Part shown: one piece after another, positions 1 to 64,000 of the stretch | Numbering within the stretch: the first letter of the stretch is position 1 | Layout of the letters: every line of letters starts with the position of its first letter | Assembly (NCBI GenBank): GCA_045531455.1 | Contig: JAZSEA010000075.1 | Coordinates: 149,978-213,977, forward strand | DNA length: 64,000 nucleotides | Source of the DNA: Eubacteriales bacterium | GTDB lineage: Bacteria > Bacillota > Clostridia > Oscillospirales > CAG-272 | Direction of reading: 5' to 3' | Position numbers and translations under genes: made by a program | The notes under the pieces: model-generated | Told to the model about the DNA's origin: nothing | Seen by the model: only the letters and a program-made list of their open reading frames with translations | The model's database searches: none

Positions 1-246
1 GCACTTCCCCACAGCGAGATCATGATCCATCAGCCTCTCGGCGGAAGTAAGGGTCAGGTATCCGATGTTCTTATCCACACCGAGCTCCTTCTCCGCACCC
101 GTCAGACTCTCAACGAACTTCTCGCAGCTAACACCGGCAGAACTGTTGAAGAGATCGCTCGCGATACGGAAAGAGATAATTTCATGACTGCCAAGCAGGC
201 TCTTGAATACGGTTTGATCGATAAAATCATTGAGCGCCACGCTTAA
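1..246 (+). CDS. clpP: ATP-dependent Clp protease proteolytic subunit, C-terminal fragment (5' end lies outside the window)
   Basis: Frame 1 is open from base 1 (ALPHSEIMIHQPLGG...). It has the IHQPLGG block and a YGLIDKI tail typical of ClpP. clpX follows immediately. Confidence 0.85.
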   Translation, partial: ALPHSEIMIHQPLGGSKGQVSDVLIHTELLLRTRQTLNELLAANTGRTVEEIARDTERDNFMTAKQALEYGLIDKIIERHA

Positions 247-273
247 TAGGCGCGGAAAGGCATCTTTAATTCT

Positions 274-1560
274 ATGGCATCAAATCATAATAACACTCAT
301 CCCTGTTGCTCATTTTGTCAGCGCGAAGAGCACGAAGTAAATTTCCTGATCCCTTCGGGAACGGGTCTTTACATCTGCGACTTCTGCGTTGAGACCTGCC
401 AGGAGATCATCGAGGATAGCCTCGCTCTTATGCGACAGGATCACGAAACCGAAGACGATGTTCTGACTCTTGATACTCTTCCCAAGCCTACTGAGATAAA
501 AGCACTGCTTGACGAATACGTAATCGGTCAGGATAACGCCAAGGTTGCGCTTTCTGTTGCAGTATACAATCACTACAAAAGAATTCTCACCAAAAAACCG
601 AAGTCTTCAAAGAACAAATCCTCAGAAGATTCCGAGGATTCTGTTGAGCTTCAGAAGAGCAACGTTCTTCTTATTGGTTCAACCGGTGTCGGAAAGACTT
701 ATCTTGCGCAGACACTTGCCAAGTCTCTCAAGGTTCCTTTTGCCATCGCAGATGCTACCACTCTTACCGAAGCGGGTTACGTTGGTGAAGACGTAGAAAA
801 TATTCTTCTCCGACTTATCCAGGCTGCAGATTTCGATATTGAAAAGGCAGAGCGCGGTATCATATACATCGACGAGATCGATAAGATCTCCAGAAAAAGC
901 GAGAACCGTTCCATCACCCGAGATGTTTCAGGTGAAGGCGTTCAGCAGGCACTTCTCAAGATCCTTGAGGGTACTACGGCAAACGTACCTCCTCAGGGCG
1001 GTAGAAAGCATCCGAATCAGGAATTCATCCAGATCAACACCGAGAACATTCTCTTCATCTGCGGCGGCGCATTTGACGGTCTTGACAAGATCATTGATAA
1101 GCGTCACGGATCTCAGACGATCGGTTTCTCTGGTGAACTCAAAAAAAAGATATCCGATAAGCACGGAATCGATTACTCCGACGTTACTCCACACGATATT
1201 GTAAAATACGGTCTCATTCCCGAGCTCGTCGGCAGAATACCCGTGATTGTGGCTCTCGACAGCCTCGATAAGGAATCTCTCGTAAGGATCATCCGCGAAC
1301 CCAAGAATGCGCTGACCCGTCAGTATATCAAGCTCTTCTCTCTTGACGGAATCGAACTCGAATTCGACGATTCTGCCGCTGATGCAGTTGCTGAGCTGGC
1401 GATTGAGAGAAATACCGGTGCGCGCGGACTTCGTTCCATCTTTGAGAACGCGATGATGAAGCTGATGTATGAGCTTCCTTCCCGCGATGACGTAAGCAAG
1501 GTAATTATTACCGGCGAATTTATCAAAGGCAAAGAAGAACCACAGATTATTCTTAAATAA
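274..1560 (+). CDS. clpX: ATP-dependent Clp protease ATP-binding subunit ClpX
   Basis: N-terminal zinc ribbon (CSFC...CDFC), Walker [17 protein letters not shown] Walker B and a GARGLR sensor. Canonical clpP-clpX order. Confidence 0.97.
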
Positions 1561-1564
1561 ATAT

Positions 1565-1592
1565 ATGGGTAGACGTTAATGCGTCTACCCAT
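1565..1592. terminator. Hairpin between convergent clpX and the Cys-rich gene (possible bidirectional terminator)
   Basis: ATGGGTAGACG / CGTCTACCCAT stem of 11 bp with a 6-nt loop. The flank is T-rich on the minus-strand side and weaker on the plus side. Confidence 0.5.
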
Positions 1593-1597
1593 AATTA

Positions 1598-2431
1598 TTA
1601 GTTACACTTTCCGGAGCAATTGATCAATCCCGCGGGTCCCGACGAGCAAAATTCACTCGTAGGAAACGCCATATTGTTGAATATCGCACAAGGATTCTCC
1701 TCACAAGGAGTTATGCACTCCTTATCAGGAACACAATACTCAGTTGCGTTTACAAGAAGCTGTGCAGGTCTTACGAGTCTGATGATCGAAAAAATACCGA
1801 GAGAAACCGTAAGGAACCTATCGCAGTCGTTACCGGAATCGCTTATGGGCATTTCAAGCTGACAGGTTACGTTTTCGGGGATCTCGCAGCAGCAACAACA
1901 GCAATTTGCGGGAAGCGAGTGTTTATCATAAACCTTAACGTCAAGTATGATCGGATCAGTTGCTTCTACTACGGCACGCGGTGCACTATGACTGCAATCC
2001 TTGATCTCGGGCTGCGAGCAAAAACAATAATCACCGGGATCCGACTTAAAGATGTTAACGTGCTTTTCTCCGCCGAAAAGAACTACCTTTTTATCGACAG
2101 TTGCAATTCCTTCGAATTCCTGAGGCTTATTGTTGCCAATGCAAGCCTCGAACGTGATCTTAATATAATATCTGATGTTGACGGTATAGAATCCGCGGTT
2201 GAACCTTACCCTGTCAACGCCGATATATGTCCAGGCGATATATGCGTCCTTTGCTCTGATATTTCCGGTACGTGAAATTATCTCACGTCCGTAGTCACTC
2301 AGATTTACTCTTACGTTCTCATAGCAATCTCTGTCCCTGCAGCTGTCATAGATGCGGTCTGTTTCGATACAGCACACGTCGCGTGAGCCCGGAGGACAGG
2401 AAGGATTACTTCCAAATCTGTTATCCGACAT
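1598..2431 (-). CDS. Cysteine-rich hypothetical protein (24 Cys in 277 aa, contains CCCCCC); family not recognised
   Basis: Long ORF with a strong RBS (AAGGAGG) 7 nt upstream of the ATG. It lies next to spoIIID. No motif I can name. Confidence 0.6.
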   Translation of the reverse strand: MSDNRFGSNPSCPPGSRDVCCIETDRIYDSCRDRDCYENVRVNLSDYGREIISRTGNIRAKDAYIAWTYIGVDRVRFNRGFYTVNIRYYIKITFEACIGNNKPQEFEGIATVDKKVVLFGGEKHVNIFKSDPGDYCFCSQPEIKDCSHSAPRAVVEATDPIILDVKVYDKHSLPANCCCCCCEIPENVTCQLEMPISDSGNDCDRFLTVSLGIFSIIRLVRPAQLLVNATEYCVPDKECITPCEENPCAIFNNMAFPTSEFCSSGPAGLINCSGKCN

Positions 2432-2563
2432 AGAATGTACCTCCTTAATTATGGATGGGAGAATACTCCTCCCTCTATCATTCTATGCAAACGTGGAAAA
2501 AGTGACATATCAAGTCGAATTTTTATCAAATTTGTCTAAATATTTGAGTCATAATTTTTTAAC

Positions 2564-2592
2564 TTGACTTTGATGCAATAAAGTAGTATAAT
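2564..2592 (+). promoter_or_regulatory. Consensus sigma-A-type promoter pointing antisense into spoIIID
   Basis: TTGACT (2564-2569), a 17-nt spacer, then TATAAT (2587-2592). It sits directly 3' of the spoIIID stop codon on the opposite strand. Confidence 0.45.
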
Positions 2593-2594
2593 TA

Positions 2595-2867
2595 TTATAT
2601 TATGAGGTTTTCTCTTTTACGTGCATATTTCTGCTTTGTGGCTTCACCGCCGCGGATATGTCTCTCAGACTTATTAGCCGCCAAAAGCTCGGAAACCTGC
2701 AAGTACAGAGATTTGTTTACACCTTTGAGTGTTTTCGATACGTCCTTATGTACTGTACTTTTACTGATACCAAAATGTCGAGCGGTGCTTCTTACCGTTG
2801 CGTTATTTTCAAGCATGTAAATGGCAATCGATTCGCACCTTTCCTTACCCGGTGAAATATATATCAT
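2595..2867 (-). CDS. spoIIID: Stage III sporulation protein D (mother-cell transcription regulator)
   Basis: 90 aa. The HTH segment VRSTARHFGISKSTVHKDV and the C-terminal RHIRGGEATKQKY closely match the SpoIIID signature. Confidence 0.85.
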   Translation of the reverse strand: MIYISPGKERCESIAIYMLENNATVRSTARHFGISKSTVHKDVSKTLKGVNKSLYLQVSELLAANKSERHIRGGEATKQKYARKRENLII

Positions 2868-2944
2868 AGCATTACCTCTGTTTGATTTTGCTACAATATA
2901 TGTTGTTTTACCGCAAAAAATTCCATTTTAACGGAGACCGACGG

Positions 2945-3712
2945 ATGAATATATCGGATAACAAAATAATATTTGAGGGTATGACGTCCGTATCCGCGAT
3001 AATCAACGCAACCAAGAACGGTACGGCAAGAAGAAAGATCTTCTCCGTATATTTTGACAAAAACAAAATCAGAAAAGAGCGCGGAAGATTTTCTTTTTTG
3101 AAAATAGCATCGGAACAGTTAGGCTTCGAATTGAAGGTTGTTACCTCTGATGAGATAGCAGAGCTATCTTCCGGAAAGACGCACGGTGGAATTCTTGCTG
3201 ATGTCTCGGAGGCCGAATACAGAAATATTGAAGAACGAGATATTCCAGAATACGGCTTTTCCGCAATAATCGAAGGTGTCGAAGATCCCTACAGTCTCGG
3301 ATACTCTCTCAGAGCCCTCTACGCTTCCGGCTGCACGAATGTAATTCTACCGCACCATCTTCCCGTTGCCGCTGATTCGACGCTCTGTAAGGCTTCTGCG
3401 GGTGCCTCAGAGCTACTCAACATCTTCCTCGGAGACACCGCAGAGATTGCTTCGAAATTCAAGGCTAACGGATATAAGATAGCCTGCGCTGCTATTCCTG
3501 ACTCTGTTCCCTGCTACGACGCTGATCTTTCCTACCCGATACTTCTTGTAATCGGAGGAGAAAAGCGCGGTATATCTTCCAAGCTTCTGGCGATGAAAGA
3601 TATCAATGTCAGAATTCCCTACGGGATTGATTTTATGGGATCACTCTCAACATCCTCCGCGGTATCAATTCTCGCATACGAGGTTCTCCGTAAAAACATT
3701 TCTTCAAAGTAA
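2945..3712 (+). CDS. TrmH/SpoU-family RNA 2'-O-methyltransferase
   Basis: C-terminal SPOUT motifs (LLVIGGEKRGIS..., IPYG...SLSTSSAVSILAYE). The ATG at 2945 has GGAG 8 nt upstream, so the track start at 2882 (TTG) is probably an over-extension. Confidence 0.8.
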   Translation: MNISDNKIIFEGMTSVSAIINATKNGTARRKIFSVYFDKNKIRKERGRFSFLKIASEQLGFELKVVTSDEIAELSSGKTHGGILADVSEAEYRNIEERDIPEYGFSAIIEGVEDPYSLGYSLRALYASGCTNVILPHHLPVAADSTLCKASAGASELLNIFLGDTAEIASKFKANGYKIACAAIPDSVPCYDADLSYPILLVIGGEKRGISSKLLAMKDINVRIPYGIDFMGSLSTSSAVSILAYEVLRKNISSK

Positions 3713-3760
3713 TTTATTCTTTCCCGTTTTCATATATTTATAAAAAACGGAGATAGAATC

Positions 3761-4378
3761 TTGAATAACGAACCGATTTATCAATATCAAGGTAGTCACG
3801 GAACTTTACTGAAAATTTCCTCCGAGCGAAGCAAAATTTTATTATTTTTTCTTCTCGGTACATTTGCGTCAATTACATTTTCTTTACTATTCGAAAAATC
3901 CTATACTCCGCGTGAGATCTCATATTTTCGATCTATATTCTTCTCGGATCTCAACGCTTTAAAAAATTTATCAAGTGGATTCAGATCTGTAATTTTTCAC
4001 GCGATTCCCACGATCACAGAGCTTACTTTTATATTAATAGCTTCTGTTTCATACTTTTCAAAGAAGCTGTTTCGCATCATTTCTTTGCTCGGCGGAGCAA
4101 TGCTCGGCAGATCACTATCGTGTTTGATCTATTTCGCTCATTTAGATCATATTTCTACATTTTCCTGTATTATCATCGCCTTCTATTTCTTTTCGGTCAA
4201 CGTCGCTTTCCTTGTTTTCGCATTCGCGTGCGAAGCTTATTCCCTTGAATTTGATTACTCATCAGACAGACTGATGACCGAAAAGAATTTCAAACATTTC
4301 TCGGAATACTTATCCTCTGTAGGTTCAGTTATTCTTTTTGCTATTATTAAAATAATCGTTCTTATTACGATACAATAG
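3761..4378 (+). CDS. Hypothetical polytopic membrane protein
   Basis: 205-aa ORF (TTG start in the track) with about 5 hydrophobic segments. No recognisable family. Confidence 0.45.
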   Translation: MNNEPIYQYQGSHGTLLKISSERSKILLFFLLGTFASITFSLLFEKSYTPREISYFRSIFFSDLNALKNLSSGFRSVIFHAIPTITELTFILIASVSYFSKKLFRIISLLGGAMLGRSLSCLIYFAHLDHISTFSCIIIAFYFFSVNVAFLVFAFACEAYSLEFDYSSDRLMTEKNFKHFSEYLSSVGSVILFAIIKIIVLITIQ

Positions 4379-4400
4379 ATCATTACAGAAAGGCAACAAA

Positions 4401-5324
4401 ATGTCAAGTCAAAAGAAGTTCAAATTATTCGATATGAACAAGGACGGCCCCGGTGTTTCAAAGGACGAAAAACCATTTGTCCCCAACCTCATCAGTATGC
4501 CGAAATTCTATTTCAGAAATTTCTCAAGAATTCTTTCGTTGAATTTTCTGATGCTCCCCTTGTTGCTCATACCGCTTGCAATTGTATACATTTTCATTGT
4601 AGCACCTACTACACCTTCCGAAACGAGCATATTATATTCAACTCTCTACGGGTCGCAGGTTTTAGGTGAAAGCCCTCTTTGGTCAACGCTTCTGGGCGCT
4701 TACGGAATTCAACTTAATCTGCCCACGTTTTCACCTGCTATTATTTGGGTCATGTTGATCCTTGCAGTAATTTTTGCAGTAATCTGGGGTTGGATCAACG
4801 TAGGAGCGGCATATTGCACGAGAAATATGCTCAAGGGTGATCCCGTGTTTATGACAAGCGACTTCTTCTACGCGATCAAAAGAAATCTTTGGTCGGGTCT
4901 GCTGCTTGGCCTGATCGACGTCGGAATCCTTGAAATTCTGATCATTGACTTCGTTTACTTTTCACGCATAGGCGGAAGCTTTATGCTTGATACGTTCTAC
5001 ATCGTTACTTGCGGACTTTGTATCATTTATTTCTTCATGAGATTCTACATATATCTTATGCTTATAACGTTCGATATCAAGATTTCGAAGATATTCAAGA
5101 ACGCGCTGATTTTCTCGGTTCTCGGAGTTGGCAGAAATCTGATGAGTCTGCTCGGTATTGCTGTTCTCATCGGAATCAACGTTGCTTTGATACTTTTACT
5201 TGCTCCCATAGGGATCGTTGTACCGATCATACTTCCGATGATCTATCTCTTGCCCAGCATCAACCTGCTTGTATCCTACGGCGCATATCCCGTAATCGAG
5301 AAATACATGATAAAGGAAGATTAA
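4401..5324 (+). CDS. Integral membrane protein, YesL/DUF624-like
   Basis: N-terminal basic segment followed by multiple TM helices. General resemblance to the YesL family only. Confidence 0.5.
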   Translation: MSSQKKFKLFDMNKDGPGVSKDEKPFVPNLISMPKFYFRNFSRILSLNFLMLPLLLIPLAIVYIFIVAPTTPSETSILYSTLYGSQVLGESPLWSTLLGAYGIQLNLPTFSPAIIWVMLILAVIFAVIWGWINVGAAYCTRNMLKGDPVFMTSDFFYAIKRNLWSGLLLGLIDVGILEILIIDFVYFSRIGGSFMLDTFYIVTCGLCIIYFFMRFYIYLMLITFDIKISKIFKNALIFSVLGVGRNLMSLLGIAVLIGINVALILLLAPIGIVVPIILPMIYLLPSINLLVSYGAYPVIEKYMIKED

Positions 5325-6052
5325 TTCCCTATAAGCTCGGACACCGTAACAAAGCGGTATCCGAGCTTTTTTAGTTTGGGTATCACTTCAGTAAGAGCCT
5401 CTGCTGTATGAGATTCACCGCAAATATAATCGTGCATAAGAATAATCGAGCCGTCCTCAACGTATTCGTATATTTCTTTACAAATGTCTTTTGCCGAAGT
5501 ACCTGCCCAATCACGTGTATCAATACTCCAAAGAACCACGGAATAACCTCTTTCAGCGCATACATTGGTCAAGGTGTCGTCGTAAAGTCCTCCCGGCGGG
5601 CGAAAGAGATGAGAGCTATACTCCGAGTGGTTAAAAATTACGTCGTCGCACAGGTCAATCTCGCGCTCCATAACAGATCTCCCTTTTCCTCCGAGATATT
5701 TATGAAAGAAAGTGTGATTGCCGATCTCGTGACCTTCTCTGATTATCCGTTCCACGACCTCTTCGTTTTGAGAAGCGTTTTCTCCCACAACAAAAAATGT
5801 TGCTTTGATGTCGTTTGACTTTAGAATATCAAGAATCTCAGGAGTTTTAGTCGGATGCGGACCGTCATCGAATGTTAATGCGATATAGTGTCCGTCGGGT
5901 TCACCGAATGTGTATACAGGACAATTTGCTACACCGTCGTCAATCCCGATACAGCCAACCGAAAGAGTTTTAATCACGGCAAGAGAAAACAAGCAGAATC
6001 TTTTAATTCTTCGAAATCTCATTATAAAGCTCGTCAAGCGTACCGAATTCAT
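5321..6052 (-). CDS. Polysaccharide deacetylase (NodB homology domain)
   Basis: ALTFDDGPHP, GHEIGNHT and LFRPPGG motifs. The start may be the internal ATG at 6022 (MRFRRIK... signal-like N-terminus). Either start overlaps the upstream gene's end. Confidence 0.8.
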   Translation of the reverse strand: MNSVRLTSFIMRFRRIKRFCLFSLAVIKTLSVGCIGIDDGVANCPVYTFGEPDGHYIALTFDDGPHPTKTPEILDILKSNDIKATFFVVGENASQNEEVVERIIREGHEIGNHTFFHKYLGGKGRSVMEREIDLCDDVIFNHSEYSSHLFRPPGGLYDDTLTNVCAERGYSVVLWSIDTRDWAGTSAKDICKEIYEYVEDGSIILMHDYICGESHTAEALTEVIPKLKKLGYRFVTVSELIGN

Positions 6053-6803
6053 ATCCCCTGCTCCTCATTTCATCAATTACGTCGCCGAGAATTTGCGCAT
6101 TGACCGAAGACGTCGGATGCAACAACAGAACTGCACCGTTATGAATATTGTCAAGTATCTTCTTCTTTGCATATTCAGGGGATGGCTGATTTGCATTATC
6201 CCAATCTGCGTAAGCGAAACTCCAGAATACCGTTTTATAACCAAGACTGCTTGCTTGTTCAAGGTTTAATCGAGAAAATCTGCCCTCTGGCGGTCTGTAA
6301 AACCTTCGTATCTCTTCACCTGTCAATTCACGATAAGCATCATTCAGTTGATTTAACTCTTTTTCAAATTCTGTTTTGTCGGTTATTTTAGACATATCCT
6401 TGTGGTGAGCTGTGTGATTACATACATAATGACCTTCATCTGTCATTCTTTTGACAAGGTCGGGATTTGTTTTGACTAAATTGATAAGAATAAAGAAGGC
6501 TCCCGGTACATTCTTTTCCTTCAACACATTAAGGATCTTCGATACATTACCGTTTTCGTACCCCGCATCAAAAGTCAGATAGGCGACCTTGCGAGCATCC
6601 TCAACTTCACGTTTTGTATTAAGCCATATGCCGTCATAATCGTTAATAAACGAGAATTCGGAAGGCAGCGGAGGCTGCTTGTTATCGGATACTCTCTTAC
6701 AGTACCACGAATAAGCTTCCTCTTTTGCAGTTGCCTCTAAATTAATTCCGCTCAATAAGATCAAAGAAGACAGAACCAAACTGATCTGTTTTAAAAATTT
6801 CAT
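6003..6803 (-). CDS. pdaA: Delta-lactam-biosynthetic de-N-acetylase-like polysaccharide deacetylase (PdaA-like, spore cortex)
   Basis: AYLTFDAGYENGN...GAFF...DEGHYVCNHTAHH...FYRPPEG resembles PdaA. Start set at MKFLKQ (6803), which has a GGAGGAGAG RBS and a signal peptide. The track start at 6890 is an extension. Confidence 0.7.
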   Translation of the reverse strand: MKFLKQISLVLSSLILLSGINLEATAKEEAYSWYCKRVSDNKQPPLPSEFSFINDYDGIWLNTKREVEDARKVAYLTFDAGYENGNVSKILNVLKEKNVPGAFFILINLVKTNPDLVKRMTDEGHYVCNHTAHHKDMSKITDKTEFEKELNQLNDAYRELTGEEIRRFYRPPEGRFSRLNLEQASSLGYKTVFWSFAYADWDNANQPSPEYAKKKILDNIHNGAVLLLHPTSSVNAQILGDVIDEMRSRGYEFGTLDELYNEISKN

Positions 6804-6927
6804 TTTTCTCTCCTCCTTTTCGTGATTATGATGCCCTATAATCAATAACACAAACGAAACAATTATTCCATACACAACCATAAAAAACACAACGTCTCGC
6901 GTGAATTGCGAGACGTTGTGTAAAAAA

Positions 6928-8706
6928 TTATTTTTGTGTTTTTATATCGATATAAATCGGACAATGGTCCGAAGCATCAATGATATAATCGTTGATCAGA
7001 GTATTGTAGAAAAGTACCTTTGAAGAGGTCTCCTCGAGAAACGTGATGTGGTCGATCGACTCATAGGTGCTAGTTGCTACATCGCTGAATAGAGTGTGGT
7101 AGGTTTTACAAGCTCTTTTAATCGTTTTTGCATTTGTTTTTGCATCAACGAATCCGGATTCGGAGAGGAATGTCTTGTACTCGCTGGTGCTCTCAGAAGC
7201 GTTATAGTCACCGCAAGCAAAAACGTCGGCATTGTATTTAGCGCGGAATTCTGTTGCAAGCTTTGCCATTTCCTTTGCCTGGATCATTCTGTTGGAAGCT
7301 CTCTCTGCACCAACGTCCCAGTGAGTACTGAATACTATGTACCTTTCATTGGTAGCGATCGACTCGAATACGCCCCAAACAACCGAACGAAGTCTTTCGC
7401 TGTTGCCAACCGAATAGATATGAATTCCTTCTTCGATCAGCTTTGTTGTTTCCTTGTTATAGATAAGGGTTGTGTAAGTTCCCTTACCGGATGGTGTTTT
7501 CTTTCTTGTGAAGGAATAAGTGTCACCGATATATTCCTGCAGGATAGGATACCAGGCATTGGATACTTCCTGAAGAGCCGCGACATCTGGTAGATAATTC
7601 AGTATGGTTGCCGATACTCTGATATCTCTGCCACTCATAACCGCTGCCGCATCCCATTCCTCTGAAAGGATGTTGAACGACATAATTCTGGTATCTGCGC
7701 CTTCTGCAAGAACAGTACTGTCGCCTCCTCCGAATGAGTTAAAATTATACGCGATATTTACTGGAAGATTGAGCGATACGAGATTGCCCGTTCTGATAAA
7801 ACGAGAGGCAAACGTATCAACCGCACTCTTGAGCGAGCCTTCCGTAGAAGCCGCAAGAAGGATCGAATCGTCGGAAGTTACGATCTCGTAACCAAGACCG
7901 TTAAGCTTGGAGTAATCGTATTTGAATCTTGATTTGTCAGAGAGTACGCCGACTATGATCTCAAAACCGCTCTTAGGCTCTGTTTCGCAAATAACTTCCG
8001 GCTTGAAGTCGTATGCCTTGTTAAAAGCCTTGGCAACACTTTCCGCGAGGCTCTTGTTCTTTCCCGCCTTGTCGTACACGATCTTGAATTCGGGAGCAAC
8101 AGCAGAGTCGCCCCAGATATGCGAAGAAGAAATTTCATAGAGATAATCTCCTCCGGTATAAACGACCTCGTCAATGCCGGTCTCCTCGTTCTTTACGACA
8201 GATGTATTATCTGCGAAATAATCAAATCCTATCTTGAGGTCCTCATAGTTGGGCGCAACGATTACGATTTTATTGTTTGCGCAGACCTTGACTGCACAAT
8301 CTCCGAAGCCAAGTGCTACATCAGCGATGACACCAAGAGTCGCCTCCCTGCTTGTAAGTCCGACGATGATCTCGGGAGCATCCGCAGAGGGAGCCATACT
8401 CGGCATTGTCCAGTCAGCAGAGATCGAAAAGGAAAGGTCGAATTTCTTATTGAGCACGTTTTTAAAATCAACAATAAGGTCAACCTCTTCCTTGGACGCA
8501 TCGATAAAGCGAATGAAGGAATAGATCTCTTCCCCGCCGGATGCGATCACAACATCTTGGCTTTCCTCCACGGTTTCAACAGCCGAAGATTCTTCGTGAG
8601 CGGAAGTCTGTTCCTCTTCAACGTCATTAGTGCAGGACACTAAAGATAAGCAAGAGATCAGCATTATCAAAGAAATCAGTAAAGAAATAATTCTTTTCAT
8701 AATCAT
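6928..8706 (-). CDS. Secreted or lipoprotein with a C-terminal endonuclease/exonuclease/phosphatase (EEP) domain
   Basis: Signal with a lipobox-like LVSC. The C-terminal part has RIMSFNILSE..., FSTHWD and DHCPIYIDI, typical of the EEP fold. The N-terminal ~330 aa are unassigned. Confidence 0.7.
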   Translation of the reverse strand: MIMKRIISLLISLIMLISCLSLVSCTNDVEEEQTSAHEESSAVETVEESQDVVIASGGEEIYSFIRFIDASKEEVDLIVDFKNVLNKKFDLSFSISADWTMPSMAPSADAPEIIVGLTSREATLGVIADVALGFGDCAVKVCANNKIVIVAPNYEDLKIGFDYFADNTSVVKNEETGIDEVVYTGGDYLYEISSSHIWGDSAVAPEFKIVYDKAGKNKSLAESVAKAFNKAYDFKPEVICETEPKSGFEIIVGVLSDKSRFKYDYSKLNGLGYEIVTSDDSILLAASTEGSLKSAVDTFASRFIRTGNLVSLNLPVNIAYNFNSFGGGDSTVLAEGADTRIMSFNILSEEWDAAAVMSGRDIRVSATILNYLPDVAALQEVSNAWYPILQEYIGDTYSFTRKKTPSGKGTYTTLIYNKETTKLIEEGIHIYSVGNSERLRSVVWGVFESIATNERYIVFSTHWDVGAERASNRMIQAKEMAKLATEFRAKYNADVFACGDYNASESTSEYKTFLSESGFVDAKTNAKTIKRACKTYHTLFSDVATSTYESIDHITFLEETSSKVLFYNTLINDYIIDASDHCPIYIDIKTQK

Positions 8707-8718
8707 TCTCCTAAATTA

Positions 8719-11700
8719 TCAAATAATATCAAAAAGCGATATCTGATCGGTTTCGCTGAGACCGTCAAGAATTCCGTTAGCACGCAGAGTATCGATAACT
8801 CCCTTATTCGCCTTTCCGCGGAGCTTGAGGTCTTCTACCGAGAAGAAGGGTTCTTCATCGCGCGCAGCTGTAATATTCAGAGCTGCGCTGAGACCGAGGC
8901 CGGGAAGCGCGATCAAGGGCATACGGATATTGCCGTTTTCAGGAAGGAATTCCTTGGCGTGAGAATACTTGAGGTTAACGGGAAGGAATCTGATACCTCG
9001 GAGCATAGCTTCGTGTGCAAACTGAAGTGCACCGAAGGTGTCCTTGTCCTTCTGTGTTGCTTCCTTGCCCATCTTGTCGATCTCAAGCATCTTGCGGTAG
9101 ACTGCATCTCTGCCCTGCGCTACGATCGAACCGTCAAATCCATCGGGCGCGACGGAAAGAATCGCGCAATAGAAGGCAACCGGCTGGTGAACCTTGTACC
9201 AGGCAAGTCTGATTGCAGACATAACGTATGCCGCGGCGTGAGCCTTAGGGAACATATACTTAATCTTCTTACAAGATGCTATGTACCATTCCGGAACGTT
9301 ATGAGCAAGCATATCCGCTTCCCATTCGGGAGTAAGACCTTTACCCTTACGTACGCTCTCCATAATTTTAAAGGAGGTAAGGTTTTCCATACCGTATCTG
9401 ATAAGGTCGAGCATAATACCGTCACGCGTTCCGATAACCTTGGAAATATCACATATTCCATCTTTAATCAGATCCTGCGCGTTACCAAGCCATACATCGG
9501 TACCGTGTGTAAGCCCCGAGATCTGCATAAGATCAGCGAAGTTTTTCGGTTTAGCATCGACAAGAACTCCTTGGATGAAGTTAGTGCCAAACTCGGGGAG
9601 TCCGAGTGTACCGACCATAAGTCCGAGCATCTTTGTCTCGTGCTTATCTCTGTCCTTCTGAGGGATTCCGAGAGGTTCCGTCGATTCAAAGAGTGCATAG
9701 ATGCTTCGGTCGTTCATAGCAACCTGATCGATCATTATTCCGCTGTACTTTTCAAGATACTTGTACTTAGTCGGAATATCGTGTCCGAGCTCGTCAAGCT
9801 TAAGAATAGTATCGTGGAGATACGAGAAAGCAAAGTGAGTGGTAACTATATCTGATTTAGGATCGTCGGCGGGGTGTTGAATGGGGGTAAATTCGTACAC
9901 GTCACGATCTCTCGGTACAACGATAATACCGCCCGGATGCTGACCTGTTGTTCTCTTGACTCCGACACATCCGCTGATAATTCTATCAACTTCAGCACGG
10001 CAAAGCTGCTGCCCCTTGCCCTCAAAATATTTCATTACAAAACCGAACGCAGTTTTATCTGCCAGAGTACCGATCGTTCCCGCCTTAAAGACGTTTTCGG
10101 CTCCGAAGAGTTCCTCGGTAAACTTATGTACCTTTCCCTGAACCTCGCCCGAGAAGTTCAGGTCGATATCGGGAGATTTGTCTCCCTTGAATCCAAGGAA
10201 AGTCTCGAATGGTATATCCTGACCGTCCTGTTCAAGCGGTGTTCCGCAGTTCGGGCAATTTCTTGATGGCATATCGAAGCCCGAGCCCGCCTGGAGAGGA
10301 TTGGAGAAATCGTTATACTGACACTTTTTACAATAATAATGCGGAGGCAGAGGGTTAACCTCTGAAATACCCGCCATAGTTGCGACGAAAGAAGATCCAA
10401 CAGAGCCTCGGGAACCTACAAGGTAGCCTTGGCTTTCGCTATAATGTACAAGACGTTCCGCGATAACGTAAAGAACCGCATAACCGTTAGAAATAATAGA
10501 ATTGAGCTCTACTTCTAGTCTCTTCTTAACAAGATCGGGAAGATTCTCTCCGTACATAGATCTTGCGCGAGTCCAGCACTTTTCTCGGAGCTCTTCTTCT
10601 GCGCCTTCAAGGTGAGGAGGATATGAACCGGCGGGAATGGGCCTGATGGGCTCGATCTGATCGGCTATATCGTTTGTGTTCTTTACGACAATTTCAAAAG
10701 CTTTTTCCTCGCCGAGATATGCAAACTCCTCGAGCATCTCATCGGTAGTTCTCATATAGATTGGTGTAGGCTTATCGGCGTCCTTGAATTTGAGTCCCGC
10801 AAGAAGAATTCTTCTGTAGAGCTCGTCCTCGGGGTTGATGAAGTGTGCGTCAGAAGTTGCAACTACCGGTTTTCCGAGCTTTTCGCCGAGAGCGACAATT
10901 CTTCTGTTTATATCCCGAAGTGCTTCTTCGTCGGGAAGTTCGCCTTCTTTAATAAGATACATATCGTTTCCGATCGGTTGTACCTCGAGATAGTCGTAAT
11001 AAGATGCGATCTCTTCTATCTCTGAGTCTCCCTTATTATCAAGGATCGCGCTGTAAAGCTCACCTGCAGAGCAAGCCGAACCAATGATAAGTCCCTCGCG
11101 ATATTTATCGAGCTCGGACTTGGGAAGTCTCGGTGTACGATGATAATAGTTCAGATATCCCATAGAGATAAGTCTGTAAAGATTCTTGAGACCAACAAGG
11201 TTCTTGACAAGAATTATCATATGATAGGTCTTAAGCTTTAGAGGATCGGCATTGACCTGGATGTTGTTTACAAGAGTTGCAAATTCCTCGATATCGAAAA
11301 GCTGCATCTTTTTGACCATCTGGAAGTAGATCATAGTCAGCATTTCCGCATCATCTACTGCCCTATGGTGATTAAAGTTTCCGAGATTATAATACTTGGC
11401 AAGTACGTCAAGCTTATGAGATTTAAGGTCTGTATTCAGATATCTCGAAAGACCGACGGTATCAAGATACGGCGAATCAAAAGGGATATTCAGTTTCTTA
11501 GCCGCCGCACGTACAAATCCGACGTCAAAGTCCGCGTTATGCGCGATTAGTAGCGATTTCCCGCAAAATTCAAGAAATTCTGGCAGAACATCAGCGATCC
11601 TTCTTGCATCTTTTACGTCATCATTAGTGATCGAGGTCAATTCTGTGATCTCGGCAGAGATAGGATTATCGGGTTTTACAAAAGCAGAAAAGCGGTCAAC

Positions 11701-13200
11701 GATCTCACCGTTCATAACCTTTACGGCTCCGAATTCGATTATCTCGCAAGTAGCAGAAGAAAGGCCGGTCGTCTCAAGGTCAAATATAACTAGATTATCA
11801 TCGATTTTACCGTTATACTTTCCGTAGAGAGGGCTGGCACTATCGTTTACGAAATAAGCTTCAAGCCCGTAGATGACCTTGAATCTTTCCTCGCCCTCCT
11901 CGGGTTTTGTGTAACCGTACATCTTATCGAGCGCGATCATTGCTTCGGGGAATCCCTGTGCGTTTCCGTGGTCGGTAATGGCAACCGCCTTGTGGCCCCA
12001 GGAAGCCGCTGTCTTGACTGCAACGTCTGAGGGTATAAGAGCATCCATAGCGGACATATTTGTGTGCAGATGAAGCTCTACGCGCTTCTGAGGTGCTTTA
12101 TCCTTGCGCTTCTCCTTCTTTATCTCAGCAACCGCATCGGGAATAACGTATAGGTCGTTCGTTTTGAACTCCTTCTTGATTATTCCGCTTACGGCTATGC
12201 ACATTCCGTTAGAGACAATTCCCGCCAACTCCTTGCATTCCTCTTCACTATCGCCTTCAAGCTTAACCGATATCGAAGCGTTGCCATCGAAGAGGCCGAA
12301 TGCAAAGAACCATTTCTTGTTTCCGAATTTTGCCTGCTCAAGATTGCATCCCGAGACGGTACCGATTACGCATACTTCCGAACCGGGCGTCCTGATAGTC
12401 GATATAGAAAGAGGCGTGATCGGGAAGAATTCGCCCCATTTATATTCGGGAGATGAAATATCAAATACAGCTCTGCCGATCGTGCAAACTCCATCCTCGA
12501 CGATTGCCATACAATCCTCATCATATGCAGACCAGACACGCTTGAGATCGAGCTCTGGCTTGTCCGCCTTTTTGTCTTTCTCCTGAGTTTGTTCAGACTT
12601 ATCTGTTTCACGAGGTCTGTGCGATGCGTTTTCATACTCCTTGAGCGACTCGCGGCAAGCATTGTTAAGATCCTCAATGAATTGCTTGTGTTCCTCGGAT
12701 TCAAAATACGGAACGTAATCATCCATTTCCTTAATTACGACCTTAAGCGATATGGAAAATTCCGTACGGATAATATCTTCGATTACACGCTGAACTTTAC
12801 CCGCGGTTAGAAAGTCGATTCCGTTAGAATTGAACGGGATCGAGAATGTTAATGTGTCGGATGACAGTGTATAATCGCAACCGATAAAAAAGCCCTTGGT
12901 TATCTCGCCGATCTTCTCGGTTTCAATAATTATCTGCTGAATATAGTCATAAGAAAAGAGACTTTTGTCATATTTAGGAACAAATCTTACAAAATACTTT
13001 CCGTCGTAGGCCTTTCTGATCTCTTCCTCGGCTTCATATAAAGTCAGCTTTGGAACGATTTTTTTCAGCGGAATATCTATTTCAAATATATCGTTTCTCT
13101 TTTTTAGTTTTCTTACCTGATACTCTCCTACCGAATCGAACAACTCACCGATCTCTTCGCTGGGAGTATACAGTTTAAACAATTCTCTTAAAGTTTTCAT
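8719..13200 (-). CDS. polC: DNA polymerase III PolC-type (Gram-positive replicative polymerase with internal 3'-5' exonuclease)
   Basis: 1493 aa. PHP domain (VELHLHTNMSAMDA), DEDDh exonuclease (VIFDLETTGL...HNADFDVGF...HRAVDDA) and a polymerase core. 4-nt ATGA overlap with ispG. Confidence 0.97.
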   Translation of the reverse strand: MKTLRELFKLYTPSEEIGELFDSVGEYQVRKLKKRNDIFEIDIPLKKIVPKLTLYEAEEEIRKAYDGKYFVRFVPKYDKSLFSYDYIQQIIIETEKIGEITKGFFIGCDYTLSSDTLTFSIPFNSNGIDFLTAGKVQRVIEDIIRTEFSISLKVVIKEMDDYVPYFESEEHKQFIEDLNNACRESLKEYENASHRPRETDKSEQTQEKDKKADKPELDLKRVWSAYDEDCMAIVEDGVCTIGRAVFDISSPEYKWGEFFPITPLSISTIRTPGSEVCVIGTVSGCNLEQAKFGNKKWFFAFGLFDGNASISVKLEGDSEEECKELAGIVSNGMCIAVSGIIKKEFKTNDLYVIPDAVAEIKKEKRKDKAPQKRVELHLHTNMSAMDALIPSDVAVKTAASWGHKAVAITDHGNAQGFPEAMIALDKMYGYTKPEEGEERFKVIYGLEAYFVNDSASPLYGKYNGKIDDNLVIFDLETTGLSSATCEIIEFGAVKVMNGEIVDRFSAFVKPDNPISAEITELTSITNDDVKDARRIADVLPEFLEFCGKSLLIAHNADFDVGFVRAAAKKLNIPFDSPYLDTVGLSRYLNTDLKSHKLDVLAKYYNLGNFNHHRAVDDAEMLTMIYFQMVKKMQLFDIEEFATLVNNIQVNADPLKLKTYHMIILVKNLVGLKNLYRLISMGYLNYYHRTPRLPKSELDKYREGLIIGSACSAGELYSAILDNKGDSEIEEIASYYDYLEVQPIGNDMYLIKEGELPDEEALRDINRRIVALGEKLGKPVVATSDAHFINPEDELYRRILLAGLKFKDADKPTPIYMRTTDEMLEEFAYLGEEKAFEIVVKNTNDIADQIEPIRPIPAGSYPPHLEGAEEELREKCWTRARSMYGENLPDLVKKRLEVELNSIISNGYAVLYVIAERLVHYSESQGYLVGSRGSVGSSFVATMAGISEVNPLPPHYYCKKCQYNDFSNPLQAGSGFDMPSRNCPNCGTPLEQDGQDIPFETFLGFKGDKSPDIDLNFSGEVQGKVHKFTEELFGAENVFKAGTIGTLADKTAFGFVMKYFEGKGQQLCRAEVDRIISGCVGVKRTTGQHPGGIIVVPRDRDVYEFTPIQHPADDPKSDIVTTHFAFSYLHDTILKLDELGHDIPTKYKYLEKYSGIMIDQVAMNDRSIYALFESTEPLGIPQKDRDKHETKMLGLMVGTLGLPEFGTNFIQGVLVDAKPKNFADLMQISGLTHGTDVWLGNAQDLIKDGICDISKVIGTRDGIMLDLIRYGMENLTSFKIMESVRKGKGLTPEWEADMLAHNVPEWYIASCKKIKYMFPKAHAAAYVMSAIRLAWYKVHQPVAFYCAILSVAPDGFDGSIVAQGRDAVYRKMLEIDKMGKEATQKDKDTFGALQFAHEAMLRGIRFLPVNLKYSHAKEFLPENGNIRMPLIALPGLGLSAALNITAARDEEPFFSVEDLKLRGKANKGVIDTLRANGILDGLSETDQISLFDII

Positions 13201-14276
13201 AAATTTCTACCGTATTCTTCCTTGATGTAATTTATCAAAGAAGATACAACGTCATTCTCATCAATTTTTTTGATTATTTCGCCTTTTTTGAAAAGCAAAG
13301 CTTCACCTCTGCCACCGGCAATACCAACATCAGCCTCACGCGCTTCGCCGGGGCCGTTGACTATACATCCCATAAGCGCAACCTTAATCGGAATATCGGT
13401 AAGCTTTTCTGCCTTTGCGGCCTGCTCAAAGCGGTTTACAAGCGTAAGAAGATCAATTTTTGTTCTTCCGCAAGTCGGGCAGGATACAATGTCCATTCCG
13501 CTATGACCGGGACAGCAAAGAGAACGCAGAATATCCTTTGCTGCATATACCTCGGCTTCAGGATCCTCGGTAAGAGAAATTCGGACAGTATCGCCGATTC
13601 CCATATGCACGAGAGCGGAAATTGCTTCTGCGTTTTTAATTATTCCCATCCTCGAGCTTCCCGCTTCTGTCACTCCGATGTGGAGAGGATAATCACAGTG
13701 CTCGGAAACGTATTTGCAAGCAGCAACCGCATTAGGTACTACGGATGATTTTACAGAAATCACGATATCGTCGAAGTCATACTTGTTAAGCAGTCTGATG
13801 TGCCCGAGTGCACTTTCATAGAGAGCTTCGGGGGTAGGAGAACCGTATTTTGCAAGAAGATCTTTCTCAAGAGAACCACTGTTTACTCCTATGCGGATCG
13901 GAATATTCTTTGCGGCACAAGCTCTTGCTACAGCGGCTACTCTATCCTCGTCACCGATATTACCCGGATTGATTCTGATCTTATCTACACCGCATTCGAC
14001 AGAGCGCAGGGCGATCTTGTAATCAAAATGAATATCTGCCACTATCGGGATCTCGGGTCTTTGATTCTTGATATACGCAATCGTATCAGCGGCTTCCACA
14101 GTCGGAATTGCAAGTCTGATAATATCGCAACCTGCGGCATAAAGCCTTTCGACCTGTGAAAGAGTTGCAGCCTTATCAAGTGTATCGGTATTGGTCATCG
14201 ACTGTATAGATATCCGCTCTCCGCCGCCTATTGTAATATTTCCAACCTTGACCGGTTTCGTATATTTTCTTTCCAT
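13197..14276 (-). CDS. ispG: 4-hydroxy-3-methylbut-2-en-1-yl diphosphate synthase
   Basis: Typical GcpE sequence (VGNITIGG...IQSMTNT...RINPGNIG) with the C-terminal CPTCGR / GCIVNGPGE Fe-S cysteines. Confidence 0.95.
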   Translation of the reverse strand: MERKYTKPVKVGNITIGGGERISIQSMTNTDTLDKAATLSQVERLYAAGCDIIRLAIPTVEAADTIAYIKNQRPEIPIVADIHFDYKIALRSVECGVDKIRINPGNIGDEDRVAAVARACAAKNIPIRIGVNSGSLEKDLLAKYGSPTPEALYESALGHIRLLNKYDFDDIVISVKSSVVPNAVAACKYVSEHCDYPLHIGVTEAGSSRMGIIKNAEAISALVHMGIGDTVRISLTEDPEAEVYAAKDILRSLCCPGHSGMDIVSCPTCGRTKIDLLTLVNRFEQAAKAEKLTDIPIKVALMGCIVNGPGEAREADVGIAGGRGEALLFKKGEIIKKIDENDVVSSLINYIKEEYGRNL

Positions 14277-14295
14277 TCTTCTTTACCGCCTTTGA

Positions 14296-15330
14296 TCAGA
14301 ATAATTTGAAAATGTCCTTGAAGGTAATAATCAGCATAAACGCCATAAGAATCAATAGTCCTGCGGCATTAATATACGCTTCAACTGTCTTGTTAACAGG
14401 CTTGCGGGTCACAGCCTCCCAAAGAAGGAATATCAGTCTGCCGCCGTCAAGCGCGGGAAGAGGCAGAAGATTCATCACACCAAGGTTGACCGAGATTATT
14501 ACCCAAAGATAGAGTAAGCTTTCCCAGCCCGAAGCAAGCGCTGATCCGACAAGCTCGGTCATTCCGATGGGTCCGGAAACTGCGTCAAGTCCAAATCTTC
14601 CGGTTACAAGATCTGCAAGAGAATCCCATACCATCTTTGCTGTTGAATAAGTACGCCAAAATGTATGAGATATTACAACTCCGAATGTTATGTTTTCCTC
14701 ATCGATGCCATAAAACTGCATATCGTAGTTACCAAGTGTTACACCACTTTCCTCAACTGTGGGAAAAACTACGTCTTCAAGAACTATTCTCTCGCCGTCT
14801 CTGATAACTGTCAAATCGAGAGGTTCATCCCCTTGGTACGTGATCTCGTAAACTACTTCATTGCCTGTATGCGTTTTGACATCATTTACAGCTACAATCT
14901 TATCGTTTACCTGTAATCCATAATCATCGCTTGTTGCATCATCAAAGAATTTTGCGACAATATTAGTTGCCGGACCTGTGAGAGCAACAAGTACAAGCAT
15001 CCCGAGAAAACCTACAACGATGTTGGTTACAGGTCCTGCAAGGACAGTAGATATTCTTCGCCAAACGTTTTTATTGCAAAAAGCATTTACGTCATCGGAA
15101 GCCTCGTCTTCACCCGCCATACTGACGAATCCGCCTATCGGGAACGCACGAATAGAGTATCTGATTCCCGACTTTTTCGAGACTCGCGAAAAGATCTTCG
15201 GCCCCATACCGATAGCAAATTCATTTACGGTAATACCGTTAAGGCGCGCAAGAAGGAAATGTCCTCCCTCATGCAGAAACACGAGAACACCCAAAAGGAG
15301 CAGAGTTAATAAGAGATAAAGGATTATCAT
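14296..15330 (-). CDS. rseP: RIP metalloprotease RseP/YluC family (site-2 protease)
   Basis: HEGGHF zinc motif in TM1, a central PDZ-like segment and NLLPLPALDGG near the C-terminus. Confidence 0.9.
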   Translation of the reverse strand: MIILYLLLTLLLLGVLVFLHEGGHFLLARLNGITVNEFAIGMGPKIFSRVSKKSGIRYSIRAFPIGGFVSMAGEDEASDDVNAFCNKNVWRRISTVLAGPVTNIVVGFLGMLVLVALTGPATNIVAKFFDDATSDDYGLQVNDKIVAVNDVKTHTGNEVVYEITYQGDEPLDLTVIRDGERIVLEDVVFPTVEESGVTLGNYDMQFYGIDEENITFGVVISHTFWRTYSTAKMVWDSLADLVTGRFGLDAVSGPIGMTELVGSALASGWESLLYLWVIISVNLGVMNLLPLPALDGGRLIFLLWEAVTRKPVNKTVEAYINAAGLLILMAFMLIITFKDIFKLF

Positions 15331-15343
15331 ATAATATCACCTG

Positions 15344-16498
15344 TTATTTGCGAGATAAAAACTCCTCGGCAAGTTTTGCCGATTCGTCAACGGATTTTAA
15401 GATCATATCCAGAGTCAATTCACCCTCGGGATGCTTATACGAGCCGCACACCTCCCCGAGAGTATCGAATATGTCTGTAAAGCCTATCTTGCCGTCAAGG
15501 AATTTCATAACTGCCACCTCATTTGCAGCGTGAAGGACGGCAGATGCGGTTCCGCCTTTAGCAAGCGATTCACGCGCAAGCTTCAGCGGAATAAAGGTAT
15601 CCTCATCGGGTTCAGCAAAGGTCAGCGCTCCGATTTTCGTAAGATCGAGCTGAGGTATTACAGCATCAAATCTGTTGGGAGTCTCGACGGCATACTGCAC
15701 GCACAGTCTCATATCAGGCACGGACAGCTGAGCAATAACCGAGTTATCACAGAATTCTACCATTGAATGAATGATACTCTCTCTGTGAACAATGACGTCA
15801 ATCTTGTCGCCGGGAATACCGAAAAGATGTGATGCTTCGATAACCTCGAAACCCTTATTCATAAGCGTAGAGCTGTCGATCGTGATCTTAGCACCCATTT
15901 TCCACGTAGGATGAGCAAGAGCCTGCTCTCTGGTAATTCCGCAAAGCTCGCTTCTCTTTCGTCCAAAGAAGGGTCCGCCCGAAGCAGTAACGATCAAACG
16001 CTTGACTTCCTCTGGTGTGCCGCTTCTGAGGCACTGGGCAATAGCACAATGTTCGCTATCGACGGGAGTTATCTCTACTCTCTTTTCACGAGCGCGCGAC
16101 ATAACAAGCTCGCCTGCCATGACAAGAGATTCCTTATTGGCAAGAGCAAGATTCATTCCCGATTCGATTACCGCAAGAGTCGGCTTCAAGCCCGGGGTAC
16201 CGATTATTGAGTTCACAGCAATATCAGCCTCGGTATCTGCGATCATCTGACAGATGCCTTCGTGGCCTGCGTAGATCTTTACCGGCAGGTCCCTTGTTCT
16301 TAACTTGAGCTCGGCAGCGGCGGCAATATTCGTCATTGCAGCGGCTTTAGCTCCGAATTCACGGATCTGCTCTTCAACTTTATTAAAATTATTATTTGCA
16401 CAAAGTGCACGGACATCATAATTCTGTGCCCGTGCAACATCTGCTGCCTGCAGTCCGACAGAACCAGTCGAACCAAGCAAAATGATAGATTTTTTCAT
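15344..16498 (-). CDS. dxr: 1-deoxy-D-xylulose 5-phosphate reductoisomerase
   Basis: LGSTGSVG NADPH motif, ANKESLV and DSEH blocks. Confidence 0.95.
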   Translation of the reverse strand: MKKSIILLGSTGSVGLQAADVARAQNYDVRALCANNNFNKVEEQIREFGAKAAAMTNIAAAAELKLRTRDLPVKIYAGHEGICQMIADTEADIAVNSIIGTPGLKPTLAVIESGMNLALANKESLVMAGELVMSRAREKRVEITPVDSEHCAIAQCLRSGTPEEVKRLIVTASGGPFFGRKRSELCGITREQALAHPTWKMGAKITIDSSTLMNKGFEVIEASHLFGIPGDKIDVIVHRESIIHSMVEFCDNSVIAQLSVPDMRLCVQYAVETPNRFDAVIPQLDLTKIGALTFAEPDEDTFIPLKLARESLAKGGTASAVLHAANEVAVMKFLDGKIGFTDIFDTLGEVCGSYKHPEGELTLDMILKSVDESAKLAEEFLSRK

Positions 16499-16514
16499 TT
16501 GTATTCTCTGTTAT

Positions 16515-17336
16515 TTAGAATATATTGGTTGCCGAAATAAACATCAGCAGAACTATGGAAATGGAAATCAGCGAATCGAATCTGTCAAGAACACCGCCGT
16601 GTCCCGGCATAAGTCTACCGAAATCCTTAATATTGGATGCACGCTTTACGGCTGAGAATAGCAGGTCACCAATGATGGCAACAACAGCACAGACCAAGCC
16701 GCAAATACCTATCATAATGTAAGAATCAATCTGATAGTCAAATACGTTTTCAAGCAAAACCGCATAGAGCACAAAAGCTGCTACACAAAATACTGTACCG
16801 CCGACAGCTCCCTCGATAGTCTTCTTTGGGCTTACAGAAGGAAGCAGTTTATGCTTTCCGAAAAGCATACCGGTAATCAGTGCACAGGAATCCGTAACCC
16901 ACGCGGCAATAAAGCTGAAGAACATAATATGCCATTCACCGCCTCTTATGTCGGCAAGCAATACCAATGCTGTAAAGCCTGCTGTCGCATACAGTGAGAA
17001 GAACCACGAAGAGATAACTTTGCCAATCTCGGGCTTATTCTTCAAAAAAGTATAAACACTGAGGACAAGGAACGAACAGAAAAAAATGATAGGAAATATC
17101 AGGCGGTAAAAGACTTCCGATTCGAGATATCTCGCAAGGATAGGCATTGCAGAAATCAGATACATCGGTACCGACAATGCTACGTTCTTATGAAGATTGT
17201 TACATCTGAGCATTTCATACACAGCACGGACAGACAGAAATACCGTAAACGCAACAAACAAAGGTGTTCCGGAAAAATAAATACACGGCAGAACAACCAG
17301 CAAAAATACTATAGAAGATAATAATCTAACTAACAT
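16515..17336 (-). CDS. cdsA: Phosphatidate cytidylyltransferase
   Basis: Polytopic protein with the C-terminal CDS signature (SAVKRASNIKDFGRLMPGHGGVLDRFDS). Start set at the ATG at 17336, just after the uppS stop. The track start at 17402 would overlap uppS by 62 nt. Confidence 0.85.
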   Translation of the reverse strand: MLVRLLSSIVFLLVVLPCIYFSGTPLFVAFTVFLSVRAVYEMLRCNNLHKNVALSVPMYLISAMPILARYLESEVFYRLIFPIIFFCSFLVLSVYTFLKNKPEIGKVISSWFFSLYATAGFTALVLLADIRGGEWHIMFFSFIAAWVTDSCALITGMLFGKHKLLPSVSPKKTIEGAVGGTVFCVAAFVLYAVLLENVFDYQIDSYIMIGICGLVCAVVAIIGDLLFSAVKRASNIKDFGRLMPGHGGVLDRFDSLISISIVLLMFISATNIF

Positions 17337-17340
17337 AGCC

Positions 17341-18039
17341 TCATACCTTTCCGTATCTTCTCTGACGACGGTAAAATTCCTCGACAGCCTTGTCGATATC
17401 ATCAGAAGTCATATCCGGCCATAACGTATCGGTAAAGTAAAATTCAGAATAAGCCGACTGCCACATAAGGAAGTTGGAAAGTCTCTGCTCGCCTGCTGTG
17501 CGAACGATAAGATCGGGATCGGGAGTCCCCGCAGTATAAAGCTCGGATGCAATATCTTCAGCCGAAACCGCAGTCTTTCCCTTAGCGATCAACGAATTGA
17601 CAGCGTGGACAAGCTCATCCTTACCACCGTAATTGAGTGCAATACTCAAAGTAAGCGAATTGTCTTTGGTAATTTCCTCAAGTCGTGCGGCTTTTGCGGC
17701 AAGAGAAGGATCAAGTCGTGAAATATCACCGATAAATCTCATTCGGATATCATACTCGCGGAATGATTTTTCACATTCGTCGAGATATGTATCGAGCAAT
17801 TTCATTATTGACTTGACTTCTTTTTCGGGCCTTGCCCAATTCTCCGTAGAAAATGCGTAGACTGTTACATATTTGATTCCGATATCGCCGCAATATCTTA
17901 CGACCTTTCTGAACGCTTCCGCACCATAGCGGTGACCGTAGCGTCGAGGCATTCCACGACGCTCCGCCCACCTGCCATTGCCATCCATTATGAAAGCGAT
18001 ATGCTGCAGTCTGCTATCTACTTTAATATTGTCAGACAT
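17341..18039 (-). CDS. uppS: Isoprenyl transferase (undecaprenyl diphosphate synthase)
   Basis: HIAFIMDGNGRWA and FSTENWARP motifs. Confidence 0.95.
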   Translation of the reverse strand: MSDNIKVDSRLQHIAFIMDGNGRWAERRGMPRRYGHRYGAEAFRKVVRYCGDIGIKYVTVYAFSTENWARPEKEVKSIMKLLDTYLDECEKSFREYDIRMRFIGDISRLDPSLAAKAARLEEITKDNSLTLSIALNYGGKDELVHAVNSLIAKGKTAVSAEDIASELYTAGTPDPDLIVRTAGEQRLSNFLMWQSAYSEFYFTDTLWPDMTSDDIDKAVEEFYRRQRRYGKV

Positions 18040-18056
18040 TTATCTACCAACTACCG

Positions 18057-18611
18057 TCAGATAGACATTACTTCCTTAGTCTTCTTAGCGGTAACGTCAT
18101 CAACAAGCTTGATGTACTTATCGGTGAGATCCTGAACAGACTTTTCGGAAGCCTTCTGCTCATCCTCGGTCATCTCGCCGTCCTTCTTCAGCTTCTTGCA
18201 CTTATCAATAGCATCACGGCGAATATTTCTAACAGCAACCTTTGCATTTTCGCCTTCCTTCTGAACCTGCTTTACAAGTTCCTTACGGCGCTCCTCGGTA
18301 GGCTGGGGGAATACGAGTCTGATTACACGGCCGTCGTTCGCGGGAGTAATTCCGATGTCGGAAGCAAGGATAGCCTTCTCAATCGCCTTGAGAGTGGACA
18401 TATCATAGGGGGTGATTGTTACAGTCTTGGAGTCGGTTGCCTTAACGTCAGCCATCGAGTTGATGGGTGTGGGCGATCCGTAGTACTCAAAGTTGATTCC
18501 GTTAAGGAGCATAGGGTTAGCTCTGCCCGCTCTGATCAGAGAAAGTGCGTTCTCATAGGAATCAATAGATTTCTTCATTTTTTCTTCGTAAGATTTGCAA
18601 TCGAGTTTCAT
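18057..18611 (-). CDS. frr: Ribosome recycling factor
   Basis: 184 aa with typical RRF sequence (LIRAGRANP..., RNIRRDA). Lies in pyrH-frr synteny. Confidence 0.95.
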   Translation of the reverse strand: MKLDCKSYEEKMKKSIDSYENALSLIRAGRANPMLLNGINFEYYGSPTPINSMADVKATDSKTVTITPYDMSTLKAIEKAILASDIGITPANDGRVIRLVFPQPTEERRKELVKQVQKEGENAKVAVRNIRRDAIDKCKKLKKDGEMTEDEQKASEKSVQDLTDKYIKLVDDVTAKKTKEVMSI

Positions 18612-18646
18612 TTTGTTGATCCTCCGTTTTATGTAATATTTATAAT

Positions 18647-19354
18647 TTACTTTGTGATTCTTGTGCCGCGGGATTCACCCTTAACGGCTTTTACTATATC
18701 TTCGGTATTTGAAAGTTGGAAAGCAAACGCATCGGGGCCGAACTCTGAACCGAGAGCAGATGCCGCAAGATCAATTCCCTTGAGGCCTCTGGAGATCATT
18801 TCCGCATAACTGATCTCATCAAAGAATACAGCGTTCGGATCCTTCTTGGGATCTCTGTCGTAGATACCGTCAATGTTTTTTGCGAGAAGGAAGACATCGG
18901 CATTGATTTCATTTGCTCTCAAAATACCTGCGGTATCGGTTGAGAAATAAGGATTGCCTGTTCCACCGCCAAAGAATACGATATTTCCTTCATCAAGAGC
19001 TTCGCGTGCTACGTCTGCAGAGTATCTTCTTGCATAAGGCTCCATAAATGTGGAAGTCATAACGATCGCCTTACCGCCCGCCTTGATAACTGCATCCTTT
19101 GCCGCGAGAGCATTTATGATTGTACCGAGCATTCCCATGCTGTCTGCGGTAGAGCGATCCATATCACCGCTACTTCTGCCGCGCCAGATATTGCCCGCAC
19201 CGATAATTACGCCAATTTCAACCCCGTCATTTGCAAGCTTGACGAGTGTTGAAGCAATGTCTTCAAGGAAATCAAAATCAATTATCGATCCCTGACCCGA
19301 AATAGCCTCACCTGAAAGCTTGAGTAAAACGCGTTTGTACTTATAATCAGACAT
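18647..19354 (-). CDS. pyrH: UMP kinase
   Basis: YKRVLLKLSGEA and GGGTGNPYFSTDTA motifs. Confidence 0.95.
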   Translation of the reverse strand: MSDYKYKRVLLKLSGEAISGQGSIIDFDFLEDIASTLVKLANDGVEIGVIIGAGNIWRGRSSGDMDRSTADSMGMLGTIINALAAKDAVIKAGGKAIVMTSTFMEPYARRYSADVAREALDEGNIVFFGGGTGNPYFSTDTAGILRANEINADVFLLAKNIDGIYDRDPKKDPNAVFFDEISYAEMISRGLKGIDLAASALGSEFGPDAFAFQLSNTEDIVKAVKGESRGTRITK

Positions 19355-19445
19355 TTCAAATTCCCCTTATATTCGCAATATATATTATTTTATCTTATTT
19401 TATGCGATTTGTAAATAGTTATTTGTAAATTTCTATGAAAAATAG

Positions 19446-19486
19446 CAAAAAAATTTCCCGCTTGCATTTATAACAATGCAAGCAGG
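19446..19486 (-). terminator. Rho-independent terminator after tsf
   Basis: On the minus strand: CCTGCTTGCATT-GTTATA-AATGCAAGCGGG hairpin followed by AAATTTTTTTG. Confidence 0.75.
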
Positions 19487-19494
19487 AATAGAAA

Positions 19495-20427
19495 TTAGTT
19501 ATTTCCGGTGAGCTTAGCAATCTCTTCTGCGAAATTGTCTTCTCTCTTCTCAAGGCCTTCGCCCTTTTCATAAAGTACAAAGTCAACGACCTTGATCTCG
19601 CCGCCAAGTCTCTTGCCCTCGGTCTCGAGGTACTTGCCAACGGTCATATCGTCTTCCTTGAAGAAGGACTGATCGAGGAGACATACGTTCTCGTAGAACT
19701 TGCCCATCTTACCGATAACGATCTTCTCGAGGATCGCGTCGGGCTTGTTAGCGTTCTTGGGATCGTTCTTAAGAGCTGCAACCTGGATGTTCTTCTCTTC
19801 CTCGATTACGTTTGCGGGAACTTCCTCGCGGCAAACGTAGGTAGGAGGGGAACCTGCAGCGATCTGGAGAGCAATGTTCTTAGCAACTGCTGCGAACTCG
19901 TCATTGTTAGTAACTGCCTCGTCAGCGGTGAAGCGAACGATTACGCCTGCAACACCTGCACCGTGAATGTAAGTGCTGGTGATACCCTCGCGGATAACGA
20001 AACGACGGATAGTGATCTTCTCACCGATGGTGAAGATCATTTCCTTGAGCTTAGCGTCAACGGTAATATCGGAACCGTCGAAGTTAGCAGTGATAAGCTC
20101 CTCCGCGTTAGCGGGCTTGATAGCGATGATGGTACGGAGAAGACCCTTAACGAACTCCTTGAAGGTGTCGTTCTTTGCAACAAAGTCGGTCTCTGCGTTA
20201 ACCTCGATCATAGCGGATACGTTGCCATCCTTAAGAATGTCAACAACGCCCTCAGCAGCGATTCTGCCTTCCTTCTTAGCAGCTACAGCAAGGCCTCTCT
20301 CGCGGAGAACCTTCATAGCCTTTTCCATATCGCCCTCAGCCTCAACAAGTGCCTTCTTGCACTCCATCATACCGATACCGGTCTTAGCGCGGAGAGCTGC
20401 AACGTCTTTTGCGTTAATAGTAGCCAT
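19495..20427 (-). CDS. tsf: Translation elongation factor Ts
   Basis: N-terminal UBA-like LRAKTGIGMMECKKAL and EF-Ts core. Directly downstream of rpsB. Confidence 0.95.
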   Translation of the reverse strand: MATINAKDVAALRAKTGIGMMECKKALVEAEGDMEKAMKVLRERGLAVAAKKEGRIAAEGVVDILKDGNVSAMIEVNAETDFVAKNDTFKEFVKGLLRTIIAIKPANAEELITANFDGSDITVDAKLKEMIFTIGEKITIRRFVIREGITSTYIHGAGVAGVIVRFTADEAVTNNDEFAAVAKNIALQIAAGSPPTYVCREEVPANVIEEEKNIQVAALKNDPKNANKPDAILEKIVIGKMGKFYENVCLLDQSFFKEDDMTVGKYLETEGKRLGGEIKVVDFVLYEKGEGLEKREDNFAEEIAKLTGNN

Positions 20428-20465
20428 TTTATTACTCCTTAAAATTTAAATTATTGAGTTATAAA

Positions 20466-21200
20466 TTACTCAGCGTCTGCGGTCTCGGTAGCCTCTTCAG
20501 CCTCAGGAGCGTTCTGCTCACCCTGCTTGCCTTCGATAACTGCGTCAGCGAGTACGGAAGAAATGAGCTTGATAGCGCGGATAGCGTCATCGTTACCGGG
20601 AATGATGTAGTCTGCATCATCGGGGTCACAGTTGGTGTCAACGATTGCGATTACGGGAATGCCAAGCTTCTTAGCTTCCTTAACAGCGTTAGCTTCCTTC
20701 TTGGTATCAACAATGAATACTGCAGCGGGAAGCTCGGTCATGGTCTTGATACCGCCGTAGTTCTTCTCGAGGTCGATCATTTCCTTGTTGAGAGCAGCAG
20801 CTTCCTTCTTGGGGAGCATATCAAAGGTGCCGTCCTCGCTCATCTTGGTGAGGGTGTTGAGTCTGTTGATGGACTTCTTGATGGTCTTGAAGTTGGTCAT
20901 CATACCGCCGGGCCAACGAACGTTAACGTAGTACATACCGCATCTCTCTGCCTCTTCCTTGATGGCATCGGCAGCCTGCTTCTTGGTACCTACGAAGAGG
21001 ATGTTCTTACCGGAAGCTGCAACTTCCTTAACGTAAGCGTATGCCTCGTCGATCTTGTCAACGGTCTTTGCAAGATGGATGATGTAAAGGCCGTTACGCT
21101 CGGTGTAGATGTACTCAGACATCTTAGGGTTCCATCTTCTGGTGTGATGTCCGAAATGGACGCCTGCTTCAAGCAGCTGTTTCATGGTGATTACTGACAT
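20466..21200 (-). CDS. rpsB: 30S ribosomal protein S2
   Basis: [18 protein letters not shown]... Start set at the ATG at 21200, which has an AAGGAGG RBS. The track start at 21287 is an extension into the leader. Confidence 0.95.
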
Positions 21201-21345
21201 TTTAATGTCCTCCTTAATTTGGTTTTTTCCACCGCAATTCCTGTGCTCCGTCCGACCTTTAAACATATAAAGGCACCGGGACGGCAACTTAGAAATGCGT
21301 GTGTTTTATGTTAAACGCCGCTTCACCGTGAAAGCGCGGCGCAAA
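21201..21345 (-). promoter_or_regulatory. Long structured 5' leader of rpsB-tsf (two strong hairpins)
   Basis: Hairpin 1 spans 21316-21341 (CGCCGC...GCGGCG with an inner GUGAA/UUCAC). Hairpin 2 spans 21248-21284 (CCGTCC/GGACGG plus CCTTTA/TAAAGG). Both lie between the promoter and the RBS. Confidence 0.45.
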
Positions 21346-21352
21346 CATTGGC

Positions 21353-21381
21353 ATTATATCACATTTTAATTAAATAAGCAA
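21353..21381 (-). promoter_or_regulatory. Sigma-A-type promoter of rpsB-tsf
   Basis: Minus strand: TTGCTT, a 17-nt spacer, then TGaTATAAT (extended -10). Confidence 0.65.
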
Positions 21382-21425
21382 CAGTTTTTTTACGAGTTTA
21401 CATATTATTTACAATCGCGGTAGCT

Positions 21426-21707
21426 TCAAGAACGCTTTTTCCTCTCGCAACACAGCGAATCAAGCTCTGATTCCGATATCTTGACAAGTACTGCATCATC
21501 TCCTATGCATTCGATCCTGCTCCAGGGAATGATGAGCGGAGCCTCCTTTGAAAAACCAAGAAATCCTCCTGTTCTGCATAAGATCACTGAACAAATCTGA
21601 CCGTTGCAGGAATCAAACTCGATCTCGCTGATATAACCAAGCCTTGAACCGCTGCATAGATTTATTACATCCTTTTCTCTAAGTTGAGAGCACGTTAAAC
21701 GGGACAT
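21426..21707 (-). CDS. ylmC: YlmC/YmxH-family sporulation protein (PRC-barrel)
   Basis: KDVINLCSGSRLGYISEIEFD...GFLGFSKE..LIIPWSRIECIGDDAVLV matches the YlmC/YmxH pattern. Confidence 0.75.
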   Translation of the reverse strand: MSRLTCSQLREKDVINLCSGSRLGYISEIEFDSCNGQICSVILCRTGGFLGFSKEAPLIIPWSRIECIGDDAVLVKISESELDSLCCERKKRS

Positions 21708-21751
21708 ATCTTTCCTCCTGCGTGTGATAGACTATTATATGCCCCAAATGA

Positions 21752-24436
21752 TCAATTATTCCGAGATGAAGAAAATGCAGAAAGCAATGCGGATATTATC
21801 AATACGGTTAAAACTCCCGCGGAAGCAGATATCAAAATGTACGATAGTTGATTAAAACTCAGTTTATAAAAACCGAGAAGATTAAAGAACGAGTACACTT
21901 TATCCGACAAGCGACTTTGGAGAATCAGCAATGCCGAAGAAACTGCGGTACACAGAAGATAGCACCAATTGATCTTCTTTCGTTTGGAACGCTTGTTGAG
22001 AATCAGGAGAAAAGCTCCTGTTGCAAAAATCTGAGCCGCATTTATACTATGCATCACAAAGCCGGGCGCAACCAAAGAGGTAAGCTTTCCGGTAGCTAAA
22101 AGAACGTCGGTAATCAGTAACACAACACTCGCGGTAATAGCGCCTGCTATCGCAAATGAAATGAATAGCGCAGATGAAAAGAGTTTGTTGGCATCGGATG
22201 CGGCGTTTTTCGGCTTAACGGGAATTCCGCTTGCCATCATAATCGAAACATGAGCTACTGCGTCAAAGATGAATCCCGAAAGAAGGATCATAAGTGTAGA
22301 CATCATAAGCGCAGATTTACCGAGAATCAACGGAACACATACCGCAACGATGCGAACAAACATCGAAAACGATAGATAATTCCTATAGATTCCAAGCTTA
22401 AGTCGAGCGATCGATGACCCACGAACCATTTTTAAAGCGTCATATAAACCGCCCTCACGCGTGACTGAGTCCGCCTCACGAAGTGAAAGAGATGAAGATA
22501 TTCGTATTGAATCGTACGAATTTCCACTCGTAGCATAAACGTTAAGCGGCGAAACAGCTTTTCTGTCTGATGAGTCCTTGATGATCGGCAAAATTTTTCT
22601 GCCGTTTTTTATTAATCTTGTGGTCAATTCGGATACCGCCGATGCGCCAAAGCCGATATATACCTTGGTAGTCAGCGGAGCATCAGTTATACTTAAACCG
22701 TTACGTACGTATTCGGAGGCAACAGCAATATCGCGCGAGCCGTCTGTCAATCCTGAGAGCTTTGCAAGATTTACATTTGCAGACGATTCTTCGTTCAGTA
22801 CCAATATCGGATTAATACCGCTGACCGCAAGCTCTTCCGCTAATTCTCCGTTAGCAAAAGGATATTCGTTTCCGACAGCAAGCAAGCCTTCAAAGACAGC
22901 GCCTTTTTCACCGGGAAGCAATGATACAAATATAAAAGTTTTAAGACCTATGGTCATATACTTGTTATACTGTTCAATAATGCTGTCATAGCTCGAGCGC
23001 TCGAGCTTCCATAATCCTCCGCCTTCGGTTCTGATAGATTTGCACTTATCAAGAATAGAAGGATCTGTCACGCAAGCTGTATAATGAATCGGACGACCTT
23101 CCGTGTCAAGTTTGAAGACACAAGCGCGTGAGCCCATCAAAGGAAAATTCTTTACGATCCGAGGTTTTTCCTTTGCAGTAATCTCTTCACGAGCAAAGCT
23201 TATATCATTCAGAAAATTCAATATAGCTTTATGATCTGAAGGTAATCCGCTGATGCGTGTAAACCGAAATAAGGGAACGATAACTGAATAAAAAGCATCC
23301 AGATCCTTTGATCTGAGAGAATCAAATCTGTATTGCTTATCTGCGAACCAGACACGTCTGACTGTATTTTCACGATCAATAAGAACTTCGGGATTAAGAA
23401 TCAGCATTGTATCAGCATCCGCCAGAGATTCCGCCGAAGAAAGTTTCGTGATCCTGCTATCAACGTTTGATTTTGCTTTCTTTGCACGCGATGATAACAG
23501 TATTTCTTTCGTCACAAGCGTTTCAGCCGGGGCTACGGCAATCTCGCTCATACAAGTAACAGCGAGCGAAAGCATTGTCAAAAATAAATACAGCAGATCA
23601 ATAGGTGCCGTTTCTGTTTTTGTCAAAGTCTGTAACAATATTGAAACAAGTGTAAAAGGTACAACGGCGAAAAATACAGCAAGAGAGACTTTCTTCGATG
23701 AAGAATAAAACTTGCGTAGGTAAACAGGAGTATCGTTCGAGGGAACGAGTTTGATACCTGAATGAATTGAACCGATGACGGTGTCCTCTCCAGTTTCGGT
23801 AACTATTGCACTTCCCTTGCCCGATATAACCATCGAGCCAGCATAAACCATATTGGTATATGAATCCAAGACAGCATCAGCGTCGGTCATAACAGCAGAG
23901 TCCTTGTTGGTGCGCTTATACTCAAGCTTACCGGACTTTTCATCAATTTTCCGCTCTGCGACAACAAGCCCGTCAGCGGAGACGATACGCGCGTCTGCGG
24001 GAATAATATCGCCTTTGGAAAAAGATATCAAATCGCCGATATCCACGTCAAACACGCTAAGTCTGATGTTGTTGCCGTTTTCGGTAATTTTTGATACAGG
24101 CAGGAGCATTCTGTATGAATTCGATATACGCTTTGACGAGCTGTACTTAACAAAGAATGCAAACAAAAATACCGAAACGATTAATACTATTCCTGCAACT
24201 GATTCATGTAAATGACCCATAAACGACGCAAGAATATAAGTAACCGCAAGCAGCATAAAAGAGGCATCCGACAGCAGCTGCTTGATAACACTTCCCGCGT
24301 CCGCAGACGGAAGCAAAAAAATATTGTTCTTTCCGCGACGGCGTTTGTCATCGGAATCAACGGTTCGTCCGTTGCGAATATCAGTTCCGAATTCCATTGC
24401 AACGTCGGAAATATCATATTCGTGCCAGCGTGCCAT
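21752..24436 (-). CDS. P-type ATPase-like membrane protein lacking the DKTGT, TGES and GDGxND catalytic motifs
   Basis: Cation-ATPase N-terminus, actuator-like GDIIPADARIV and 8-10 TM helices. The phosphorylation-site position reads LILNPEVL instead of CSDKTGTL. Confidence 0.75.
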   Translation of the reverse strand: MARWHEYDISDVAMEFGTDIRNGRTVDSDDKRRRGKNNIFLLPSADAGSVIKQLLSDASFMLLAVTYILASFMGHLHESVAGIVLIVSVFLFAFFVKYSSSKRISNSYRMLLPVSKITENGNNIRLSVFDVDIGDLISFSKGDIIPADARIVSADGLVVAERKIDEKSGKLEYKRTNKDSAVMTDADAVLDSYTNMVYAGSMVISGKGSAIVTETGEDTVIGSIHSGIKLVPSNDTPVYLRKFYSSSKKVSLAVFFAVVPFTLVSILLQTLTKTETAPIDLLYLFLTMLSLAVTCMSEIAVAPAETLVTKEILLSSRAKKAKSNVDSRITKLSSAESLADADTMLILNPEVLIDRENTVRRVWFADKQYRFDSLRSKDLDAFYSVIVPLFRFTRISGLPSDHKAILNFLNDISFAREEITAKEKPRIVKNFPLMGSRACVFKLDTEGRPIHYTACVTDPSILDKCKSIRTEGGGLWKLERSSYDSIIEQYNKYMTIGLKTFIFVSLLPGEKGAVFEGLLAVGNEYPFANGELAEELAVSGINPILVLNEESSANVNLAKLSGLTDGSRDIAVASEYVRNGLSITDAPLTTKVYIGFGASAVSELTTRLIKNGRKILPIIKDSSDRKAVSPLNVYATSGNSYDSIRISSSLSLREADSVTREGGLYDALKMVRGSSIARLKLGIYRNYLSFSMFVRIVAVCVPLILGKSALMMSTLMILLSGFIFDAVAHVSIMMASGIPVKPKNAASDANKLFSSALFISFAIAGAITASVVLLITDVLLATGKLTSLVAPGFVMHSINAAQIFATGAFLLILNKRSKRKKINWCYLLCTAVSSALLILQSRLSDKVYSFFNLLGFYKLSFNQLSYILISASAGVLTVLIISALLSAFSSSRNN

Positions 24437-24458
24437 GTCGTGCCTCCTTTCAAAAGCA

Positions 24459-26780
24459 TTAATTACAACTTACAGTCAACTTACCGTCTTCAGTATCAAT
24501 TTTTACGGAAGTGATTTTACCGCAAACATCGGATACTATCGCTTCGGCAATAGGATCCTCTATATTGCGCTGAATATATCTTCGCATATTCCGCGCTCCG
24601 TACTTTGCGGAATACGACTCCTCCGCGATAAATCTCGCCGCTTCTTCTGTGTAGTTCAGAGCGATTCCTCTTTCCGCAAGAACAGAAGAAAGATCTCCGA
24701 GCATTATCTTGACGATCTCGCAAAAATCTGCTGAGCTCAGCGAATTGAATACGATAACTTCATCAACACGATTAATGAATTCGGGTCTCAAGAACTCAAG
24801 AAGTGCCTTTTCAACTCTGCTCTTCTCCGCCTCAATTTGAGAGGAAGTAAAGCCGAGAGCGGAGGCAGATCTGCCCGAGCCTGCATTTGTTGTCATAACA
24901 ACCACTACGTTTTCGAAGTTAACGGAACGTCCCTGTGCATCGGTCACTCTGCCGTCATCAAGGATCTGAAGCAGTACGTTCAAAACATCGGGATGCGCCT
25001 TTTCAATCTCGTCGAACAGAACGACCGAGTAAGGTCTGCGTCTGATCTTTTCGGTGAGCTGACCTGCCTCTTCATATCCAACGTAGCCAGGAGGAGATCC
25101 GATAAGTCTCGAAACCGAATGCTTCTCCATAAATTCGGACATGTCAAATCTGATGAGTGTTTCGGGTGTATTGAAGAGATCCGCCGCCAATACTTTAACA
25201 AGCTCGGTTTTTCCGACACCGGTAGGTCCTGCAAAAATGAATGATACAGGTTTTCTCTTATATGTGATACCAGCACGATTTCTCTTGATCGCTCTGGCAA
25301 CAGCAGAAACAGCCTCGTCCTGACCTATAATGCGGGATTTCAGTCTGTCTTCCAATTTATCTATAAGAACAAATTCATTTTCCTTTATAGTGGTCGCCGG
25401 CACACCGGTCCAGATCTCGATAACAGATGCAATATCCTCGAGCGTCAAAACTACCTGTGCGCACTCAGCTTCAAGAGATTCAAGTTTCTCGGATAGAGCA
25501 AGCTCTCTTGCCTTGATCTTTGCGATCCTTTCGTACTTTTTCTCTTCGTTCTTTTCGGTAGCCGCTTCCTCTTCTTCACGTTCCTCCTTGAGCTTAAGGA
25601 GTTCTTCTCGGATAGAATAGGATTCATTAATAGCAGAGCTTGAGAGAGAAAGAGATGCCGCAGCTTCGTCAAGCAAGTCTATTGCTTTGTCGGGAAGAAA
25701 TCTGTCTGTGATGTAACGCTCGGAAAGCATAACCGTGCGAAGAATAACGGAATCCGGTACCTTGATACGGTGGTATTCCTCATAGTAATGCTTGATTCCC
25801 TCGAGCATTTTGGCTGCTTCTTCTACAGACGGTTCATTAACCGTTACAGGCTGAAAACGTCTTTCAAGTGCAGAATCCTTCTCAATGTACTTGCGGTACT
25901 CATTTAGAGTAGTGGCACCGATAACTCTTATCTCGCCTCTCGAAAGTGCGGGCTTCATAATATTTGCGGCATTGGTGCTTCCTTCGCCTCCGCCGGTTCC
26001 GACAATGCTGTGAACTTCGTCGATGACGAGAATGATATTGCCCGCAGCCTTGACTTCATTGATCAAACCGAGCATTCTCTGCTCAAATTGACCTCTGAAC
26101 TGCGTTCCTGCAACAAGCGCGGTAAGATCAACGAGATAGAGCTCGGTGTTTTTAAGTCTGTAAGGAACGTCCCCCGATGCAATTCTTTGAGCTAGAGCTT
26201 CGGCGATAGCAGTCTTGCCTACTCCGGGTTCTCCTATGAGGCAGGGATTATTCTTTTGCCTTCTGCAAAGGATCTGGATCACTCTTGCGAGTTCATTCTG
26301 TCTGCCGACAATATGATCAAGTCGGCCTTTCCTAGCCATATCGGTAAGATTTTTGCAATATCTGTCAAGAATCTCGCGCTTGGGCTTCGAGTCTTCTTTT
26401 TTCTTTTTACCTTTATCCTTGCCTGATTTTTCCGCATCGGAGGCATCAACTTCTTTACCTCCGAAAGCCTCGTTAATGATCTTCTGGATATTAATCGAAG
26501 GCGCACCGCCATCATCGGGAAGAGCGGGATTTTCGTCATCTTCAAGACCTTCGATAAGGTCGTTTGACTCTGCGAGCTCAGCCATATTCTTTTCAAGCTC
26601 ATCGAGCTGATCCTCAGAAATACCTAATTTTTTGAGTTGATCGCCCATAATATCGTCTACGGGAACTCCCATTTCACGGGCGCACTGGAGACAAAGCCCT
26701 TCGGTTTTCTTTTCGCCGTTTTCAAGTTTTGTCACAAACACTACGGCGTATCTTTTTTTACATTTTGCACATTTAACCAT
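24459..26780 (-). CDS. clpE: Clp/Hsp100 AAA+ unfoldase, ClpE-like (N-terminal zinc ribbon, two AAA modules, ClpP-docking LGF loop)
   Basis: CAKCKK...CLQCA zinc ribbon, GEPGVGKT and GPTGVGKT Walker A motifs, a short coiled-coil M-domain and an ALGF tripeptide loop. Confidence 0.8.
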   Translation of the reverse strand: MVKCAKCKKRYAVVFVTKLENGEKKTEGLCLQCAREMGVPVDDIMGDQLKKLGISEDQLDELEKNMAELAESNDLIEGLEDDENPALPDDGGAPSINIQKIINEAFGGKEVDASDAEKSGKDKGKKKKEDSKPKREILDRYCKNLTDMARKGRLDHIVGRQNELARVIQILCRRQKNNPCLIGEPGVGKTAIAEALAQRIASGDVPYRLKNTELYLVDLTALVAGTQFRGQFEQRMLGLINEVKAAGNIILVIDEVHSIVGTGGGEGSTNAANIMKPALSRGEIRVIGATTLNEYRKYIEKDSALERRFQPVTVNEPSVEEAAKMLEGIKHYYEEYHRIKVPDSVILRTVMLSERYITDRFLPDKAIDLLDEAAASLSLSSSAINESYSIREELLKLKEEREEEEAATEKNEEKKYERIAKIKARELALSEKLESLEAECAQVVLTLEDIASVIEIWTGVPATTIKENEFVLIDKLEDRLKSRIIGQDEAVSAVARAIKRNRAGITYKRKPVSFIFAGPTGVGKTELVKVLAADLFNTPETLIRFDMSEFMEKHSVSRLIGSPPGYVGYEEAGQLTEKIRRRPYSVVLFDEIEKAHPDVLNVLLQILDDGRVTDAQGRSVNFENVVVVMTTNAGSGRSASALGFTSSQIEAEKSRVEKALLEFLRPEFINRVDEVIVFNSLSSADFCEIVKIMLGDLSSVLAERGIALNYTEEAARFIAEESYSAKYGARNMRRYIQRNIEDPIAEAIVSDVCGKITSVKIDTEDGKLTVSCN

Positions 26781-26808
26781 TGATTTAACCTCTATAATAA
26801 CGAAAGAA

Positions 26809-27552
26809 CTACTGTACCTTGATATTGATAAAATCTATCGGAGACAGTTCACAGAAGAAATTGAATATTCTCGAGCCTTCCGTAAGACTGTACAATACTT
26901 CGTTTGAAGAGCTGCTCATAAAGCTATGCTCAACGAATATTCCGACAAGCAAGCACAGTATCCATACTATAACGAATCCCTCACCGATTCCGAACAGGAA
27001 ACCTAAAAGCGAATCAAGCGAGTGAATGATCGGCAATTTAACAACAAGCTTCAATACGAGTCCTACTAACACAAACGCGAGTATCGATGCAAGGAAAATC
27101 GCGATTATGCCCACAGCATTTGAAAGCGTGTGAGAAATCGGCATTGCAATCGCCTCAGCCATCGAATACAATTCTTCTTCGCTTACCGTAAGAGAAACAG
27201 AAAATTTAGAAGAAAGCTCTTCAACGCTTGTTCCGCAATGAGAAAGAAGCTGTAAAAATTCATCGGGGAGAGTTTCAAAGAGTTCGGATACGTTATACTC
27301 TCCTCCATTATTATCAACAAGCTGAGCAACCACATCATAAGCGTACGAAGTAACGTGCTCAAGCACAAAATTATCGTAAATCCATTCGCCGATAATCGGA
27401 CCGAATAAATAAGCTACAACGAAGGAACCGATCACCGTGACCGTCCTCCAAATAGATTTGACAAATCCCTTTTGTGTAGCTAGAACAACGATCAAAAGGA
27501 ATATCAGGACAAACAAAATGTCCAAAAGCCAATTAATTATCATAATATACAT
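26809..27552 (-). CDS. CvpA-family membrane protein
   Basis: N-terminal NWLLDILFVLIFL...GFVKS pattern and 4-5 TM helices, typical of the colicin V production protein family. Confidence 0.65.
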   Translation of the reverse strand: MYIMIINWLLDILFVLIFLLIVVLATQKGFVKSIWRTVTVIGSFVVAYLFGPIIGEWIYDNFVLEHVTSYAYDVVAQLVDNNGGEYNVSELFETLPDEFLQLLSHCGTSVEELSSKFSVSLTVSEEELYSMAEAIAMPISHTLSNAVGIIAIFLASILAFVLVGLVLKLVVKLPIIHSLDSLLGFLFGIGEGFVIVWILCLLVGIFVEHSFMSSSSNEVLYSLTEGSRIFNFFCELSPIDFINIKVQ

Positions 27553-27570
27553 AAACCTAAAATCAGTTTT

Positions 27571-28818
27571 TTACCAGTTGCATTTGATCAATTCCGCGGC
27601 GGTATCAGAACAATAATAAAACGATCTGCTGTCAAGCGCAAGAAGCTTGCATCCGTAATGTGCAGAATCGATCTTAACACGCTCTTCTAACGATCCGTTC
27701 AAGCAAAGTACGTACTTACTTGTAAGAATGTAAGATGAAGATTCGTATAGCTCAATATCAAAAGCAGTATCTGCAAGCTCGTACTTATACGCAATATTAC
27801 CTCTTTTATCAATACACACGGCAGTATACGAAATGTCAAAACCTTTGTTTTTAAAAAGAAGCAAAACATGAGACATACTGATTCTGAAATCATTGAGGCT
27901 CGCACCCTCGTATTTATAGCATAAGCTCTCGTTAGCGTTATTATCATAAAGCCATACGGAATCGCTGCATACCAAAGCGTATCCATAGTCAGTTATTCTG
28001 CATCCAAGAGGAAAGCCCGAGCTTTGTTCCGACTTCGATACTACATCTCCGCTTTCGGGATCGGCGATAAGAATTTCGGTATCAAATGACGTTTTCGATT
28101 CATCTGCATCAACCGAAACAATCATAATCGTATCATTTGTAAGATCGACCGAAACAATATGACTATTCTTATTAAACCTCGTAATAAGATTAAAGTCATC
28201 ATTATAGACTTCAACAACACTTGCGAATTCATCGGACGAAGTAACAAATGCGTAACAACCATTGTCCGCCACGGCGCATGCCTTTATAGTTTTGTCGCAT
28301 TCGGAAGAATATACTTTTGAAAAAGCATTGTAGACGGAATATCTCCCGCTTCCCTGCTCATAAACGACAACGTACTTTTCGGATGCAGAAATTACGGGTT
28401 CGCTGTAATCAATATACTCCGAGCAGTTCTGTCTGCCTGTGCCTGAAAAGACCGAAATCCCCGAGGCTCTGCAAACTGCAAGACCGTTTCCGTATACGGC
28501 AAAACCTTTTAAAGAATCAGGAGAATAACGTATAGGTTGGCGCGTAGAATCCTTATTTTCCTCCAAAGTAAGCGCAAAATTCCTCATAATGTAATCAAGA
28601 TTGTCATAGCTGAAGCTTCTTGCGCTGATAAAAGCCGACGAAACGATAAATACCAGCAAACTTGCGAAGACAGCAAAGGAAATCATTCTGAAGATCACCG
28701 CAGCCGTATCATAAAATGAATTATAAGGATCGTTTTCGCTCAAGCCTGCGGAAAGCTTTTCAATATCAATGCTATTGTCATTCTCGGCTTTCTTAGCTGT
28801 TCTAACAAGTTTCTTCAT
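27571..28818 (-). CDS. Hypothetical single-pass membrane-anchored protein
   Basis: 415-aa ORF with one TM helix near residue 45-65 and a beta-rich extracytoplasmic part. Family not recognised. Confidence 0.5.
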   Translation of the reverse strand: MKKLVRTAKKAENDNSIDIEKLSAGLSENDPYNSFYDTAAVIFRMISFAVFASLLVFIVSSAFISARSFSYDNLDYIMRNFALTLEENKDSTRQPIRYSPDSLKGFAVYGNGLAVCRASGISVFSGTGRQNCSEYIDYSEPVISASEKYVVVYEQGSGRYSVYNAFSKVYSSECDKTIKACAVADNGCYAFVTSSDEFASVVEVYNDDFNLITRFNKNSHIVSVDLTNDTIMIVSVDADESKTSFDTEILIADPESGDVVSKSEQSSGFPLGCRITDYGYALVCSDSVWLYDNNANESLCYKYEGASLNDFRISMSHVLLLFKNKGFDISYTAVCIDKRGNIAYKYELADTAFDIELYESSSYILTSKYVLCLNGSLEERVKIDSAHYGCKLLALDSRSFYYCSDTAAELIKCNW

Positions 28819-28844
28819 AATGCTACCTCCTTTGCAAAATATAT

Positions 28845-29606
28845 TTATTCGTATTTGACGTCAACAAGGTATAATCCGTCGGGCGGAAGAGTTGCGCCTG
28901 CCAGTCGTCTGTCCCCGGATTCAATAATTTTAATGATATCATCGGGTGAAATATCACCTTTAGCTACGTCAAGCAGAGTGCCGCATATGATTCTTACCAT
29001 ATTGTATAAGAATCCGTTTGCGGAAATTCTGATCAGTATTTCGTCTTTGCATTTGTTGACTTCGCAAGAATAGACGTTGCGAACAGTATCCGTAACCTTA
29101 GACCCCGAAGCCATAAATGCTGCAAAATTATGCTCACCGCAAATATTCGCGGCAGCTTTTTGCATTAACGAGACACCTTCCTCGTCAATATATTTGGCGT
29201 AATGAAATGACTTTTTGACCAAGAAAGGATCTCTGTGCTTCGCGTTCAGAATACGGTATTCGTAAGTCTTACTGACGACGGAATATCTTGCGTGAAAATC
29301 TTCCGAAACGAATTCGGCATAATAAACCGAAATATCCTCGGGTAAACGAACGTTAAGCGCTTGAGGGATTCTTTCGGCGGGGATTGTTGAATTGAGCCCA
29401 TTTTCACCGTGTACCTGAACTGTAGCACAGAAGCATCTTGCGTGAACGCCCGCGTCAGTTCTGCTGCATCCCGTAACGTCGCATTTCACTCCGAAAAGAT
29501 CAGCAGTCGCTTTATTCAGTTCGTTCTGAATCGTCGGTGCGTTTTTCTGAACCTGATAGCCCGCGTAAGCAGAGCCGTCATATTTGAGTTTGATAAACAG
29601 CTTCAT
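28845..29606 (-). CDS. truA: tRNA pseudouridine(38-40) synthase
   Basis: MKLFIKLKYDGSAYAGYQVQ... with the catalytic RTDAGVHA. Start at 29606 forms an ATGA overlap with the ecfT stop. The track start at 29753 is an extension. Confidence 0.9.
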   Translation of the reverse strand: MKLFIKLKYDGSAYAGYQVQKNAPTIQNELNKATADLFGVKCDVTGCSRTDAGVHARCFCATVQVHGENGLNSTIPAERIPQALNVRLPEDISVYYAEFVSEDFHARYSVVSKTYEYRILNAKHRDPFLVKKSFHYAKYIDEEGVSLMQKAAANICGEHNFAAFMASGSKVTDTVRNVYSCEVNKCKDEILIRISANGFLYNMVRIICGTLLDVAKGDISPDDIIKIIESGDRRLAGATLPPDGLYLVDVKYE

Positions 29607-30433
29607 CGCATCACGAATCCGAAGGCAACGAAGTTCAAAGCGATCATTCCGGCTACTGCGGCAAGCATTATCGCCAAAGCGAGATAATCCTTGAATTTCA
29701 TCTTTGTAACGGTCATTCTCGTTCTTCCCGATCCGCCGTGATAGCAACGGCATTCCATTGCCGTAGCCAGTTCATCCGAACGTCTGAAAGCAGAGACAAA
29801 TAATGGTATCAGCACGGGAATCAACGCCTTTGCTCTTTGAATAAGAGAGCCGTTCGTGAAATCTGCGCCTCTTGCCTTCTGAGCGGTCATAATTTTTTCC
29901 GTTTCCTCGGAAAGTGCGGGAATAAATCGCAGTACAATCGACATCATCATTGCAAAATCATGCACGGGTACCTTGATCTTCTTGAGAGGAGAAAGCAGGG
30001 ATTCGATTGAATATGTCAGCTGAATAGGTGTCGTAGTAAAGGAGATAAGAACGCTCGAGGTCAAGATCAAGCATAAGATTCTGATAGCGATAAAGAGTGC
30101 ATGCCAAAGACCCTCGGGATATAGCTCGATTATCCACCATTTAAAAAGTGGCTCTCCTTCGCCTTTAGTCAAAAAAATATTGATGATAAAGGTAAAGATC
30201 AATATGAAAATGATCGCGCGCAAAGATCGAAGAACGATTCTGAGCGGAATCTTAGATAGAAGCACTACGCTAATGGTGGCTACAAACAGGAAGGCGAAGG
30301 ACGCAAGACTCTTGCAGAAAAATACGGCAACGATAAAAATTGTTGCAAGAAGAATTTTTGTTCTTCCGTCGAGTCTGTGAATTATTGAATCGGACGGATA
30401 ATACTGACCGAGAGAAATGCTTTTCATTTGCAA
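29603..30433 (-). CDS. ecfT: Energy-coupling factor transporter transmembrane subunit
   Basis: HRLDGRTK N-terminal motif and the coupling-helix ARG motifs (QKARGADF). Follows two ECF ATPase genes. Confidence 0.9.
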   Translation of the reverse strand: MQMKSISLGQYYPSDSIIHRLDGRTKILLATIFIVAVFFCKSLASFAFLFVATISVVLLSKIPLRIVLRSLRAIIFILIFTFIINIFLTKGEGEPLFKWWIIELYPEGLWHALFIAIRILCLILTSSVLISFTTTPIQLTYSIESLLSPLKKIKVPVHDFAMMMSIVLRFIPALSEETEKIMTAQKARGADFTNGSLIQRAKALIPVLIPLFVSAFRRSDELATAMECRCYHGGSGRTRMTVTKMKFKDYLALAIMLAAVAGMIALNFVAFGFVMR

Positions 30434-31287
30434 CCTCCTCCGATCAATTTGCAGAGAAAATCTGCAGCTTGATCAACTGTATATATCGCTCCGTCGGCCT
30501 TATATCCTCTGTCAGCAAGCATCATTGCGATCCTTGTGATTTCGGGTACGTCGAGACCAGCATCCAGAAGGATATGAGGCTCCGAAAAGACTGAAGCAGT
30601 ATCTCCTTCTGCCAGGAGCGCGCCGTTTCTGAGAACAGCGATGCGGTCACATCTTTCAGCCATATCTTCCATACTGTGAGATACTATGATCACGGTTGCA
30701 TTTTCTGTCCTGCGATACTCTTCTATAGCGTCAAAAATATTTTTTCTGCCTTCGGGATCCAGTCCTGCCGCAGGCTCGTCAAGGACAAGGATCTCAGGCT
30801 TCATAGCCATGATTCCCGCAATTACAACTCTTCTCTTTTGACCGCCCGAAAGTTCAAATGGCGATTTCTCAAGCACGGAAGGATCGAGACCGACCAGCGC
30901 AGAATATCTTACAACGCGCTCGTTGATCTCTTCGGCATCAAGCCCCATATTCATAGGTCCGAATGCAATATCGGCAGAAACTGTTTCTTCAAAAAGCTGA
31001 TACTCGGGATACTGCATTACTAGTCCGACACGGAATCTGATCTTTCCGATCTCTTTCGGAACCGACCAGATGTCTTTTCCGTCGAGAAAAACAGTTCCCG
31101 ACGAAGGGCGTTCGAGACCGTTGAGCAAGCGCACAAGCGTTGATTTGCCCGAGCCGGTATGTCCGATTATACCCGTCACCGAGCCTTCTTCAATTGCCAG
31201 GTTAATGTTATTCAAGGCATGAGCCTCAAACGGTGTTTTTGCACCGTACACGTAGCTCACGTCTTTAAGTTCAAGTTTATACTTCAT
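30424..31287 (-). CDS. ecfA2: Energy-coupling factor transporter ATPase
   Basis: Walker A GHTGSGKST, the LSGGQKRRV signature and Walker B LVLDEP. Second ATPase of ecfA1-ecfA2-ecfT. Confidence 0.9.
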   Translation of the reverse strand: MKYKLELKDVSYVYGAKTPFEAHALNNINLAIEEGSVTGIIGHTGSGKSTLVRLLNGLERPSSGTVFLDGKDIWSVPKEIGKIRFRVGLVMQYPEYQLFEETVSADIAFGPMNMGLDAEEINERVVRYSALVGLDPSVLEKSPFELSGGQKRRVVIAGIMAMKPEILVLDEPAAGLDPEGRKNIFDAIEEYRRTENATVIIVSHSMEDMAERCDRIAVLRNGALLAEGDTASVFSEPHILLDAGLDVPEITRIAMMLADRGYKADGAIYTVDQAADFLCKLIGGGCK

Positions 31288-31326
31288 TGTATTCCACGTT
31301 TCAAAACACTAAAAGTGCCTAATTTG

Positions 31327-32196
31327 TTAATTTGCTTCAATTAAAGCGCATATGCTTTCGACTGCATCCTCCGAGGTTATCGGAATATCTTTGACATTGA
31401 TACCGCATGCAGCAAGCTTATGCAGAAGGAGTGCGCTCTGCGGTAGTTCAAGACCCGCTTTTTTGATAAGAGCGGCGTCTGCGAAAATCTCCTTCGGAGT
31501 TGCATCGGCAATGATCTTACCGTTATCCATTACGATGATCCTGTCGGCACGTACCGCCTCGCTCATATGGTGGGTAATGTTCAAGACTGTAATTCCGCGG
31601 TCGCGAACCATATGCTCCATCGTATCAAGAACTTCAGCGCGACCGATGGGATCGAGCATTGCAGTAGATTCATCAAATATCATACAATCGGGCATCATAG
31701 CGATTATTCCCGCGATAGCAACTCTTTGCTTTTGTCCGCCCGAAAGTCTGTGCGGCTCGTGATGAGCAAATTCTGACATACCTACTGCAGCCAACGCATC
31801 GTCAACGCGCTTTCTAATCTCGGCAGAAGGTACCCCGATATTCTCGGGACCGAAAGCAACGTCCTCTTCAACTATAGTAGCAACGATCTGGTTATCAGGA
31901 TTCTGAAACACCATGCCGATACTTCTGCGAAGTTCGATAATCTCTTCGTCGGTAAGATCACCGCAAACCGATTTGCCATCGATGAGTATATCGCCGCCGC
32001 TTGGTTCAAGAACGAGATTCAACAGTTTCGCAAAGGTAGATTTTCCTGATCCGTTTCTGCCAACAACCGCTACGTATTCTCCGCGTTCAATTGCAGTACT
32101 TACGCCGCGAAGGGCGAAGTTCTGTTCACTGTCTTCGGTGGCGGGATCATCATAGCTGAAGGTGAGATCCTTGGTTTCTATGAAATGAGCGCTCAT
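31327..32196 (-). CDS. ecfA1: Energy-coupling factor transporter ATPase
   Basis: GRNGSGKST, LSGGQKQRV and MIFDEST motifs. Start at MSAHFIETKD (32196) forms an ATGA overlap with the upstream gene. Confidence 0.9.
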   Translation of the reverse strand: MSAHFIETKDLTFSYDDPATEDSEQNFALRGVSTAIERGEYVAVVGRNGSGKSTFAKLLNLVLEPSGGDILIDGKSVCGDLTDEEIIELRRSIGMVFQNPDNQIVATIVEEDVAFGPENIGVPSAEIRKRVDDALAAVGMSEFAHHEPHRLSGGQKQRVAIAGIIAMMPDCMIFDESTAMLDPIGRAEVLDTMEHMVRDRGITVLNITHHMSEAVRADRIIVMDNGKIIADATPKEIFADAALIKKAGLELPQSALLLHKLAACGINVKDIPITSEDAVESICALIEAN

Positions 32197-33080
32197 TTTC
32201 CATCTCCTCCAATGGAGGTCCATCTTGCACTCGCGCCCGCGGGCAAAGCGGTTCCTCTCGAAGCAACCGGGAGAGCAATCTCGCCCGCTTCGCATTTTCC
32301 ACCGTATCTCGAAGTAATTTCAAGGTCGATCATATACTTCATAGTTAAAGGTGAAAGTCCGGTTGTATATGAATTGACGAGGAAAAATAAGGGTCTGTCG
32401 GAAAGAAGCTGAGCACAAAGCTTTATGAGCTCATCGATAGCTTCTTCGATCTTCCACACTTCACCGGAAGGACCTCTGCCGTACGAAGGAGGATCCATAA
32501 TGATAGCTTCATATTTATGACCGCGTCGGATCTCGCGCTCGACGAATTTCTTGCAGTCATCGACAATGTATCTGATAGGAGCGTCGGCGAGTCCCGAAAG
32601 AGCAGCGTTTTCCTTTGCCTGCGCTACCATACCCTTTGCAGCATCAACATGGCAAACGGACGCGCCTGCGGCGGCAGCGGCGACTGTCGCGCCTCCTGTA
32701 TACGCAAAGAGATTTAGGACTTTTACGGGATAGGGACAAGCCTTGATAAGAGAAGAAAACCAATCCCAGTTCACAGCCTGCTCCGGGAAAAGTCCCGTAT
32801 GCTTAAATCCCATAGGTCTCAGAACAAAATTCAAGTTACCGTATGAGATATTCCATTCCTTGGGAAGTCTATTCACCTTCCATCCGCCGCCTCCCGATGA
32901 AGAACGGTTATAAACGCCGTGCGCCTTTCTCCATTCGGGAAGGGTCTTTTCGGTCTTCCATATTACCTGAGGGTCGGGACGTACAAGAATATAGTCTCCC
33001 CACTTTTCAAGTCGTTCTCCATCGGAAGTATCAAGCAATTTGTAATCTTTCCAATTTTCAGCAATCCACATATCAATCAA
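32193..33080 (-). CDS. Class I SAM-dependent (rRNA-type, RlmI/RlmK-like) methyltransferase
   Basis: VLNLFAYTGGATVAAA SAM motif I, IIMDPPSYGRG motif IV and an N-terminal EVE/PUA-like segment. Confidence 0.75.
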   Translation of the reverse strand: MIDMWIAENWKDYKLLDTSDGERLEKWGDYILVRPDPQVIWKTEKTLPEWRKAHGVYNRSSSGGGGWKVNRLPKEWNISYGNLNFVLRPMGFKHTGLFPEQAVNWDWFSSLIKACPYPVKVLNLFAYTGGATVAAAAAGASVCHVDAAKGMVAQAKENAALSGLADAPIRYIVDDCKKFVEREIRRGHKYEAIIMDPPSYGRGPSGEVWKIEEAIDELIKLCAQLLSDRPLFFLVNSYTTGLSPLTMKYMIDLEITSRYGGKCEAGEIALPVASRGTALPAGASARWTSIGGDGK

Positions 33081-33580
33081 ACCTGTCCGTTAAAGTATTT
33101 TGCAATTCTTGAACCTCCGCAATGGGCATGGCATATCGCAATTGCAAGAGCGTCAGCCGTATCATCGGGTTTTGGCGGTGCAGGAAGCGACAAAAGCAGA
33201 GTAACCATTGTAATCACCTGTTTTTTATCCGCTCTTCCGTAACCAACAACCGATTGTTTAACCTGCAGAGGCGTGTATTCATTGATATCAAGCTTATGAT
33301 GCTCCGCGCACAAAAGGATCACTCCGCGAGCTTCGGCAACCCTGATACCCGTAGTAATATTCGTATTGAAGAAAAGCTCCTCGATTGCTACTGCTTCCGG
33401 ATAATATTTTTCGATTATCTCCGACAGATCCTTGTAGATCTTATCAAGTCGCTTCTCTACCGTAAGCTTTGTCGGGGTCTGTATCGAACCGTAAGCAACG
33501 GGTACATGTTTAAAGCCGTTTGTCTCAATAACCCCCCATCCTATTGTTGCAAGTCCGGGGTCAATTCCTAAAATTCTCAT
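33077..33580 (-). CDS. ruvC: Crossover junction endodeoxyribonuclease RuvC
   Basis: MRILGIDPGLATIGWG..., EELFF and DDTADALAIAICH catalytic acidic residues. Confidence 0.92.
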   Translation of the reverse strand: MRILGIDPGLATIGWGVIETNGFKHVPVAYGSIQTPTKLTVEKRLDKIYKDLSEIIEKYYPEAVAIEELFFNTNITTGIRVAEARGVILLCAEHHKLDINEYTPLQVKQSVVGYGRADKKQVITMVTLLLSLPAPPKPDDTADALAIAICHAHCGGSRIAKYFNGQV

Positions 33581-33615
33581 ATATATCCCTACTACTCAAA
33601 AATTAACCATTATAG

Positions 33616-33644
33616 ATTATACCACAATTCCGTTAGAATGTCAA
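33616..33644 (-). promoter_or_regulatory. Sigma-A-type promoter of the ruvC-methyltransferase-ecfA1A2T-truA operon
   Basis: Minus strand: TTGACA, a 17-nt spacer, then TGgTATAAT. Confidence 0.7.
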
Positions 33645-33776
33645 ATAGGATTATGAATATTTTTATTTATTATTTGTATCTTTTATTTGTTTCTTTAAAA
33701 AAATCTCACAAACTTGTTTACTTATTTCTTTTTTTATGTTATAATTAACATTAACAATGTTTAACGGAGAATTACT

Positions 33777-36641
33777 ATGTTCAGCTTTCGTAAGGCAAAA
33801 TCAAATATAAACGACACCACCGCTCTTGCACAAACAAAACGTAAGGGCTTATTTGGAATTGATAAAAAATATTCCTATCTCGCTTACTGCTTTGGCATTC
33901 CCGCGATCTTGTATTTTCTTATATATCTCTCGATGGGGCTTCATCCCTTCGGCAACGGATCGGTGCTTGTTCTTGACCTCAACGGACAGTACGTGTATTT
34001 CTACGAGGCTCTCAGGAATGCGGTAGTAGGCGATACGTCTCTGCTTTATTCCTTCGCAAGACAGCTTGGAGGTGAGTTCCTCGGAATATACGCATATTAC
34101 GTTGCAAGTCCTTTCTCATATATAGTTTGTCTCTTCCCGCAGGACAGAATGCTCGAAGCGCTTCTCTGCATCTTCCTCATCAAAGCAGGTATTTCGGGTC
34201 TCACAATGGGATATTATCTCCACAAAACTGCCGAGAGATTGAACAAGACCAATGTCATTATCTGTTCGGTTTTATATTCAATGTGCTCTTATGCTGTTGT
34301 TCAGCAGCATAACTCAATGTGGATCGACGCACTTATGTGGCTGCCTCTTCTCACTCTCGGCATTGAGGAGCTGATCAAGAACGGAAAGTACAAGCTCTTT
34401 GTTTCGATGCTTGCATTGACACTTATGAGTAACTTCTACATCGGTTATATGGCTTGTATTTATACCGCGGCATATTTCTTTTACTACTACTTTGCCAACA
34501 ACGAAGGCGACCGCAATAACCCCAACTTTGAAAAGAATCACTTCCTCAAATCTTTCTTGAGGATCGGTGTATTCTCTGTACTTGCCATAGGCATTTCTAT
34601 GGTGATCGTTGCCTCGGCGTATTACTCGCTCCAGTTTGGTAAGAACGAGTTCTCAAATCCGAATTTTTCGTTCTCGGTACGTTTTGACATAATTGATTTT
34701 CTGACGAAATTCTTCCCCGGTTCCTACGATACCGTAAGACCCGAAGGTCTCCCGTTTGTTTACTGCGGAGTACTCACTCTTTTCTGCGTCCCTCTTTATT
34801 TTCTTTCAAAGAAATTCACAACAAGAGAAAAGGTATTCTCTGCCGGTCTGATCGCATTCTTCGTATTATCCTTCTCGATCAATACCTTAGATATGATCTG
34901 GCACGGCTTCCAGAAGCCCAACTGGCTTAACTACCGCTATTCCTTTATGCTTTGCTTCATTCTTGTAGTGATAGCATACAAGGGAATGGGACAGATAAGA
35001 CGCGCATCATCCAGAACCGTAGGATTTATGGGCGCAATGATGATCCTATTCCTCGCGATCGCACAAAAATTCACCTATCACGCTGTCGTTGAAAGAATAA
35101 GCGGCAAGGTTGAATTTGATCAGCCCCTCAAGGAGCTTGAGATGATCTGGCTCTCGATTCTGTGCGTAATTATGGTAGGCATCATTCTCTGCGTCATGAT
35201 AAGAACCAAGAGACGGCAGACTGCATCACTTATGCTGCTCGTTTTCGTATGTATTGAAGCGTTTGGAAGCGGAATCGTTAATTGCGTTGAATTCGGCGAT
35301 GACGTTATTTATTCATCCTACAGCAGTTACAACGATTTCGTCGGTTCGCTGAGACCTCTTACCGAAGATATACTTGAGAGCGACCCATCGTTCTACAGAT
35401 ACGAAAAGAACGTTCACCGTAAATATTGCGACAATATGGCTCTTAACATCCGTGGTCTGACGAACTCCACGTCGACCCTTAACAAAGAGACCATAAAGTT
35501 CCTCAATAATCTCGGTTATGCTTCAAAATCTCATTGGTCGAAGTACCTTGGCGGAAATCTGATATCCGATTCTCTGCTTGGAATTAAATATATCATTGAT
35601 TCCGAGACCTCCGATATTTCAGCATACTATGACCTTACCGAGCTCGATCCGATAACTTACAACAAAACAGATTATTATGCTTATATCAACGATCACGCTT
35701 TGTCCCTCGCTTACAGCGTTGACCCTGCCGTTATCGATTTTGAGTTTGAAGGAAAAACACCTTTCGAGAAGCTCAACTCTCTTCTGAGCACTATGATCGG
35801 TTCGGAAGACATTCTCAATTATTTCATTCCTGTTGAAGTTGAAGAATCGACGAGCAATCTTTCAACAAAAAAGAATTCGTCTTATCACGAGTATCGCCCC
35901 GAGGTCACGGGAAGCTCTGCTACTTTGACTTACACGTTTACCACAGTTAATGCGGGGGAGTATTTCTTCTACCTGCCTTCCGATTACCCCAGAGAGGTTG
36001 ATCTTAAGGTAAACAACAAATCGCACGGTACGTTCTACGCCAGCGAAACCACCAGAATCGTTTCTCTCGGATTCTTCGATGAAGGTGAAACTGTAAACGT
36101 CGGTATGACGCTGAAGGCTGACGTTCTTTACGTTACTCCTAACGTAAGCTCGGTTTATTATATGGATATCGAGCTTGCAGAAACAGCACTTAATCAGCTT
36201 GCAACAGAGCAGATGGAGATCTCCGAAGACTGGTCCGAGGATCATATCACGGGAACCTATACGACTTCTGCAGAAAACACGACCGTCTTCACGACTCTGC
36301 CCTACGATGAGGGCTGGAAGGTTTTCGTTGACGGCGAGCAGATCGAGTACGTCAAGGCACTCGAAGCCGTGATCGCATTCGAGATAAACGGTGCAGGCGA
36401 ACACAAAGTTGAATTCAAATATGCTCCCAAGACCTTTACTCTCGGACTAACGATTTCTCTGCTTTCTCTAGTTCTGTTTATTCTGATAATCATATTTGAA
36501 AAACCTCTTGCAATCGTATGGAACAGGATAGCCGAAGAAATCGATACCAAAAAGGAGTCCAAGAAGAACCTGCAAACGGCGGAAGTTGAAGTAGAAATTA
36601 CCGAAAGCGAAGAATCTCAGGATAATCCTTCGGAGGAATAA
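33777..36641 (+). CDS. YfhO-family polytopic membrane protein (glycosyltransferase-C-like)
   Basis: 954 aa with more than 12 TM helices, a large extracytoplasmic C-terminal domain and a final TM helix. Overall pattern of YfhO proteins. Confidence 0.75.
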   Translation: MFSFRKAKSNINDTTALAQTKRKGLFGIDKKYSYLAYCFGIPAILYFLIYLSMGLHPFGNGSVLVLDLNGQYVYFYEALRNAVVGDTSLLYSFARQLGGEFLGIYAYYVASPFSYIVCLFPQDRMLEALLCIFLIKAGISGLTMGYYLHKTAERLNKTNVIICSVLYSMCSYAVVQQHNSMWIDALMWLPLLTLGIEELIKNGKYKLFVSMLALTLMSNFYIGYMACIYTAAYFFYYYFANNEGDRNNPNFEKNHFLKSFLRIGVFSVLAIGISMVIVASAYYSLQFGKNEFSNPNFSFSVRFDIIDFLTKFFPGSYDTVRPEGLPFVYCGVLTLFCVPLYFLSKKFTTREKVFSAGLIAFFVLSFSINTLDMIWHGFQKPNWLNYRYSFMLCFILVVIAYKGMGQIRRASSRTVGFMGAMMILFLAIAQKFTYHAVVERISGKVEFDQPLKELEMIWLSILCVIMVGIILCVMIRTKRRQTASLMLLVFVCIEAFGSGIVNCVEFGDDVIYSSYSSYNDFVGSLRPLTEDILESDPSFYRYEKNVHRKYCDNMALNIRGLTNSTSTLNKETIKFLNNLGYASKSHWSKYLGGNLISDSLLGIKYIIDSETSDISAYYDLTELDPITYNKTDYYAYINDHALSLAYSVDPAVIDFEFEGKTPFEKLNSLLSTMIGSEDILNYFIPVEVEESTSNLSTKKNSSYHEYRPEVTGSSATLTYTFTTVNAGEYFFYLPSDYPREVDLKVNNKSHGTFYASETTRIVSLGFFDEGETVNVGMTLKADVLYVTPNVSSVYYMDIELAETALNQLATEQMEISEDWSEDHITGTYTTSAENTTVFTTLPYDEGWKVFVDGEQIEYVKALEAVIAFEINGAGEHKVEFKYAPKTFTLGLTISLLSLVLFILIIIFEKPLAIVWNRIAEEIDTKKESKKNLQTAEVEVEITESEESQDNPSEE

Positions 36642-36642
36642 A

Positions 36643-37257
36643 ATGTTTTACTATATAAAAGGAAAGCTCGTCCTCAACGAGGATTCAAAAGTCGCTATTG
36701 ATGCTGGCGGAGTTGCTTACTTGATGACAGTCAGCGCAAACACGCAGACTGCTATTTCAACCAAATCTTTCAACGGAGAGAACGAAATCATTCTCTATAC
36801 GCACCTTTCCGTACGTGAAGACGGAATTGAGCTCTTTGGCTTCAAGGATACCGCAGAGCTCAATATGTTCAAGCTTCTTACCTCGGTGTCCGGAGTTGGC
36901 CCCAAGGCTGCTATGGCAATTCTGTCCTTTATGACTCCCGACGGTATCGCAATAGCGATATGCACGGAAGATAAAAAATCCATTTCTAAAGCTCCCAGTA
37001 TCGGTCCAAAAACAGCCGCACGAATCATTCTGGAGCTAAAGGACAAAATGAATGTCAAATCCTCCGAGATTTCGGTCGTTGACACTCCCGCTTTTGTTGT
37101 TCCGCAAGGCTCGGGCAAATACAATGAAGCGATCGATGCTCTCACCGTACTCGGCTTCAACCGCAACGTTGCCACAGACGCATTGAAATCTATCGACATT
37201 GCCAATCTCGAGTTAGAGGACATTATACGTGAAGCTTTAAAAAAATTAATGAAATGA
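36643..37257 (+). CDS. ruvA: Holliday junction branch migration complex subunit RuvA
   Basis: MFYYIKGKL..., HhH motifs (LLTSVSGVGPKAAMAIL, PSIGPKTAARIILELK). Confidence 0.92.
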   Translation: MFYYIKGKLVLNEDSKVAIDAGGVAYLMTVSANTQTAISTKSFNGENEIILYTHLSVREDGIELFGFKDTAELNMFKLLTSVSGVGPKAAMAILSFMTPDGIAIAICTEDKKSISKAPSIGPKTAARIILELKDKMNVKSSEISVVDTPAFVVPQGSGKYNEAIDALTVLGFNRNVATDALKSIDIANLELEDIIREALKKLMK

Positions 37258-37274
37258 TCTGTTAAGGAATTAAA

Positions 37275-38366
37275 ATGAACGAAGAATTTGATTTTGAAAA
37301 CCGAATTATGAATTCCTCATACATTCCTACCGAAGATGAGCTCGATACCTCTCTTCGTCCTCACAGACTTGAGGATTATATCGGTCAGGAAAAGGTTAAG
37401 GAAAATCTCAAGGTTTATATTGAAGCCGCAAAAATACGTAAGGACACGCTCGACCACGTGCTTCTTTACGGACCTCCCGGTCTCGGCAAGACTACTCTCG
37501 CTGCAATCATAGCCGCAGAAATGGGTGTAAATTTCAGAGTTACATCGGGACCCGCAATAGAAAAGCAAGGTGATCTTGCCGCTTTACTGACCAATCTGCA
37601 GCCCGGAGACGTACTCTTCATCGATGAGATACACCGAATGCAAAGAGCAGTTGAAGAGATCCTTTATCCCGCGATGGAGGATCACGTAATTGATATTATC
37701 ATAGGAAAAGGTCCTGCTGCACGAAGCATCAGAATTGATCTCGCACCATTTACTCTGATCGGAGCAACGACCCGCGCAGGTCAGTTGTCAACACCTCTGC
37801 GCGACAGATTCGGTGTCATATCGCGTCTCGAACTTTATACCCCCGACGAACTTGCTTCCATTGTTACAAGAAGCGCTGGCATTCTCGGATTACCTATCAG
37901 TCACGACGGCGCACTCGAGATTGCTTCGAGATCTCGTGGTACCCCCCGAATAGCAAACAGGCTTTTGAAACGAGTCCGTGACTTTGCTCAAGTCAAGGGA
38001 CGCGACATCATTGATGCTGACATAGCATCCTTTGCATTGACTAAACTTGAAATCGATGCGCTCGGTCTCGATAACACCGATAGAAGAATGCTCGAAACAA
38101 TAATTAAATTTTATAACGGAGGGCCTGTTGGTCTTGACACGCTTGCCGCTACCGTGGGTGAGGAAGCAATTACCATAGAGGATGTTTATGAGCCTTATCT
38201 GATTCAGCTCGGCTTCATTTCAAGAACACCTCGAGGCAGATGCGCAACATTCCGCGCCTATGAGCATCTCGGACTGCAACCGCCTGTTTCAAACGCACAA
38301 TCCATCCTCGAGCAAATGAAGATCGACGACGAGATTACTACAGAAAAGGAGAATAACCATGAATAA
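37275..38366 (+). CDS. ruvB: Holliday junction branch migration DNA helicase RuvB
   Basis: [28 protein letters not shown] and [10 protein letters not shown] motifs. Confidence 0.96.
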
Positions 38367-39138
38367 ATCAAACAGCATTTTCAGTTCTCCTCAATTTCCG
38401 ATCTATCTTTTGTCTTTGATCGTTGCTGTATTTAACTCTTGCCTGCTTTCACCGATATATATTCAGATAGAAAACAATATAACTTTTGAGTACACGCCTC
38501 TGCCGATTATATTAAACTACGTAATCCTGCTTTTTGACGTACTATATATTGCGCTCCTCTTTTCCTCGGTATCATTTTCTGTTTATTCAGTCCATAAGGG
38601 AATTGGAAAGAAAAGCAGCGCGATTATTCCGACTATTGCTATAGTCTTTCTCAAGCACGTTCTTAACCTGGCGGCATCCTCCATCATTGACAGCTATATA
38701 GACGTCTCGTTTGATATCCCGATGACCTTGTATCTGATAGTTATAGACCTGCTTATGATTTTGGTAGTTGCGATCGTTGCAAATCATTATTCGAGGAAGC
38801 ATTTCGCTCATGCTAAAGCTATGGCAAAAGCTTCAAAGTATCTTGAAGCTGTGGAATACAATGAGATCGACGACGTTTTTCCATTCAAGGGATTCTGGAA
38901 ATTCAAAAGCCATCCCGTATTGTTGCCCGTTTTTATCGGAGCTGTAATTTCTGCGGGATTATTCGTAATTCAAAGATTATATGCAGACATAGTCGTCCTC
39001 GGCGCCCCTTCTACTTTTGCGGAAATTATTGATATTACAATTTCTTACACAACCGACATTCTTTACGGGATTATTGCTTATGCAACTTCATATTTTGCAT
39101 CTGCATATATTTTCTTAAAACACACAGAAAATAACTAA
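38359..39138 (+). CDS. Hypothetical polytopic membrane protein (overlaps the ruvB end by 8 nt)
   Basis: 259-aa ORF with about 6 TM helices. No family recognised. Confidence 0.5.
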
Positions 39139-39163
39139 TACTAATTAAAGGTAGGTATTTATT

Positions 39164-39970
39164 ATGAATCCCACTTGGCTCAATCTCGAAGGAAAGACTG
39201 TTATCGTAACCGGAGGCGCTTCCGGAATCGGATATGCAACAGTAACCGAATTTCTCGCTGACGGCGCAAACGTCGTTGTTGCCGATATGAATCCCAACGC
39301 TCCCGAATTTGACAAAGGCGCAGGAGACTACATATACGTTCCCTGCGATGTTACCAATAAAGCCAATATAGATAACGTAGTTGCAAAGGCTATTGAAAAG
39401 TACGGCAAGATCGACGTTCTTGTTAATAACGCGGGTATCAACATTCCCCGTCTTCTTGTTGATCCCGGTCAGCAGTATGAGCTTGATGAGGCTGTATGGG
39501 ACAAGGTTATGAACGTTAACGTGAAAGGTCTTTTCCTTATGACACAGGCTGCAGCGCGCATTATGGTTGCGCAGGGCGCAGGCGTTATCATAAACGTATC
39601 CTCAGAATGCGGACTTGAGGGTTCAGAAGGACAGAGCGTTTACGCCGCTTCGAAGAATGCGGTTAACTCTCTTACCCGTTCCTGGGCGAAGGAGCTCGGC
39701 AGACTCGGTGTAAAGGTCGTCGGCATCGCCCCCGGTATCCTCGAAGCAACCGGCCTCCGCACAATTTCTTACGAAACTGCACTCGCATACACTCGCGGTA
39801 TCAGCGTTGAGCAGCTTCGCGCAGGTTACTCCAAAACAAGCACAACTCCTCTCGGTCGTTCCGGTAAACTTTCGGAAGTTGCATCTTCTATTGCATTCCT
39901 TGCTTCCGAACGTTCCGCTTATATTCACGGAACTACCATCAATATTGCTGGCGGAAAGACCAGAGGTTAA
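39164..39970 (+). CDS. SDR-family oxidoreductase (sugar-alcohol-phosphate/3-oxoacyl reductase-like)
   Basis: TGGASGIG cofactor motif, NNAG and the catalytic S...YAASK. Confidence 0.85.
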   Translation: MNPTWLNLEGKTVIVTGGASGIGYATVTEFLADGANVVVADMNPNAPEFDKGAGDYIYVPCDVTNKANIDNVVAKAIEKYGKIDVLVNNAGINIPRLLVDPGQQYELDEAVWDKVMNVNVKGLFLMTQAAARIMVAQGAGVIINVSSECGLEGSEGQSVYAASKNAVNSLTRSWAKELGRLGVKVVGIAPGILEATGLRTISYETALAYTRGISVEQLRAGYSKTSTTPLGRSGKLSEVASSIAFLASERSAYIHGTTINIAGGKTRG

Positions 39971-39982
39971 TTTTTCATAAAC

Positions 39983-40015
39983 AGCGGGAGATATTCTTCC
40001 GCTCTTTCTTTTTTG
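39983..40015 (+). terminator. Rho-independent terminator after the SDR gene
   Basis: AGCGGGA-gatattc-TTCCGCT hairpin followed by CTTTCTTTTTT. Confidence 0.7.
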
Positions 40016-40052
40016 CAAACTCCGACTTTTTTCGCATTTTTACGTTTTTCTC

Positions 40053-40081
40053 TTGACCGCGGGAAAAATATGTTGTATAAT
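40053..40081 (+). promoter_or_regulatory. Sigma-A-type promoter of the M23 peptidase gene
   Basis: TTGACC, a 17-nt spacer, then TATAAT. Confidence 0.6.
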
Positions 40082-40137
40082 ATATGGGAGTATAAACTTA
40101 ATTATTATTTGCCCTCGTGGCTTAAACGGAGTATTTT

Positions 40138-41802
40138 ATGAGAAACATTGATTTTAAGAAGATATTGTTAATTGCGCTCGGTCTTATCGTGCTGTTTATC
40201 CCTACTTACATTGCAATCGCTAACTACAACAGTCAGAAGCCCGATGACGTGGTCTCTTCCGTTACAACAGTTACGATCCGTGACCCCGAAGGACGCTCCT
40301 CCTCCGTAACCTCTGAAACGGATCCCAACGGTGTTATAACTATGTTCAATAATATCAACAAGAGTGGTACTCCCGTATCTTCTCTTCCCGATTCTATGGT
40401 GGGCACCGGATTTCTCCTTGTAACATATTCTACTGATGAGACAGAGCTTTCTTACAAGTATTATTTCACAACAGATTCGGCAGAATGTTACTTTGCCGAT
40501 CCCGATGGTAAGATCTATAAGATCGCAGTGCAGCAGGCTAAGGAATTCCTCGGTTCTTCTTACTCTGTATATCTTTACAAGACCGCTACACCTCCTGTGC
40601 TTACTGCATCGGGCGAAACCGTCATCTCCGCATCCGAGCTTCAGTGGTTCTATCTTGTATCCGGAGGGACTTATCAGCAGTACGAGTATACTCCCGAAGA
40701 AAATGAAGTTCTTACTTATGACGTCGGAAACAATTTCTCTTTCAATTTCAGCATTGAGCCCTCGTATGCCAACGTTAAAGTTTTCAACGGCGAAGATCTC
40801 TTGTTCGATGATACGATCGGAAACCTTGGCGCACTTCAGAATCTTGAGATAAAGAGACACACGTCCCTTGATTTCGTTATTACAGCAAATTGGGATCAGA
40901 CTTCTGAATGTGAATTCTACGGTACAGCAACCTACAGCTTTAACACAATGATCCTCGCTCCGGCTGAATTCAAGCTTGGAGAAGCAGAAATCGAACACGG
41001 TGACGTCGTTGTTCTTTCCGGCGTAAACGTAAATGATCCCTCTGCCGTACAGATCACCTTTGAACCTGCTTTGGCAAACGATTACAAACCCGTATTCTTC
41101 GCTGACGGAGAGTTCGTACACACGCTCATTCCCTTCAGCTATGACGTTTCCAACGGCGAGTACAAGATCACTGTTTCATACGGTATAACCAAGCAGAGCT
41201 TTACTCTCAACGTCAAGGAGTCGAGATACGGCTTTGATAAGGCGCCTACCAAGCACAGCGCAGCAGAGCATGTTGTTTCGACCTATTACAGCGAAGAAGA
41301 CGTCAAGGACTACGAAAAACTATATTCCGAGATCTGTGCTACAACAGAACCCTTGATGTACTTCTCAGGTGCGTTTATCAATTATGAAAACGCCGGAACT
41401 CTGACATCCAAAAAATCCACAATTAAACTCGGGTTCTCTCGTGAGCAGACCTTGGCAGACGGCAGAACTATTAAGCACGACGGTATTGATTTTGAAGTAA
41501 AGGCAGGCATCGACGTGCCCGCAATGGCAAGCGGCAAGGTTGTCTACAAGGGCAACTGCGACGTACTCGGCAACTTTGTAGTCGTTGACCACGGATACGG
41601 TCTCAAAACCTGGTACGCGCATCTCAGCGAAATCTCCGTTTCGGTAGGTGACGTTGTCAAGACATCGCAGACACTCGGTAAGACCGGAAATACTGGATTC
41701 ACCCTTGAGAACAGGTTGCATATCGAGTTCACAGTTTACGACATTCCCGTTGCTCCCTTCTCTATCTGGGATGAAGGATTGATCGTTGCAAATTTCAATT
41801 AA
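40138..41802 (+). CDS. Membrane-anchored M23-family (LytM-type) peptidase
   Basis: N-terminal TM helix. The C-terminal HDGIDF...VVDHGYGLKTWYAHLS...GNTGFT...LHIE matches the M23 zinc site. Confidence 0.85.
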   Translation: MRNIDFKKILLIALGLIVLFIPTYIAIANYNSQKPDDVVSSVTTVTIRDPEGRSSSVTSETDPNGVITMFNNINKSGTPVSSLPDSMVGTGFLLVTYSTDETELSYKYYFTTDSAECYFADPDGKIYKIAVQQAKEFLGSSYSVYLYKTATPPVLTASGETVISASELQWFYLVSGGTYQQYEYTPEENEVLTYDVGNNFSFNFSIEPSYANVKVFNGEDLLFDDTIGNLGALQNLEIKRHTSLDFVITANWDQTSECEFYGTATYSFNTMILAPAEFKLGEAEIEHGDVVVLSGVNVNDPSAVQITFEPALANDYKPVFFADGEFVHTLIPFSYDVSNGEYKITVSYGITKQSFTLNVKESRYGFDKAPTKHSAAEHVVSTYYSEEDVKDYEKLYSEICATTEPLMYFSGAFINYENAGTLTSKKSTIKLGFSREQTLADGRTIKHDGIDFEVKAGIDVPAMASGKVVYKGNCDVLGNFVVVDHGYGLKTWYAHLSEISVSVGDVVKTSQTLGKTGNTGFTLENRLHIEFTVYDIPVAPFSIWDEGLIVANFN

Positions 41803-41815
41803 TTTAATAAAAAAT

Positions 41816-41842
41816 ACCCCGATTTTTCGGGGTGTTTTTTTT
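41816..41842 (+). terminator. Rho-independent terminator after the M23 peptidase gene
   Basis: ACCCCGA-tttt-TCGGGGT hairpin followed by GTTTTTTTT. Confidence 0.85.
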
Positions 41843-41851
41843 GAAAAACTA

Positions 41852-41880
41852 TTGACAAACCGTGAATGAAGGTGTATAAT
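41852..41880 (+). promoter_or_regulatory. Sigma-A-type promoter of T-box leader 1
   Basis: TTGACA (41852-41857), a 17-nt spacer, then TATAAT (41875-41880). Confidence 0.75.
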
Positions 41881-41898
41881 ATACACAATTTAATAAAA

Positions 41899-42145
41899 GG
41901 CTTTGACGAAGACGGCAAGAAAGAATGTTTTCAGAGAGTTGGCGGTAGGTGCGAGACCAACATCAGGCTTTCGATAGCCCATCACTTCCGAGCCGGGGGA
42001 CCGAAAGTTCAACGAGTAGACTCCTCCCGTGATTACTGCGTTAAGGTATAGGGCTTGCCGGAGCCTGAAGTGCCGTCATATGACGGAATTTGAGTGGTAC
42101 CGCGAATTTGATTCGTCTCAAAGATTATTCTTTGAGACGATTTTT
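41899..42145 (+). promoter_or_regulatory. T-box riboswitch leader 1, proposed specifier AUC (Ile)
   Basis: K-turn base (GGC-UUUGAC-GAAG / CUUC-CGA-GCC), AGAGAG bulge, GGUGCGA distal loop and an AGUAGA...GCGUUA F-box. Stem III spans 42072-42085 and the T-box sequence AAUUUGAGUGGUACCGCG spans 42087-42104. The terminator hairpin at 42113-42140 is followed by UUUUU. Confidence 0.88.
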
Positions 42146-42219
42146 GTTTTATTACTCAACAATCAAAATTACAAGCACCCGGAATTGTGTTATGCCTTTG
42201 CGGCAAGAAAGGATCCATT

Positions 42220-44487
42220 ATGCAAAAGGACACACTTCAGAATCAAAAGCTTCTTGAGATCGCCAACAGAATCAAGGATATGCGCGAAATATCCGGATTT
42301 TCCGAGGAGGAAATGGCGAATCTTACACGAATCGATCTCGACGAGTACAAGAGGTACGAGGCGGGTGCAGAAGATTTCCCCTTCTCTTTTATTCACCGTT
42401 GCTCACAGGTATTCGGAATTGAGATGAACGATCTCCTCGAGGGTCGTTCCCCGAGACTCTCCTCTTATACCATTACAAGAAAAGGTATGGGTCGTGAGAC
42501 TGCACGTGAGGACGGCATAGAGATCTGTAACCTCGCGCCGAACTTTTACGGTAAAATCGCAGAGCCTTATTGGGTAAAATATGAATATTCGGAGAAGCTC
42601 CAGAATCAGCCTATAAATCTCACCACACACAGCGGACAAGAATTCGATATAGTACTCGAGGGATCTCTGAAGATCCAGGTTGGCGAGCACATAGAAGTTC
42701 TCAATGAAGGTGACAGTATCTTCTATAACAGCTCTACCCCGCACGGTATGATCGCTGTCGGCGGACGCGACTGTCTCTTCTGCGCAGTCGTTCTCCCCGG
42801 TGAAGAAACTGCTGAGCCCGAGGTTCGCAAGAGCATCGTTTCCGCCAGACAGACAGATAATCTTCTTATCAATAAATTTATCAAGACAACAGAAAACGCT
42901 GTCGGCACACTCACCGCTATAGATTTTGTTGACGAAAACAAATATAATTTCGCTTTTGATACGGTCGATGCTATTGCTGATAAGTACCCCGACAAGCTCG
43001 CAATGATCCATCTCGACCGCGATGAAAATGAAAGAAGATTCACTTTCGCGGAGATCAAGCGCGGTTCGGCTCAGGTCGCCAACTATTTCAAGTCTCTCGG
43101 AATCAAGCGCGGCGACAGAGTAATCGTCGTTCTCAAGAGACACTATCAGTTCTGGCTTACTATGCTTGCACTCCACAAGCTCGGAGCGATCGCAATTCCC
43201 GCCACCAATCAGCTAGTGTGTCACGACTTCGAGTACAGATTCAAGGCTGCCGGCGTAAGCGCAATAGTTTGCACAACCGACGGCGAAACTGCTGCTCACG
43301 CCGATGAAGCTGCTCGCGACTTCCCCGAGATCAAGAAGATCGCCGTTGGAGTCGAGCGCAAGGGTTGGCATAACTTCAATGAAGAATATCCTCTCTTCAG
43401 CAGTAAATTCCCCAGAACCGAGGACGCCCCCTGCGGAGACGATCCTATGGTTATGTTCTTCACCTCGGGAACAACCGGATATCCCAAGATCGCAACACAT
43501 TCTTATAAATATGCGCTTGGACATTTTGTTACAGCTAAATACTGGCACAATATCTCCCCCGATGGACTTCATCTTACCATTTCCGACACCGGATGGGGCA
43601 AGGCTCTTTGGGGCAAGCTTTACGGGCAGTGGATGTGTGAGGCTGCTGTATTCGTTTACGACTTCGACAGATTCGATGCTTCAAAGATCCTTCCTATGTT
43701 CGCTAAATACAACATCACTACATTCTGCGCGCCTCCTACAATGTACAGAATGTTCATCAAGGAAGATCTCTCAAAATACGACCTTTCCTCGATCAAGCAC
43801 GCTACGATAGCCGGAGAAGCCCTCAACCCCGAGGTCTTCAAGCAATTTGAGAACGCCACGGGACTCAAGCTTATGGAAGGCTTTGGTCAGACAGAGACAA
43901 CTCTTACCGTTGCAAACCTTGTCGGTATGAATCCCAAACCCGGTTCAATGGGTAAGCCTGTTCCCCTCTACGACGTTGATATTGTGTCTCCGGAAGGCGA
44001 CAGCGTTCCGGTCGGTGAAGTTGGCGAAATCGTTGTACACACCGACAAGAAGGTTCCTTGCGGTCTCTTCCTCGGTTACTACAGAGACGAGGAACAGACA
44101 AAAGAAGCTTGGCACGATGGAGTTTACCACACGGGCGACCTCGCTTGGCGAGATGAAGACGGACATTTCTGGTACGTCGGTAGAAAGGATGACGTCATCA
44201 AATCCTCCGGATACCGTATCGGCCCGTTTGAGATCGAAAACGTCATCATGGAACTTCCATACGTTCTCGAGTGCGGTGTATCCGCAGAGCCCGATGAGAT
44301 TCGCGGACAGATCGTTAAGGCAAGCATAGTTCTTACCAAGGGAACCGAGCCAACAGAAGAACTCAAGAAGGCAATTCAGTCCTACGTCAAGAGCCACACC
44401 GCTCCTTACAAGTACCCGAGAAAGATAGTATTCAGAAACGAGCTTCCCAAAACTATCAGCGGAAAGATCCAGCGTAACAAGCTCTGA
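42220..44487 (+). CDS. Three-domain fusion: XRE-type HTH + cupin + AMP-forming (medium/short-chain type) acyl-CoA synthetase, paralog 1
   Basis: Start at MQKDTL (ATG at 42220, AAAGGA RBS). HTH in residues ~10-70, cupin (GDSIFYNSSTPHGM) and adenylate-forming motifs FFTSGTTGYPK, GFGQTETT, YHTGDLAWRDEDGHFWYVGRKDDVIKSSGYRIGPFEIE and PKTISGKIQR. Confidence 0.88.
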   Translation: MQKDTLQNQKLLEIANRIKDMREISGFSEEEMANLTRIDLDEYKRYEAGAEDFPFSFIHRCSQVFGIEMNDLLEGRSPRLSSYTITRKGMGRETAREDGIEICNLAPNFYGKIAEPYWVKYEYSEKLQNQPINLTTHSGQEFDIVLEGSLKIQVGEHIEVLNEGDSIFYNSSTPHGMIAVGGRDCLFCAVVLPGEETAEPEVRKSIVSARQTDNLLINKFIKTTENAVGTLTAIDFVDENKYNFAFDTVDAIADKYPDKLAMIHLDRDENERRFTFAEIKRGSAQVANYFKSLGIKRGDRVIVVLKRHYQFWLTMLALHKLGAIAIPATNQLVCHDFEYRFKAAGVSAIVCTTDGETAAHADEAARDFPEIKKIAVGVERKGWHNFNEEYPLFSSKFPRTEDAPCGDDPMVMFFTSGTTGYPKIATHSYKYALGHFVTAKYWHNISPDGLHLTISDTGWGKALWGKLYGQWMCEAAVFVYDFDRFDASKILPMFAKYNITTFCAPPTMYRMFIKEDLSKYDLSSIKHATIAGEALNPEVFKQFENATGLKLMEGFGQTETTLTVANLVGMNPKPGSMGKPVPLYDVDIVSPEGDSVPVGEVGEIVVHTDKKVPCGLFLGYYRDEEQTKEAWHDGVYHTGDLAWRDEDGHFWYVGRKDDVIKSSGYRIGPFEIENVIMELPYVLECGVSAEPDEIRGQIVKASIVLTKGTEPTEELKKAIQSYVKSHTAPYKYPRKIVFRNELPKTISGKIQRNKL

Positions 44488-44530
44488 TTCACTATATTTG
44501 TGAACACTTTGTGAATTATCCAAAAACTCC

Positions 44531-44559
44531 TTGACAACACAAGTAATTTGTGATATTAT
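44531..44559 (+). promoter_or_regulatory. Sigma-A-type promoter of T-box leader 2
   Basis: TTGACA (44531-44536), a 17-nt spacer, then TGaTATTAT (extended -10, 44551-44559). Confidence 0.72.
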
Positions 44560-44581
44560 TTATTTATATTTTTTAATAAAA

Positions 44582-44836
44582 GGCAATGATAGGGATGTCT
44601 CGATAATAGCCTGCTTCAGAGAGCCGTCGTTTGGTGCGAGACGGTGCAAAAAAATCGAGTTCGTCGCCCTGGAGCCGAGGAAAGGAAAGCTGATCTTTCA
44701 GTCGTAGAGTTCCTCCGTAAAGACTGCGTTAATGTCATAACAAGCGGCGCACACGCGCAATTTGAGTGGTACCGCGGGTATAGAATTCAAGTTCTGCTCG
44801 TCTCAAGATCTATTCTTGGGACGAGCCTGTTTTTTT
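44582..44836 (+). promoter_or_regulatory. T-box riboswitch leader 2, proposed specifier GUC (Val)
   Basis: K-turn base (GGC-AAUGAU-AGGG / CCCU-GGA-GCC), CUCGAU/AUCGAG helix, AGAGAG bulge, GGUGCGA distal loop and a GCGUUA F-box. The T-box sequence CAAUUUGAGUGGUACCGCG spans 44758-44776. The terminator at 44796-44826 is followed by UUUUUUU. Confidence 0.88.
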
Positions 44837-44847
44837 GGAGGTAAATC

Positions 44848-47130
44848 ATGGATAACATTTTTGAAATAGATAAACAGATAAAAGCCATGGCGGGAAGAAT
44901 TTCTGCTTTGCGTGAGATCGAAGGCTATTCTCCCGAATATATGGCTGAGCAGACAGGAGTTTCTGTTTCTGAATATCTCGACTGCGAGTCGGGAAGATCT
45001 GATTTGACGTTTGCATTTCTGTTCAGATGTGCATCCGCGCTCGGCATCGACGTTACAGAGATCATTGAAGGTACCGCTCCCCGACTAAAATCCTATACGC
45101 TCACTCGAAAAGGTAAAGGACAGAGGATCGAGCAAGCACATGGAATGACGTACTACAACATCGCACATTCCTTCGCAAACAGGACCTCGAACCCTCTGTA
45201 CGTTCATTGCGAATATTCTGCTAAAGCAGAAAATTCACCTATCGCCGTAACAACACACGAGGGTCAGGAATGCGATATCGTTATTAAGGGTCGCCTGAAG
45301 GTTCAGGTGGGCGAGCACACAGAGATACTTGAAGAAGGCGACAGCATTTACTATGATAGCTCAACCCCCCACGGTATGATCGCCATTGGCGGTGAAGATT
45401 GCTATTTCTACGCAATAGTGCTTCTTCCCGATGAAAATTCGGAAAAGGCCGCCAACGTCACTCTTGCCGCTACCCCCGCGAAGGTCAGAGACACCGAGAC
45501 ACGAGTATACAGCAAGTTTATTACTACCGAAGAAGATGAAAACGGCGCGCCCGTTTCGATCACATATAAGGGTGAAAACAGCTTCAACTTTGCTTTCGAC
45601 GTAGTTGACACTCTCGGCAGATCAAAACCTGATAAGCTGGCAATTATGCACATAGCCGAAGACGGAACCGAAAAACGCATTACATTCTCACAAGTAAAGC
45701 GTGCTTCCGCTCAATGTGCAAATTACTTTAAATCTCTCGGCATCAAGCGCGGTGACCGTGTAATGCTCGTTCTCAAGCGCAGATATCAGTTCTGGTACGC
45801 TATGATCGGACTTCACAAGCTTGGAGCCATTGCAATTCCCGCAACTAATCAGCTTAAAGAGCATGATTACGAATACAGATTCAACACCGCAGGCGTTAAG
45901 GCAATAATTTGCGTTGATGACGATTACGTTATCGAGCAAGCGGAAGCTGCCCTTGCAAAATGCCCCGATGTATCAGTAAGAATTCTGGTTGGTAAAGAGC
46001 GCGAAGGTTGGAAAAATTTCAACGAGGAATACACACTCTTCAGCAGTCACTTTGACAGAAACGACGATTCTCCCTGCGGCGACGATCCTATGCTTATGTA
46101 TTTCACATCGGGCACATCGGGATATCCCAAGATCGCGCTTCACAATTACAAATACCCCCTCGGTCATTTCCATACCGCGAAATATTGGCATTGCGTAAAT
46201 CCCGACGGTCTGCATCTTACAATATCCGACACCGGATGGGCTAAGGCAATGTGGGGTAAGCTTTACGGTGCTTGGCTCTGCGAGGCGGCAATATTCGTAT
46301 ATGACTTCGACAGATTTGATGCATCCAAGATACTTCCCCTTTTCCGCAAGTACAATATTACCACATTCTGTGCTCCTCCTACGATGTACAGAATGATAAT
46401 CAAGGAAGACCTTTCGAAATACGATCTCAGCTCTATCGAACACGCTACGATCGCGGGCGAGGCTCTCAACCCCGAAGTATTCCGTCAGTTTGAGAAGCAA
46501 ACAGGACTCAAGATCATGGAAGGCTTCGGTCAGAGTGAGACTACTCTTGTCATCGGTAACCTTGTAGGTAAAGCTCACAAGATCGGTTCGATGGGTAAAC
46601 CCGTTCCTACTTTTGACGTTGATCTTGTTGATGCAGACGGCAATTCGGTTGGCATCGGTGACCCCGGCGAGATCGTTATCAATACTAAGAACGGTGCACC
46701 TTGCGGACTCTTCTGCCAGTACTACAACGCCCCCGAAAAGACCGCAGAGGTCTGGCACGACGGTGTTTATCACACAGGCGACCTTGCTTGGCGAGACGAA
46801 GATGGCTTCTTCTGGTACGTTGGCAGAGTTGACGACGTTATCAAGTCTTCCGGATACCGCATCGGTCCGTTCGAGATCGAAAGTGTCATTATGGAACTCC
46901 CCTACGTTCTCGAATGCGGCGTTTCTGCTGCCCCCGACGAGATTCGCGGACAGATCGTCAAGGCAAGCATAGTTCTTACAAAAGACACAGAGCCAACCGA
47001 AGAGCTCAAGAAAGATATTCAGAGCTACGTTAAAAAGCGTACAGCTCCGTATAAATATCCGAGACTCGTCGAGTTCAAGACTGAATTACCCAAAACAACA
47101 AGCGGAAAGATCATCCGCAGCAAACTATAA
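44848..47130 (+). CDS. Three-domain fusion: XRE-type HTH + cupin + AMP-forming acyl-CoA synthetase, paralog 2
   Basis: Same architecture and motifs as paralog 1 (YFTSGTSGYPK, GFGQSETT, YHTGDLAWRDEDGFFWYVGRVDDVIKSSGYRIGPFEIE, PKTTSGKIIR). GGAGG RBS. By eye, high identity to paralog 1 throughout. Confidence 0.9.
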   Translation: MDNIFEIDKQIKAMAGRISALREIEGYSPEYMAEQTGVSVSEYLDCESGRSDLTFAFLFRCASALGIDVTEIIEGTAPRLKSYTLTRKGKGQRIEQAHGMTYYNIAHSFANRTSNPLYVHCEYSAKAENSPIAVTTHEGQECDIVIKGRLKVQVGEHTEILEEGDSIYYDSSTPHGMIAIGGEDCYFYAIVLLPDENSEKAANVTLAATPAKVRDTETRVYSKFITTEEDENGAPVSITYKGENSFNFAFDVVDTLGRSKPDKLAIMHIAEDGTEKRITFSQVKRASAQCANYFKSLGIKRGDRVMLVLKRRYQFWYAMIGLHKLGAIAIPATNQLKEHDYEYRFNTAGVKAIICVDDDYVIEQAEAALAKCPDVSVRILVGKEREGWKNFNEEYTLFSSHFDRNDDSPCGDDPMLMYFTSGTSGYPKIALHNYKYPLGHFHTAKYWHCVNPDGLHLTISDTGWAKAMWGKLYGAWLCEAAIFVYDFDRFDASKILPLFRKYNITTFCAPPTMYRMIIKEDLSKYDLSSIEHATIAGEALNPEVFRQFEKQTGLKIMEGFGQSETTLVIGNLVGKAHKIGSMGKPVPTFDVDLVDADGNSVGIGDPGEIVINTKNGAPCGLFCQYYNAPEKTAEVWHDGVYHTGDLAWRDEDGFFWYVGRVDDVIKSSGYRIGPFEIESVIMELPYVLECGVSAAPDEIRGQIVKASIVLTKDTEPTEELKKDIQSYVKKRTAPYKYPRLVEFKTELPKTTSGKIIRSKL

Positions 47131-47136
47131 TTTAAC

Positions 47137-47811
47137 ATGGAAAACAAACGATTAACACTATTTGCAGGTCATTACGGAAGCGGCAAGACCAACGTCGCTC
47201 TCAATTTCGCATATCGAGTGCGTTCTATGGGATACGAAACCGTTATCGCGGATATTGACACCGTTAACCCATATTTCAGAACCAAAGACAGCGAGGCAGA
47301 ATTGAAAGCAGCGGGTATCGAGCTTATCGCATCCGAATTTGCGGGCTCAAACGTTGATCTTCCCGCCCTTCCTGCCGCGATGTACGATATAATCTTTGAT
47401 TCCGATAAGCACGCTGTCATAGATATAGGCGGCGATGACCGTGGAGCTTTTGCACTAGGACGTTACACCCCGGAAATCCTGCGAGAAAACAATTACAATA
47501 TGCTGATGGTAATCAACATGTACCGTCCGCTGACGAAGACACCCGAAGATACTATTGAGATCCTTCACGAGATCGAAGCGGCGTCGGGAATCCCGTTTAC
47601 GGGACTTGTCAACAATTCAAATCTCGGACCGTTTACCGATATGGGAACTTTGACTGATTCATTTGAATATGCCAGAACTGTCTCTGAAATGTCTGGATTA
47701 CCAATCGTTGCAACTACTTGTCCCGATTCCAATAAGTTTGAAGGTACTATTGATTTCGGTCCCGAAAACGGCACCGTTATTAAACTCAAACTACAAAAGA
47801 AAATTATATAA
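47137..47811 (+). CDS. P-loop NTPase of unknown role (MinD/ParA/CooC-like superfamily resemblance)
   Basis: N-terminal Walker A FAGHYGSGKTN and a Walker-B-like VIDIGGDD. 224 aa, 6 nt after the preceding stop. Confidence 0.6.
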   Translation: MENKRLTLFAGHYGSGKTNVALNFAYRVRSMGYETVIADIDTVNPYFRTKDSEAELKAAGIELIASEFAGSNVDLPALPAAMYDIIFDSDKHAVIDIGGDDRGAFALGRYTPEILRENNYNMLMVINMYRPLTKTPEDTIEILHEIEAASGIPFTGLVNNSNLGPFTDMGTLTDSFEYARTVSEMSGLPIVATTCPDSNKFEGTIDFGPENGTVIKLKLQKKII

Positions 47812-47823
47812 AGGAGAAAAACT

Positions 47824-48030
47824 ATGGCTAAATTAACCTTTAATATTGAAAAATGCAAGGGTTGCGGACTATGCGTTTCTGCTTGTCCCAAGCACCTGCT
47901 TATTGTATCCAAAACAAAGATCAATCAGAAGGGCCACTACGTTGCGGAGATCACAGATATGAGCTCCTGCATCGGATGCGCATTTTGTGCTACAATGTGT
48001 CCCGATTGCATAATTAAGGTTGAAAAGTAA
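47824..48030 (+). CDS. 2-oxoacid:ferredoxin oxidoreductase delta subunit (2x[4Fe-4S] ferredoxin)
   Basis: CKGCGLCVSACP and CIGCAFCATMCP motifs. 68 aa, directly upstream of the alpha subunit. Confidence 0.85.
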   Translation: MAKLTFNIEKCKGCGLCVSACPKHLLIVSKTKINQKGHYVAEITDMSSCIGCAFCATMCPDCIIKVEK

Positions 48031-48043
48031 GGAGGAAACGATT

Positions 48044-49102
48044 ATGTCCGAGAAAGTATTAATGAAGGGCAACGAAGCCATCGCAGAAGCCGCTATAATG
48101 GCGGGATGCCGTCACTATTTCGGCTACCCAATCACCCCCCAGACTGAAATTGCCGCTTATATGGCCAAGAGAATGCCCAAGATAGGCGGAACCTTCCTCC
48201 AGGCTGAAAGTGAAGTTGCCGCTATCAATATGGTAATCGGTGTTGCAGCCGCAGGAAAAAGAGTAATGACCTCGAGCTCCAGCCCCGGAATCTCGCTCAA
48301 GGCAGAAGGAATATCCTATCTCGCCGGTTGCGATCTTCCCGCACTCGTTATCAACGTACAGCGCGGAGGACCCGGTCTCGGCGGAATTCAGCCTTCGCAG
48401 TCGGATTATTTCCAGGCTACAAAGGGCGGCGGTCACGGTGACTACAGAAATATCGTTCTCGCTCCCGCTTCTGTTCAGGAAATGGCTACACTCACGGTAA
48501 AAGGCTTTGATCTTGCCGATAAATACCGTATGGTAGCGATGATCCTTGCAGACGGTACAATGGGTCAGATGATGGAGCCGGTTTCTCTCGACGTTTCGGA
48601 AATTGCTCAGTATGAAAAGCCTTGGGCGGTTACCGGTACAAAACTCGAAAGAAATCACAACATCATCAACTCACTTTCTCTCGTATCCGAAGAGCTTGAA
48701 AGATTCAACATCGAAAGATATAACAAGTACAAGACCGTTGAAGAAAAAGAGGTTCTTGTAGAAGAGTACATGACCGAGGATGCAGACATCGTTCTCGTTG
48801 CTTACGGTATTGCTGCACGCGTATCAAAGAACGCTATTGCTGCTGCCCGCGCGGAAGGCATCAAGGTAGGTCTCGTTCGTCCCATTACTCTCTGGCCCTT
48901 CCCGAAGGCAACACTTGAGAAGCTTTCTCACACTGCAAAAGCATTTATCACGGTTGAGATGTCTATGGGTCAGATGATCGAGGACGTTGAGCTTGCAACG
49001 CGTTGCCGCAAGCCCGTACTCCTTTGCAACCGCTCGGGCGGTATGATCCCCACCCCCGAAGCAGTTCTTGCAAAAATCAAAGAAGCAGGAGGAATTGAAT
49101 AA
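48044..49102 (+). CDS. 2-oxoacid:ferredoxin oxidoreductase alpha subunit (VorB/KorA-type)
   Basis: LMKGNEAIAEAAI..GYPITPQTEI...QAESEVAA motifs. The ATG at 48044 has an AAGGAGGAA RBS. Confidence 0.88.
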   Translation: MSEKVLMKGNEAIAEAAIMAGCRHYFGYPITPQTEIAAYMAKRMPKIGGTFLQAESEVAAINMVIGVAAAGKRVMTSSSSPGISLKAEGISYLAGCDLPALVINVQRGGPGLGGIQPSQSDYFQATKGGGHGDYRNIVLAPASVQEMATLTVKGFDLADKYRMVAMILADGTMGQMMEPVSLDVSEIAQYEKPWAVTGTKLERNHNIINSLSLVSEELERFNIERYNKYKTVEEKEVLVEEYMTEDADIVLVAYGIAARVSKNAIAAARAEGIKVGLVRPITLWPFPKATLEKLSHTAKAFITVEMSMGQMIEDVELATRCRKPVLLCNRSGGMIPTPEAVLAKIKEAGGIE

Positions 49103-49845
49103 TGGTAGTATTTGATAAGCCGCACGCTCTGACAGATGCACCTCTGCATTACTGTCCCGGCTGTACCCACGGTATAATCCACAGGCTCGTTGCAGAAGCT
49201 ATTGACGAGTTCGGAATTGAAGGAAAAACGATCGGCATCGCTCCCGTAGGATGCTCGGTTATGGCATATAATTATTTTGCTTGCGATATGGTTCAGGCTG
49301 CTCACGGTAGAGCTCCCGCTGTTGCTACTGGTGTAAAGCGCGCAAATCCCGATAATATCGTATTTACATATCAAGGTGACGGCGACCTCGCGTCGATCGG
49401 TATGGCAGAAACAGTACACGCCGCTACAAGAGGCGAAAACATCACAATAATATTTGTTAACAATGCGATTTACGGAATGACAGGCGGTCAGATGGCTCCT
49501 ACTTCTCTTCCCGGCCAGGTCACACAGACCTCTCCCTACGGCAGAGATATTTCCACCGCAGGATATCCTATCCGTGTTTGCGAGATGCTCGCACAGCTTG
49601 ACGGTGCCGCATATCTTGAAAGAGTTGCTGTCAACAACGTAAAGAACGTCCGTAAGGCGAAAGCGGCTATCAAAAAAGCTTTCGAGAACCAGATAAACGG
49701 CGTTGGCTTCTCGCTAATCGAGGTTGTTTCCACCTGCCCCACGAACTGGGGACTTACTCCAGAGGCGGCACTTCAGTTCGTTGAAGAAAAGATGATTCCT
49801 TACTATCCGCTCGGCGTATACAAGGACAAGACAAAGGAGGCGTAA
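49102..49845 (+). CDS. 2-oxoacid:ferredoxin oxidoreductase beta subunit (TPP-binding)
   Basis: YCPGCTHG N-terminal cysteines and the GDGD TPP/Mg motif (YQGDGDLASIG). TAATG overlap with alpha. Confidence 0.88.
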   Translation: MVVFDKPHALTDAPLHYCPGCTHGIIHRLVAEAIDEFGIEGKTIGIAPVGCSVMAYNYFACDMVQAAHGRAPAVATGVKRANPDNIVFTYQGDGDLASIGMAETVHAATRGENITIIFVNNAIYGMTGGQMAPTSLPGQVTQTSPYGRDISTAGYPIRVCEMLAQLDGAAYLERVAVNNVKNVRKAKAAIKKAFENQINGVGFSLIEVVSTCPTNWGLTPEAALQFVEEKMIPYYPLGVYKDKTKEA

Positions 49846-49848
49846 ATC

Positions 49849-50385
49849 ATGAAAACAAATCAGATTTTGATTGCAGGTTTTGGCGGTCAGGGCGTCCTCT
49901 TCACAGGTAAAATGCTTGCTTATAAGGGTATGTATGAGGGTAAGGAGGTCAGTTGGCTTCCTTCCTACGGTCCTGAAATGAGAGGCGGTACCGCAAACTG
50001 CAGCGTTATCCTCAGCGATACTCCCGTCGGATCTCCCATCGTATCCAATCCCGACATACTCCTTGTAATGAATCTTCCTTCGCTCGACAAATACGAAAAC
50101 TCTGTTCCTGCAGGCGGAAAGATCTTCGTTGACTCTACCTTCATCGACAGAAAGGTAAACCGCAACGACGTAGACGTTTACTATATTCCCGCAACAAAGA
50201 TGGCTTCCGATGCGGGAGTTCCCACTCTCGCAAATATGATCCTTTTAGGAAAGGTCATTAAGGAAACCGGTGTTGTCAGTCTTGACGGAATGAGAGCTAT
50301 GTTTGAAAAAATCATCTCTGCAAAAAGACAGAATCTTATCGACGTAAATCTCCAGACTATCGAGCTCGGCTACAATTTTCAATAA
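49849..50385 (+). CDS. 2-oxoacid:ferredoxin oxidoreductase gamma subunit
   Basis: ILIAGFGGQGVLFTGK...YGPEMRGG typical of gamma subunits. Confidence 0.88.
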   Translation: MKTNQILIAGFGGQGVLFTGKMLAYKGMYEGKEVSWLPSYGPEMRGGTANCSVILSDTPVGSPIVSNPDILLVMNLPSLDKYENSVPAGGKIFVDSTFIDRKVNRNDVDVYYIPATKMASDAGVPTLANMILLGKVIKETGVVSLDGMRAMFEKIISAKRQNLIDVNLQTIELGYNFQ

Positions 50386-50406
50386 TACAGAAAGGAACTA
50401 TCAAAA

Positions 50407-51471
50407 ATGGATATCAGAATAGAAAAGATCGCAACACCCAAGCAGAAGCCCGATGAGTCCTCCTTGGGATTCGGTCAGTATTTTACAGATCATATGTTTA
50501 TCATGGATTACACACGCGCAAAGGGATGGCATGATGCAAGAATCGTTCCTTTCGGCAACCTTTCGCTACATCCCGCGTGTACAGTATTCCATTACGGTGC
50601 TGAAATTTTCGAGGGTATGAAGGCTTACAGAACCGCTGACGGCTCCATTCAGCTTTTCAGACCCGAGCAGAACTTTGCCCGTATGAATTCCTCCGCAGAA
50701 AGAATGAGACTGCCTCTTATCGACGAGGAATTTGCTCTTAAGGCACTTACGGAGCTTATCAAGATCGATGCTGATTGGGTTCCTCACGCTCCCGGAACCT
50801 CTCTCTACATCAGACCTTTCCTCTTTGGTGCAGACCCCAAGCTCGGAGTTCACTCGATCGACCGTTCCGTATTTATCATCATTCTCTCCCCTGTAGGATC
50901 TTACTACAAGGAGGGCATTAACCCCGTCAAGATCATGATCGAAACCGAGGATGTTCGCGCCGTAAGAGGCGGAACAGGTTACACCAAGTGCGGCGGTAAC
51001 TACGGTGCCTCCAACAGAGCAGGTGAAAAGGCCGAGCAGGCAGGATACTCGCAGGTCCTTTGGCTCGACGGTGTTGAGAGAAAGTATATCGAAGAAGTCG
51101 GCGCGATGAACGTAATGTTCAAGATCGGCGACGAGATCGTTACTCCTGCCCTTACCGGCTCGATCCTTCCCGGTATCACCAGAAACTCTATTCTCCAGAT
51201 TCTTCGTGATGAGGGGGCTAAGGTTTCCGAAAGACTTCTTTCCATCGACGAGCTTATCGAAGCACTTGACAACGGCACTCTCGAAGAAGGATGGGGATGC
51301 GGAACTGCCGCTGTAGTTTCCCCCATCGGTCAGCTTTTCTACAATGGCAAAACTTATACAATCAATAACGGCAAGATAGGTGCTACAACTCAGAAGCTTT
51401 ACGACACACTCACAGGAATTCAGTGGGGCAAGATTGAAGATACAAGAAATTGGGTATATCCTATCAAATAA
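50407..51471 (+). CDS. ilvE: Branched-chain-amino-acid aminotransferase (fold-type IV, long form)
   Basis: 354 aa. FGQYFTDHMF..., YGAEIFEGMKAYR (catalytic Lys region), VRAVRGGTG..K.GGNY, EEVGAMNVMF and LPGITR motifs. Confidence 0.9.
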   Translation: MDIRIEKIATPKQKPDESSLGFGQYFTDHMFIMDYTRAKGWHDARIVPFGNLSLHPACTVFHYGAEIFEGMKAYRTADGSIQLFRPEQNFARMNSSAERMRLPLIDEEFALKALTELIKIDADWVPHAPGTSLYIRPFLFGADPKLGVHSIDRSVFIIILSPVGSYYKEGINPVKIMIETEDVRAVRGGTGYTKCGGNYGASNRAGEKAEQAGYSQVLWLDGVERKYIEEVGAMNVMFKIGDEIVTPALTGSILPGITRNSILQILRDEGAKVSERLLSIDELIEALDNGTLEEGWGCGTAAVVSPIGQLFYNGKTYTINNGKIGATTQKLYDTLTGIQWGKIEDTRNWVYPIK

Positions 51472-51489
51472 ATTCCCCGGAGAATCCAA

Positions 51490-52895
51490 ATGAAAAAAAT
51501 ATTCGTCTCTGACTCAACCCTCAGAAATAATTCAGGAGTTTCCGAAACTCCTCTGTCATTCAAGCAACGAATGGAAATTGCCCGTATGCTTGACAGAATG
51601 AAGGTTGACGTAATCGAATTGGCTCCGATCGAGAACGAAAAGATCGACGTTCTTCTCGCAAGAACGATAATCTCATTTCTCAATCATGCCAAAATCGCCA
51701 TACCCGTAGGATTTGACGAAAACGCAATAGATACTGCAGCAAACGCTATAAGTGACGCATCCAAAGCACGTATTCAGATCAGAGTACCTACCTCCCCTGT
51801 ACAAATGGAGTATTTTTGCAGAAGAAAACCTCCGGTTGTACTCGAACTCATCGGAAATCTTGTTAAAAAAGCAGCGCTTACGGGTGCGGAAGTAGAATTC
51901 GTGGCAGAAGATGCTACACGTGCTGAAATGCCTTTCCTCGCAGATGCAATAAATGCTGCTATGATAAACGGCGCAACTGTAATAACTCTTTCCGACGTAG
52001 CTGCAAAAATGATCCCCGATGAATTCTCTTCTTTCGTAAACGAAGTATTCACCGCCGTTCCCGCACTCTCTAACGTCAGAACCGGCGTTGAATGTTCAAA
52101 CGAGTTGGCGCTTGCACTCGCAAACATTGCGGCTGTTCTTAACTCTGATATTTCCGAGGTTAAATGCGCCGCTTGCGCAGACCATATGCTTTCTGTAACG
52201 GATTTCACTAAATTCGTTTCTACACGCGGACTTGAGCTTAACATCGAATCTTCTATAAGAACCACAGAATGCAGAAGGATCATCTCTCAGATCGATTGGA
52301 TACTCAACTCCAAGAAAGAGATTGTTAAAACCGCAGATGACGTTTCCCCCGAAAGCGGTATCATTCTTCGTGCAGGTGATGACATCGGCACGGTTACTGC
52401 CGCTGTTGCAAAGCTTGGATACGAATTATCCGAAGAAGATGCTTCCCGCGTATACGAGGAATTCTGCCGAGTTGCAGAAAAGAAGACAGTAGAAGCTGCG
52501 GAGCTTGACGCCATTGTCGCAAGTGCCGCGCTCCAGGTAGCTCCCACCTATATCCTCAAGAGCTACGTAATCAACAGCGGAAACGTGATTAACGCAACCG
52601 CGCAGGTCACGCTTGAGAAGAATGGCGAGATCATAAACGGTGTCAGCGTAGGCGACGGTCCTATCGATGCCGCGTTCATCGCGATCGAGCAGATACTCGG
52701 ACACCACTATGAGCTTGATGATTTTCAGATCAAAGCAGTTACCGAAGGACGCCAGGCCCTCGGATCTGCTCTCGTTAAGCTTCGCGCAGGTAACAAGATC
52801 TATTCAGGAAACGGTATTTCAACCGATATTATCGGAGCCAGCATACGTGCATACATCAGTGCGCTCAACAAGATCGTATATGAGGAGAATCAGAT

Positions 52896-52899
<4 letters not shown>
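51490..52899 (+). CDS. 2-isopropylmalate-synthase-like protein with degenerate catalytic motifs and an intact LeuA regulatory (dimerisation) domain
   Basis: TIM-barrel region is alignable to LeuA, but RDGEQ reads RNNSG, DTVG reads DVAA and HxH(D) reads ECSNE. The C-terminal GDGPIDAAF...GRQALGS...GISTDIIGASIRAYISALNKI is conserved. Confidence 0.8.
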
Positions 52900-55424
<2,525 letters not shown>

Positions 55425-55426
55425 TT

Positions 55427-55456
55427 TTAAGGCTGTCACTTTTGTGACAGCCTTAA
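55427..55456 (+). terminator. Operon-end hairpin (13-bp stem, no clear U-tract)
   Basis: TTAAGGCTGTCAC-tttt-GTGACAGCCTTAA, 3 nt after the stop codon. Confidence 0.5.
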
Positions 55457-55459
55457 CTA

Positions 55460-55488
55460 TTGCATTTAGATAAAAAATATGCTATAAT
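55460..55488 (+). promoter_or_regulatory. Sigma-A-type promoter of the GNAT-sulfatase pair
   Basis: TTGCAT, a 17-nt spacer, then TGcTATAAT. Confidence 0.65.
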
Positions 55489-55512
55489 AATAAAAAAGCC
55501 ATAGAGGTAGAT

Positions 55513-56007
55513 ATGAACGTCAGGCTTGCTCAAATAGATGACCTTAACAAAATACTTGAAATATACGAAAGCGCACGAAGATTTATGCGCGAAGCCGGAA
55601 ACCCCAATCAGTGGGGAGTTGCCAATCCTCCCAGATCACGTACGTTAGAAGATATTGCAACACAAAAGCTTCACGTCGTTACCGAAAACGAAGATATTCT
55701 CGCTGTTTTCTTTTTTGACATTGCCGATGATCCGACTTACGCAAAGATCTATGACGGACAATGGATGAATGAAAAACCTTACGCGGTTATTCACAGAATC
55801 GCCGTTTCGGATGCCGCGAGAGGCAAGGGGGTTGCGGGATTCTGCTTCGGCTATGCTTACAGTAAATGCAAAAATATAAAAATTGATACGCATATAGATA
55901 ATATACCGATGCAAAAGGCTCTTGCAAAACACGGTTTCACTAAATGCGGAACGATATTTCTTGCAAACGGCGATGCGAGAATTGCTTTTCAAAAAACGGA
56001 GGAATAA
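55513..56007 (+). CDS. GNAT-family N-acetyltransferase
   Basis: 164 aa. The acetyl-CoA motif region reads RIAVSDAARGKGVAGF. Confidence 0.8.
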   Translation: MNVRLAQIDDLNKILEIYESARRFMREAGNPNQWGVANPPRSRTLEDIATQKLHVVTENEDILAVFFFDIADDPTYAKIYDGQWMNEKPYAVIHRIAVSDAARGKGVAGFCFGYAYSKCKNIKIDTHIDNIPMQKALAKHGFTKCGTIFLANGDARIAFQKTEE

Positions 56008-56009
56008 CA

Positions 56010-57503
56010 ATGAGTACCAAGAGACCGAACGTCCTGTTCATTCTGACTGATGATCAAAGATATGACACTATTCACGCTTTAGGCAACAATGAGATATCCA
56101 CACCTAATATTGATAGACTTGTTGAGCGCGGAGCTGCTTTTACAAACGCACATATCCCCGGTGGAACAGCTTCCGCAGTATGCATGCCGAGCCGCGCAAT
56201 GATCAATTCATCCCGTACGCTTTTCAATCTTGAACAAAACGGTAAAGAGATTCCTGAATGTGACGTGACAATGTGTCAGGCTTTCAGAGGTGCCGGGTAT
56301 TCCTGCCACGGCATAGGTAAATGGCATAACGGTACTGATAGCTACACAAGATCATTCACAAGCGGTGAAAATATCTTCTTTGGTGGAATGTGGGATCATT
56401 GGAACGTCCCTGTATGTGACTACAGAGCAGACGGAAATTACGATTGCGAGGTTCCGTTTGTCCCGAACTTCTCTGGAAATCAGATCCCCGTTCACGTTCT
56501 CGCCGACAAGATCCATCCCGGTGTCCACTCTACCGAGCTGTTTACAGCAAGTGCCGTTGATTTTATCAATAGCTATGAATCGGAAGAGCCCTTCTTCGTT
56601 TATCTTTCCTATCTTGCGCCGCACGACCCCCGTACGATGCCCGAGAAGTACCGTACAATGTACAAAGCCGAAGACATTACTCTTCCCCAAAACTTTATGG
56701 AAATGCCCGCATTCAGCTTTGGTTGGGCTGACAGAGGTCGTGACGAAGCAGTAGCCTCCTTCCCTCGCAATCCCGATGAGATAAAGCAACATATTGCAGA
56801 CTACTACGCAATGATCAGCCATATTGATGACAACGTCGGAAGGCTTATTGATGCGCTTGAATCAAAGGGCATCCTGGATGACACAATAATTGTCTTCTGC
56901 GGAGATAACGGTCTTGCAATCGGTCAGCACGGACTGATGGGCAAACAGAACGTATATGAGCACAGCGTACATATCCCGCTCCTTGTCAGCGGCCCCCGCA
57001 TTCCCGCGGGACTCAAGCTTGATCAATACGTTTATCTGCTTGACGTATATCCCACGCTCTGCGATCTCTGTAACGTCGAAATTCCTTCCACAGTCGAAGG
57101 AAAGAGTTTCTCCGAAATGTTTACTGACAATGAACTTGTGACGCGTGAGGACCTTTATTTCGCCTTCCAGGCAAGGATACGCGGTATATCTGACGGAAAA
57201 TACAAGCTCATCGAGTATCGAACCGACAGACTGAAAATGACCCAGCTTTTCGATCTTGAAAAAGATCCTTGGGAAACCCATAATTTCTATGACTTCAACG
57301 GCTATGATGAGATCGTGGCAAGACTCCGCAAGCGTATGCTTGAGTACCGAGAGGAATGGAACGAGGACTGTCATATTTACGGCAGACAATTCTGGGAACA
57401 GTACGAAAAGTATGAAGCCGCAGAGGTTCACGGTGTTGACAAGCCTAAAGGAACCTCTATGCTCAATCAGACCAAGGAATGGTCCAAATCTAAGAAGAAC
57501 TAA
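56010..57503 (+). CDS. Cys-type sulfatase (formylglycine-dependent arylsulfatase family)
   Basis: NVLFILTDDQRYD and the CMPSR (C-x-P-x-R) maturation motif. Start at MSTKRPN (56010), 3 nt after the GNAT stop. The track start at 55944 is an extension. Confidence 0.88.
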   Translation: MSTKRPNVLFILTDDQRYDTIHALGNNEISTPNIDRLVERGAAFTNAHIPGGTASAVCMPSRAMINSSRTLFNLEQNGKEIPECDVTMCQAFRGAGYSCHGIGKWHNGTDSYTRSFTSGENIFFGGMWDHWNVPVCDYRADGNYDCEVPFVPNFSGNQIPVHVLADKIHPGVHSTELFTASAVDFINSYESEEPFFVYLSYLAPHDPRTMPEKYRTMYKAEDITLPQNFMEMPAFSFGWADRGRDEAVASFPRNPDEIKQHIADYYAMISHIDDNVGRLIDALESKGILDDTIIVFCGDNGLAIGQHGLMGKQNVYEHSVHIPLLVSGPRIPAGLKLDQYVYLLDVYPTLCDLCNVEIPSTVEGKSFSEMFTDNELVTREDLYFAFQARIRGISDGKYKLIEYRTDRLKMTQLFDLEKDPWETHNFYDFNGYDEIVARLRKRMLEYREEWNEDCHIYGRQFWEQYEKYEAAEVHGVDKPKGTSMLNQTKEWSKSKKN

Positions 57504-57507
57504 AAAC

Positions 57508-57538
57508 AAAGATCCGCAGCCAAAAGCCGCGGATCTTT
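57508..57538. terminator. Hairpin between convergent sulfatase and DUF2500 genes
   Basis: AAAGATCCGC ... GCGGATCTTT 10-bp stem with AT-rich flanks. Confidence 0.6.
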
Positions 57539-57542
57539 ATTA

Positions 57543-57878
57543 TTAGTATTTTCTTTCAAATGACAAATATCTTGTTCCTTGAAAAGTTAGCTTTCCTATA
57601 TCGCCTTCGACAAGGAGTCCATATTCGTGACTCGGGACACGGAGTTCCATTCTGTCACCGCTTTCAAATTGAAAGGTTACGTAATAGGAACAGGAGCGAT
57701 GGGAATGCCCGTTGCTTGATCTGTGTCTGTGCACCTGGTCTCTCTTGGTAACGACGGCTGCGTCAACCGTCAGACGCGGTGAATTACTGTTGCTTATCCA
57801 TTCGCCGATCATACGGACGAATGTCACAACAAAGACGCTGATGACAAGAAAGAACAAAATGAAAAACATAAATTCCAT
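57543..57878 (-). CDS. DUF2500-like small membrane-anchored protein
   Basis: 111 aa with an N-terminal TM helix. YYVTFQFESGDRMELRV...YGLLVEGDIGKLTFQGTRYLSF matches the pattern of DUF2500 proteins. Confidence 0.65.
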   Translation of the reverse strand: MEFMFFILFFLVISVFVVTFVRMIGEWISNSNSPRLTVDAAVVTKRDQVHRHRSSNGHSHRSCSYYVTFQFESGDRMELRVPSHEYGLLVEGDIGKLTFQGTRYLSFERKY

Positions 57879-57883
57879 ATCGT

Positions 57884-59773
57884 TTAAGCTTTCTTTTCCT
57901 GAAGAGACTTTTCGTACTGAAGCATATAGAGCTTGTGATAACGGCCTCTCTGCTGAAGAAGCTCGTTATGCGTTCCCTGCTCCATTATCTTTCCGTGCGA
58001 GAGAAGAATGATATTGTCAGCGTGCTGAATAGTCGAAAGTCTGTGTGCAACAACAAGCATAGTACCGATCTTCATCATTCTTGTAAGCGAATCCTGAATC
58101 AGTATTTCGGTTTCGGTATCGATATTTGCAGTTGCCTCATCGAGGATCATTACCGACGGCTTATGAAGAATGGTTCTTGCGAAGGAAAGAAGCTGTCTCT
58201 GACCCGCGGAGAAATTGTTTCCGCGCTCGCGCACCTCTTCATCAAGTCCGTTTTCGAGTTTATTGATAAAGGTATCGGCGTTGACGTACTTGCAGGCATC
58301 GATAATATCCTGCTCTTCAACATCATCCATCTTGAGCACGATATTGCTTCTGATCGTACCCGAGAAAAGGAATACGTCCTGAAGCATCTGACCGAAATGT
58401 CTGCGTAAAGAGGATATCTTGATCTTATTGATATTAATACCGTCGATGAGGATCTCACCCTTTTGTATATCGTAATTTCTGCAAATCAGCGACAGAATCG
58501 TTGTTTTTCCGGAGCCTGTCGATCCGACGAACGCAACAGTCTGTCCCGCCTCGACCTTGAAGCTTACACCTTGAAGTACCCATTCGCCCGGATTATATGC
58601 AAACCAAACGTCACGGAACTCGATCTCACCCCGAACTGTGTCAAGTTCAATCGCATCGGGTTCATCAACAACAACGGGCTCCATATCGAGAATGGAAAAT
58701 ATCTTCTCAGCCGACGCAAATGCCGATTGAAGTGCATTGAACTGCTCGGCAAGGCTCTGGATCGGGTTGAAGAACTTCGAAATATACATATAAAACGTAA
58801 CTAGAGTCTTGACCGTTATGACCTGTCCGAGAAATTCAGTATTCTGAATATACCCCTTGCCGCCCAAATAGAAAAGGCAAAGAACAGACGAGATATAAAG
58901 CGCGTAAACCATCGGTCTGAAAATACCGAAGACAAACATCTGCTTTGATTTTGCCTTACCGAGGTTACGGCTTCTGCTTACGAAATCCTTCATCTTTCGC
59001 TCTTCTCTGTTAAAGATCTGAGTTATCTTCATTCCCGAAAGATTTTCGGACAGATAAGTGTTAATCTCGGTGGTTCCGTCTTTTACTTCTCTGTAAGCCT
59101 TTCTCGAGAATTTACGGAAAATAACCGTAAATAGAACGACAAAAGGAACAAAGCATAGAACCATCAGCGTCAGCTGAATATTAATGCAGAGCATTGCAAT
59201 AAATATTCCGATAACAACAAATGCGTTTTTGATGAGATTTACAAGAATATTTGTAAACATCATCGAGATAGCGTTGGTATCGTTGGTAACTCTTGTAACG
59301 AGCTTACCTACGGGAATATGGTGCAGCTGCTCGTGAGAAAGGCTTTCTATATGAGTAAATACCTTTTCACGGAGAGCGGAAAGGATACGCTGACCGATCT
59401 TTTGCAGTATGATCGCCTGAAAATAGGTACAAACGACAGAAACGATCAGAATGCCAACGTAAGCTGCAACGTAAAGGAAAAGTCTGTTCAGCTCAAAATC
59501 CTCGGCAACCATTTCGGTTATGGTACCGATTACAACCGGAGAAATGATATCGTATGCGATAGTCAATGCCATAATAACAAGAACTATGGCAAAAAGACCG
59601 ATATGGGGCTTTGCGTATATAATGAGTCTGCGGACGATCTCGCCGTCCTTCATATTTCGGTCAAAGCCGATCGCCTCATTCTTATTCTTCATCAAGGCAT
59701 ACGCGATGATGAAAGCGATCGAAACCAGAGAGATAAATCCCGCGACAGCGAGGATAGGAAAATATTCGTACAT
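57884..59773 (-). CDS. ABC exporter, fused permease/ATPase (type I exporter, heterodimer partner B)
   Basis: Six-TM domain plus an NBD (GSTGSGKTT, FSAGQRQLL, MILDEATA). Start at MYEYFP (59773) gives a TGATG overlap with the upstream gene. Confidence 0.88.
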   Translation of the reverse strand: MYEYFPILAVAGFISLVSIAFIIAYALMKNKNEAIGFDRNMKDGEIVRRLIIYAKPHIGLFAIVLVIMALTIAYDIISPVVIGTITEMVAEDFELNRLFLYVAAYVGILIVSVVCTYFQAIILQKIGQRILSALREKVFTHIESLSHEQLHHIPVGKLVTRVTNDTNAISMMFTNILVNLIKNAFVVIGIFIAMLCINIQLTLMVLCFVPFVVLFTVIFRKFSRKAYREVKDGTTEINTYLSENLSGMKITQIFNREERKMKDFVSRSRNLGKAKSKQMFVFGIFRPMVYALYISSVLCLFYLGGKGYIQNTEFLGQVITVKTLVTFYMYISKFFNPIQSLAEQFNALQSAFASAEKIFSILDMEPVVVDEPDAIELDTVRGEIEFRDVWFAYNPGEWVLQGVSFKVEAGQTVAFVGSTGSGKTTILSLICRNYDIQKGEILIDGININKIKISSLRRHFGQMLQDVFLFSGTIRSNIVLKMDDVEEQDIIDACKYVNADTFINKLENGLDEEVRERGNNFSAGQRQLLSFARTILHKPSVMILDEATANIDTETEILIQDSLTRMMKIGTMLVVAHRLSTIQHADNIILLSHGKIMEQGTHNELLQQRGRYHKLYMLQYEKSLQEKKA

Positions 59774-61548
59774 CAGATATCTCCTCCTTCGTCCTCTAGT
59801 TTCTGAAGCTTGACCATCTTTGCGTACTCTTCGCAATTCTCGCAAAGCTCCTCATGAGTACCGACAGCGGTAACCTCGCCATCCTCAACAAGAATGATCT
59901 TGTCCATATTTTCTACTGTTGAAATTCTGTGAGCAATAAGGATAGTGGTCTTCCCCGCTCTTTCTCTCTTAAGATTATCAAGAATCGTGCGTTCGGTCTT
60001 TGTGTCAACTGCGGAAACAGAGTCGTCAAGAATCAGAATCGGTGCATCCTTTAGAAGCGCTCTCGCAATTGAAATACGTTGCTTCTGACCGCCCGAAACG
60101 GTTACACCGCGCTCGCCAAGCATTGTATTATATCCTTCGGCAAACTCAGAAATATTTCCGTCAACGTCTGCAAGAGCGGCGACTCTTCTGATATCGTCGA
60201 TATTCTCTTCATCGGTATAGAAGGAAATATTGCTCTTGATCGTATCGCTGAAGAGGAAATTATCCTGCGGAACGTATGCAGCAGCACCGCGCACCTGCTT
60301 GATCGGCATCGTATTAACGTCCTTGCCATCAATGAAAAGCATATCGTCGCCGATATTATATATTCGTAAGATAAGATCAACGATAGTCGTTTTACCCGAT
60401 CCGGTCTTACCTACAATACCTACGTTTTCGCCTGCGTTGATCTTGAAGGATACATTTTTAAGAGCATCTCTGTCACCGTCAGGAAAGGTAAAGGAAAGGT
60501 TTCTGAACTCGATGTTGCCTTTAATCTCATCTGTATGAATAACGCCTTCTCTGTCCTTAACGTCAACAGGAGCATCAAGCAGTTCTCCGATCCTCTTGAG
60601 CGAAGCACGACCTCTCGAGGTCATATCTATAAGCTCGGATACAGCCATAACGGGCCAGATAACCGATGTAAAATAGCCGATAAACTCAACAAGCTGACCG
60701 GCATCAAAACGGTCGAGGTATACAAGATATCCACCGTAGCCGAGAATAACGCATACAACGGACTCGACAAACAGAGTTACGAAAATACGCAGAAGAACAC
60801 TTGCCCTTGTATATTCAAGGTTTGCCTCTTCGTTCTCGACGTTGAGCTTTTTGAACGCAAGAAGCTCCTTGGCTTCCTTTACGTATGCCTTGATAACTGC
60901 GATTCCCGAAAAGCTCTCCTGCGAAAAATCCGAAAGATTCGAATATGCCTCCTGACGCTTGTCCCATTTTTTCATCAGCGATCTACCAATGATAGCAGAT
61001 ACGACAAGAAGACAGATCAACGGCAGACAGGAAAGCAACGTAAGCGAATTGCTCATTCTCCACATCTTTATGATTGCGAGCACACCAAGAAGAAGCGCAT
61101 CGCAAAGCATCATAATACCCCACCCGAAGCACTCCTGAACGGTATCAAGATCATTGGTATAGAGCGACATCAGATTGCCTACTTTGTTAACCTGATAATA
61201 CTGATGCGACAAATCTTTTGAACGCTCAAACATCTTATTCCTGAGATCGGTTTCAAGCTTGATAGCTGCGCCAAAGAAACATACGCGCCAAAGAAAACGT
61301 CCGAGAAGCATTATCGCAATAACGCCGATCATAGGCAAGCATATCCTGTCAAGCAGGAAATTCATATCAAACGGAAGGACCTCTCCGTTAACAGTAACGC
61401 ATCCGTCGTTAAATCCGTTAACGATCATCTGGTAAAGCTCGGGAATTTCAAGCTGAAAATAGTCAACACCTATCAATGCTATCAATCCGAGCAAAAGCAT
61501 CCAGCCGTATTTAAGATAATATTTATTAATGTGTCTGCCGAAAATCAT
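59773..61548 (-). CDS. ABC exporter, fused permease/ATPase (heterodimer partner A)
   Basis: GKTGSGKTT, VSGGQKQRI and LILDDSVSA motifs. Start at MIFGRH (61548) has an AAGGAG RBS. The track start at 61614 would run through the promoter. Confidence 0.88.
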   Translation of the reverse strand: MIFGRHINKYYLKYGWMLLLGLIALIGVDYFQLEIPELYQMIVNGFNDGCVTVNGEVLPFDMNFLLDRICLPMIGVIAIMLLGRFLWRVCFFGAAIKLETDLRNKMFERSKDLSHQYYQVNKVGNLMSLYTNDLDTVQECFGWGIMMLCDALLLGVLAIIKMWRMSNSLTLLSCLPLICLLVVSAIIGRSLMKKWDKRQEAYSNLSDFSQESFSGIAVIKAYVKEAKELLAFKKLNVENEEANLEYTRASVLLRIFVTLFVESVVCVILGYGGYLVYLDRFDAGQLVEFIGYFTSVIWPVMAVSELIDMTSRGRASLKRIGELLDAPVDVKDREGVIHTDEIKGNIEFRNLSFTFPDGDRDALKNVSFKINAGENVGIVGKTGSGKTTIVDLILRIYNIGDDMLFIDGKDVNTMPIKQVRGAAAYVPQDNFLFSDTIKSNISFYTDEENIDDIRRVAALADVDGNISEFAEGYNTMLGERGVTVSGGQKQRISIARALLKDAPILILDDSVSAVDTKTERTILDNLKRERAGKTTILIAHRISTVENMDKIILVEDGEVTAVGTHEELCENCEEYAKMVKLQKLEDEGGDI

Positions 61549-61585
61549 CTTAGGCTCCTTATTGCATTTTTCGCATATTGTACTT

Positions 61586-61614
61586 ATTATACTACATATG
61601 AAAATGATTGTCAA
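61586..61614 (-). promoter_or_regulatory. Sigma-A-type promoter of the ABC exporter pair
   Basis: Minus strand: TTGACA, a 17-nt spacer, then TATAAT (perfect consensus). Confidence 0.72.
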
Positions 61615-61681
61615 CCTTTATTGCAATTAAATTGAACAACTGTTTGTTGCTTTTTCCAAAAATGCTATATACTCATAGTTG

Positions 61682-61715
61682 ACATAATAAAACAGCCACC
61701 TTAAAGCGGCTGTTT
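61682..61715 (-). terminator. Rho-independent terminator after the GH4 gene
   Basis: AAACAGCC...GGCTGTTT stem. On the minus strand it is followed by TTATTATG. Confidence 0.6.
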
Positions 61716-61723
61716 ATTATGTA

Positions 61724-63043
61724 TTAGAATATGGGATATCCGGCATTTGTATGAGCTGCAACAAGTTCATCTACAAGAGAAATGATCTCGTCCGTCGATA
61801 AATGCATACCGGTTCTGGGATCCATCATTGCAGCCTGATAGAGAGTCTCGATCTTTCCTGTGTGAGCTGCCTCGATCGTGAGAAGCTGCGGATAGATATT
61901 CGATGAGTTCATAGCCGCAAGCTGTGTGGGCAGGGGACCTACGTATGTAGGAGTGATACCACTCTTATCAACAAAGCAAGGCACCTCTACGCAAGCTTCA
62001 GCCGGAAGATTGGGGATAAGTCCATTATTGATAACGTTTCCGCCAATCTTATAAGGTACACCTGTAACGATAGCTTCCATAATTCTTGATGCATATTCAT
62101 GCGAGCGTGTATGCTCGGGAGTAATACCTTTGAGAAGATCCTCTCTCTGCTGAGCCCACTTAACTATATGCTTTTCGCATCTGCGGGGATACTCATCAAG
62201 CGGAATATTGAATTTCTCGACAAGATCTTCGCGGCCTGGCTTGATATAGAAATTGTTATACTCTGCATTATGCTCGCTCGACTCGGTGCAATAGTAACCG
62301 AACTTATCAATGTAATCGAAGCGAACCATATCCTTATGCTTTTCACCCGCGTTCATTTCTTTTGCATGTTGCTTGATCTCCGGATACAGGTCATTGCCGT
62401 TCTTATCTCTGATCTCAAGGAGCCAAGCCATATGGTTAATTCCCGCGATCTTCTCCTGACGTCCTTCAAGATATTCTTCCATACCGAGGCTCTTGAGAAG
62501 CTTCTCAGAGCAGACCTGAACGCTATGACAAAGACCGATGGATTTGATGGGAGTATGCCTTTCCATATATCCTGCCAGAATCGCCATAGGGTTTGTGTAG
62601 TTTAAGAAATACGCATCGGGACATACCTTGGCCATATCAGCGGCAAAATCCTTAAGCACGTGAATGGTACGCATACCTCTCATAATACCGCCAATACCGA
62701 GGGTATCACCGATCGTCTGTCTGATACCGTATTTCTTCGGAATCTCAAAATCAATCTTTGTGCAAGGATCGTAAAGCCCTACCTGGATTGCGTTGATAAC
62801 AAAGTTTGCACCCTTAAGAGCCTTTTTGCGGTTTTCAACGCCGAGATACTTTCTGATCTTAGCCTTATTACCGTTGATGATCTTATTAAGCTGCGAGATC
62901 AGCATATAAGAGTCTTCAAGTCTCTCTCCGTCAATGTCATAAAGCGCAATCTCCGCGTCCTTGAAGCAATCACACATAAGTGTATCGCCAAGCACCTTTT
63001 TTACGAACACACTGCTTCCTGCGCCCATAAACGTAATTTTCAT
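61724..63043 (-). CDS. Glycoside hydrolase family 4 (NAD/Mn-dependent alpha-glucosidase/alpha-galactosidase type)
   Basis: MKITFMGAGSSVF Rossmann start, NYTNPMA and GLCHSV catalytic-region motifs. Confidence 0.88.
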   Translation of the reverse strand: MKITFMGAGSSVFVKKVLGDTLMCDCFKDAEIALYDIDGERLEDSYMLISQLNKIINGNKAKIRKYLGVENRKKALKGANFVINAIQVGLYDPCTKIDFEIPKKYGIRQTIGDTLGIGGIMRGMRTIHVLKDFAADMAKVCPDAYFLNYTNPMAILAGYMERHTPIKSIGLCHSVQVCSEKLLKSLGMEEYLEGRQEKIAGINHMAWLLEIRDKNGNDLYPEIKQHAKEMNAGEKHKDMVRFDYIDKFGYYCTESSEHNAEYNNFYIKPGREDLVEKFNIPLDEYPRRCEKHIVKWAQQREDLLKGITPEHTRSHEYASRIMEAIVTGVPYKIGGNVINNGLIPNLPAEACVEVPCFVDKSGITPTYVGPLPTQLAAMNSSNIYPQLLTIEAAHTGKIETLYQAAMMDPRTGMHLSTDEIISLVDELVAAHTNAGYPIF

Positions 63044-63264
63044 AACTACATCGCCTCCGTTGAATTTCTTTTTAAAAGTAAATATATTATATCATATTTT
63101 GAGTGGATTTACAATATATTTTAGGAAATTAAATGCTTTCAAGAACTATTTATATACATTAGCAAAAACAGGCGAAACGTTTAGCTTGAATTACAGAATT
63201 TGATAATCTATAATTAAAAAAGTAATAAAGAACTAATTTTTCTCAAGTTTTTTTACAAAACCCC

Positions 63265-63293
63265 TTGAAATCCTCTTTGAAATGTGCTATAAT
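63265..63293 (+). promoter_or_regulatory. Sigma-A-type promoter upstream of the tRNA-Ser locus
   Basis: TTGAAA, a 17-nt spacer, then TGcTATAAT. Confidence 0.65.
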
Positions 63294-63330
63294 ATTGCAA
63301 GTTGAGTGGAGCTCGACAATAATATAATAC

Positions 63331-63426
63331 GGAGCGGTATCGAAGAGGTCATAACTGTTGCCTTGGCAACTATGATGACATCGAAATCATTGTTCCCAAC
63401 GGGAACAACTTTTGAGGTAGTGCTCC
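63331..63426 (+). other. tRNA-Ser-derived tRNA-like element A (no T-arm, hairpin insertion after the D-loop, 8-nt anticodon-like loop)
   Basis: The first 25 nt, GGAGCGGTATCGAAGAGGTCATAAC, are near-identical to the tRNA-Ser 5' end. The anticodon-arm homolog is GATGA-CATCGAAA-TCATT and the 3' end GTGCTCC can pair with the 5' GGAGCG. Confidence 0.5.
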
Positions 63427-63438
63427 ATAATTAAATAC

Positions 63439-63478
63439 GGAGCGGTATCGAAGAGGTCATAACGGGGCTGACTCGAAA
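63439..63478 (+). pseudogene. Truncated 5' half of tRNA-Ser(CGA), copy B, ending in the anticodon loop
   Basis: 37 of 40 nt are identical to positions 1-40 of the downstream tRNA-Ser. Similarity stops exactly after CTCGAAA. Confidence 0.6.
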
Positions 63479-63626
63479 GGTAGCCGAGCTTATCACTCTG
63501 CAACTTGCGAAAGCTCGTGAATTCTTCGTTTATCTCGCAAATGCTTCATTTTTCTTGAATTTTGGATGACAGCATTTCACTATCGGCCTTGCAAAAGCCG
63601 TGCAAAATTCAAACTTAACTTAATAC

Positions 63627-63715
63627 GGAGAGATATCGAAGTGGTCATAACGGGGCTGACTCGAAATCAGTTTGAGAGCAATCTCACGTGGGTTCGAATC
63701 CCACTCTCTCCGCCA
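63627..63715 (+). tRNA. tRNA-Ser (anticodon CGA)
   Basis: 89 nt. Acceptor GGAGAGA/TCTCTCC, anticodon arm GCTGA-CTCGAAA-TCAGT, long variable arm TGAGA-GCAA-TCTCA, T-arm GTGGG-TTCGAAT-CCCAC and an encoded GCCA end. Confidence 0.92.
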
Positions 63716-63719
63716 CATT

Positions 63720-63751
63720 GAGCCTAAAATCTCCGATTTTAGGCTCTTTTT
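63720..63751 (+). terminator. Rho-independent terminator after tRNA-Ser
   Basis: GAGCCTAAAATC-tcc-GATTTTAGGCTC hairpin followed by TTTTT. Confidence 0.85.
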
Positions 63752-63837
63752 CTTTCAATTTTGCCCGATTTTCAACTTTCATTCCCCACTTTCAAGGAAA
63801 ACCCCTTTTGCAGTCTTTGGGTTGTCTATCAGTTTTT

Positions 63838-63866
63838 TGCAAGGCTGTGCAAGGCAACTGCAAGGC
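63838..63866. repeat. Three direct TGCAAGGC repeats spaced 10 and 11 nt apart
   Basis: Copies at 63838, 63848 and 63859. The spacing matches the helical repeat. Confidence 0.8.
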
Positions 63867-63892
63867 TGGTCAAAAACACCCCATTTTTAGGG

Positions 63893-63910
63893 ACGGATAG
63901 ATACGGATAG
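63893..63910. repeat. Two direct ACGGATAG repeats spaced 10 nt apart
   Basis: Copies at 63893 and 63903. Confidence 0.75.
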
Positions 63911-64000
63911 GTACGCAAATAAACTGAGTAGGTATCATCTTGTCCGTAACTACGAGAGAGTTCGAATTGAATAAAGAAAATCGACCGCCTCGATTGCTCG

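Follow-up and report, generated by a model that had tools for sequence, protein, structure and literature searches.

Two genes in the DNA analysed here (a 64,000-nucleotide stretch from a Eubacteriales bacterium, hereafter the window) encode proteins in which an XRE-type helix-turn-helix (HTH) domain and a cupin barrel precede a complete acyl-CoA synthetase (ACS), and this fusion is real, neither an artefact nor a chance arrangement. Sequence comparisons strongly suggest that each gene product is an amino-acid-specific branched short-chain acyl-CoA synthetase, which would catalyse the first step of a route leading from branched-chain fatty acids back to the branched-chain amino acids. It is likewise strongly indicated that paralog 1 is turned on by uncharged tRNA-Ile and paralog 2 by uncharged tRNA-Val, each via its own T-box.

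The fusion genes and their enzyme half

The two paralogs share 64% identity, and both open reading frames lie where the original prediction had placed them, with the following features:

42220-44487, + strand: paralog 1 (755 aa), HTH-cupin-acyl-CoA synthetase, Ile-gated; ribosome-binding site AAAGGA 5' of the ATG; orthologs of 754-756 aa
42247-42444, + strand: XRE-type HTH domain of paralog 1 (aa 10-75); Pfam HTH_19 at 27.4 bits, slightly below the cut-off of 30.2; helices in the AF2 model
42535-42795, + strand: cupin barrel of paralog 1 (aa 106-192) with the invariant residues H137, E141 and H175; Pfam Cupin_2
42925-44484, + strand: acyl-CoA synthetase half of paralog 1 (aa 236-755), AMP-binding and AMP-binding_C; matches to 3ETC/MacsMa and the MbcS model
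44848-47130, + strand: paralog 2 (760 aa), Val-gated; HTH at aa 10-76, cupin at about aa 107-193, ACS at about aa 240-760

A Pfam check of the boundaries confirmed the predicted domain order (XRE-type HTH, cupin, complete synthetase) for both proteins. The scores for paralogs 1 and 2 are 220 and 213 bits for AMP-binding, 74 and 73 bits for AMP-binding_C, and 40 and 50 bits for Cupin_2 (gathering cut-off 27); the HTH of paralog 2 matches HTH_3 at 28.7 bits (cut-off 23). The motifs GDSI(F/Y)Y(N/D)SSTPHGMIA and FGQ(T/S)ETT also read as originally quoted. The same full-length architecture was recovered in 80 of the 80 best loci from species-representative genomes, which agrees with the earlier argument against an assembly or frameshift artefact. 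In a scan of such genomes, relatives were encoded in 588 of 599 pattern-matched stretches, i.e., in at least 588 species-representative genomes, and the full-length fusion was present in at least 120 protein clusters. The original prediction could name no characterised example of the fusion, and our literature search found none either.

Elsewhere, relatives of the HTH-cupin part (183-195 aa) exist as separate proteins. The stand-alone gene lies 3-41 bp 5' of a 550-553-aa ACS gene in five of five contexts, and immediately precedes the gene for this synthetase in 73 of 76 metagenome loci; at two loci (L010 and L011) the two genes are collinear and share a frame, and in several phyla the gene is kept as a separate neighbour of the ACS gene. 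It is well supported that the fusion joins a conserved gene pair, and we infer that the N-terminal HTH-cupin module is the fused form of the small protein encoded just 5' of the same synthetase in other phyla.

The synthetase half of paralog 1 was aligned end to end with MacsMa, the medium-chain acyl-CoA synthetase of Methanosarcina acetivorans (PDB 3ETC; 623 bits, E = 4e-186), and is its close homolog. The best NCBIfam model for both proteins is MbcS (NF047394), with 446 and 438 bits, below the equivalog cut-off of 850, indicating that the synthetase is a relative of MbcS and not its ortholog. The segment FGQTETT aligns with FGQTETV of MacsMa, and the acetate-pocket Trp, carried by true acetyl-CoA synthetases in WWQTETG, is absent. 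The predicted ligase is probably not an acetate enzyme, as had been anticipated from this motif and as its best matches indicate. Assignment of the enzyme half to the ANL superfamily, in a MacsMa/MbcS/ACSM-like subgroup probably acting on short and branched chains, is well supported. Group-specific differences between the Ile and Val groups include G460A and G475A in the DTGW[G/A]KA segment (paralog 2). The preferred substrate of MacsMa is 2-methylbutyrate (PMC10455477), while S. aureus MbcS favours isobutyrate and 2-methylbutyrate (PMC13584741); these preferences match the Ile and Val specifiers described below. Based on specifier and homology, paralog 1 is most likely a 2-methylbutyrate--CoA ligase, and paralog 2 most likely an isobutyrate--CoA ligase. 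No HTH-cupin front end has been described for either known enzyme: the 3ETC chain begins about 50 residues ahead of the matched ACS region, and the MbcS paper contains neither "cupin" nor "helix-turn-helix" (PMC13584741). Another difference is that MbcS serves fatty-acid primer synthesis, whereas the gene context in the window suggests amino-acid synthesis.

Promoters, T-box leaders and the operon

The control elements and the genes downstream of paralog 2 are as follows:

41852-41880, + strand: promoter of paralog 1; -35 TTGACA at 41852-41857, 17-nt spacer, extended -10 TGTATAAT, -10 at 41875-41880
41894-42149, + strand: T-box leader 1; Ile specifier AUC at 41981-41983; terminator hairpin and T-run at about 42113-42149
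44531-44559, + strand: promoter of paralog 2; -35 TTGACA at 44531-44536, TGa-TATTAT, -10 at 44554-44559
44577-44836, + strand: T-box leader 2; Val specifier GUC at 44663-44665; terminator hairpin and T-run at about 44797-44836
47137-47811, + strand: conserved P-loop protein (224 aa), next gene of the operon; weak CbiA/ParA-like match
47824-48030, + strand: 68-aa 2x[4Fe-4S] ferredoxin, delta-type oxidoreductase subunit; same position in the related locus L001
48044-50385, + strand: 2-oxoisovalerate-type 2-oxoacid:ferredoxin oxidoreductase; Pfam POR_N, PFOR_II, TPP_enzyme_C and POR
48044-49102, 49102-49845 and 49849-50385, + strand: its alpha (VorB), beta and gamma subunits
50407-51471, + strand: branched-chain amino acid aminotransferase IlvE; NCBIfam equivalog, 477 bits against a cut-off of 307; Pfam Aminotran_4

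The layout TTGACAA-N17-TGnTAnAAT is kept in 72 promoters of the paralog-1 type (W1), and that of the paralog 2 promoter in 48 of the W2 type. The presence of an RNA-level T-box ahead of both genes, part of the original prediction, was borne out by matches to RF00230: leader 1 is matched over its full length with 88.8 bits (E = 2.9e-19), slightly below the gathering score of 93, leader 2 exceeds that score with 96.3 bits, and the orthologous leaders in L001 have 99.5 and 94.6 bits. The UGGU tRNA-acceptor-binding sequence GGUGGUACCGCG and terminator hairpins with T-runs were read in both leaders. Using the cmscan alignment and the Stem-I model, we read the specifiers in 82 sources (the window, L001 and 80 genome loci). 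An Ile specifier (AUC) was found in 74 of 75 paralog-1 leaders, and a Val specifier (GUA or GUC) in all 48 paralog-2 leaders. The promoters look strong and constitutive; therefore, gene-level regulation would fall to the T-boxes. These leaders are canonical and resemble those of other branched-chain amino acid genes that T-boxes control in Firmicutes, in that the specifier corresponds to the amino acid made downstream; however, the genes under such control are synthetases, transporters and de novo enzymes, as opposed to the acid-activating salvage ligases predicted here. A literature search found no paper reporting T-box control combined with such ligases.

There is strong evidence that paralog 2 heads an operon also holding the oxidoreductase and IlvE. 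VorB scores 545 bits against an NCBIfam cut-off of 399. The cassette was found again with different flanks at the related loci L001, L177 and L179, where the gene for the P-loop protein occupies the same position; this protein has no relative in NCBIfam or PDB. Salvage of 2-methylbutyrate to Ile and of isobutyrate to Val is a well-supported reading of these predicted functions. The synthetase would convert the branched acid, with ATP and CoA, to the acyl-CoA, the VorB-type oxidoreductase with its ferredoxin would reductively carboxylate the acyl-CoA to the 2-oxo acid, and IlvE would convert the latter to the branched-chain amino acid.

The HTH-cupin module and the operator searches

The family profile of the HTH matches PezA, DdrO, SinR and the 434 repressor at 1e-6 to 1e-4, and the AF2 model has a five-helix domain with a mean pLDDT of 87 (helices of paralog 1 at residues 2-25, 29-35, 40-47, 55-65 and 69-74). 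Helix 3 reads I-D-L-D-E-Y-K-R-Y-E-A-G in paralog 1 and S-V-E-E-Y-x-x-Y-E across the family, with E41-E42 at its head. The domain is strongly acidic, with a family mean net charge of -6.7, compared to +3 for PuuR (hand count), +1 for PezA, -2 for DdrOC and -4 for the non-DNA-binding HppE. Positions 40, 44 and 45, where bases are canonically contacted, differ among orthologs. It should be noted that Glu residues are able to read cytosines, and an acidic helix is therefore no proof against DNA binding. The mean pairwise identity is 0.65 for the HTH, 0.73 for the cupin and 0.75 for the ACS N-domain; the HTH is subject to purifying selection, and 10 of the 15 positions that distinguish the Ile from the Val group fall in the HTH or in the linker joining it to the cupin. 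Given a conservation near that of the enzyme and the paralog-specific residues, the module is probably functional and no relic. The selection on the HTH and the clustering of paralog-specific residues in it would also fit two DNA targets, and were counted against a role at the protein level, as was the homology to DNA-binding XRE-cupin repressors, including the H/G/E/H residues of PuuR.

The original observation that the cupin has no HxH motif is literally true, but a set of potential ligand residues, H137-x3-E141...H175, is kept and essentially invariant (124 of 124 fused and at least 92 of 94 unfused proteins). This set aligns with the segments of HppE that bear the metal (iron) ligands of that enzyme, and occurs in the validated repressor PuuR; since PuuR has the same residues, the set does not discriminate an enzyme from a regulator. 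The module profile matches HppE with E = 3e-10 over positions 8-179, and in Foldseek searches HppE was best at 1e-14, followed by Psf4, HEPD and MPnS, so that the best solved-structure matches across the whole N-terminal module are enzymes. Both the fold and the 2-His-1-Glu positions of HppE-type HTH-like plus cupin metalloenzymes are present in the module, and the acidic helical domain is a further likeness to the non-haem-iron phosphonate enzymes HppE, HEPD and MPnS. However, identity to HppE is only about 20%, and the phosphonate-biosynthesis context of these enzymes is absent: the neighbours are ACS, VOR, IlvE and LeuA-like genes.

The original prediction that the fusions autoregulate their own promoters is not supported, in view of the acidic HTH with variable DNA-facing positions and of the searches for an operator. 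Approximately 120 fusion promoters have in common only an A-tract, TTGACAA, the extended -10 and the T-box start, with no operator among these elements, and no conserved element was found in the 230 nt upstream of them. At -20..+25, inverted repeats score the same as in control T-box promoters. In the window, the palindrome GTGTATAATATACAC overlaps the paralog 1 promoter and an inverted repeat, ACACAA..TTGTGA, lies in the paralog 2 spacer; neither is kept in L177 or L179, and the window palindromes are already lost in a relative at 93% protein identity. Unfused operons of the Bacteroidales type, on the other hand, have an operon-specific conserved 27-bp palindrome, TTGCACAC-N11-GTGTGCAA, with 31 strict matches, all 31 of which lie 90-155 nt upstream of the HTH-cupin gene. 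This palindrome could be a candidate operator of the unfused HTH-cupin protein. It is situated 39-70 nt upstream of the -7 box, not at -20..+10, and its half-site is invariant, yet helix 3 of the unfused proteins is hypervariable. The same palindrome is absent from 1.07 Mb of fused loci.

Role of the module and known systems

Since MacsMa and MbcS function with no such module, it is accessory or regulatory. The explanation we favour, at slightly less than an even chance, is that the module works at the protein level, as a ligand sensor controlling the enzyme to which it is fused. A small molecule would be bound by the cupin, perhaps via a metal held by H137/E141/H175, with the end products Ile and Val as a first guess and the acid or acyl-CoA as alternatives. 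The acidic helical domain would provide a dimerisation or contact surface, and the module would tune the ATP-consuming synthetase, e.g., by feedback inhibition, and would not repress its own promoters. In the full-length AF2 model the docking of the module on the enzyme is not confident (pTM 0.59), and the linkers 76-92 and 195-212 have pLDDT below 50, i.e., the module is flexibly tethered.

The XRE-cupin transcription factors (PuuR, PauR, PsdR, ErfA, DbuR and NceR) have the same two-domain layout, an N-terminal XRE-type HTH followed by Cupin_2; PuuR has the cupin residues H..G.E...H in common with the module, at an identity of only 16%. Such regulators control adjacent metabolic genes (PMC7901475) and adjoin them, as the stand-alone relatives of the module do. 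However, they are separate proteins of about 180-200 aa, whereas the window module is fused to a 520-aa enzyme; their recognition helix is polar or basic, compared to E-E-Y in helix 3 of a strongly acidic HTH; and their palindromic operators of 15-25 bp lie at about -20..+10, where none is conserved in the fusion promoters. BirA combines a winged HTH with an adenylate-forming biotin-ligase fold, i.e., an N-terminal DNA-binding-type domain fused to an enzyme. The fusions resemble trigger enzymes such as BirA, the parallel drawn in the original prediction, NadR and PutA by analogy only, because the folds differ (XRE HTH and ANL in the window) and BirA acts at a defined operator in its target promoter, while none was found at the fusion promoters.

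One alternative, a relaxed form of the original prediction, is a protein that is both ligase and transcription factor, with the HTH binding DNA as a dimer, the cupin ligand or acyl-adenylate state as co-effector, and its own or other promoters (e.g., those of de novo ilv/leu or acid uptake genes) as targets. We consider it unlikely, although the XRE-HTH and cupin fold, the homology to PuuR, the location of the unfused gene where a local regulator would be, the 27-bp palindrome 5' of the unfused operons, and purifying selection on an HTH in which paralog-specific residues cluster all speak for it, and XRE-cupin regulators are known to repress adjoining metabolic genes via palindromes of the above length (PMC7901475; PMC12724383). 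These points are opposed by the failure to find a conserved operator in or upstream of the fusion promoters, the absence of the Bacteroidales-type palindrome from fused loci, the loss of the window palindromes in close relatives, the acidic HTH with E-E heading helix 3 and variable base-contact positions, and the location of the palindrome outside -20..+10, with an invariant half-site despite a hypervariable helix 3; moreover, amino-acid-specific control is already given by the T-boxes. A specific form of this model, in which the acidic XRE head of ANL-family trigger enzymes binds DNA elsewhere than at their own promoters and coordinates salvage versus de novo Ile/Val synthesis, with the 27-bp palindrome as the ancestral operator, is in our estimate rather improbable.

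The flexible tether, regulation by T-boxes in fused lineages with the palindrome limited to unfused ones, and dimerisation of XRE-cupin proteins (PMC7901475) are consistent with a structural appendage, either a dimerisation or scaffold domain (e.g., one that links the ligase with the oxidoreductase or P-loop protein) or what is left of a former regulator that the T-box has made redundant and that is slowly decaying. This is quite improbable, in that the module is conserved nearly like the enzyme across hundreds of species, its putative ligand or metal residues are invariant, the paralog-specific conserved residues point to a specific function, and stand-alone forms are retained next to ACS genes in several phyla. 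Finally, the cupin might be a second, HppE-like metal-dependent catalytic domain of a bifunctional enzyme acting on the acid, acyl-adenylate, acyl-CoA or a neighbouring intermediate, as suggested by the structural matches to enzymes (HppE first), the alignment of invariant H137/E141/H175 with HppE segments, the similarly acidic HTH, and the fact that consecutive enzymes are typically fused or tightly coupled, as the module is with a single enzyme. We regard this as highly improbable: the HppE-like residues do not imply catalysis, because the non-enzyme PuuR has them; the salvage route has no step needing an extra enzyme, and its achiral isobutyrate branch has the same module; MacsMa and MbcS need no such domain to form the CoA thioester; and the low identity to HppE comes with no phosphonate genes at the locus.

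The requirement of rumen and gut Clostridia for isobutyrate, 2-methylbutyrate and isovalerate is long established, and it is a classical finding of rumen microbiology that such acids are reductively carboxylated to give amino acids. The branched-acid requirement now gains a concrete, widespread and testable gene set, consisting of two predicted T-box-gated ligases, a VorB-type oxidoreductase with its ferredoxin, and IlvE, which bears directly on the use of "isoacids" as feed supplements and on how branched-chain acids are turned over in the human gut. The partnership of a PuuR/HppE-like HTH-cupin protein with a MacsMa-type ligase, adjacent or fused across phyla, appears to be unstudied. Should the module prove to be an allosteric sensor, this would represent a new mode of control for an adenylate-forming enzyme; should it bind DNA, the fusions would form a new trigger-enzyme class. 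Either way, thousands of proteins labelled just "AMP-binding protein" or "cupin domain-containing protein" could obtain a better annotation.

Architecture and origin of the fusion proteins

Two genes in the window encode an XRE-type helix-turn-helix (HTH), a cupin and an acyl-CoA synthetase (ACS) in a single polypeptide. The coordinates of both open reading frames in the original prediction are exact, and the domain order that it claimed is reproduced by Pfam, which places four domains in each protein.

Coding sequences and Pfam domains of the two fusions
42220-44487, + strand: paralog 1, 755 aa
44848-47130, + strand: paralog 2, 760 aa
about aa 14-75, both paralogs: XRE-type HTH
about aa 135-190, both paralogs: Cupin_2
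about aa 252-621, both paralogs: AMP-binding
about aa 671-749, both paralogs: AMP-binding_C

The HTH of paralog 1 scores 27.4 bits, slightly below the Pfam cut-off of 30.2, and that of paralog 2 scores 28.7 bits, exceeding a cut-off of 23. The HTH fold is confirmed by a family profile that matches PezA, DdrO, SinR and the 434 repressor, and by an AF2 model of residues 1-200 (mean pLDDT 87), in which five helices are followed by a beta-barrel; the full-length AF2 model, based on an alignment of only 9 sequences, has a pTM of 0.59 and disordered linkers, and shows no confident docking of the N-terminal domains onto the enzyme. The paralogs are 64% identical overall, with only 38% identity in the HTH. 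Over residues 236-755 the match to PDB 3ETC is end to end (623 bits, E = 4e-186). This structure is MacsMa of Methanosarcina acetivorans, an enzyme with 2-methylbutyrate as its preferred substrate (PMC10455477). The top NCBIfam model for the ACS half is MbcS (446 bits, not reaching the equivalog cut-off of 850), which prefers isobutyrate and 2-methylbutyrate (PMC13584741).

The possibility that the fusion is an artefact, raised with the original prediction, is ruled out: the same length and domains recur in at least 120 protein clusters (70% identity or more), 588 of the 599 stretches matched in a scan of species-representative genomes encode relatives, and full-length fusions are present in 80/80 of the best loci of that scan. 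The carriers are Acutalibacteraceae, Oscillospiraceae, Ruminococcaceae, Christensenellaceae and unclassified Clostridia from ruminant and human guts. Databases name the fusions just "AMP-binding protein" or "acetyl-CoA synthetase"; an exact look-up of the window's own protein returned no record, and most hits of a word-indexed search with residues 1-200 were pieces of these fusions cut off at contig ends.

When residues 1-235, the HTH-cupin module, were searched exhaustively, 1816 relatives emerged, including many stand-alone proteins of 183-195 aa with 35-45% identity, which carry annotations as XRE-family regulators or as cupin proteins. Five contexts of such stand-alone genes were examined, among them Muribaculaceae, Prolixibacteraceae and Bacillota; in each, a 550-553-aa AMP-binding gene on the same strand follows the stand-alone gene after 3-41 bp, and it is the only neighbour that the five have in common. 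Of 80 further metagenome loci, 76 allowed a judgement, and in 73 of these an ACS gene directly follows the stand-alone gene. In two loci, L010 and L011, the separate genes line up with the fusion in both order and reading frame, the gap being a stop codon plus 15 bp. Because the stand-alone gene lies directly 5' of the ACS gene and such pairs are collinear and in frame, we regard the window proteins as fusions of a conserved two-gene module.

T-box leaders, promoters and the search for an operator

Upstream of each paralog lie a separate strong sigma-70-type promoter and a T-box leader that includes a terminator. Four leaders served to build a Stem-I covariance model, which detected 154 T-box stems in 86 sources: the window, the related locus L001, 80 loci from genomes, and four unfused loci, in which the HTH-cupin gene stands alone upstream of a separate ACS gene. 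The specifiers, taken from the alignment fitted to this model, are AUC (Ile) in 74 of 75 paralog-1-type leaders, and GUA or GUC (Val) in all paralog-2-type leaders (48/48).

T-boxes of a third kind, whose specifier is a Leu codon (CUC or CUG), recur near fusion genes in 18 cases (L015, L026, L027, L028, L044, L053, L057, L065, L086 and L088; on the minus strand, L060, L062, L070, L074, L079, L082, L083 and L091). At several loci, an unfused AMP-binding gene sharing 25-28% identity with the fusions is found about 2.5 kb downstream of this T-box; these genes may represent a Leu/isovalerate branch. The Stem-I model finds no Leu T-box in the window. Between the terminator of the first T-box and the ribosome-binding site of paralog 1 (window ~42165-42215), a block CAAGCACCCGGA..GTGTT.TGCC precedes a small TGCC...GGCA hairpin, and both are kept in L177 and L179, the syntenic close relatives of the window.

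The fusions had been proposed to autoregulate their own promoters in the manner of BirA, and the promoters argue against it. Aligned on the -35 box, 72 paralog-1-type and 48 paralog-2-type promoters have in common only an A-rich tract, TTGACAA, an extended -10 (TGTGnTAnAAT) and the T-box start; the next 230 nt upstream show nothing beyond A-tracts or the end of the upstream gene. For validated XRE-cupin repressors, the binding site is at about -20 to +10 (PMC12724383, PMC7901475). The best inverted-repeat scores between -20 and +25 are 4.37 for paralog-1-type and 4.52 for paralog-2-type promoters, near the 4.07 of control T-box promoters from the same loci. The window's palindromes, moreover, are disrupted already in a relative with a 93% identical protein: neither GTGTATAATATACAC, which overlaps the -10 of promoter 1, nor ACACAA-N5-TTGTGA in the spacer of promoter 2 is kept in the relatives whose proteins are 93% and 82% identical or across the wider set, and both were rejected as operators.

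A direct repeat, GTGAAC-ACTTT-GTGAATTATCC, lies at window 44500-44525, 10-30 nt upstream of the promoter 2 -35 box. As an operator, the GTGAA-N6-GTGAATTATCC block was likewise rejected; it is kept only in the closest two or three relatives, and in 1/48 of the wider set.

The role of the HTH-cupin module

We tentatively favour a protein-level sensor as the role of the module, for several reasons. The module is kept one-to-one with the enzyme, whether fused or encoded immediately upstream on the same strand; it is accessory, since MacsMa and MbcS are active without it (PMC10455477, PMC13584741); its putative ligand residues are invariant; and wherever a T-box is present, the module comes without an operator. 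XRE-type antitoxins, which bind DNA as well as a partner protein, offer an analogy; the HTH of PezA was among the matches of the family profile and NCBIfam scans, as were, weakly, HipB/MqsA-type antitoxin models.

That the module instead binds DNA at other targets seems rather unlikely to us. It is homologous to real repressors, and its cupin residues H, G, E and H are also found in PuuR. It should be noted that an HppE-like metal triad was for this reason dropped as a marker of a non-DNA-binding enzyme, as the same residues occur in PuuR, a validated repressor. The HTH is under purifying selection (mean pairwise identity 0.65 versus 0.73 for the cupin), and 10 of the 15 positions at which the Ile group differs from the Val group fall in the HTH and the HTH-cupin linker, which would also be in keeping with DNA binding. 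The chemistry of the HTH points the other way, as it is acidic, and positions 40, 44 and 45, which we take to be base-contacting by the 434-repressor register, are variable even between close orthologs. Helix 3 of the family reads S-V-E-E-Y-x-x-Y-E-A-G.

Net charge of the HTH
Fused family members: -6.7 (range -10 to -3)
Stand-alone family members: -5.6
PuuR, DNA-binding: +3 (hand count)
PezA, DNA-binding: +1
DdrOC, DNA-binding: -2
HppE, no DNA binding: -4

A candidate for a DNA target comes from unfused Bacteroidales-type operons, upstream of which we found a 27-bp palindrome, TTGCACAC-N11-GTGTGCAA (L099-L134 and others, e.g., L106 2386-2412). All 31 strict matches in 392 kb are placed 90-155 nt ahead of the start codon of the HTH-cupin gene, with none elsewhere, and such confinement to one type of operon is the mark of a dedicated regulator. 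The half-site, however, is invariant, whereas the adjacent helix 3 is hypervariable, with no co-variation between the two in the unfused loci, and the palindrome is located 39-70 nt upstream of a TAnnTTTG box, a spacing typical for activators, not repressors; the HTH-cupin protein is one candidate reader. In 1.07 Mb of fused loci the palindrome had 0 strict matches and only scattered relaxed ones, and was rejected as an operator there.

The downstream operon and a predicted salvage route

The genes 3' of paralog 2 follow with hardly any intergenic space.

Genes downstream of paralog 2
47137-47811, + strand: first gene, 224-aa P-loop protein with a GSGKT Walker A motif
downstream: 68-aa 2x[4Fe-4S] ferredoxin
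downstream: 2-oxoacid:ferredoxin oxidoreductase (VOR) alpha, beta and gamma; alpha is VorB (545 bits, cut-off 399)
downstream: IlvE (477 bits, cut-off 307)

L001 has the same cassette between unrelated flanks, and in L177 and L179 it is syntenic. In the proposed route, a branched acid would be converted to its acyl-CoA, reductively carboxylated to the 2-oxo acid, and transaminated to the amino acid. Rumen bacteria are classically known to run such a conversion. In the enzyme half, G460A and G475A, both within DTGW[G/A]KA, are the only strict differences that set the Ile group apart from the Val group; should this segment line the acyl pocket, Ala in the Val group would be consistent with a smaller acid.

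The P-loop gene always has the second fusion on one side and the ferredoxin/VOR genes on the other (window, L001, L177 and L179). Its product has only a weak CbiA/ParA-like match, with no relative in NCBIfam or PDB, and may be an accessory or maturation factor. Further downstream, a LeuA-like gene (51490-52899, HMGL-like and LeuA_dimer) has its stop overlapped by the start of an 842-aa ORF (52896-55424, + strand), in which a xylose-isomerase-like TIM barrel (AP_endonuc_2, aa 21-242) precedes AMP-binding and AMP-binding_C; this ORF is a further unusual fusion, and its ACS portion shares about 26% identity with the one in paralog 1. It is followed by a 164-aa GNAT acetyltransferase (55513-56007, + strand) and a sulfatase (55944-57503, + strand). 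Some acyl-CoA synthetases are acetylated and inactivated by GNATs.

The original prediction could name no characterised example of the fusion, and literature searches likewise turned up none, nor anything specific on T-box-controlled acyl-CoA synthetases or the salvage cassette. The kinds of component are all known (an ANL ligase, an XRE-cupin module, a T-box, VOR/IlvE). The conserved partnership of module and ligase, together with its fusion, appears to be undescribed, as do the Ile/Val-specific T-box gating of acid-activating ligases and the split between lineages, with the palindrome in unfused loci versus the T-box in fused loci. From gene context, homology and the T-box specifiers, we infer with good support that both paralogs are T-box-gated, amino-acid-specific branched-acid CoA ligases, which would open the salvage of Ile and Val.

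Follow-up and report, generated by a model that had tools for sequence, protein, structure and literature searches.

Canonical T-box riboswitches, such as those of B. subtilis tyrS, the valS-type valine leaders and the ilv-leu leucine leader, share a K-turn, a specifier loop whose codon precedes a purine, an AG bulge and distal loop, a Stem II/IIA-B region with F-box, a Stem III, a UGGN bulge, and an antiterminator that competes with a terminator. Their usual targets are tRNA synthetase, de novo biosynthesis or transporter genes. From labelling work, Allison and co-workers reportedly concluded that rumen bacteria reductively carboxylate branched short-chain acids to branched-chain amino acids, with genes and regulation said to be unassigned. 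Two enzymes that activate branched acids have also been described: MacsMa from Methanosarcina acetivorans, whose preferred substrate is 2-methylbutyrate (PMC10455477), and S. aureus MbcS, a salvage enzyme that converts 2-methylbutyrate and isobutyrate from outside the cell to their CoA thioesters but makes poor use of isovalerate (PMC10026030).

The locus described here lies in a stretch of 64,000 nt, the whole of the DNA that was analysed (the window), whose numbering is used for all positions. Its T-box leader 2, on the forward strand (Table 1), has all the canonical elements listed above, but instead of a tRNA synthetase, de novo biosynthesis or transporter gene it precedes an HTH-cupin-acyl-CoA synthetase, which heads a VOR/IlvE salvage operon. 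The mechanism is the ordinary one of a T-box, while the target is unusual. The role proposed for the ligase resembles that of MbcS in that branched acids would be converted to CoA thioesters; however, MbcS feeds fatty-acid synthesis, handles the two acids by itself and carries no fused regulator domain. The physiology described for rumen bacteria agrees with our proposal in the route from isobutyrate to valine via the acyl-CoA and a ferredoxin-dependent 2-oxoacid synthase and in the gut habitat, whereas here the genes, and an RNA switch specific for one amino acid, are proposed from sequence alone. In the literature searched, we found no paper that brings together a T-box, its specifier and an acyl-CoA ligase, and none on T-box control of the isobutyrate-to-valine conversion. 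A valine T-box that gates a branched-acid salvage operon is, as an explanation of the whole locus, very likely.

Table 1 Features of T-box leader 2 and its surroundings (window numbering)
Feature	Position	Strand	Sequence or content	Basis
T-box leader 1	41894-42123	+	specifier AUC, 41981-83	Rfam 88.8 bits, under 93
Ligase 1	42220-44487	+	pocket residue Gly	
Sigma-70-type promoter of leader 2	44531-44559	+	TTGACA, 17 nt, TATTAT, TG extended -10	consensus scan
T-box leader 2	44577-44808	+		full Rfam RF00230 match
Stem I	44582-44676	+		sequence, covariance model R1 (73.2 bits), covariation, constrained fold
Stem I closing pairs	44582-84 / 44674-76	+	GGC / GCC	sequence
K-turn	44588-89 opposite 44672-73	+	GA / GA	sequence
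Stem I base helix	44591-94 / 44667-70	+	AGGG / CCCU	sequence, covariation
Stem I upper helix	44599-604 / 44654-59	+	CUCGAU / AUCGAG	sequence, constrained fold
AG bulge	44618-22	+	AGAGA	aligned to conserved AGAGA of Rfam model
Distal loop	44629-39	+	GUUUGGUGCGA	aligned to UUGGUGaaA of Rfam model
Specifier-loop 3' strand	44660-66	+	UUC-GUC-G	sequence
Specifier (valine)	44663-44665	+	GUC	Rfam model positions 91-93; TBDB rule; comparative column
Purine after specifier	44666	+	G, followed by CCCU strand of base helix	Rfam model position 94
F-box, Stem IIA/B region	44727-44731	+	CGUUA	aligned to conserved CGUUA of Rfam consensus
Stem III	44747-44758	+	GCGC-ACAC-GCGC	model alignment, fold
Conserved T-box sequence	44759-76	+	AAUUUGAGUGGUACCGCG; UGGU at 44767-70	sequence, model
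T-box sequence and antiterminator	44760-44806	+		Rfam model alignment, sequence
Antiterminator helix A1	44762-66 / 44802-06	+	UUGAG / CUCAA	model alignment
Antiterminator bulge	44767-73	+	UGGUACC (7 nt, UGGN-ACC type)	model alignment
Antiterminator helix A2	44774-78 / 44797-801	+	GCGGG / CUCGU	model alignment
Intrinsic terminator	44796-44836	+	13-bp stem 44796-44826, then CUG, U7 at 44830-36	
Ribosome binding site	44837-41	+	GGAGG	sequence
Ligase 2 (P0001, 760 aa)	44837-47130 (incl. RBS)	+	XRE-type HTH, cupin, Macs-type AMP-forming acyl-CoA synthetase	
Rest of leader 2 unit	47137-55424	+	genes listed in the text	domain and family matches, gene order

Leader 2 aligns to the complete RF00230 model (positions 1-219 of 219; Rfam cmscan) with 96.3 bits and an E-value of 6.7e-20, which exceeds the curated gathering score of 93 bits by a small margin of about 3 bits. 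Every pairing that the first-pass annotation had drawn for the base helix and the upper helix of Stem I is present in the sequence. The AG bulge and the distal loop, which constitute the interdigitated T-loops, fall into invariant columns of the family alignment, as seen at the sequence level, and the Rfam model alignment contains two non-standard pairs in Stem II. A UGGU bulge, earlier read as fitting a tRNA with A73, occurs in 132 of 132 family leaders having a Stem I. The comparison of the specifier loop with GAA-GGC-A of glyQ leaders holds for the length, since seven nucleotides correspond to the classic GAA-NNN-R layout, but not for the S-turn: unlike canonical T-boxes, leader 2 lacks the AGUA/GAA consensus and has AUGU on the 5' side and UUC on the 3' side, and relatives carry AGKG and GUUU at these positions. 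As the S-turn is common but not universal in T-boxes, its absence is not decisive for membership. We are highly confident that leader 2 is a complete class-I transcriptional T-box riboswitch with specificity for valine.

The specifier was read in a family context. Since a heuristic regex parser missed or mis-parsed 26 of 137 leaders, we used a Stem I covariance model of our own (R1) instead, whose hits in the window and in 80 related loci amount to 134 Stem I elements. Rfam at its gathering threshold detected only part of the leaders in 10 related loci, because several of them score just under the cutoff. In the specifier column, GUA occurs 74 times, AUC 43 times, CUC 12 times and GUC 5 times, so that all 134 specifiers are codons of branched-chain amino acids. 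According to the TBDB rule, the specifier is made up of nucleotides 2-4 when the bulge is counted from its 3' end, and valine T-boxes prefer specifiers with 3'-A and 3'-C (GUA and GUC), leader 2 having the latter (PMC7778990). The Rfam model alignment gives GUC-G at positions 91-94, with AUC-A at the same place in leader 1. Three independent lines, namely this alignment, the TBDB rule and the comparative column, agree on the GUC (valine) reading of the first-pass annotation.

The helix that fixes this register is well supported by covariation, as double changes are found in four of its four pairs and 99.2% of the cells are paired among the 134 elements. If the 3' partners of the base helix are slid by one to three columns, pairing over the whole structure drops to 28-48%, and in 500 shuffles neither the covariation score nor the proportion of paired cells ever came up to the real values. 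An extended base helix with a shifted register was rejected, since the pair that would follow on the inner side is an A-G mismatch, in the window as well as in the consensus of the family. RNAalifold on a MAFFT alignment recovered only the base and distal helices and misaligned the variable middle helix, which was therefore checked by constrained folding of single sequences. The constrained minimum free energy (MFE) fold gives back the upper helix, and one related locus (L001) keeps it by compensatory changes (CUCUG/CAGAG).

The promoter of leader 2 matches 11 of 12 consensus positions in addition to the TG motif, as judged by a consensus scan. Seven of the 13 pairs in the terminator stem are G-C, and the terminator region folds with an MFE of -38.3 kcal/mol and a z-score of -4.34, none of 200 shuffles being equally stable. 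Positions 44796-44806 belong both to the 5' arm of this stem and to the antiterminator's 3' strand, so that the two structures are mutually exclusive. No strong forward-strand terminator was found inside the transcription unit behind leader 2, nor between ligase 1 and leader 2.

Two alternative views of the leader itself have to be considered, both of which we judge very improbable. The specifier might be read in another frame or position, as CGU (Arg), UCG (Ser) or UUC (Phe), so that a tRNA other than tRNA-Val would be sensed. All three triplets are contained in the strand UUCGUCG, with UUC standing where GAA is usual, and TBDB reports occasional use of the -1 and +1 frames (PMC7778990). Moreover, when the loop is left unconstrained, AUG 44595-97 pairs with CGU 44662-64 in the MFE fold, which would mask two of the three specifier bases and leaves C44665 and G44666 alone unpaired; this pairing is seen in the window and in L001 but is absent in another locus, L002. 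The family speaks clearly against such a shift. In the 79 Val-type leaders, the first two bases are G and U without exception (79/79 each), the third is A (74) or C (5), and a purine follows in 79/79, whereas position -4 is variable and positions -6 to -4 vary freely, so that a conserved GUN exists in the 0 frame only. The third-base change is synonymous and arose twice on the tree. The -1 frame yields UGU, CGU, GGU or AGU (Cys, Arg, Gly or Ser) and the +1 frame UAG, UAA, UCG or UCA (stop or Ser, mostly stop); CGU, UCG and UUC were rejected on this comparative basis, and the frames on either side of the 0 frame do not point to any one amino acid in the family. The Rfam model returns the same register as the column, and the downstream genes are genes of branched-chain amino acid metabolism. 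It is also conceivable, though just as improbable, that leader 2 is a relic, either in decay or terminating all the time, and that the operon is run by read-through from leader 1 or by the HTH-cupin domains. The marginal Rfam score, the irregular pairs in Stem II, the partly paired specifier and the lack of a terminator behind ligase 1 would fit this idea. However, every conserved T-box element is intact, the promoter with its extended -10 is close to consensus, this type of leader with its invariant specifier G-U is kept before all 75 orthologues, and in some genomes it is the sole control element of a stand-alone gene. Valine sensing by an intact leader 2 is thus by far the preferred reading.

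Behind ligase 2, the unit contains genes for a P-loop NTPase, a small VOR delta-like ORF, VorB (544.7 bits, NCBIfam cutoff 399), the TPP beta subunit, the gamma subunit, IlvE (477.3 bits, cutoff 307), a LeuA-like protein and a TIM-barrel protein/ligase 3, in this order, and the succession of ligase 2, NTPase, VOR and IlvE recurs in relatives. The ligases carry the Pfam domains PF00501 and PF13193 (AMP-binding and AMP-binding_C). Their highest-scoring family is MbcS (NCBIfam NF047394; 438.4 bits for P0001 and 445.8 bits for P0002), but these scores lie far under the equivalog cutoff of 850 bits, so that the ligases are related to MbcS without being MbcS equivalogs. The best PDB match of ligase 2 is MacsMa (3ETC; E-value 9e-193, residues 243-758). 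Both enzymes keep the tryptophan of the KYW motif, which we take to be Trp259 of MacsMa. MacsMa has no HTH domain, cupin domain or T-box. In the ligase, as in MacsMa, a Gly (that of FGQSETT in the ligase) aligns with W414 of Acs, and replacement of this Trp by Gly is the rule that separates the medium-chain or branched-chain pocket of the Macs type from the acetate pocket of Acs (PMC10455477, PMC6122825).

Wherever the region upstream of a ligase ORF is complete, it contains a T-box. The upstream paralog has an AUC specifier in 43 of 43 cases and the ligase 2-type paralog GUA (70) or GUC (5) in 75 of 75, and the Ile/Val label requires a single change on the tree of full-length ligases, the mean for shuffled labels being 35. 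The earlier proposal that the two paralogs are wired to two different amino acids is supported by this one-to-one link of specifier type and paralog. Eleven alignment columns discriminate the two clades, and only one of them lies in the catalytic domain. This single consistent catalytic difference, found by alignment, is Ala465 of ligase 2, as opposed to Gly460 in ligase 1. In the sequence alignment, the column coincides with V310 of E. coli Acs, a residue of the substrate pocket (PMC6298115, PMC3477478), and may be equivalent to it, although MacsMa is reported to use an alternate acyl pocket.

Less certain is whether the ligases also differ in their substrates, as the first-pass annotation had suggested with 2-methylbutyrate for Ile and isobutyrate for Val. 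Ala is found in 74 of 75 Val-type and Gly in 43 of 43 Ile-type ligases; this near-perfect split puts the smaller residue with the larger acid, as expected, and MacsMa as a 2-methylbutyrate enzyme has Gly like the Ile type. An unrelated third ligase behind a Leu (CUC) T-box in relatives also fits the idea of one ligase per acid. On the other hand, the valine T-box could be real and the ligases nevertheless as unspecialised as MbcS, which takes both 2-methylbutyrate and isobutyrate (PMC10026030), so that the duplication merely provides separate Ile and Val inputs and HTH-cupin sensors. The catalytic domains of tandem partners are 68-80% identical, compared to 44-54% for the N-terminal domains, and the other 10 of the 11 discriminating columns belong to the HTH/cupin part. 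Likewise, the N-terminal tree separates the clades with 100% support, while the tree of the ligase domain needs two changes, and about 20 genomes have a Val-type unit alone at the locus. In one locus (L033), what is practically one ligase domain (99.4% identity, both copies with Gly) stands behind both T-boxes, which does not fit the suggested specialisation; but L033 may be the result of gene conversion or of a collapsed MAG assembly. We regard the unspecialised alternative as possible but rather unlikely, and lean, with some reserve, towards a preference of ligase 2 for isobutyrate, as suggested by the pocket column.

With the valine T-box as the preferred reading, the following course of events can be proposed. 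Transcription would start from leader 2's own promoter, and Stem I would present the specifier, stacked on G44666, to the anticodon of a predicted tRNA-Val(GAC), while the AG bulge and the distal loop would dock onto the elbow of this tRNA. Its 3'-ACCA end, which is free and includes the discriminator A73, could then pair with UGGU in the antiterminator bulge. In this way we infer that leader 2 binds tRNA-Val and that the uncharged form would stabilise the antiterminator; without it, the terminator hairpin with its U7 tract would form and transcription would stop before the ribosome binding site. Read-through would yield ligase 2, the P-loop NTPase, a four-subunit 2-oxoisovalerate:ferredoxin oxidoreductase and the transaminase IlvE, followed in this lineage by the LeuA-like protein and ligase 3. 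Exogenous isobutyrate would be activated to isobutyryl-CoA, reductively carboxylated to 2-oxoisovalerate and transaminated to valine, and with a pathway from isobutyrate to valine, valine starvation would turn on valine salvage. The location of a valine switch in front of an acid-activating enzyme, VOR and IlvE argues for the anabolic direction, in which the pathway most likely runs.

A more general reading, to which we give an even chance, is that a salvage system with three channels operates in gut and rumen Clostridia, the T-box specifier being a natural tag for the specificity of each enzyme. T-boxes for Ile (AUC), Val (GUA/GUC) and Leu (CUC) would each gate one dedicated CoA ligase for a branched acid, namely 2-methylbutyrate, isobutyrate and isovalerate, and one ferredoxin-dependent 2-oxoacid synthase and one transaminase would serve the system. 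Gly or Ala at the position aligned with V310 of Acs would tune the preference for C5 or C4 acids, and the paralog-specific HTH-cupin domains would add a second sensory layer. If true, this system would explain, in terms of genes and their regulation, the long-known need of rumen bacteria for branched-chain volatile fatty acids (VFA). The riboswitch mechanism is textbook knowledge; the value of the observation lies in the specifier as an amino-acid-specific label, readable from the sequence, on an acyl-CoA ligase that could otherwise not be assigned. The Ile and Leu counterparts of the Val unit form a natural comparison set, the dependence of ruminal and gut anaerobes on branched-chain VFA becomes directly testable, and the position with Ala465 or Gly is a named candidate for the selector between C4 and C5 acids.

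Some further observations concern the surroundings of leader 2 and its occurrence. Transcripts started at leader 1 under isoleucine starvation must cross the Val-gated terminator in order to reach VOR and IlvE, which our model leaves unexplained. The only tRNA gene in the 64-kb window is one for tRNA-Ser(CGA). In two gut metatranscriptome runs, the contigs were short and mixed, and a few were identical to ligase 2 and the VOR gamma subunit. The sequence is present in sheep-gut and faecal metagenomes, and among gut and rumen Clostridia at least 594 species have genomes that encode a relative of ligase 2.

The T-box leader at 44577-44808 (leader 2), upstream of ligase 2 (P0001), belongs to the known T-box family, and it is its target that is unusual. 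In our literature search, no paper connected a T-box specifier with an acyl-CoA ligase and none connected T-box control with the conversion of isobutyrate to valine, absence from such a search not being proof of novelty. The match of leader 2 to the Rfam covariance model RF00230 covers 44577-44808 and the full model length (96.3 bits, E 6.7e-20), with a small margin over the gathering score of 93 bits. Leader 1, the T-box at 41894-42123 ahead of ligase 1, scores 88.8 bits against this model. Of the T-box hallmarks looked for, leader 2 shows all except the S-turn consensus, which is not universal among T-boxes.

The Stem I pairings and the 7-nt loop strand proposed in the first-pass annotation are all present in the sequence at 44577-44840. 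This annotation had read the specifier as GUC (valine), and the covariance-model alignment, chosen beforehand as the test that could refute this reading, gives the same register: GUC occupies model positions 91-93, G44666 is position 94, and the base helix resumes at once with its CCCU strand. AUC-A of leader 1 occupies the identical model positions. The register also agrees with the TBDB rule, by which the specifier is nucleotides 2-4 of its bulge, numbered from the 3' end (PMC7778990). The suggested resemblance to glyQ leaders holds for the length of the loop strand, which is that of the classic GAA-NNN-R strand, but not for the S-turn consensus, since UUC replaces GAA and the 5' side reads AUGU. 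The upper helix was recovered by constrained folding and is preserved in the related locus L001 via compensatory changes (CUCUG/CAGAG). In the minimum free energy folds of the window and L001, but not of the related locus L002, AUG 44595-97 pairs with CGU 44662-64 across the specifier loop. With two specifier bases hidden in this way, C44665 and G44666 alone would stay unpaired; although the pairing is probably incidental, the threshold of the switch could depend on it.

A valine specifier is further supported by the related loci, the best 80 of 594 confirmed species-genome matches to the downstream protein, all of them MAGs from Clostridia that live in the ruminant or human gut (Oscillospiraceae, Acutalibacteraceae, Christensenellaceae). 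A Stem I covariance model was built from 111 leaders; across the window and the 80 loci it detected 134 elements, 23 of which lie outside the seed and show the same register. In the model-based alignment all 134 specifier triplets are codons of branched-chain amino acids (GUA 74, AUC 43, CUC 12, GUC 5). Within the 79 Val-type leaders the specifier begins with GU without exception and ends with A (74) or C (5), a purine always follows (G 64, A 15), and the positions 5' of it are variable. The alternative frames were rejected, as the -1 frame reads UGU, CGU, GGU or AGU and the +1 frame UAG, UAA, UCG or UCA across these leaders; only the frame originally proposed yields one amino acid. According to TBDB, Val T-boxes favour the 3'-A and 3'-C specifier classes (PMC7778990), which are the two classes found here. 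In the base helix that fixes the register, and that was required by the rule by which the seed leaders were selected, double changes occur at all four pairs (e.g. GAAG/CUUC, GGAG/CUCC, GGGG/CCCC, AGGG/CCCU, GGAA/UUCC) and 99.2% of cells are paired. Sliding the 3' partners by 1-3 columns lowers whole-structure pairing to 28-48%, and none of 500 shuffles reached the observed covariation score or paired-cell share.

Two peculiarities were seen in this set. C instead of the usual purine follows AUC in 11 of the 43 Ile-type leaders (e.g. L009:2989, L011, L036, L048, L054, L067, L073, L076, L080), and the Val-type leader L043:5689-5807 carries a distal-loop insertion of about 18 nt in Stem I, AAACUCUACGGGGUUUUA, that is absent from all other leaders.

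The predicted terminator hairpin of leader 2 is the strongest terminator-like site across the 15-kb region scanned and is the dominant structure when 44745-44840 is folded (-38.3 kcal/mol, z-score -4.34). Because its 5' arm shares sequence with the 3' strands of antiterminator helices A1 and A2, terminator and antiterminator would be mutually exclusive. Since the ribosome binding site and the start codon come after the terminator, leader 2 is predicted to act by transcription attenuation and not at the level of translation. The UGGU bulge, which had been said to suit an A73 tRNA such as tRNA-Val, is found in 132 of 132 leaders possessing a Stem I in the window and the related loci. A73 is the discriminator base of tRNA-Val, tRNA-Ile and tRNA-Leu, and the bulge appears compatible with all three. 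The only tRNA gene within the 64-kb window is tRNA-Ser(CGA).

Table. Features of leader 2 and of the ligase N-terminal parts (window positions)
Feature	Position	Strand	Basis
Promoter, near-consensus, extended -10	44531-59	+	consensus scan
Stem I closing pairs GGC/GCC	44582-84 / 44674-76	+	sequence
K-turn GA dinucleotides	44588-89 and 44672-73	+	sequence
Base helix AGGG/CCCU	44591-94 / 44667-70	+	sequence
Upper helix CUCGAU/AUCGAG	44599-604 / 44654-59	+	sequence
AG bulge AGAGA	44618-22	+	RF00230 alignment
Distal loop of Stem I	44629-39	+	RF00230 alignment
Specifier-loop 3' strand UUC-GUC-G, 7 nt	44660-44666	+	sequence
F-box CGUUA	44727-31	+	RF00230 alignment
Stem III	44747-58	+	RF00230 alignment
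T-box sequence with bulge, UGGUACC	44767-73	+	RF00230 alignment
Predicted intrinsic terminator, 13-bp hairpin, then CUG + U7	44796-44826; U7 44830-36	+	
RBS GGAGG, 3' of terminator	44837-41	+	
ATG of ligase 2, 3' of terminator	44848	+	
HTH + cupin part, ligase 2	44848-45500		
HTH + cupin part, ligase 1	42220-42870		

Both ligases have about 760 aa, are 64% identical and join an XRE-type HTH and a cupin to an AMP-forming acyl-CoA synthetase. In 81 sources, a T-box lies ahead of each ligase ORF whose upstream region is complete; the leader is AUC in 43 of 43 cases for the upstream paralog, and GUA (70) or GUC (5) for the ligase 2-type paralog. In the tree of full-length ligases (118 sequences), one change of the Ile/Val label suffices (support 91), compared with a mean of 35 changes for shuffled labels, none of 500 shuffles being as low as observed. 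This strict co-segregation supports the earlier proposal that the two paralogs are wired to two different amino acids. On this tree GUC was derived twice from GUA, in the group of the window, L001 and L002 and in L064/L071, and such a synonymous switch on two branches is what a valine specifier would predict.

Eleven alignment columns are conserved inside each ligase clade but differ between the two; ten belong to the HTH/cupin part (P0001 residues 11, 21, 59, 60, 73, 97, 100, 102, 112, 117), the remaining one to the catalytic domain. Tandem partners are 68-80% identical in their catalytic domains but only 44-54% in their N-terminal domains; the ligase-domain tree shows two label changes and the N-terminal tree a clean split with 100% support. 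The distribution of these columns and the lower N-terminal identity mark the putative sensor domain as the most specialised part, and much of the paralog divergence lies in this putative sensor and DNA-binding part. In the tandem at L033:3374-8289 the catalytic domains are 99.4% identical (520 aa with 3 differences; both have Gly in the pocket column), the N-terminal domains only 45%, and the AUC and GUA leaders are still distinct. Either the enzyme half has undergone gene conversion or the MAG assembly is collapsed here.

The first-pass annotation had further proposed that the two ligases prefer different acids. This preference is supported only indirectly, by the single separating column of the catalytic domain. 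Of the 75 Val-type ligases, 74 have Ala in this column (A465 in P0001, motif SDTGW-A-K), and all 43 Ile-type ligases have Gly. BLASTP aligns the column with V310 of E. coli Acs, described as a residue of the substrate-binding pocket (PMC6298115); in archaea the corresponding Ile312 belongs to a set of four pocket residues that determine acyl specificity (PMC3477478). Acs W414 aligns with Gly in both paralogs. The residue sizes fit, the smaller one being found in the Ile-linked paralog (C5 acid) and the larger one in the Val-linked paralog (C4 acid). The closest solved relative of the ligase domain, MacsMa from Methanosarcina acetivorans (3ETC, E 9e-193), favours 2-methylbutyrate (PMC10455477) and has Gly at this column (ADSGWGK), like the Ile-type ligases; the title of one paper speaks of an alternate pocket in this enzyme. 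The best NCBIfam family is MbcS, yet the ligases score far below its equivalog cutoff. MbcS of S. aureus activates 2-methylbutyrate and isobutyrate, and isovalerate hardly. The argument concerns one residue, and the alternate pocket ascribed to MacsMa, the high identity of the tandem catalytic domains, the two label changes on the ligase-domain tree and the L033 tandem all count as caveats; we consider substrate specialisation plausible and somewhat favoured.

Ligase 2 is followed by genes for a P-loop NTPase, a small ferredoxin-like ORF, VorB (544.7 bits, cutoff 399), the TPP beta and the gamma subunit of a 2-oxoacid:ferredoxin oxidoreductase, IlvE (477.3 bits, cutoff 307), a LeuA-like protein and a TIM-barrel/ligase fusion. 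The terminator scan gave no strong terminator before 55424, and the order ligase 2-NTPase-VOR (2-oxoisovalerate:ferredoxin oxidoreductase)-IlvE recurs in relatives. From gene content and regulatory logic we infer a pathway that makes valine, because only then would a switch opening on uncharged tRNA-Val make sense: the acid would be activated to isobutyryl-CoA, this reductively carboxylated to 2-oxoisovalerate, and the latter transaminated to valine. Such a route agrees with classical rumen physiology, and the habitat fits, the sequence being present in sheep-gut and faecal metagenomes. Identical short contigs in two gut metatranscriptome runs (46722-46869 and 49888-50199) place parts of ligase 2 and VOR gamma in RNA libraries; they are weak evidence for expression in vivo, may stem from DNA carry-over, and are uninformative on termination.

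The Val T-box and the HTH-cupin-ligase occur alone, lacking VOR and IlvE, in about 20 loci that extend 4-6 kb downstream (among them L021, L022, L030, L035, L042, L043, L049, L052, L058, L063, L070, L075; in L042 the next gene lies on the opposite strand), so that leader and ligase, not the whole operon, form the conserved unit. The scan also gave no terminator in 44487-44560, between the ligase 1 stop codon and the promoter of leader 2, so transcripts from the Ile T-box would still have to get past the Val-gated terminator before VOR and IlvE are transcribed. With valine plentiful, this arrangement would seem to cut isoleucine salvage off from the oxidoreductase and the transaminase, a point against the model.

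A wider system in which three T-boxes, each specific for one amino acid, gate one branched-acid ligase apiece has in our view about an even chance of being real. A third T-box with the Leu specifier CUC occurs in 12 relatives (including L012, L013, L027, L038, L048, L056, L061, L066, L077), mostly between ilvE and the LeuA-like gene. At this place only 18 nt separate the two genes in the window (51471-51490) and in L001, its closest relative, and there is no Stem I hit, so the Leu module would ride on the Val-gated transcript in the lineage of the window.

Follow-up and report, generated by a model that had tools for sequence, protein, structure and literature searches.

A catalytically degenerate 2-isopropylmalate synthase paralogue, paired with an acyl-CoA ligase fusion in gut and rumen Clostridia, as a candidate leucine-sensing subunit

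In a 64,000-nt stretch of the genome of an Eubacteriales bacterium (assembly GCA_045531455.1, contig JAZSEA010000075.1; the whole stretch is referred to here as the window), we found a paralogue of 2-isopropylmalate synthase (IPMS, LeuA) that has lost the catalytic residues of the enzyme and keeps the LeuA regulatory domain under very strong constraint. Genes of this type form a conserved family and are not products of decay, and they directly precede a gene for a fusion of a TIM barrel and an acyl-CoA ligase. On balance, and from comparative analysis, we think it probable that the protein descends from a 2-isopropylmalate synthase of the clostridial type, is no longer catalytic and gives an isovalerate-activating ligase leucine feedback, in the way that HisZ serves HisG.

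The reading frame has a GGAGA ribosome-binding site on its 5' side and begins 18 nt after ilvE in the window (Table 1). In Pfam searches, the predicted protein matched HMGL-like (residues 6-226, E 6.8e-29) and LeuA_dimer (PF08502; residues 334-462, E 2e-30, with 129 of the 131 profile positions covered). An initial annotation, made from the sequence alone, had proposed scoring the protein against LeuA, CimA and NifV profiles, and when this was done every score was far under its cut-off. The best NCBIfam LeuA model, NF002086, gave 257.7 bits against a cut-off of 532, and TIGR00973 gave 230.6 bits against 598.7. For the two models used to judge CimA or NifV membership, the scores were 40.4 bits against 450 (TIGR00977) and 54.4 bits against 462.9 (TIGR02660), and the catalytic motifs missing by comparison with LeuA are missing here as well, so the protein belongs to neither group. 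Across all of the NCBIfam LeuA, CimA, NifV and homocitrate synthase models, the score was less than half of the cut-off. Databases name the orthologues "hypothetical", "IPMS regulatory domain-containing" or, in the case of one database source, "2-isopropylmalate synthase". This last label appears to be wrong, and metabolic reconstructions that use it assign to hundreds of gut and rumen species a step of de novo leucine synthesis that the protein probably cannot perform.

Judged from its sequence, the barrel of the LeuA-like protein is catalytically degenerate. The motif replacements that had been reported for it (LRNNSG, SDVAA, ECSNELA, and the absence of GIGERAGN) fell at the same positions in residue-level alignments to the solved bacterial IPMS structures 3rmj, 3eeg and 3ewb and to E. 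coli LeuA. We noted two more losses that were not in the initial list: TSPxH has become TSPVQ, and accessory subdomain I has lost about 30 residues by comparison with E. coli LeuA (AFAHSSGIHQDG...). Accessory subdomain I carries a His and a Tyr needed for acetyl-CoA chemistry and allostery. The Pfam domain HCS_D2 (PF22617) was detected in the genuine LeuA P0248 and not in the LeuA-like protein. Just before the CAACADHMLS segment, Lys225 is invariant in the family at a position where LeuA has Glu.

Table 1. Features of the locus, with positions in the window.
Feature	Position	Strand	Basis or remark
T-box leader, specifier AUC (Ile)	41894-42123	+	Rfam T-box, 88.8 bits, E 4e-20, local search, just under gathering score
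HTH-cupin-acyl-CoA synthetase ACS1, putative 2-methylbutyrate (Ile) arm	42187-44487	+	Behind Ile T-box; unit 41894..44487
T-box leader, specifier GUC (Val)	44577..44808	+	Rfam RF00230, 96.3 bits vs gathering score 93
HTH(XRE)-cupin-acyl-CoA synthetase fusion ACS2, MbcS-like, putative isobutyrate (Val) arm	44848..47130	+	Pfam
224-aa P-loop protein	47137-47811	+	ORF, Pfam
2x[4Fe-4S] ferredoxin	47824-48030	+	ORF, Pfam
2-oxoisovalerate:ferredoxin oxidoreductase subunits	48020-49102, 49102-49845, 49849-50385	+	VorB model NF005507
Branched-chain amino acid aminotransferase IlvE	50407..51471	+	NF009897, 477 bits vs cut-off 307
LeuA-like pseudoenzyme gene, 469 aa	51490..52899	+	ORF; dead TIM barrel, helical linker, LeuA regulatory domain
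Degenerate DRE-TIM (HMGL-like) barrel, residues 1-250	51490..52239	+	IPMS superposition; family identity 48%
LRNNSG for LRDGEQ, residues 11-16	51520..51537	+	Metal-ligand Asp replaced by Asn13; Glu and Gln gone
SDVAA for PDTVG, residues 168-172	51991..52005	+	Asp kept, family-invariant; Pro, Thr, Val and Gly gone
ECSNELA for HxHxDLG, residues 201-207	52090..52110	+	Both His ligands replaced, by Glu201 and Ser203
CAACADHMLS, residues 226-235, shorter than the GxGERAGN/GIGERAGN it replaces	52165..52194	+	Alignment to LeuA
Helical linker, equivalent of LeuA accessory subdomain II	52240..52488	+	Subdomain I deleted
LeuA allosteric/dimerisation domain	52489..52896	+	PF08502, E 2e-30; best-conserved part of the protein
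GDGPIDAAF, residues 388-396	52651-52677	+	Regulatory-domain motif
GRQALG, residues 420-425	52747-52764	+	Regulatory-domain motif
GISTDIIGASIRAY, residues 442-455	52813-52854	+	Regulatory-domain motif
TIM-ligase fusion, start overlapping the LeuA-like stop (ATGA)	52896..55424	+	Pfam AP_endonuc_2, AMP-binding, AMP-binding_C
Fused xylose-isomerase-like TIM barrel, residues 1-260	52896-53675	+	AP_endonuc_2
AMP-forming acyl-CoA ligase part of the fusion	about 53796-55421	+	AMP-binding and AMP-binding_C
GNAT acetyltransferase directly after the ligase fusion	55513..56007	+	Pfam Acetyltransf_1; membership in the system uncertain

The degeneration is found throughout the family and is not peculiar to the gene in the window. 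Among 25 non-redundant family members, the column of the Asp ligand reads E, Q, N, Y or I, the two His-ligand columns read Q/E/L/S/C and S/N/E/A/I, and none of the 25 has a His in either of them. No orthologue that we examined retained the catalytic ligands, and the motifs are also gone from distant family members with 32-34% identity. We looked for metal ligands conserved at shifted positions, which would count against a pseudoenzyme, and no shifted alignment of the 25 members brings them back. In the protein of the window, R12 and E140 are present at the positions of the substrate-binding Arg and the catalytic Glu (R80 and E218 in MtuIPMS); of the 25 members, 19 have R or K in the Arg column, and the Glu column is E in 9, D in 7 and something else in 9. 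At the C-termini of the beta-strands, D8, T10, E107, D141, R144, D169 and K225 are invariant, and because several such residues are preserved, the old barrel pocket may still bind something. The fold itself appears to be intact. The AlphaFold comparison that had been suggested gave a confident, IPMS-like barrel: the AF2 model (mean pLDDT 80.7, with low values at residues 277-289) superposes on the IPMS catalytic domains 3rmj, 3ewb and 3eeg with an rmsd of 1.9-2.0 Å over about 275 residues and a target TM of 0.84-0.92.

Conservation is distributed very unevenly along the protein, with a mean pairwise identity of 75% in the regulatory domain, 48% in the barrel and 40% in the linker (25 non-redundant members). 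All three of the regulatory motifs said by the initial annotation to remain were located, within residues 388-455. G425 corresponds in position to the feedback-resistance mutation G462D of E. coli. In a 37-sequence family alignment, which has 64 invariant columns, the GDGPID loop, the GxxAxG loop and the start of the STDIIGAS helix show little or no variation. At the dimer interface of MtuIPMS, the N-termini of two helices flank the bound leucine, and the loop above closes on binding (PMC11057210). When PDB sequences were searched with the regulatory domain, the search reached only the LiCMS domain 3f6g (E 0.01), in which GDGGYDA aligns with the loop.

We counted members of the family in at least 598 species representatives, most of them Clostridia of the gut or rumen, with a constant length of about 470 aa across more than 120 clusters at 50% identity. 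As a paralogue of an active enzyme, the protein is in our view under purifying selection despite the loss of its catalytic residues. Fusions of the LeuA-like protein to the ligase were not found among the best 150 cluster representatives, all of which are 521 aa or shorter. P0249, P0269 and P0244, in which the regulatory domain is joined to 7TM, DctM or MBOAT fragments, are probably chimeric contigs or gene-calling artefacts and not new architectures.

The ligase fusion had been put forward as the partner of the pseudoenzyme on the basis of an ATGA overlap, and this proposal is strongly backed by the gene context. At 52896-52899 the TGA stop of the LeuA-like gene does share bases with the ATG of the fusion gene. 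In other genomes, the fusion is the next gene downstream wherever there is enough downstream DNA to tell (81 of 86 loci, with the other five contigs ending within about 400 nt), and contexts seeded from the TIM domain had the LeuA-like gene directly upstream in five of five cases. Of 89 loci, 27 have a stop that overlaps the start and 51 have a gap of 0-20 nt between the two, so that the junction is tight in 78 of 89. This synteny is invariant in our data. Some TIM proteins seemed to stand alone, but these were fusions broken by frameshifts in error-prone assemblies, and a LeuA-like gene was still found upstream of each.

The ligase fusion scored 698 bits with NCBIfam PRK12583, a fatty-acid-CoA ligase family, which is under the cut-off of 832. 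Across the family, the ligase domain is 78% identical and the fused TIM domain 47%. The closest solved relatives of the ligase are feruloyl-, malonyl- and fatty-acyl-CoA synthetases of moderate similarity, which act on unrelated acids and give no guide to its substrate. The E/D/H/E ligands of the fused TIM barrel are intact in the window and substituted in about a quarter of the orthologues; its closest solved relative is Art22, for which we found nothing relevant in the literature. An Amidohydro_2 gene accompanies 34 loci; the window and more than half of the loci do not have it, and the closest solved relative of its protein is uncharacterised. A simple scheme of ligase plus sensor leaves the fused TIM barrel and the Amidohydro_2 protein without a role, and they could mean additional chemistry. 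Pairwise distances in the dead barrel and in the fused TIM barrel are correlated (r 0.80; partial r 0.73 when controlling for the ligase domain), but in a mirror-tree comparison VorA correlates about equally well in an 11-locus subset, and the signal, though suggestive, is mostly shared phylogeny.

In the window, the LeuA-like gene does not have a Leu T-box of its own. It belongs to an operon that is placed behind a Val (GUC) T-box and extends from ACS2 through the LeuA-like gene to the ligase fusion, and around this T-box we noted a promoter-like site (44531-44559) and a terminator-like hairpin (44796-44826). Promoter and terminator sites also accompany the Ile T-box leader. In other genomes, the T-box upstream of the LeuA-like/ligase pair has a Leu specifier in 63 of 63 loci, either CUC or CUG, which differ at the wobble position; 59 of these calls were made by script, and the remaining four were read as CUC or CUG from the alignment. 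The pair is under Leu T-box control in these orthologous loci. T-boxes of the sister ligases have Ile (AUC, 25) or Val (GUA/GUC, 20) specifiers, and the Val T-boxes precede ACS2 orthologues. The whole series P224-Fd-VorABC-IlvE-LeuA-like-TIM-ligase is under one Leu T-box in locus L060. The ligand was at first guessed to be leucine or another branched-chain amino acid (BCAA), and the specifier codons narrow this, as far as sequence can, to what is probably leucine.

An acyl-CoA ligase, a VOR-type oxidoreductase, a ferredoxin and a BCAA aminotransferase are encoded together at this locus, and the cluster is found in about 33 loci. The VorB model NF005507 gave 544.7 bits against a cut-off of 399. 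With NCBIfam MbcS, ACS2 scored 438 bits against a cut-off of 850, and the two HTH-cupin ligases scored 438-446 bits. It has been known since the 1960s that ruminococci and their relatives require isovalerate, isobutyrate and 2-methylbutyrate. Among the classical pathways of the rumen is the carboxylation of isovalerate to leucine (Allison et al., cited in PMC7356843). From its predicted functions, the gene set of the operon would match the rumen carboxylation of branched-chain fatty acids to branched-chain amino acids, with the acid activation, ferredoxin-dependent carboxylation and transamination of the isovalerate, isobutyrate and 2-methylbutyrate routes cited there. By contrast, the classical work, as it is cited in PMC7356843, assigned neither genes nor regulatory subunits to these pathways.

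Because, in hundreds of gut and rumen species, the dead LeuA directly precedes the ligase in a gene set that is induced by leucine shortage, the LeuA-like protein is most likely a leucine-sensing subunit of the pathway from isovalerate to leucine. We infer that it binds leucine, that it forms a complex with the ligase, that regulation runs from leucine to the ligase, and that isovalerate is the substrate. The dead TIM barrel would be kept as a scaffold, and the protein would be made jointly with the TIM-ligase fusion, often through translational coupling. The gene pair would be the leucine arm of a three-arm salvage of branched-chain fatty acids to branched-chain amino acids, in every arm of which a ligase would activate the acid, the ferredoxin-dependent 2-oxoisovalerate oxidoreductase would carboxylate it reductively and IlvE would transaminate the product (isovalerate to Leu, 2-methylbutyrate to Ile, isobutyrate to Val). 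The pseudoenzyme dimer may bind leucine where its regulatory domains meet and pass the signal to the ligase, probably by way of the dead barrel touching the fused TIM barrel of the ligase. If the leucine signal reaches the ligase in this way, isovalerate activation would therefore be throttled when leucine is plentiful, and the feedback module of the first enzyme of de novo synthesis would have been transferred to the first enzyme of a salvage pathway. In its full form, this proposal has a three-arm, T-box-labelled salvage in gut and rumen Clostridia and in some Coriobacteriia and Synergistia, with the dead LeuA as an allosteric leucine sensor docking on the TIM domain of an isovalerate-CoA ligase, the docked domain being a second, partly degenerate barrel. 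We put this full form forward tentatively, as plausible but somewhat short of probable.

A decaying pseudogene or a mis-aligned genuine LeuA is already refuted by the conservation data, and we give it practically no credence: one database source does call an orthologue "2-isopropylmalate synthase", but the frame is intact and of constant length in at least 598 species, 64 columns are invariant, three independent alignments give the same motif positions, and the scores are less than half of every cut-off. We regard as quite improbable a reading in which the protein has remained an enzyme and carries out a new chemistry, independent of metal, in a remodelled barrel pocket; K225, E107, D141 and R144 would then be catalytic, and the Amidohydro_2 protein and fused TIM barrel would act jointly with it on a substrate related to leucine. 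The invariant polar residues do lie at the C-termini of beta-strands, where TIM barrels have their active sites, the barrel is still 48% identical across the family, and two further components of metal-hydrolase or isomerase type are encoded alongside. However, the metal ligands, the counterpart of the Glu E218 of MtuIPMS, and the His and Tyr of subdomain I, which are all the residues that the superfamily is known to need, have been lost or vary, and MtuIPMS becomes inactive when such residues are mutated (PMC10464499). Only 19 of 25 members have R or K in the Arg column, the Amidohydro_2 gene is absent from the window and more than half of the loci, and the ligands of the fused TIM barrel are replaced in about a quarter of the orthologues.

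A protein that the ligase strictly requires, for structure or for activation, either MbtH-like or a scaffold linking the ligase to VOR and IlvE, would also account for the invariant synteny and coupling and for the covarying distances of the dead barrel and fused TIM barrel. In such a partner, the C-terminal domain would be conserved solely for dimerisation and docking, which PF08502 could provide since it also serves as a dimerisation domain, and the Leu T-box could already supply the regulation, at the level of transcription. We consider this unlikely, because the strongest conservation is not confined to interface positions and falls on the helix N-termini and the loops that contact the ligand in the allosteric site of LeuA (PMC11057210), and a mere dimeriser would not need an invariant GDGPID and GxxAxG. 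In our view it is very unlikely that the protein senses another ligand, be it isoleucine or valine, which would parallel citramalate synthase, or else a 2-oxoacid or an acyl-CoA bound in what is left of the barrel pocket. The alignment of the regulatory loop with the Ile-binding LiCMS domain 3f6g (GDGGYDA; E 0.01), the R or K kept at the substrate-carboxylate position in 19 of 25 members, and the place of the window's gene in a Val T-box operon all point that way, whereas the pair's own T-box is a Leu T-box in 63 of 63 loci and the closest genuine enzyme by sequence is LeuA and not CimA (257.7 against 40.4 bits).

The LeuA-like protein resembles LeuA (N. meningitidis 3rmj, E. coli b0074) in its fold and domain order, with a barrel rmsd of about 2 Å, a subdomain II and a C-terminal domain, and in the ligand-loop motifs GxGPxDA and GxxAxG and the (S/A)TDI helix start. 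In contrast to LeuA, it is without the Asp/His/His site, the Glu and Gln of RDGEQ, PDTVG, GxGERAGN and subdomain I, and its gene is found outside leu operons and always paired with the TIM-ligase fusion. In the HisZ-HisG(S) ATP-phosphoribosyltransferase, a dead paralogue of histidyl-tRNA synthetase is the feedback subunit, and both the complex and the allostery have been shown experimentally. The proposed logic is the same, with a dead amino-acid-binding paralogue giving end-product feedback to the first enzyme of the pathway, although the folds and pathway are unrelated and the partner here is an ANL-family ligase of a salvage route. The small subunits of acetohydroxyacid synthase, IlvH and IlvN, are ACT-domain proteins whose origin is not an enzyme of the same pathway, and they have no dead catalytic barrel. 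Like them, the LeuA-like protein would be a separate BCAA-binding polypeptide that feedback-regulates the enzyme committing to BCAA supply, with its gene beside that of the catalytic subunit. Plant methylthioalkylmalate synthase (MAM; 6e1j), the top Foldseek match (E 7.9e-23), is also a LeuA descendant in a new role, but it has kept catalysis and lost the regulatory domain, the opposite of what we see in this family. S. aureus MbcS (PMC10026030, PMC11167679) is a branched short-chain acyl-CoA synthetase to which the two HTH-cupin ligases are related; unlike them it feeds lipid synthesis, and it has no HTH-cupin, TIM or LeuA-like accessory.

In the literature we found no description of this pseudoenzyme family, and no paper with both "isopropylmalate synthase" and "pseudoenzyme". 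The "leuA-like" gene SAUSA300_0879 of S. aureus is in a different operon and is unrelated, as are the fragin/pvf LeuA homologues and the plant IPMS-like genes. If the leucine-feedback reading is correct, this would be the first IPMS-derived pseudoenzyme and the first ANL-family ligase under feedback from a separate amino-acid-binding subunit. The protein would be a further clear case of a pseudoenzyme in which the allosteric domain is kept and catalysis discarded, and the arrangement a new mode of regulation for an adenylate-forming ligase. For each arm of the branched-chain acid pathway, the locus offers candidate genes that are marked by an amino-acid-specific riboswitch, so that regulation of the pathway becomes testable. 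The highly conserved stand-alone regulatory module may also suit a leucine biosensor scaffold (compare PMC13381585). As a minor observation, the GNAT gene that follows the ligase in the window is found after the ligase in locus L006 as well.

Pfam places an HMGL-like barrel at residues 6-226 of the LeuA-like protein and a LeuA allosteric/dimerisation domain at residues 334-462. The protein scores far under every cut-off of the curated LeuA, CimA, NifV and homocitrate-synthase models (best 257.7 bits vs 532). Alignments to three solved bacterial 2-isopropylmalate synthases (IPMS) and E. coli LeuA agree with the initial annotation that LRDGEQ, PDTVG, HxHxDLG and GIGERAGN are replaced, at the same positions in each, and that the C-terminal GDGPIDAAF, GRQALG and GISTDIIGASIRAY survive. 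Two losses were absent from its list: Gln replaces the His of TSPxH, and about 30 residues of accessory subdomain I, which in MtuIPMS provides a His and a Tyr required for catalysis and allostery (PMC9860122), are deleted. HCS_D2, the Pfam model of this subdomain, is matched in the genuine clostridial LeuA P0248 and has no match in the LeuA-like protein. In an AlphaFold2 model (mean pLDDT 80.7) the barrel is confident and superposes on bacterial IPMS catalytic domains with an rmsd of 1.9-2.0 Å. The stretch 414-441, which contains the counterpart of the loop that shuts over leucine at the IPMS dimer interface (PMC11057210), has low confidence, as expected because the model is a monomer without ligand.

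Features of the window and replaced motifs of the LeuA-like protein
Feature	Position	Strand	Details
T-box before first HTH-cupin-ligase	41894-42123		specifier AUC (Ile)
First HTH-cupin-ligase	42187-44487		XRE-type HTH and cupin fused N-terminal to MbcS-like acyl-CoA synthetase
T-box before second HTH-cupin-ligase	44577-44808		specifier GUC (Val)
Second HTH-cupin-ligase	44848-47130		paralog of the first, same architecture
P224	47137-47811		224-aa P-loop protein; weak CbiA/ParA-like matches only, no curated family
LeuA-like ORF	51490-52899	+	469 residues; GGAGA ribosome-binding site upstream
LRDGEQ	residues 11-16		LRNNSG
PDTVG	residues 168-172		SDVAA
HxHxDLG	residues 201-207		ECSNELA
GIGERAGN	residues 226-235		CAACADHMLS, shorter
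TIM domain of ligase fusion	52896-53675		xylose-isomerase-like barrel; canonical E/D/H/E metal ligands intact
GNAT acetyltransferase	55513-56007		directly after ligase fusion; likewise in L006
Sulfatase-like ORF	55944-57503
tRNA gene	63627-63712		long variable arm, 86 nt

The next gene encodes a xylose-isomerase-like TIM barrel fused to an AMP-forming acyl-CoA ligase in 81 of 86 related loci; in the remaining five, the contig ends at most about 400 nt past the LeuA-like gene. Conversely, the LeuA-like gene is directly upstream in all five contexts found via the TIM domain, and apparent stand-alone TIM proteins are frameshifted TIM-ligase fusions. The ATGA overlap reported for the window, the TGA stop of the LeuA-like gene lying over the ATG of the fusion, is present, and across 89 loci the stop-to-start junction is an overlap in 27 (23 of them ATGA), 0-20 nt in 51 and a larger gap in 11. 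Identity across the family is unusually high in the ligase domain (78%), which keeps its ANL motifs, and 47% in the fused TIM domain. Given the ligand substitutions in orthologues of this TIM domain (D170N in 17/65, E239V in 13/65, E142K/Q in 8/65), it may itself be drifting to a non-catalytic role.

In most other genomes a separate T-box precedes this pair of genes by about 100 nt. Its specifier, taken like the others from Rfam alignments, is CUC or CUG in 59/63 by script, and the other four are CUC or CUG in the alignment; the reading frame is supported because the specifier varies solely at the wobble position. Sister ligases have T-boxes reading AUC (25) or GUA/GUC (20), and across the window and related loci L001-L093 three T-box classes, Ile (AUC), Val (GUA/GUC) and Leu (CUC/CUG), split the cluster by amino acid. 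In L039 the layout is an Ile-controlled ligase, then a Val-controlled ligase-P224-ferredoxin-VorABC-IlvE, then the Leu-controlled pair. In L060 one Leu T-box drives P224-ferredoxin-VorABC-IlvE and the pair, the fusion being the only ligase, which makes this locus a putative self-contained isovalerate-to-leucine operon. The lineage of the window, and also L006 and L020, has lost the Leu T-box and carries the pair behind Val-controlled genes.

The window operon runs T-box, MbcS-like HTH-cupin-ligase, P224, ferredoxin, VorABC (2-oxoisovalerate:ferredoxin oxidoreductase, VOR), IlvE, LeuA-like gene, TIM-ligase fusion and GNAT acetyltransferase, with a second T-box and HTH-cupin-ligase gene upstream. 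VorB and IlvE both exceed their model cut-offs; the HTH-cupin-ligases score 438-446 bits against the MbcS model (cut-off 850). In the rumen pathways of Allison and co-workers, as cited in PMC7356843, isovalerate, isobutyrate and 2-methylbutyrate are carboxylated to Leu, Val and Ile, and MbcS activates branched short-chain acids (PMC10026030). AMP-forming ligases, a ferredoxin-dependent VOR and a transaminase are the enzymes that these classical pathways require. P224 always immediately precedes the ferredoxin and VorABC genes (33 related loci) and may serve the oxidoreductase as a maturation or accessory ATPase. In some genomes (L004/L005), a single-chain 1175-aa PFOR-type oxidoreductase (15242-18769) rather than the four-subunit VOR lies downstream of the pair and IlvE, so the association with a 2-oxoacid:ferredoxin oxidoreductase recurs in another form. 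An enzyme carrying a DNA-binding and a small-molecule-binding module, as the HTH-cupin-ligases do, is unusual; the HTH and cupin domains may do for Ile and Val what the putative LeuA-like sensor would do for Leu.

Conservation bears directly on whether the gene is a decaying pseudogene or a mis-aligned genuine LeuA. Among 1.84 billion cluster representatives searched there are roughly 120 full-length LeuA-like clusters, down to 32% identity, with genuine LeuAs (500-516 aa) emerging only at lower scores. Nearly all of the best 120 homologues are about 470 aa long, none whose sequence includes the N-terminus has RDGEQ, and the motifs are missing from distant members too. Among 25 non-redundant members, the metal-ligand Asp column holds E/Q/N/Y/I, the first His column Q/E/L/S/C and the second S/N/E/A/I, with no His in either. 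In this set the regulatory domain has a mean pairwise identity of 75%, the barrel 48% and the linker 40%, and ligand-loop positions G388, G390, D393, G420, G425, S444, T445 and D446 are invariant in the family. Relatives are encoded in at least 598 species-representative genomes, most of them from uncultured Clostridia of the gut and rumen (Acutalibacteraceae, Oscillospiraceae, Lachnospiraceae, Christensenellales), with a few Eggerthellaceae/Coriobacteriaceae and Synergistaceae. These data point to a conserved family and effectively exclude decay or misalignment. The database label 2-isopropylmalate synthase, used beside 'hypothetical' and 'IPMS regulatory domain-containing', is wrong for it, and our literature search found no description of this family.

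At the level of sequence, the data show what appears to be a non-catalytic LeuA descendant with selection concentrated in its allosteric domain, in seemingly obligatory co-expression with one particular ligase and, judging from the T-box specifiers (the Leu leader is absent in the window), probably induced by uncharged tRNA-Leu. The most economical reading is that a pseudoenzyme dimer would bind leucine and feedback-control the ligase committing isovalerate to leucine synthesis, complementing the T-box's control of transcription. That the protein binds leucine, that it forms a complex with the ligase, the direction of its regulation and the substrate of the ligase are each inferred. In Firmicutes ilv-leu operons, LeuA feedback likewise complements T-box control, and HisZ-HisG is the closest known logic. 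Of the distances compared, those of the fused TIM barrel follow the dead barrel's most closely (r 0.80, partial r 0.73, confounded by phylogeny), which hints at contact between the two barrels. An obligate structural or activating partner, for which such contact and the constant pairing would also be natural, is an unlikely alternative; against it, the ligand-contacting loops of the regulatory domain are invariant. A remodelled enzyme, set beside the lost metal ligands, is improbable, and a sensor of some ligand other than leucine, set beside the Leu specifiers, slightly more so. Pseudoenzymes as regulatory subunits are already known; an IPMS-derived one, putatively attached to an ANL ligase in a T-box-partitioned branched-chain fatty acid salvage system, would be new.

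In 34 loci (e.g. L001 13950-14759, L089 10536-11345), but not in the window, the gene immediately after the ligase fusion encodes a 270-aa Amidohydro_2 protein (PF04909), whose closest solved relative is the uncharacterised BB4693 (3irs). AcuA and Pat acetylate the catalytic lysine of acyl-CoA synthetases, and the GNAT acetyltransferase could do likewise here. By its N-terminal LFILTDDQ motif, the ORF after it resembles a sulfatase. As listed, this ORF begins inside the GNAT gene; a downstream Met near 56010 is therefore probably the true start. Proteins joining the regulatory domain (60-72% identical) to 7TM-HD, DctM, MBOAT or MFS membrane-protein fragments (P0249, P0269, P0244, P0232) were set aside as probable chimeric contigs or gene-calling artefacts. 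Near the end of the window, the tRNA gene matches the Rfam tRNA model at 54.7 bits.
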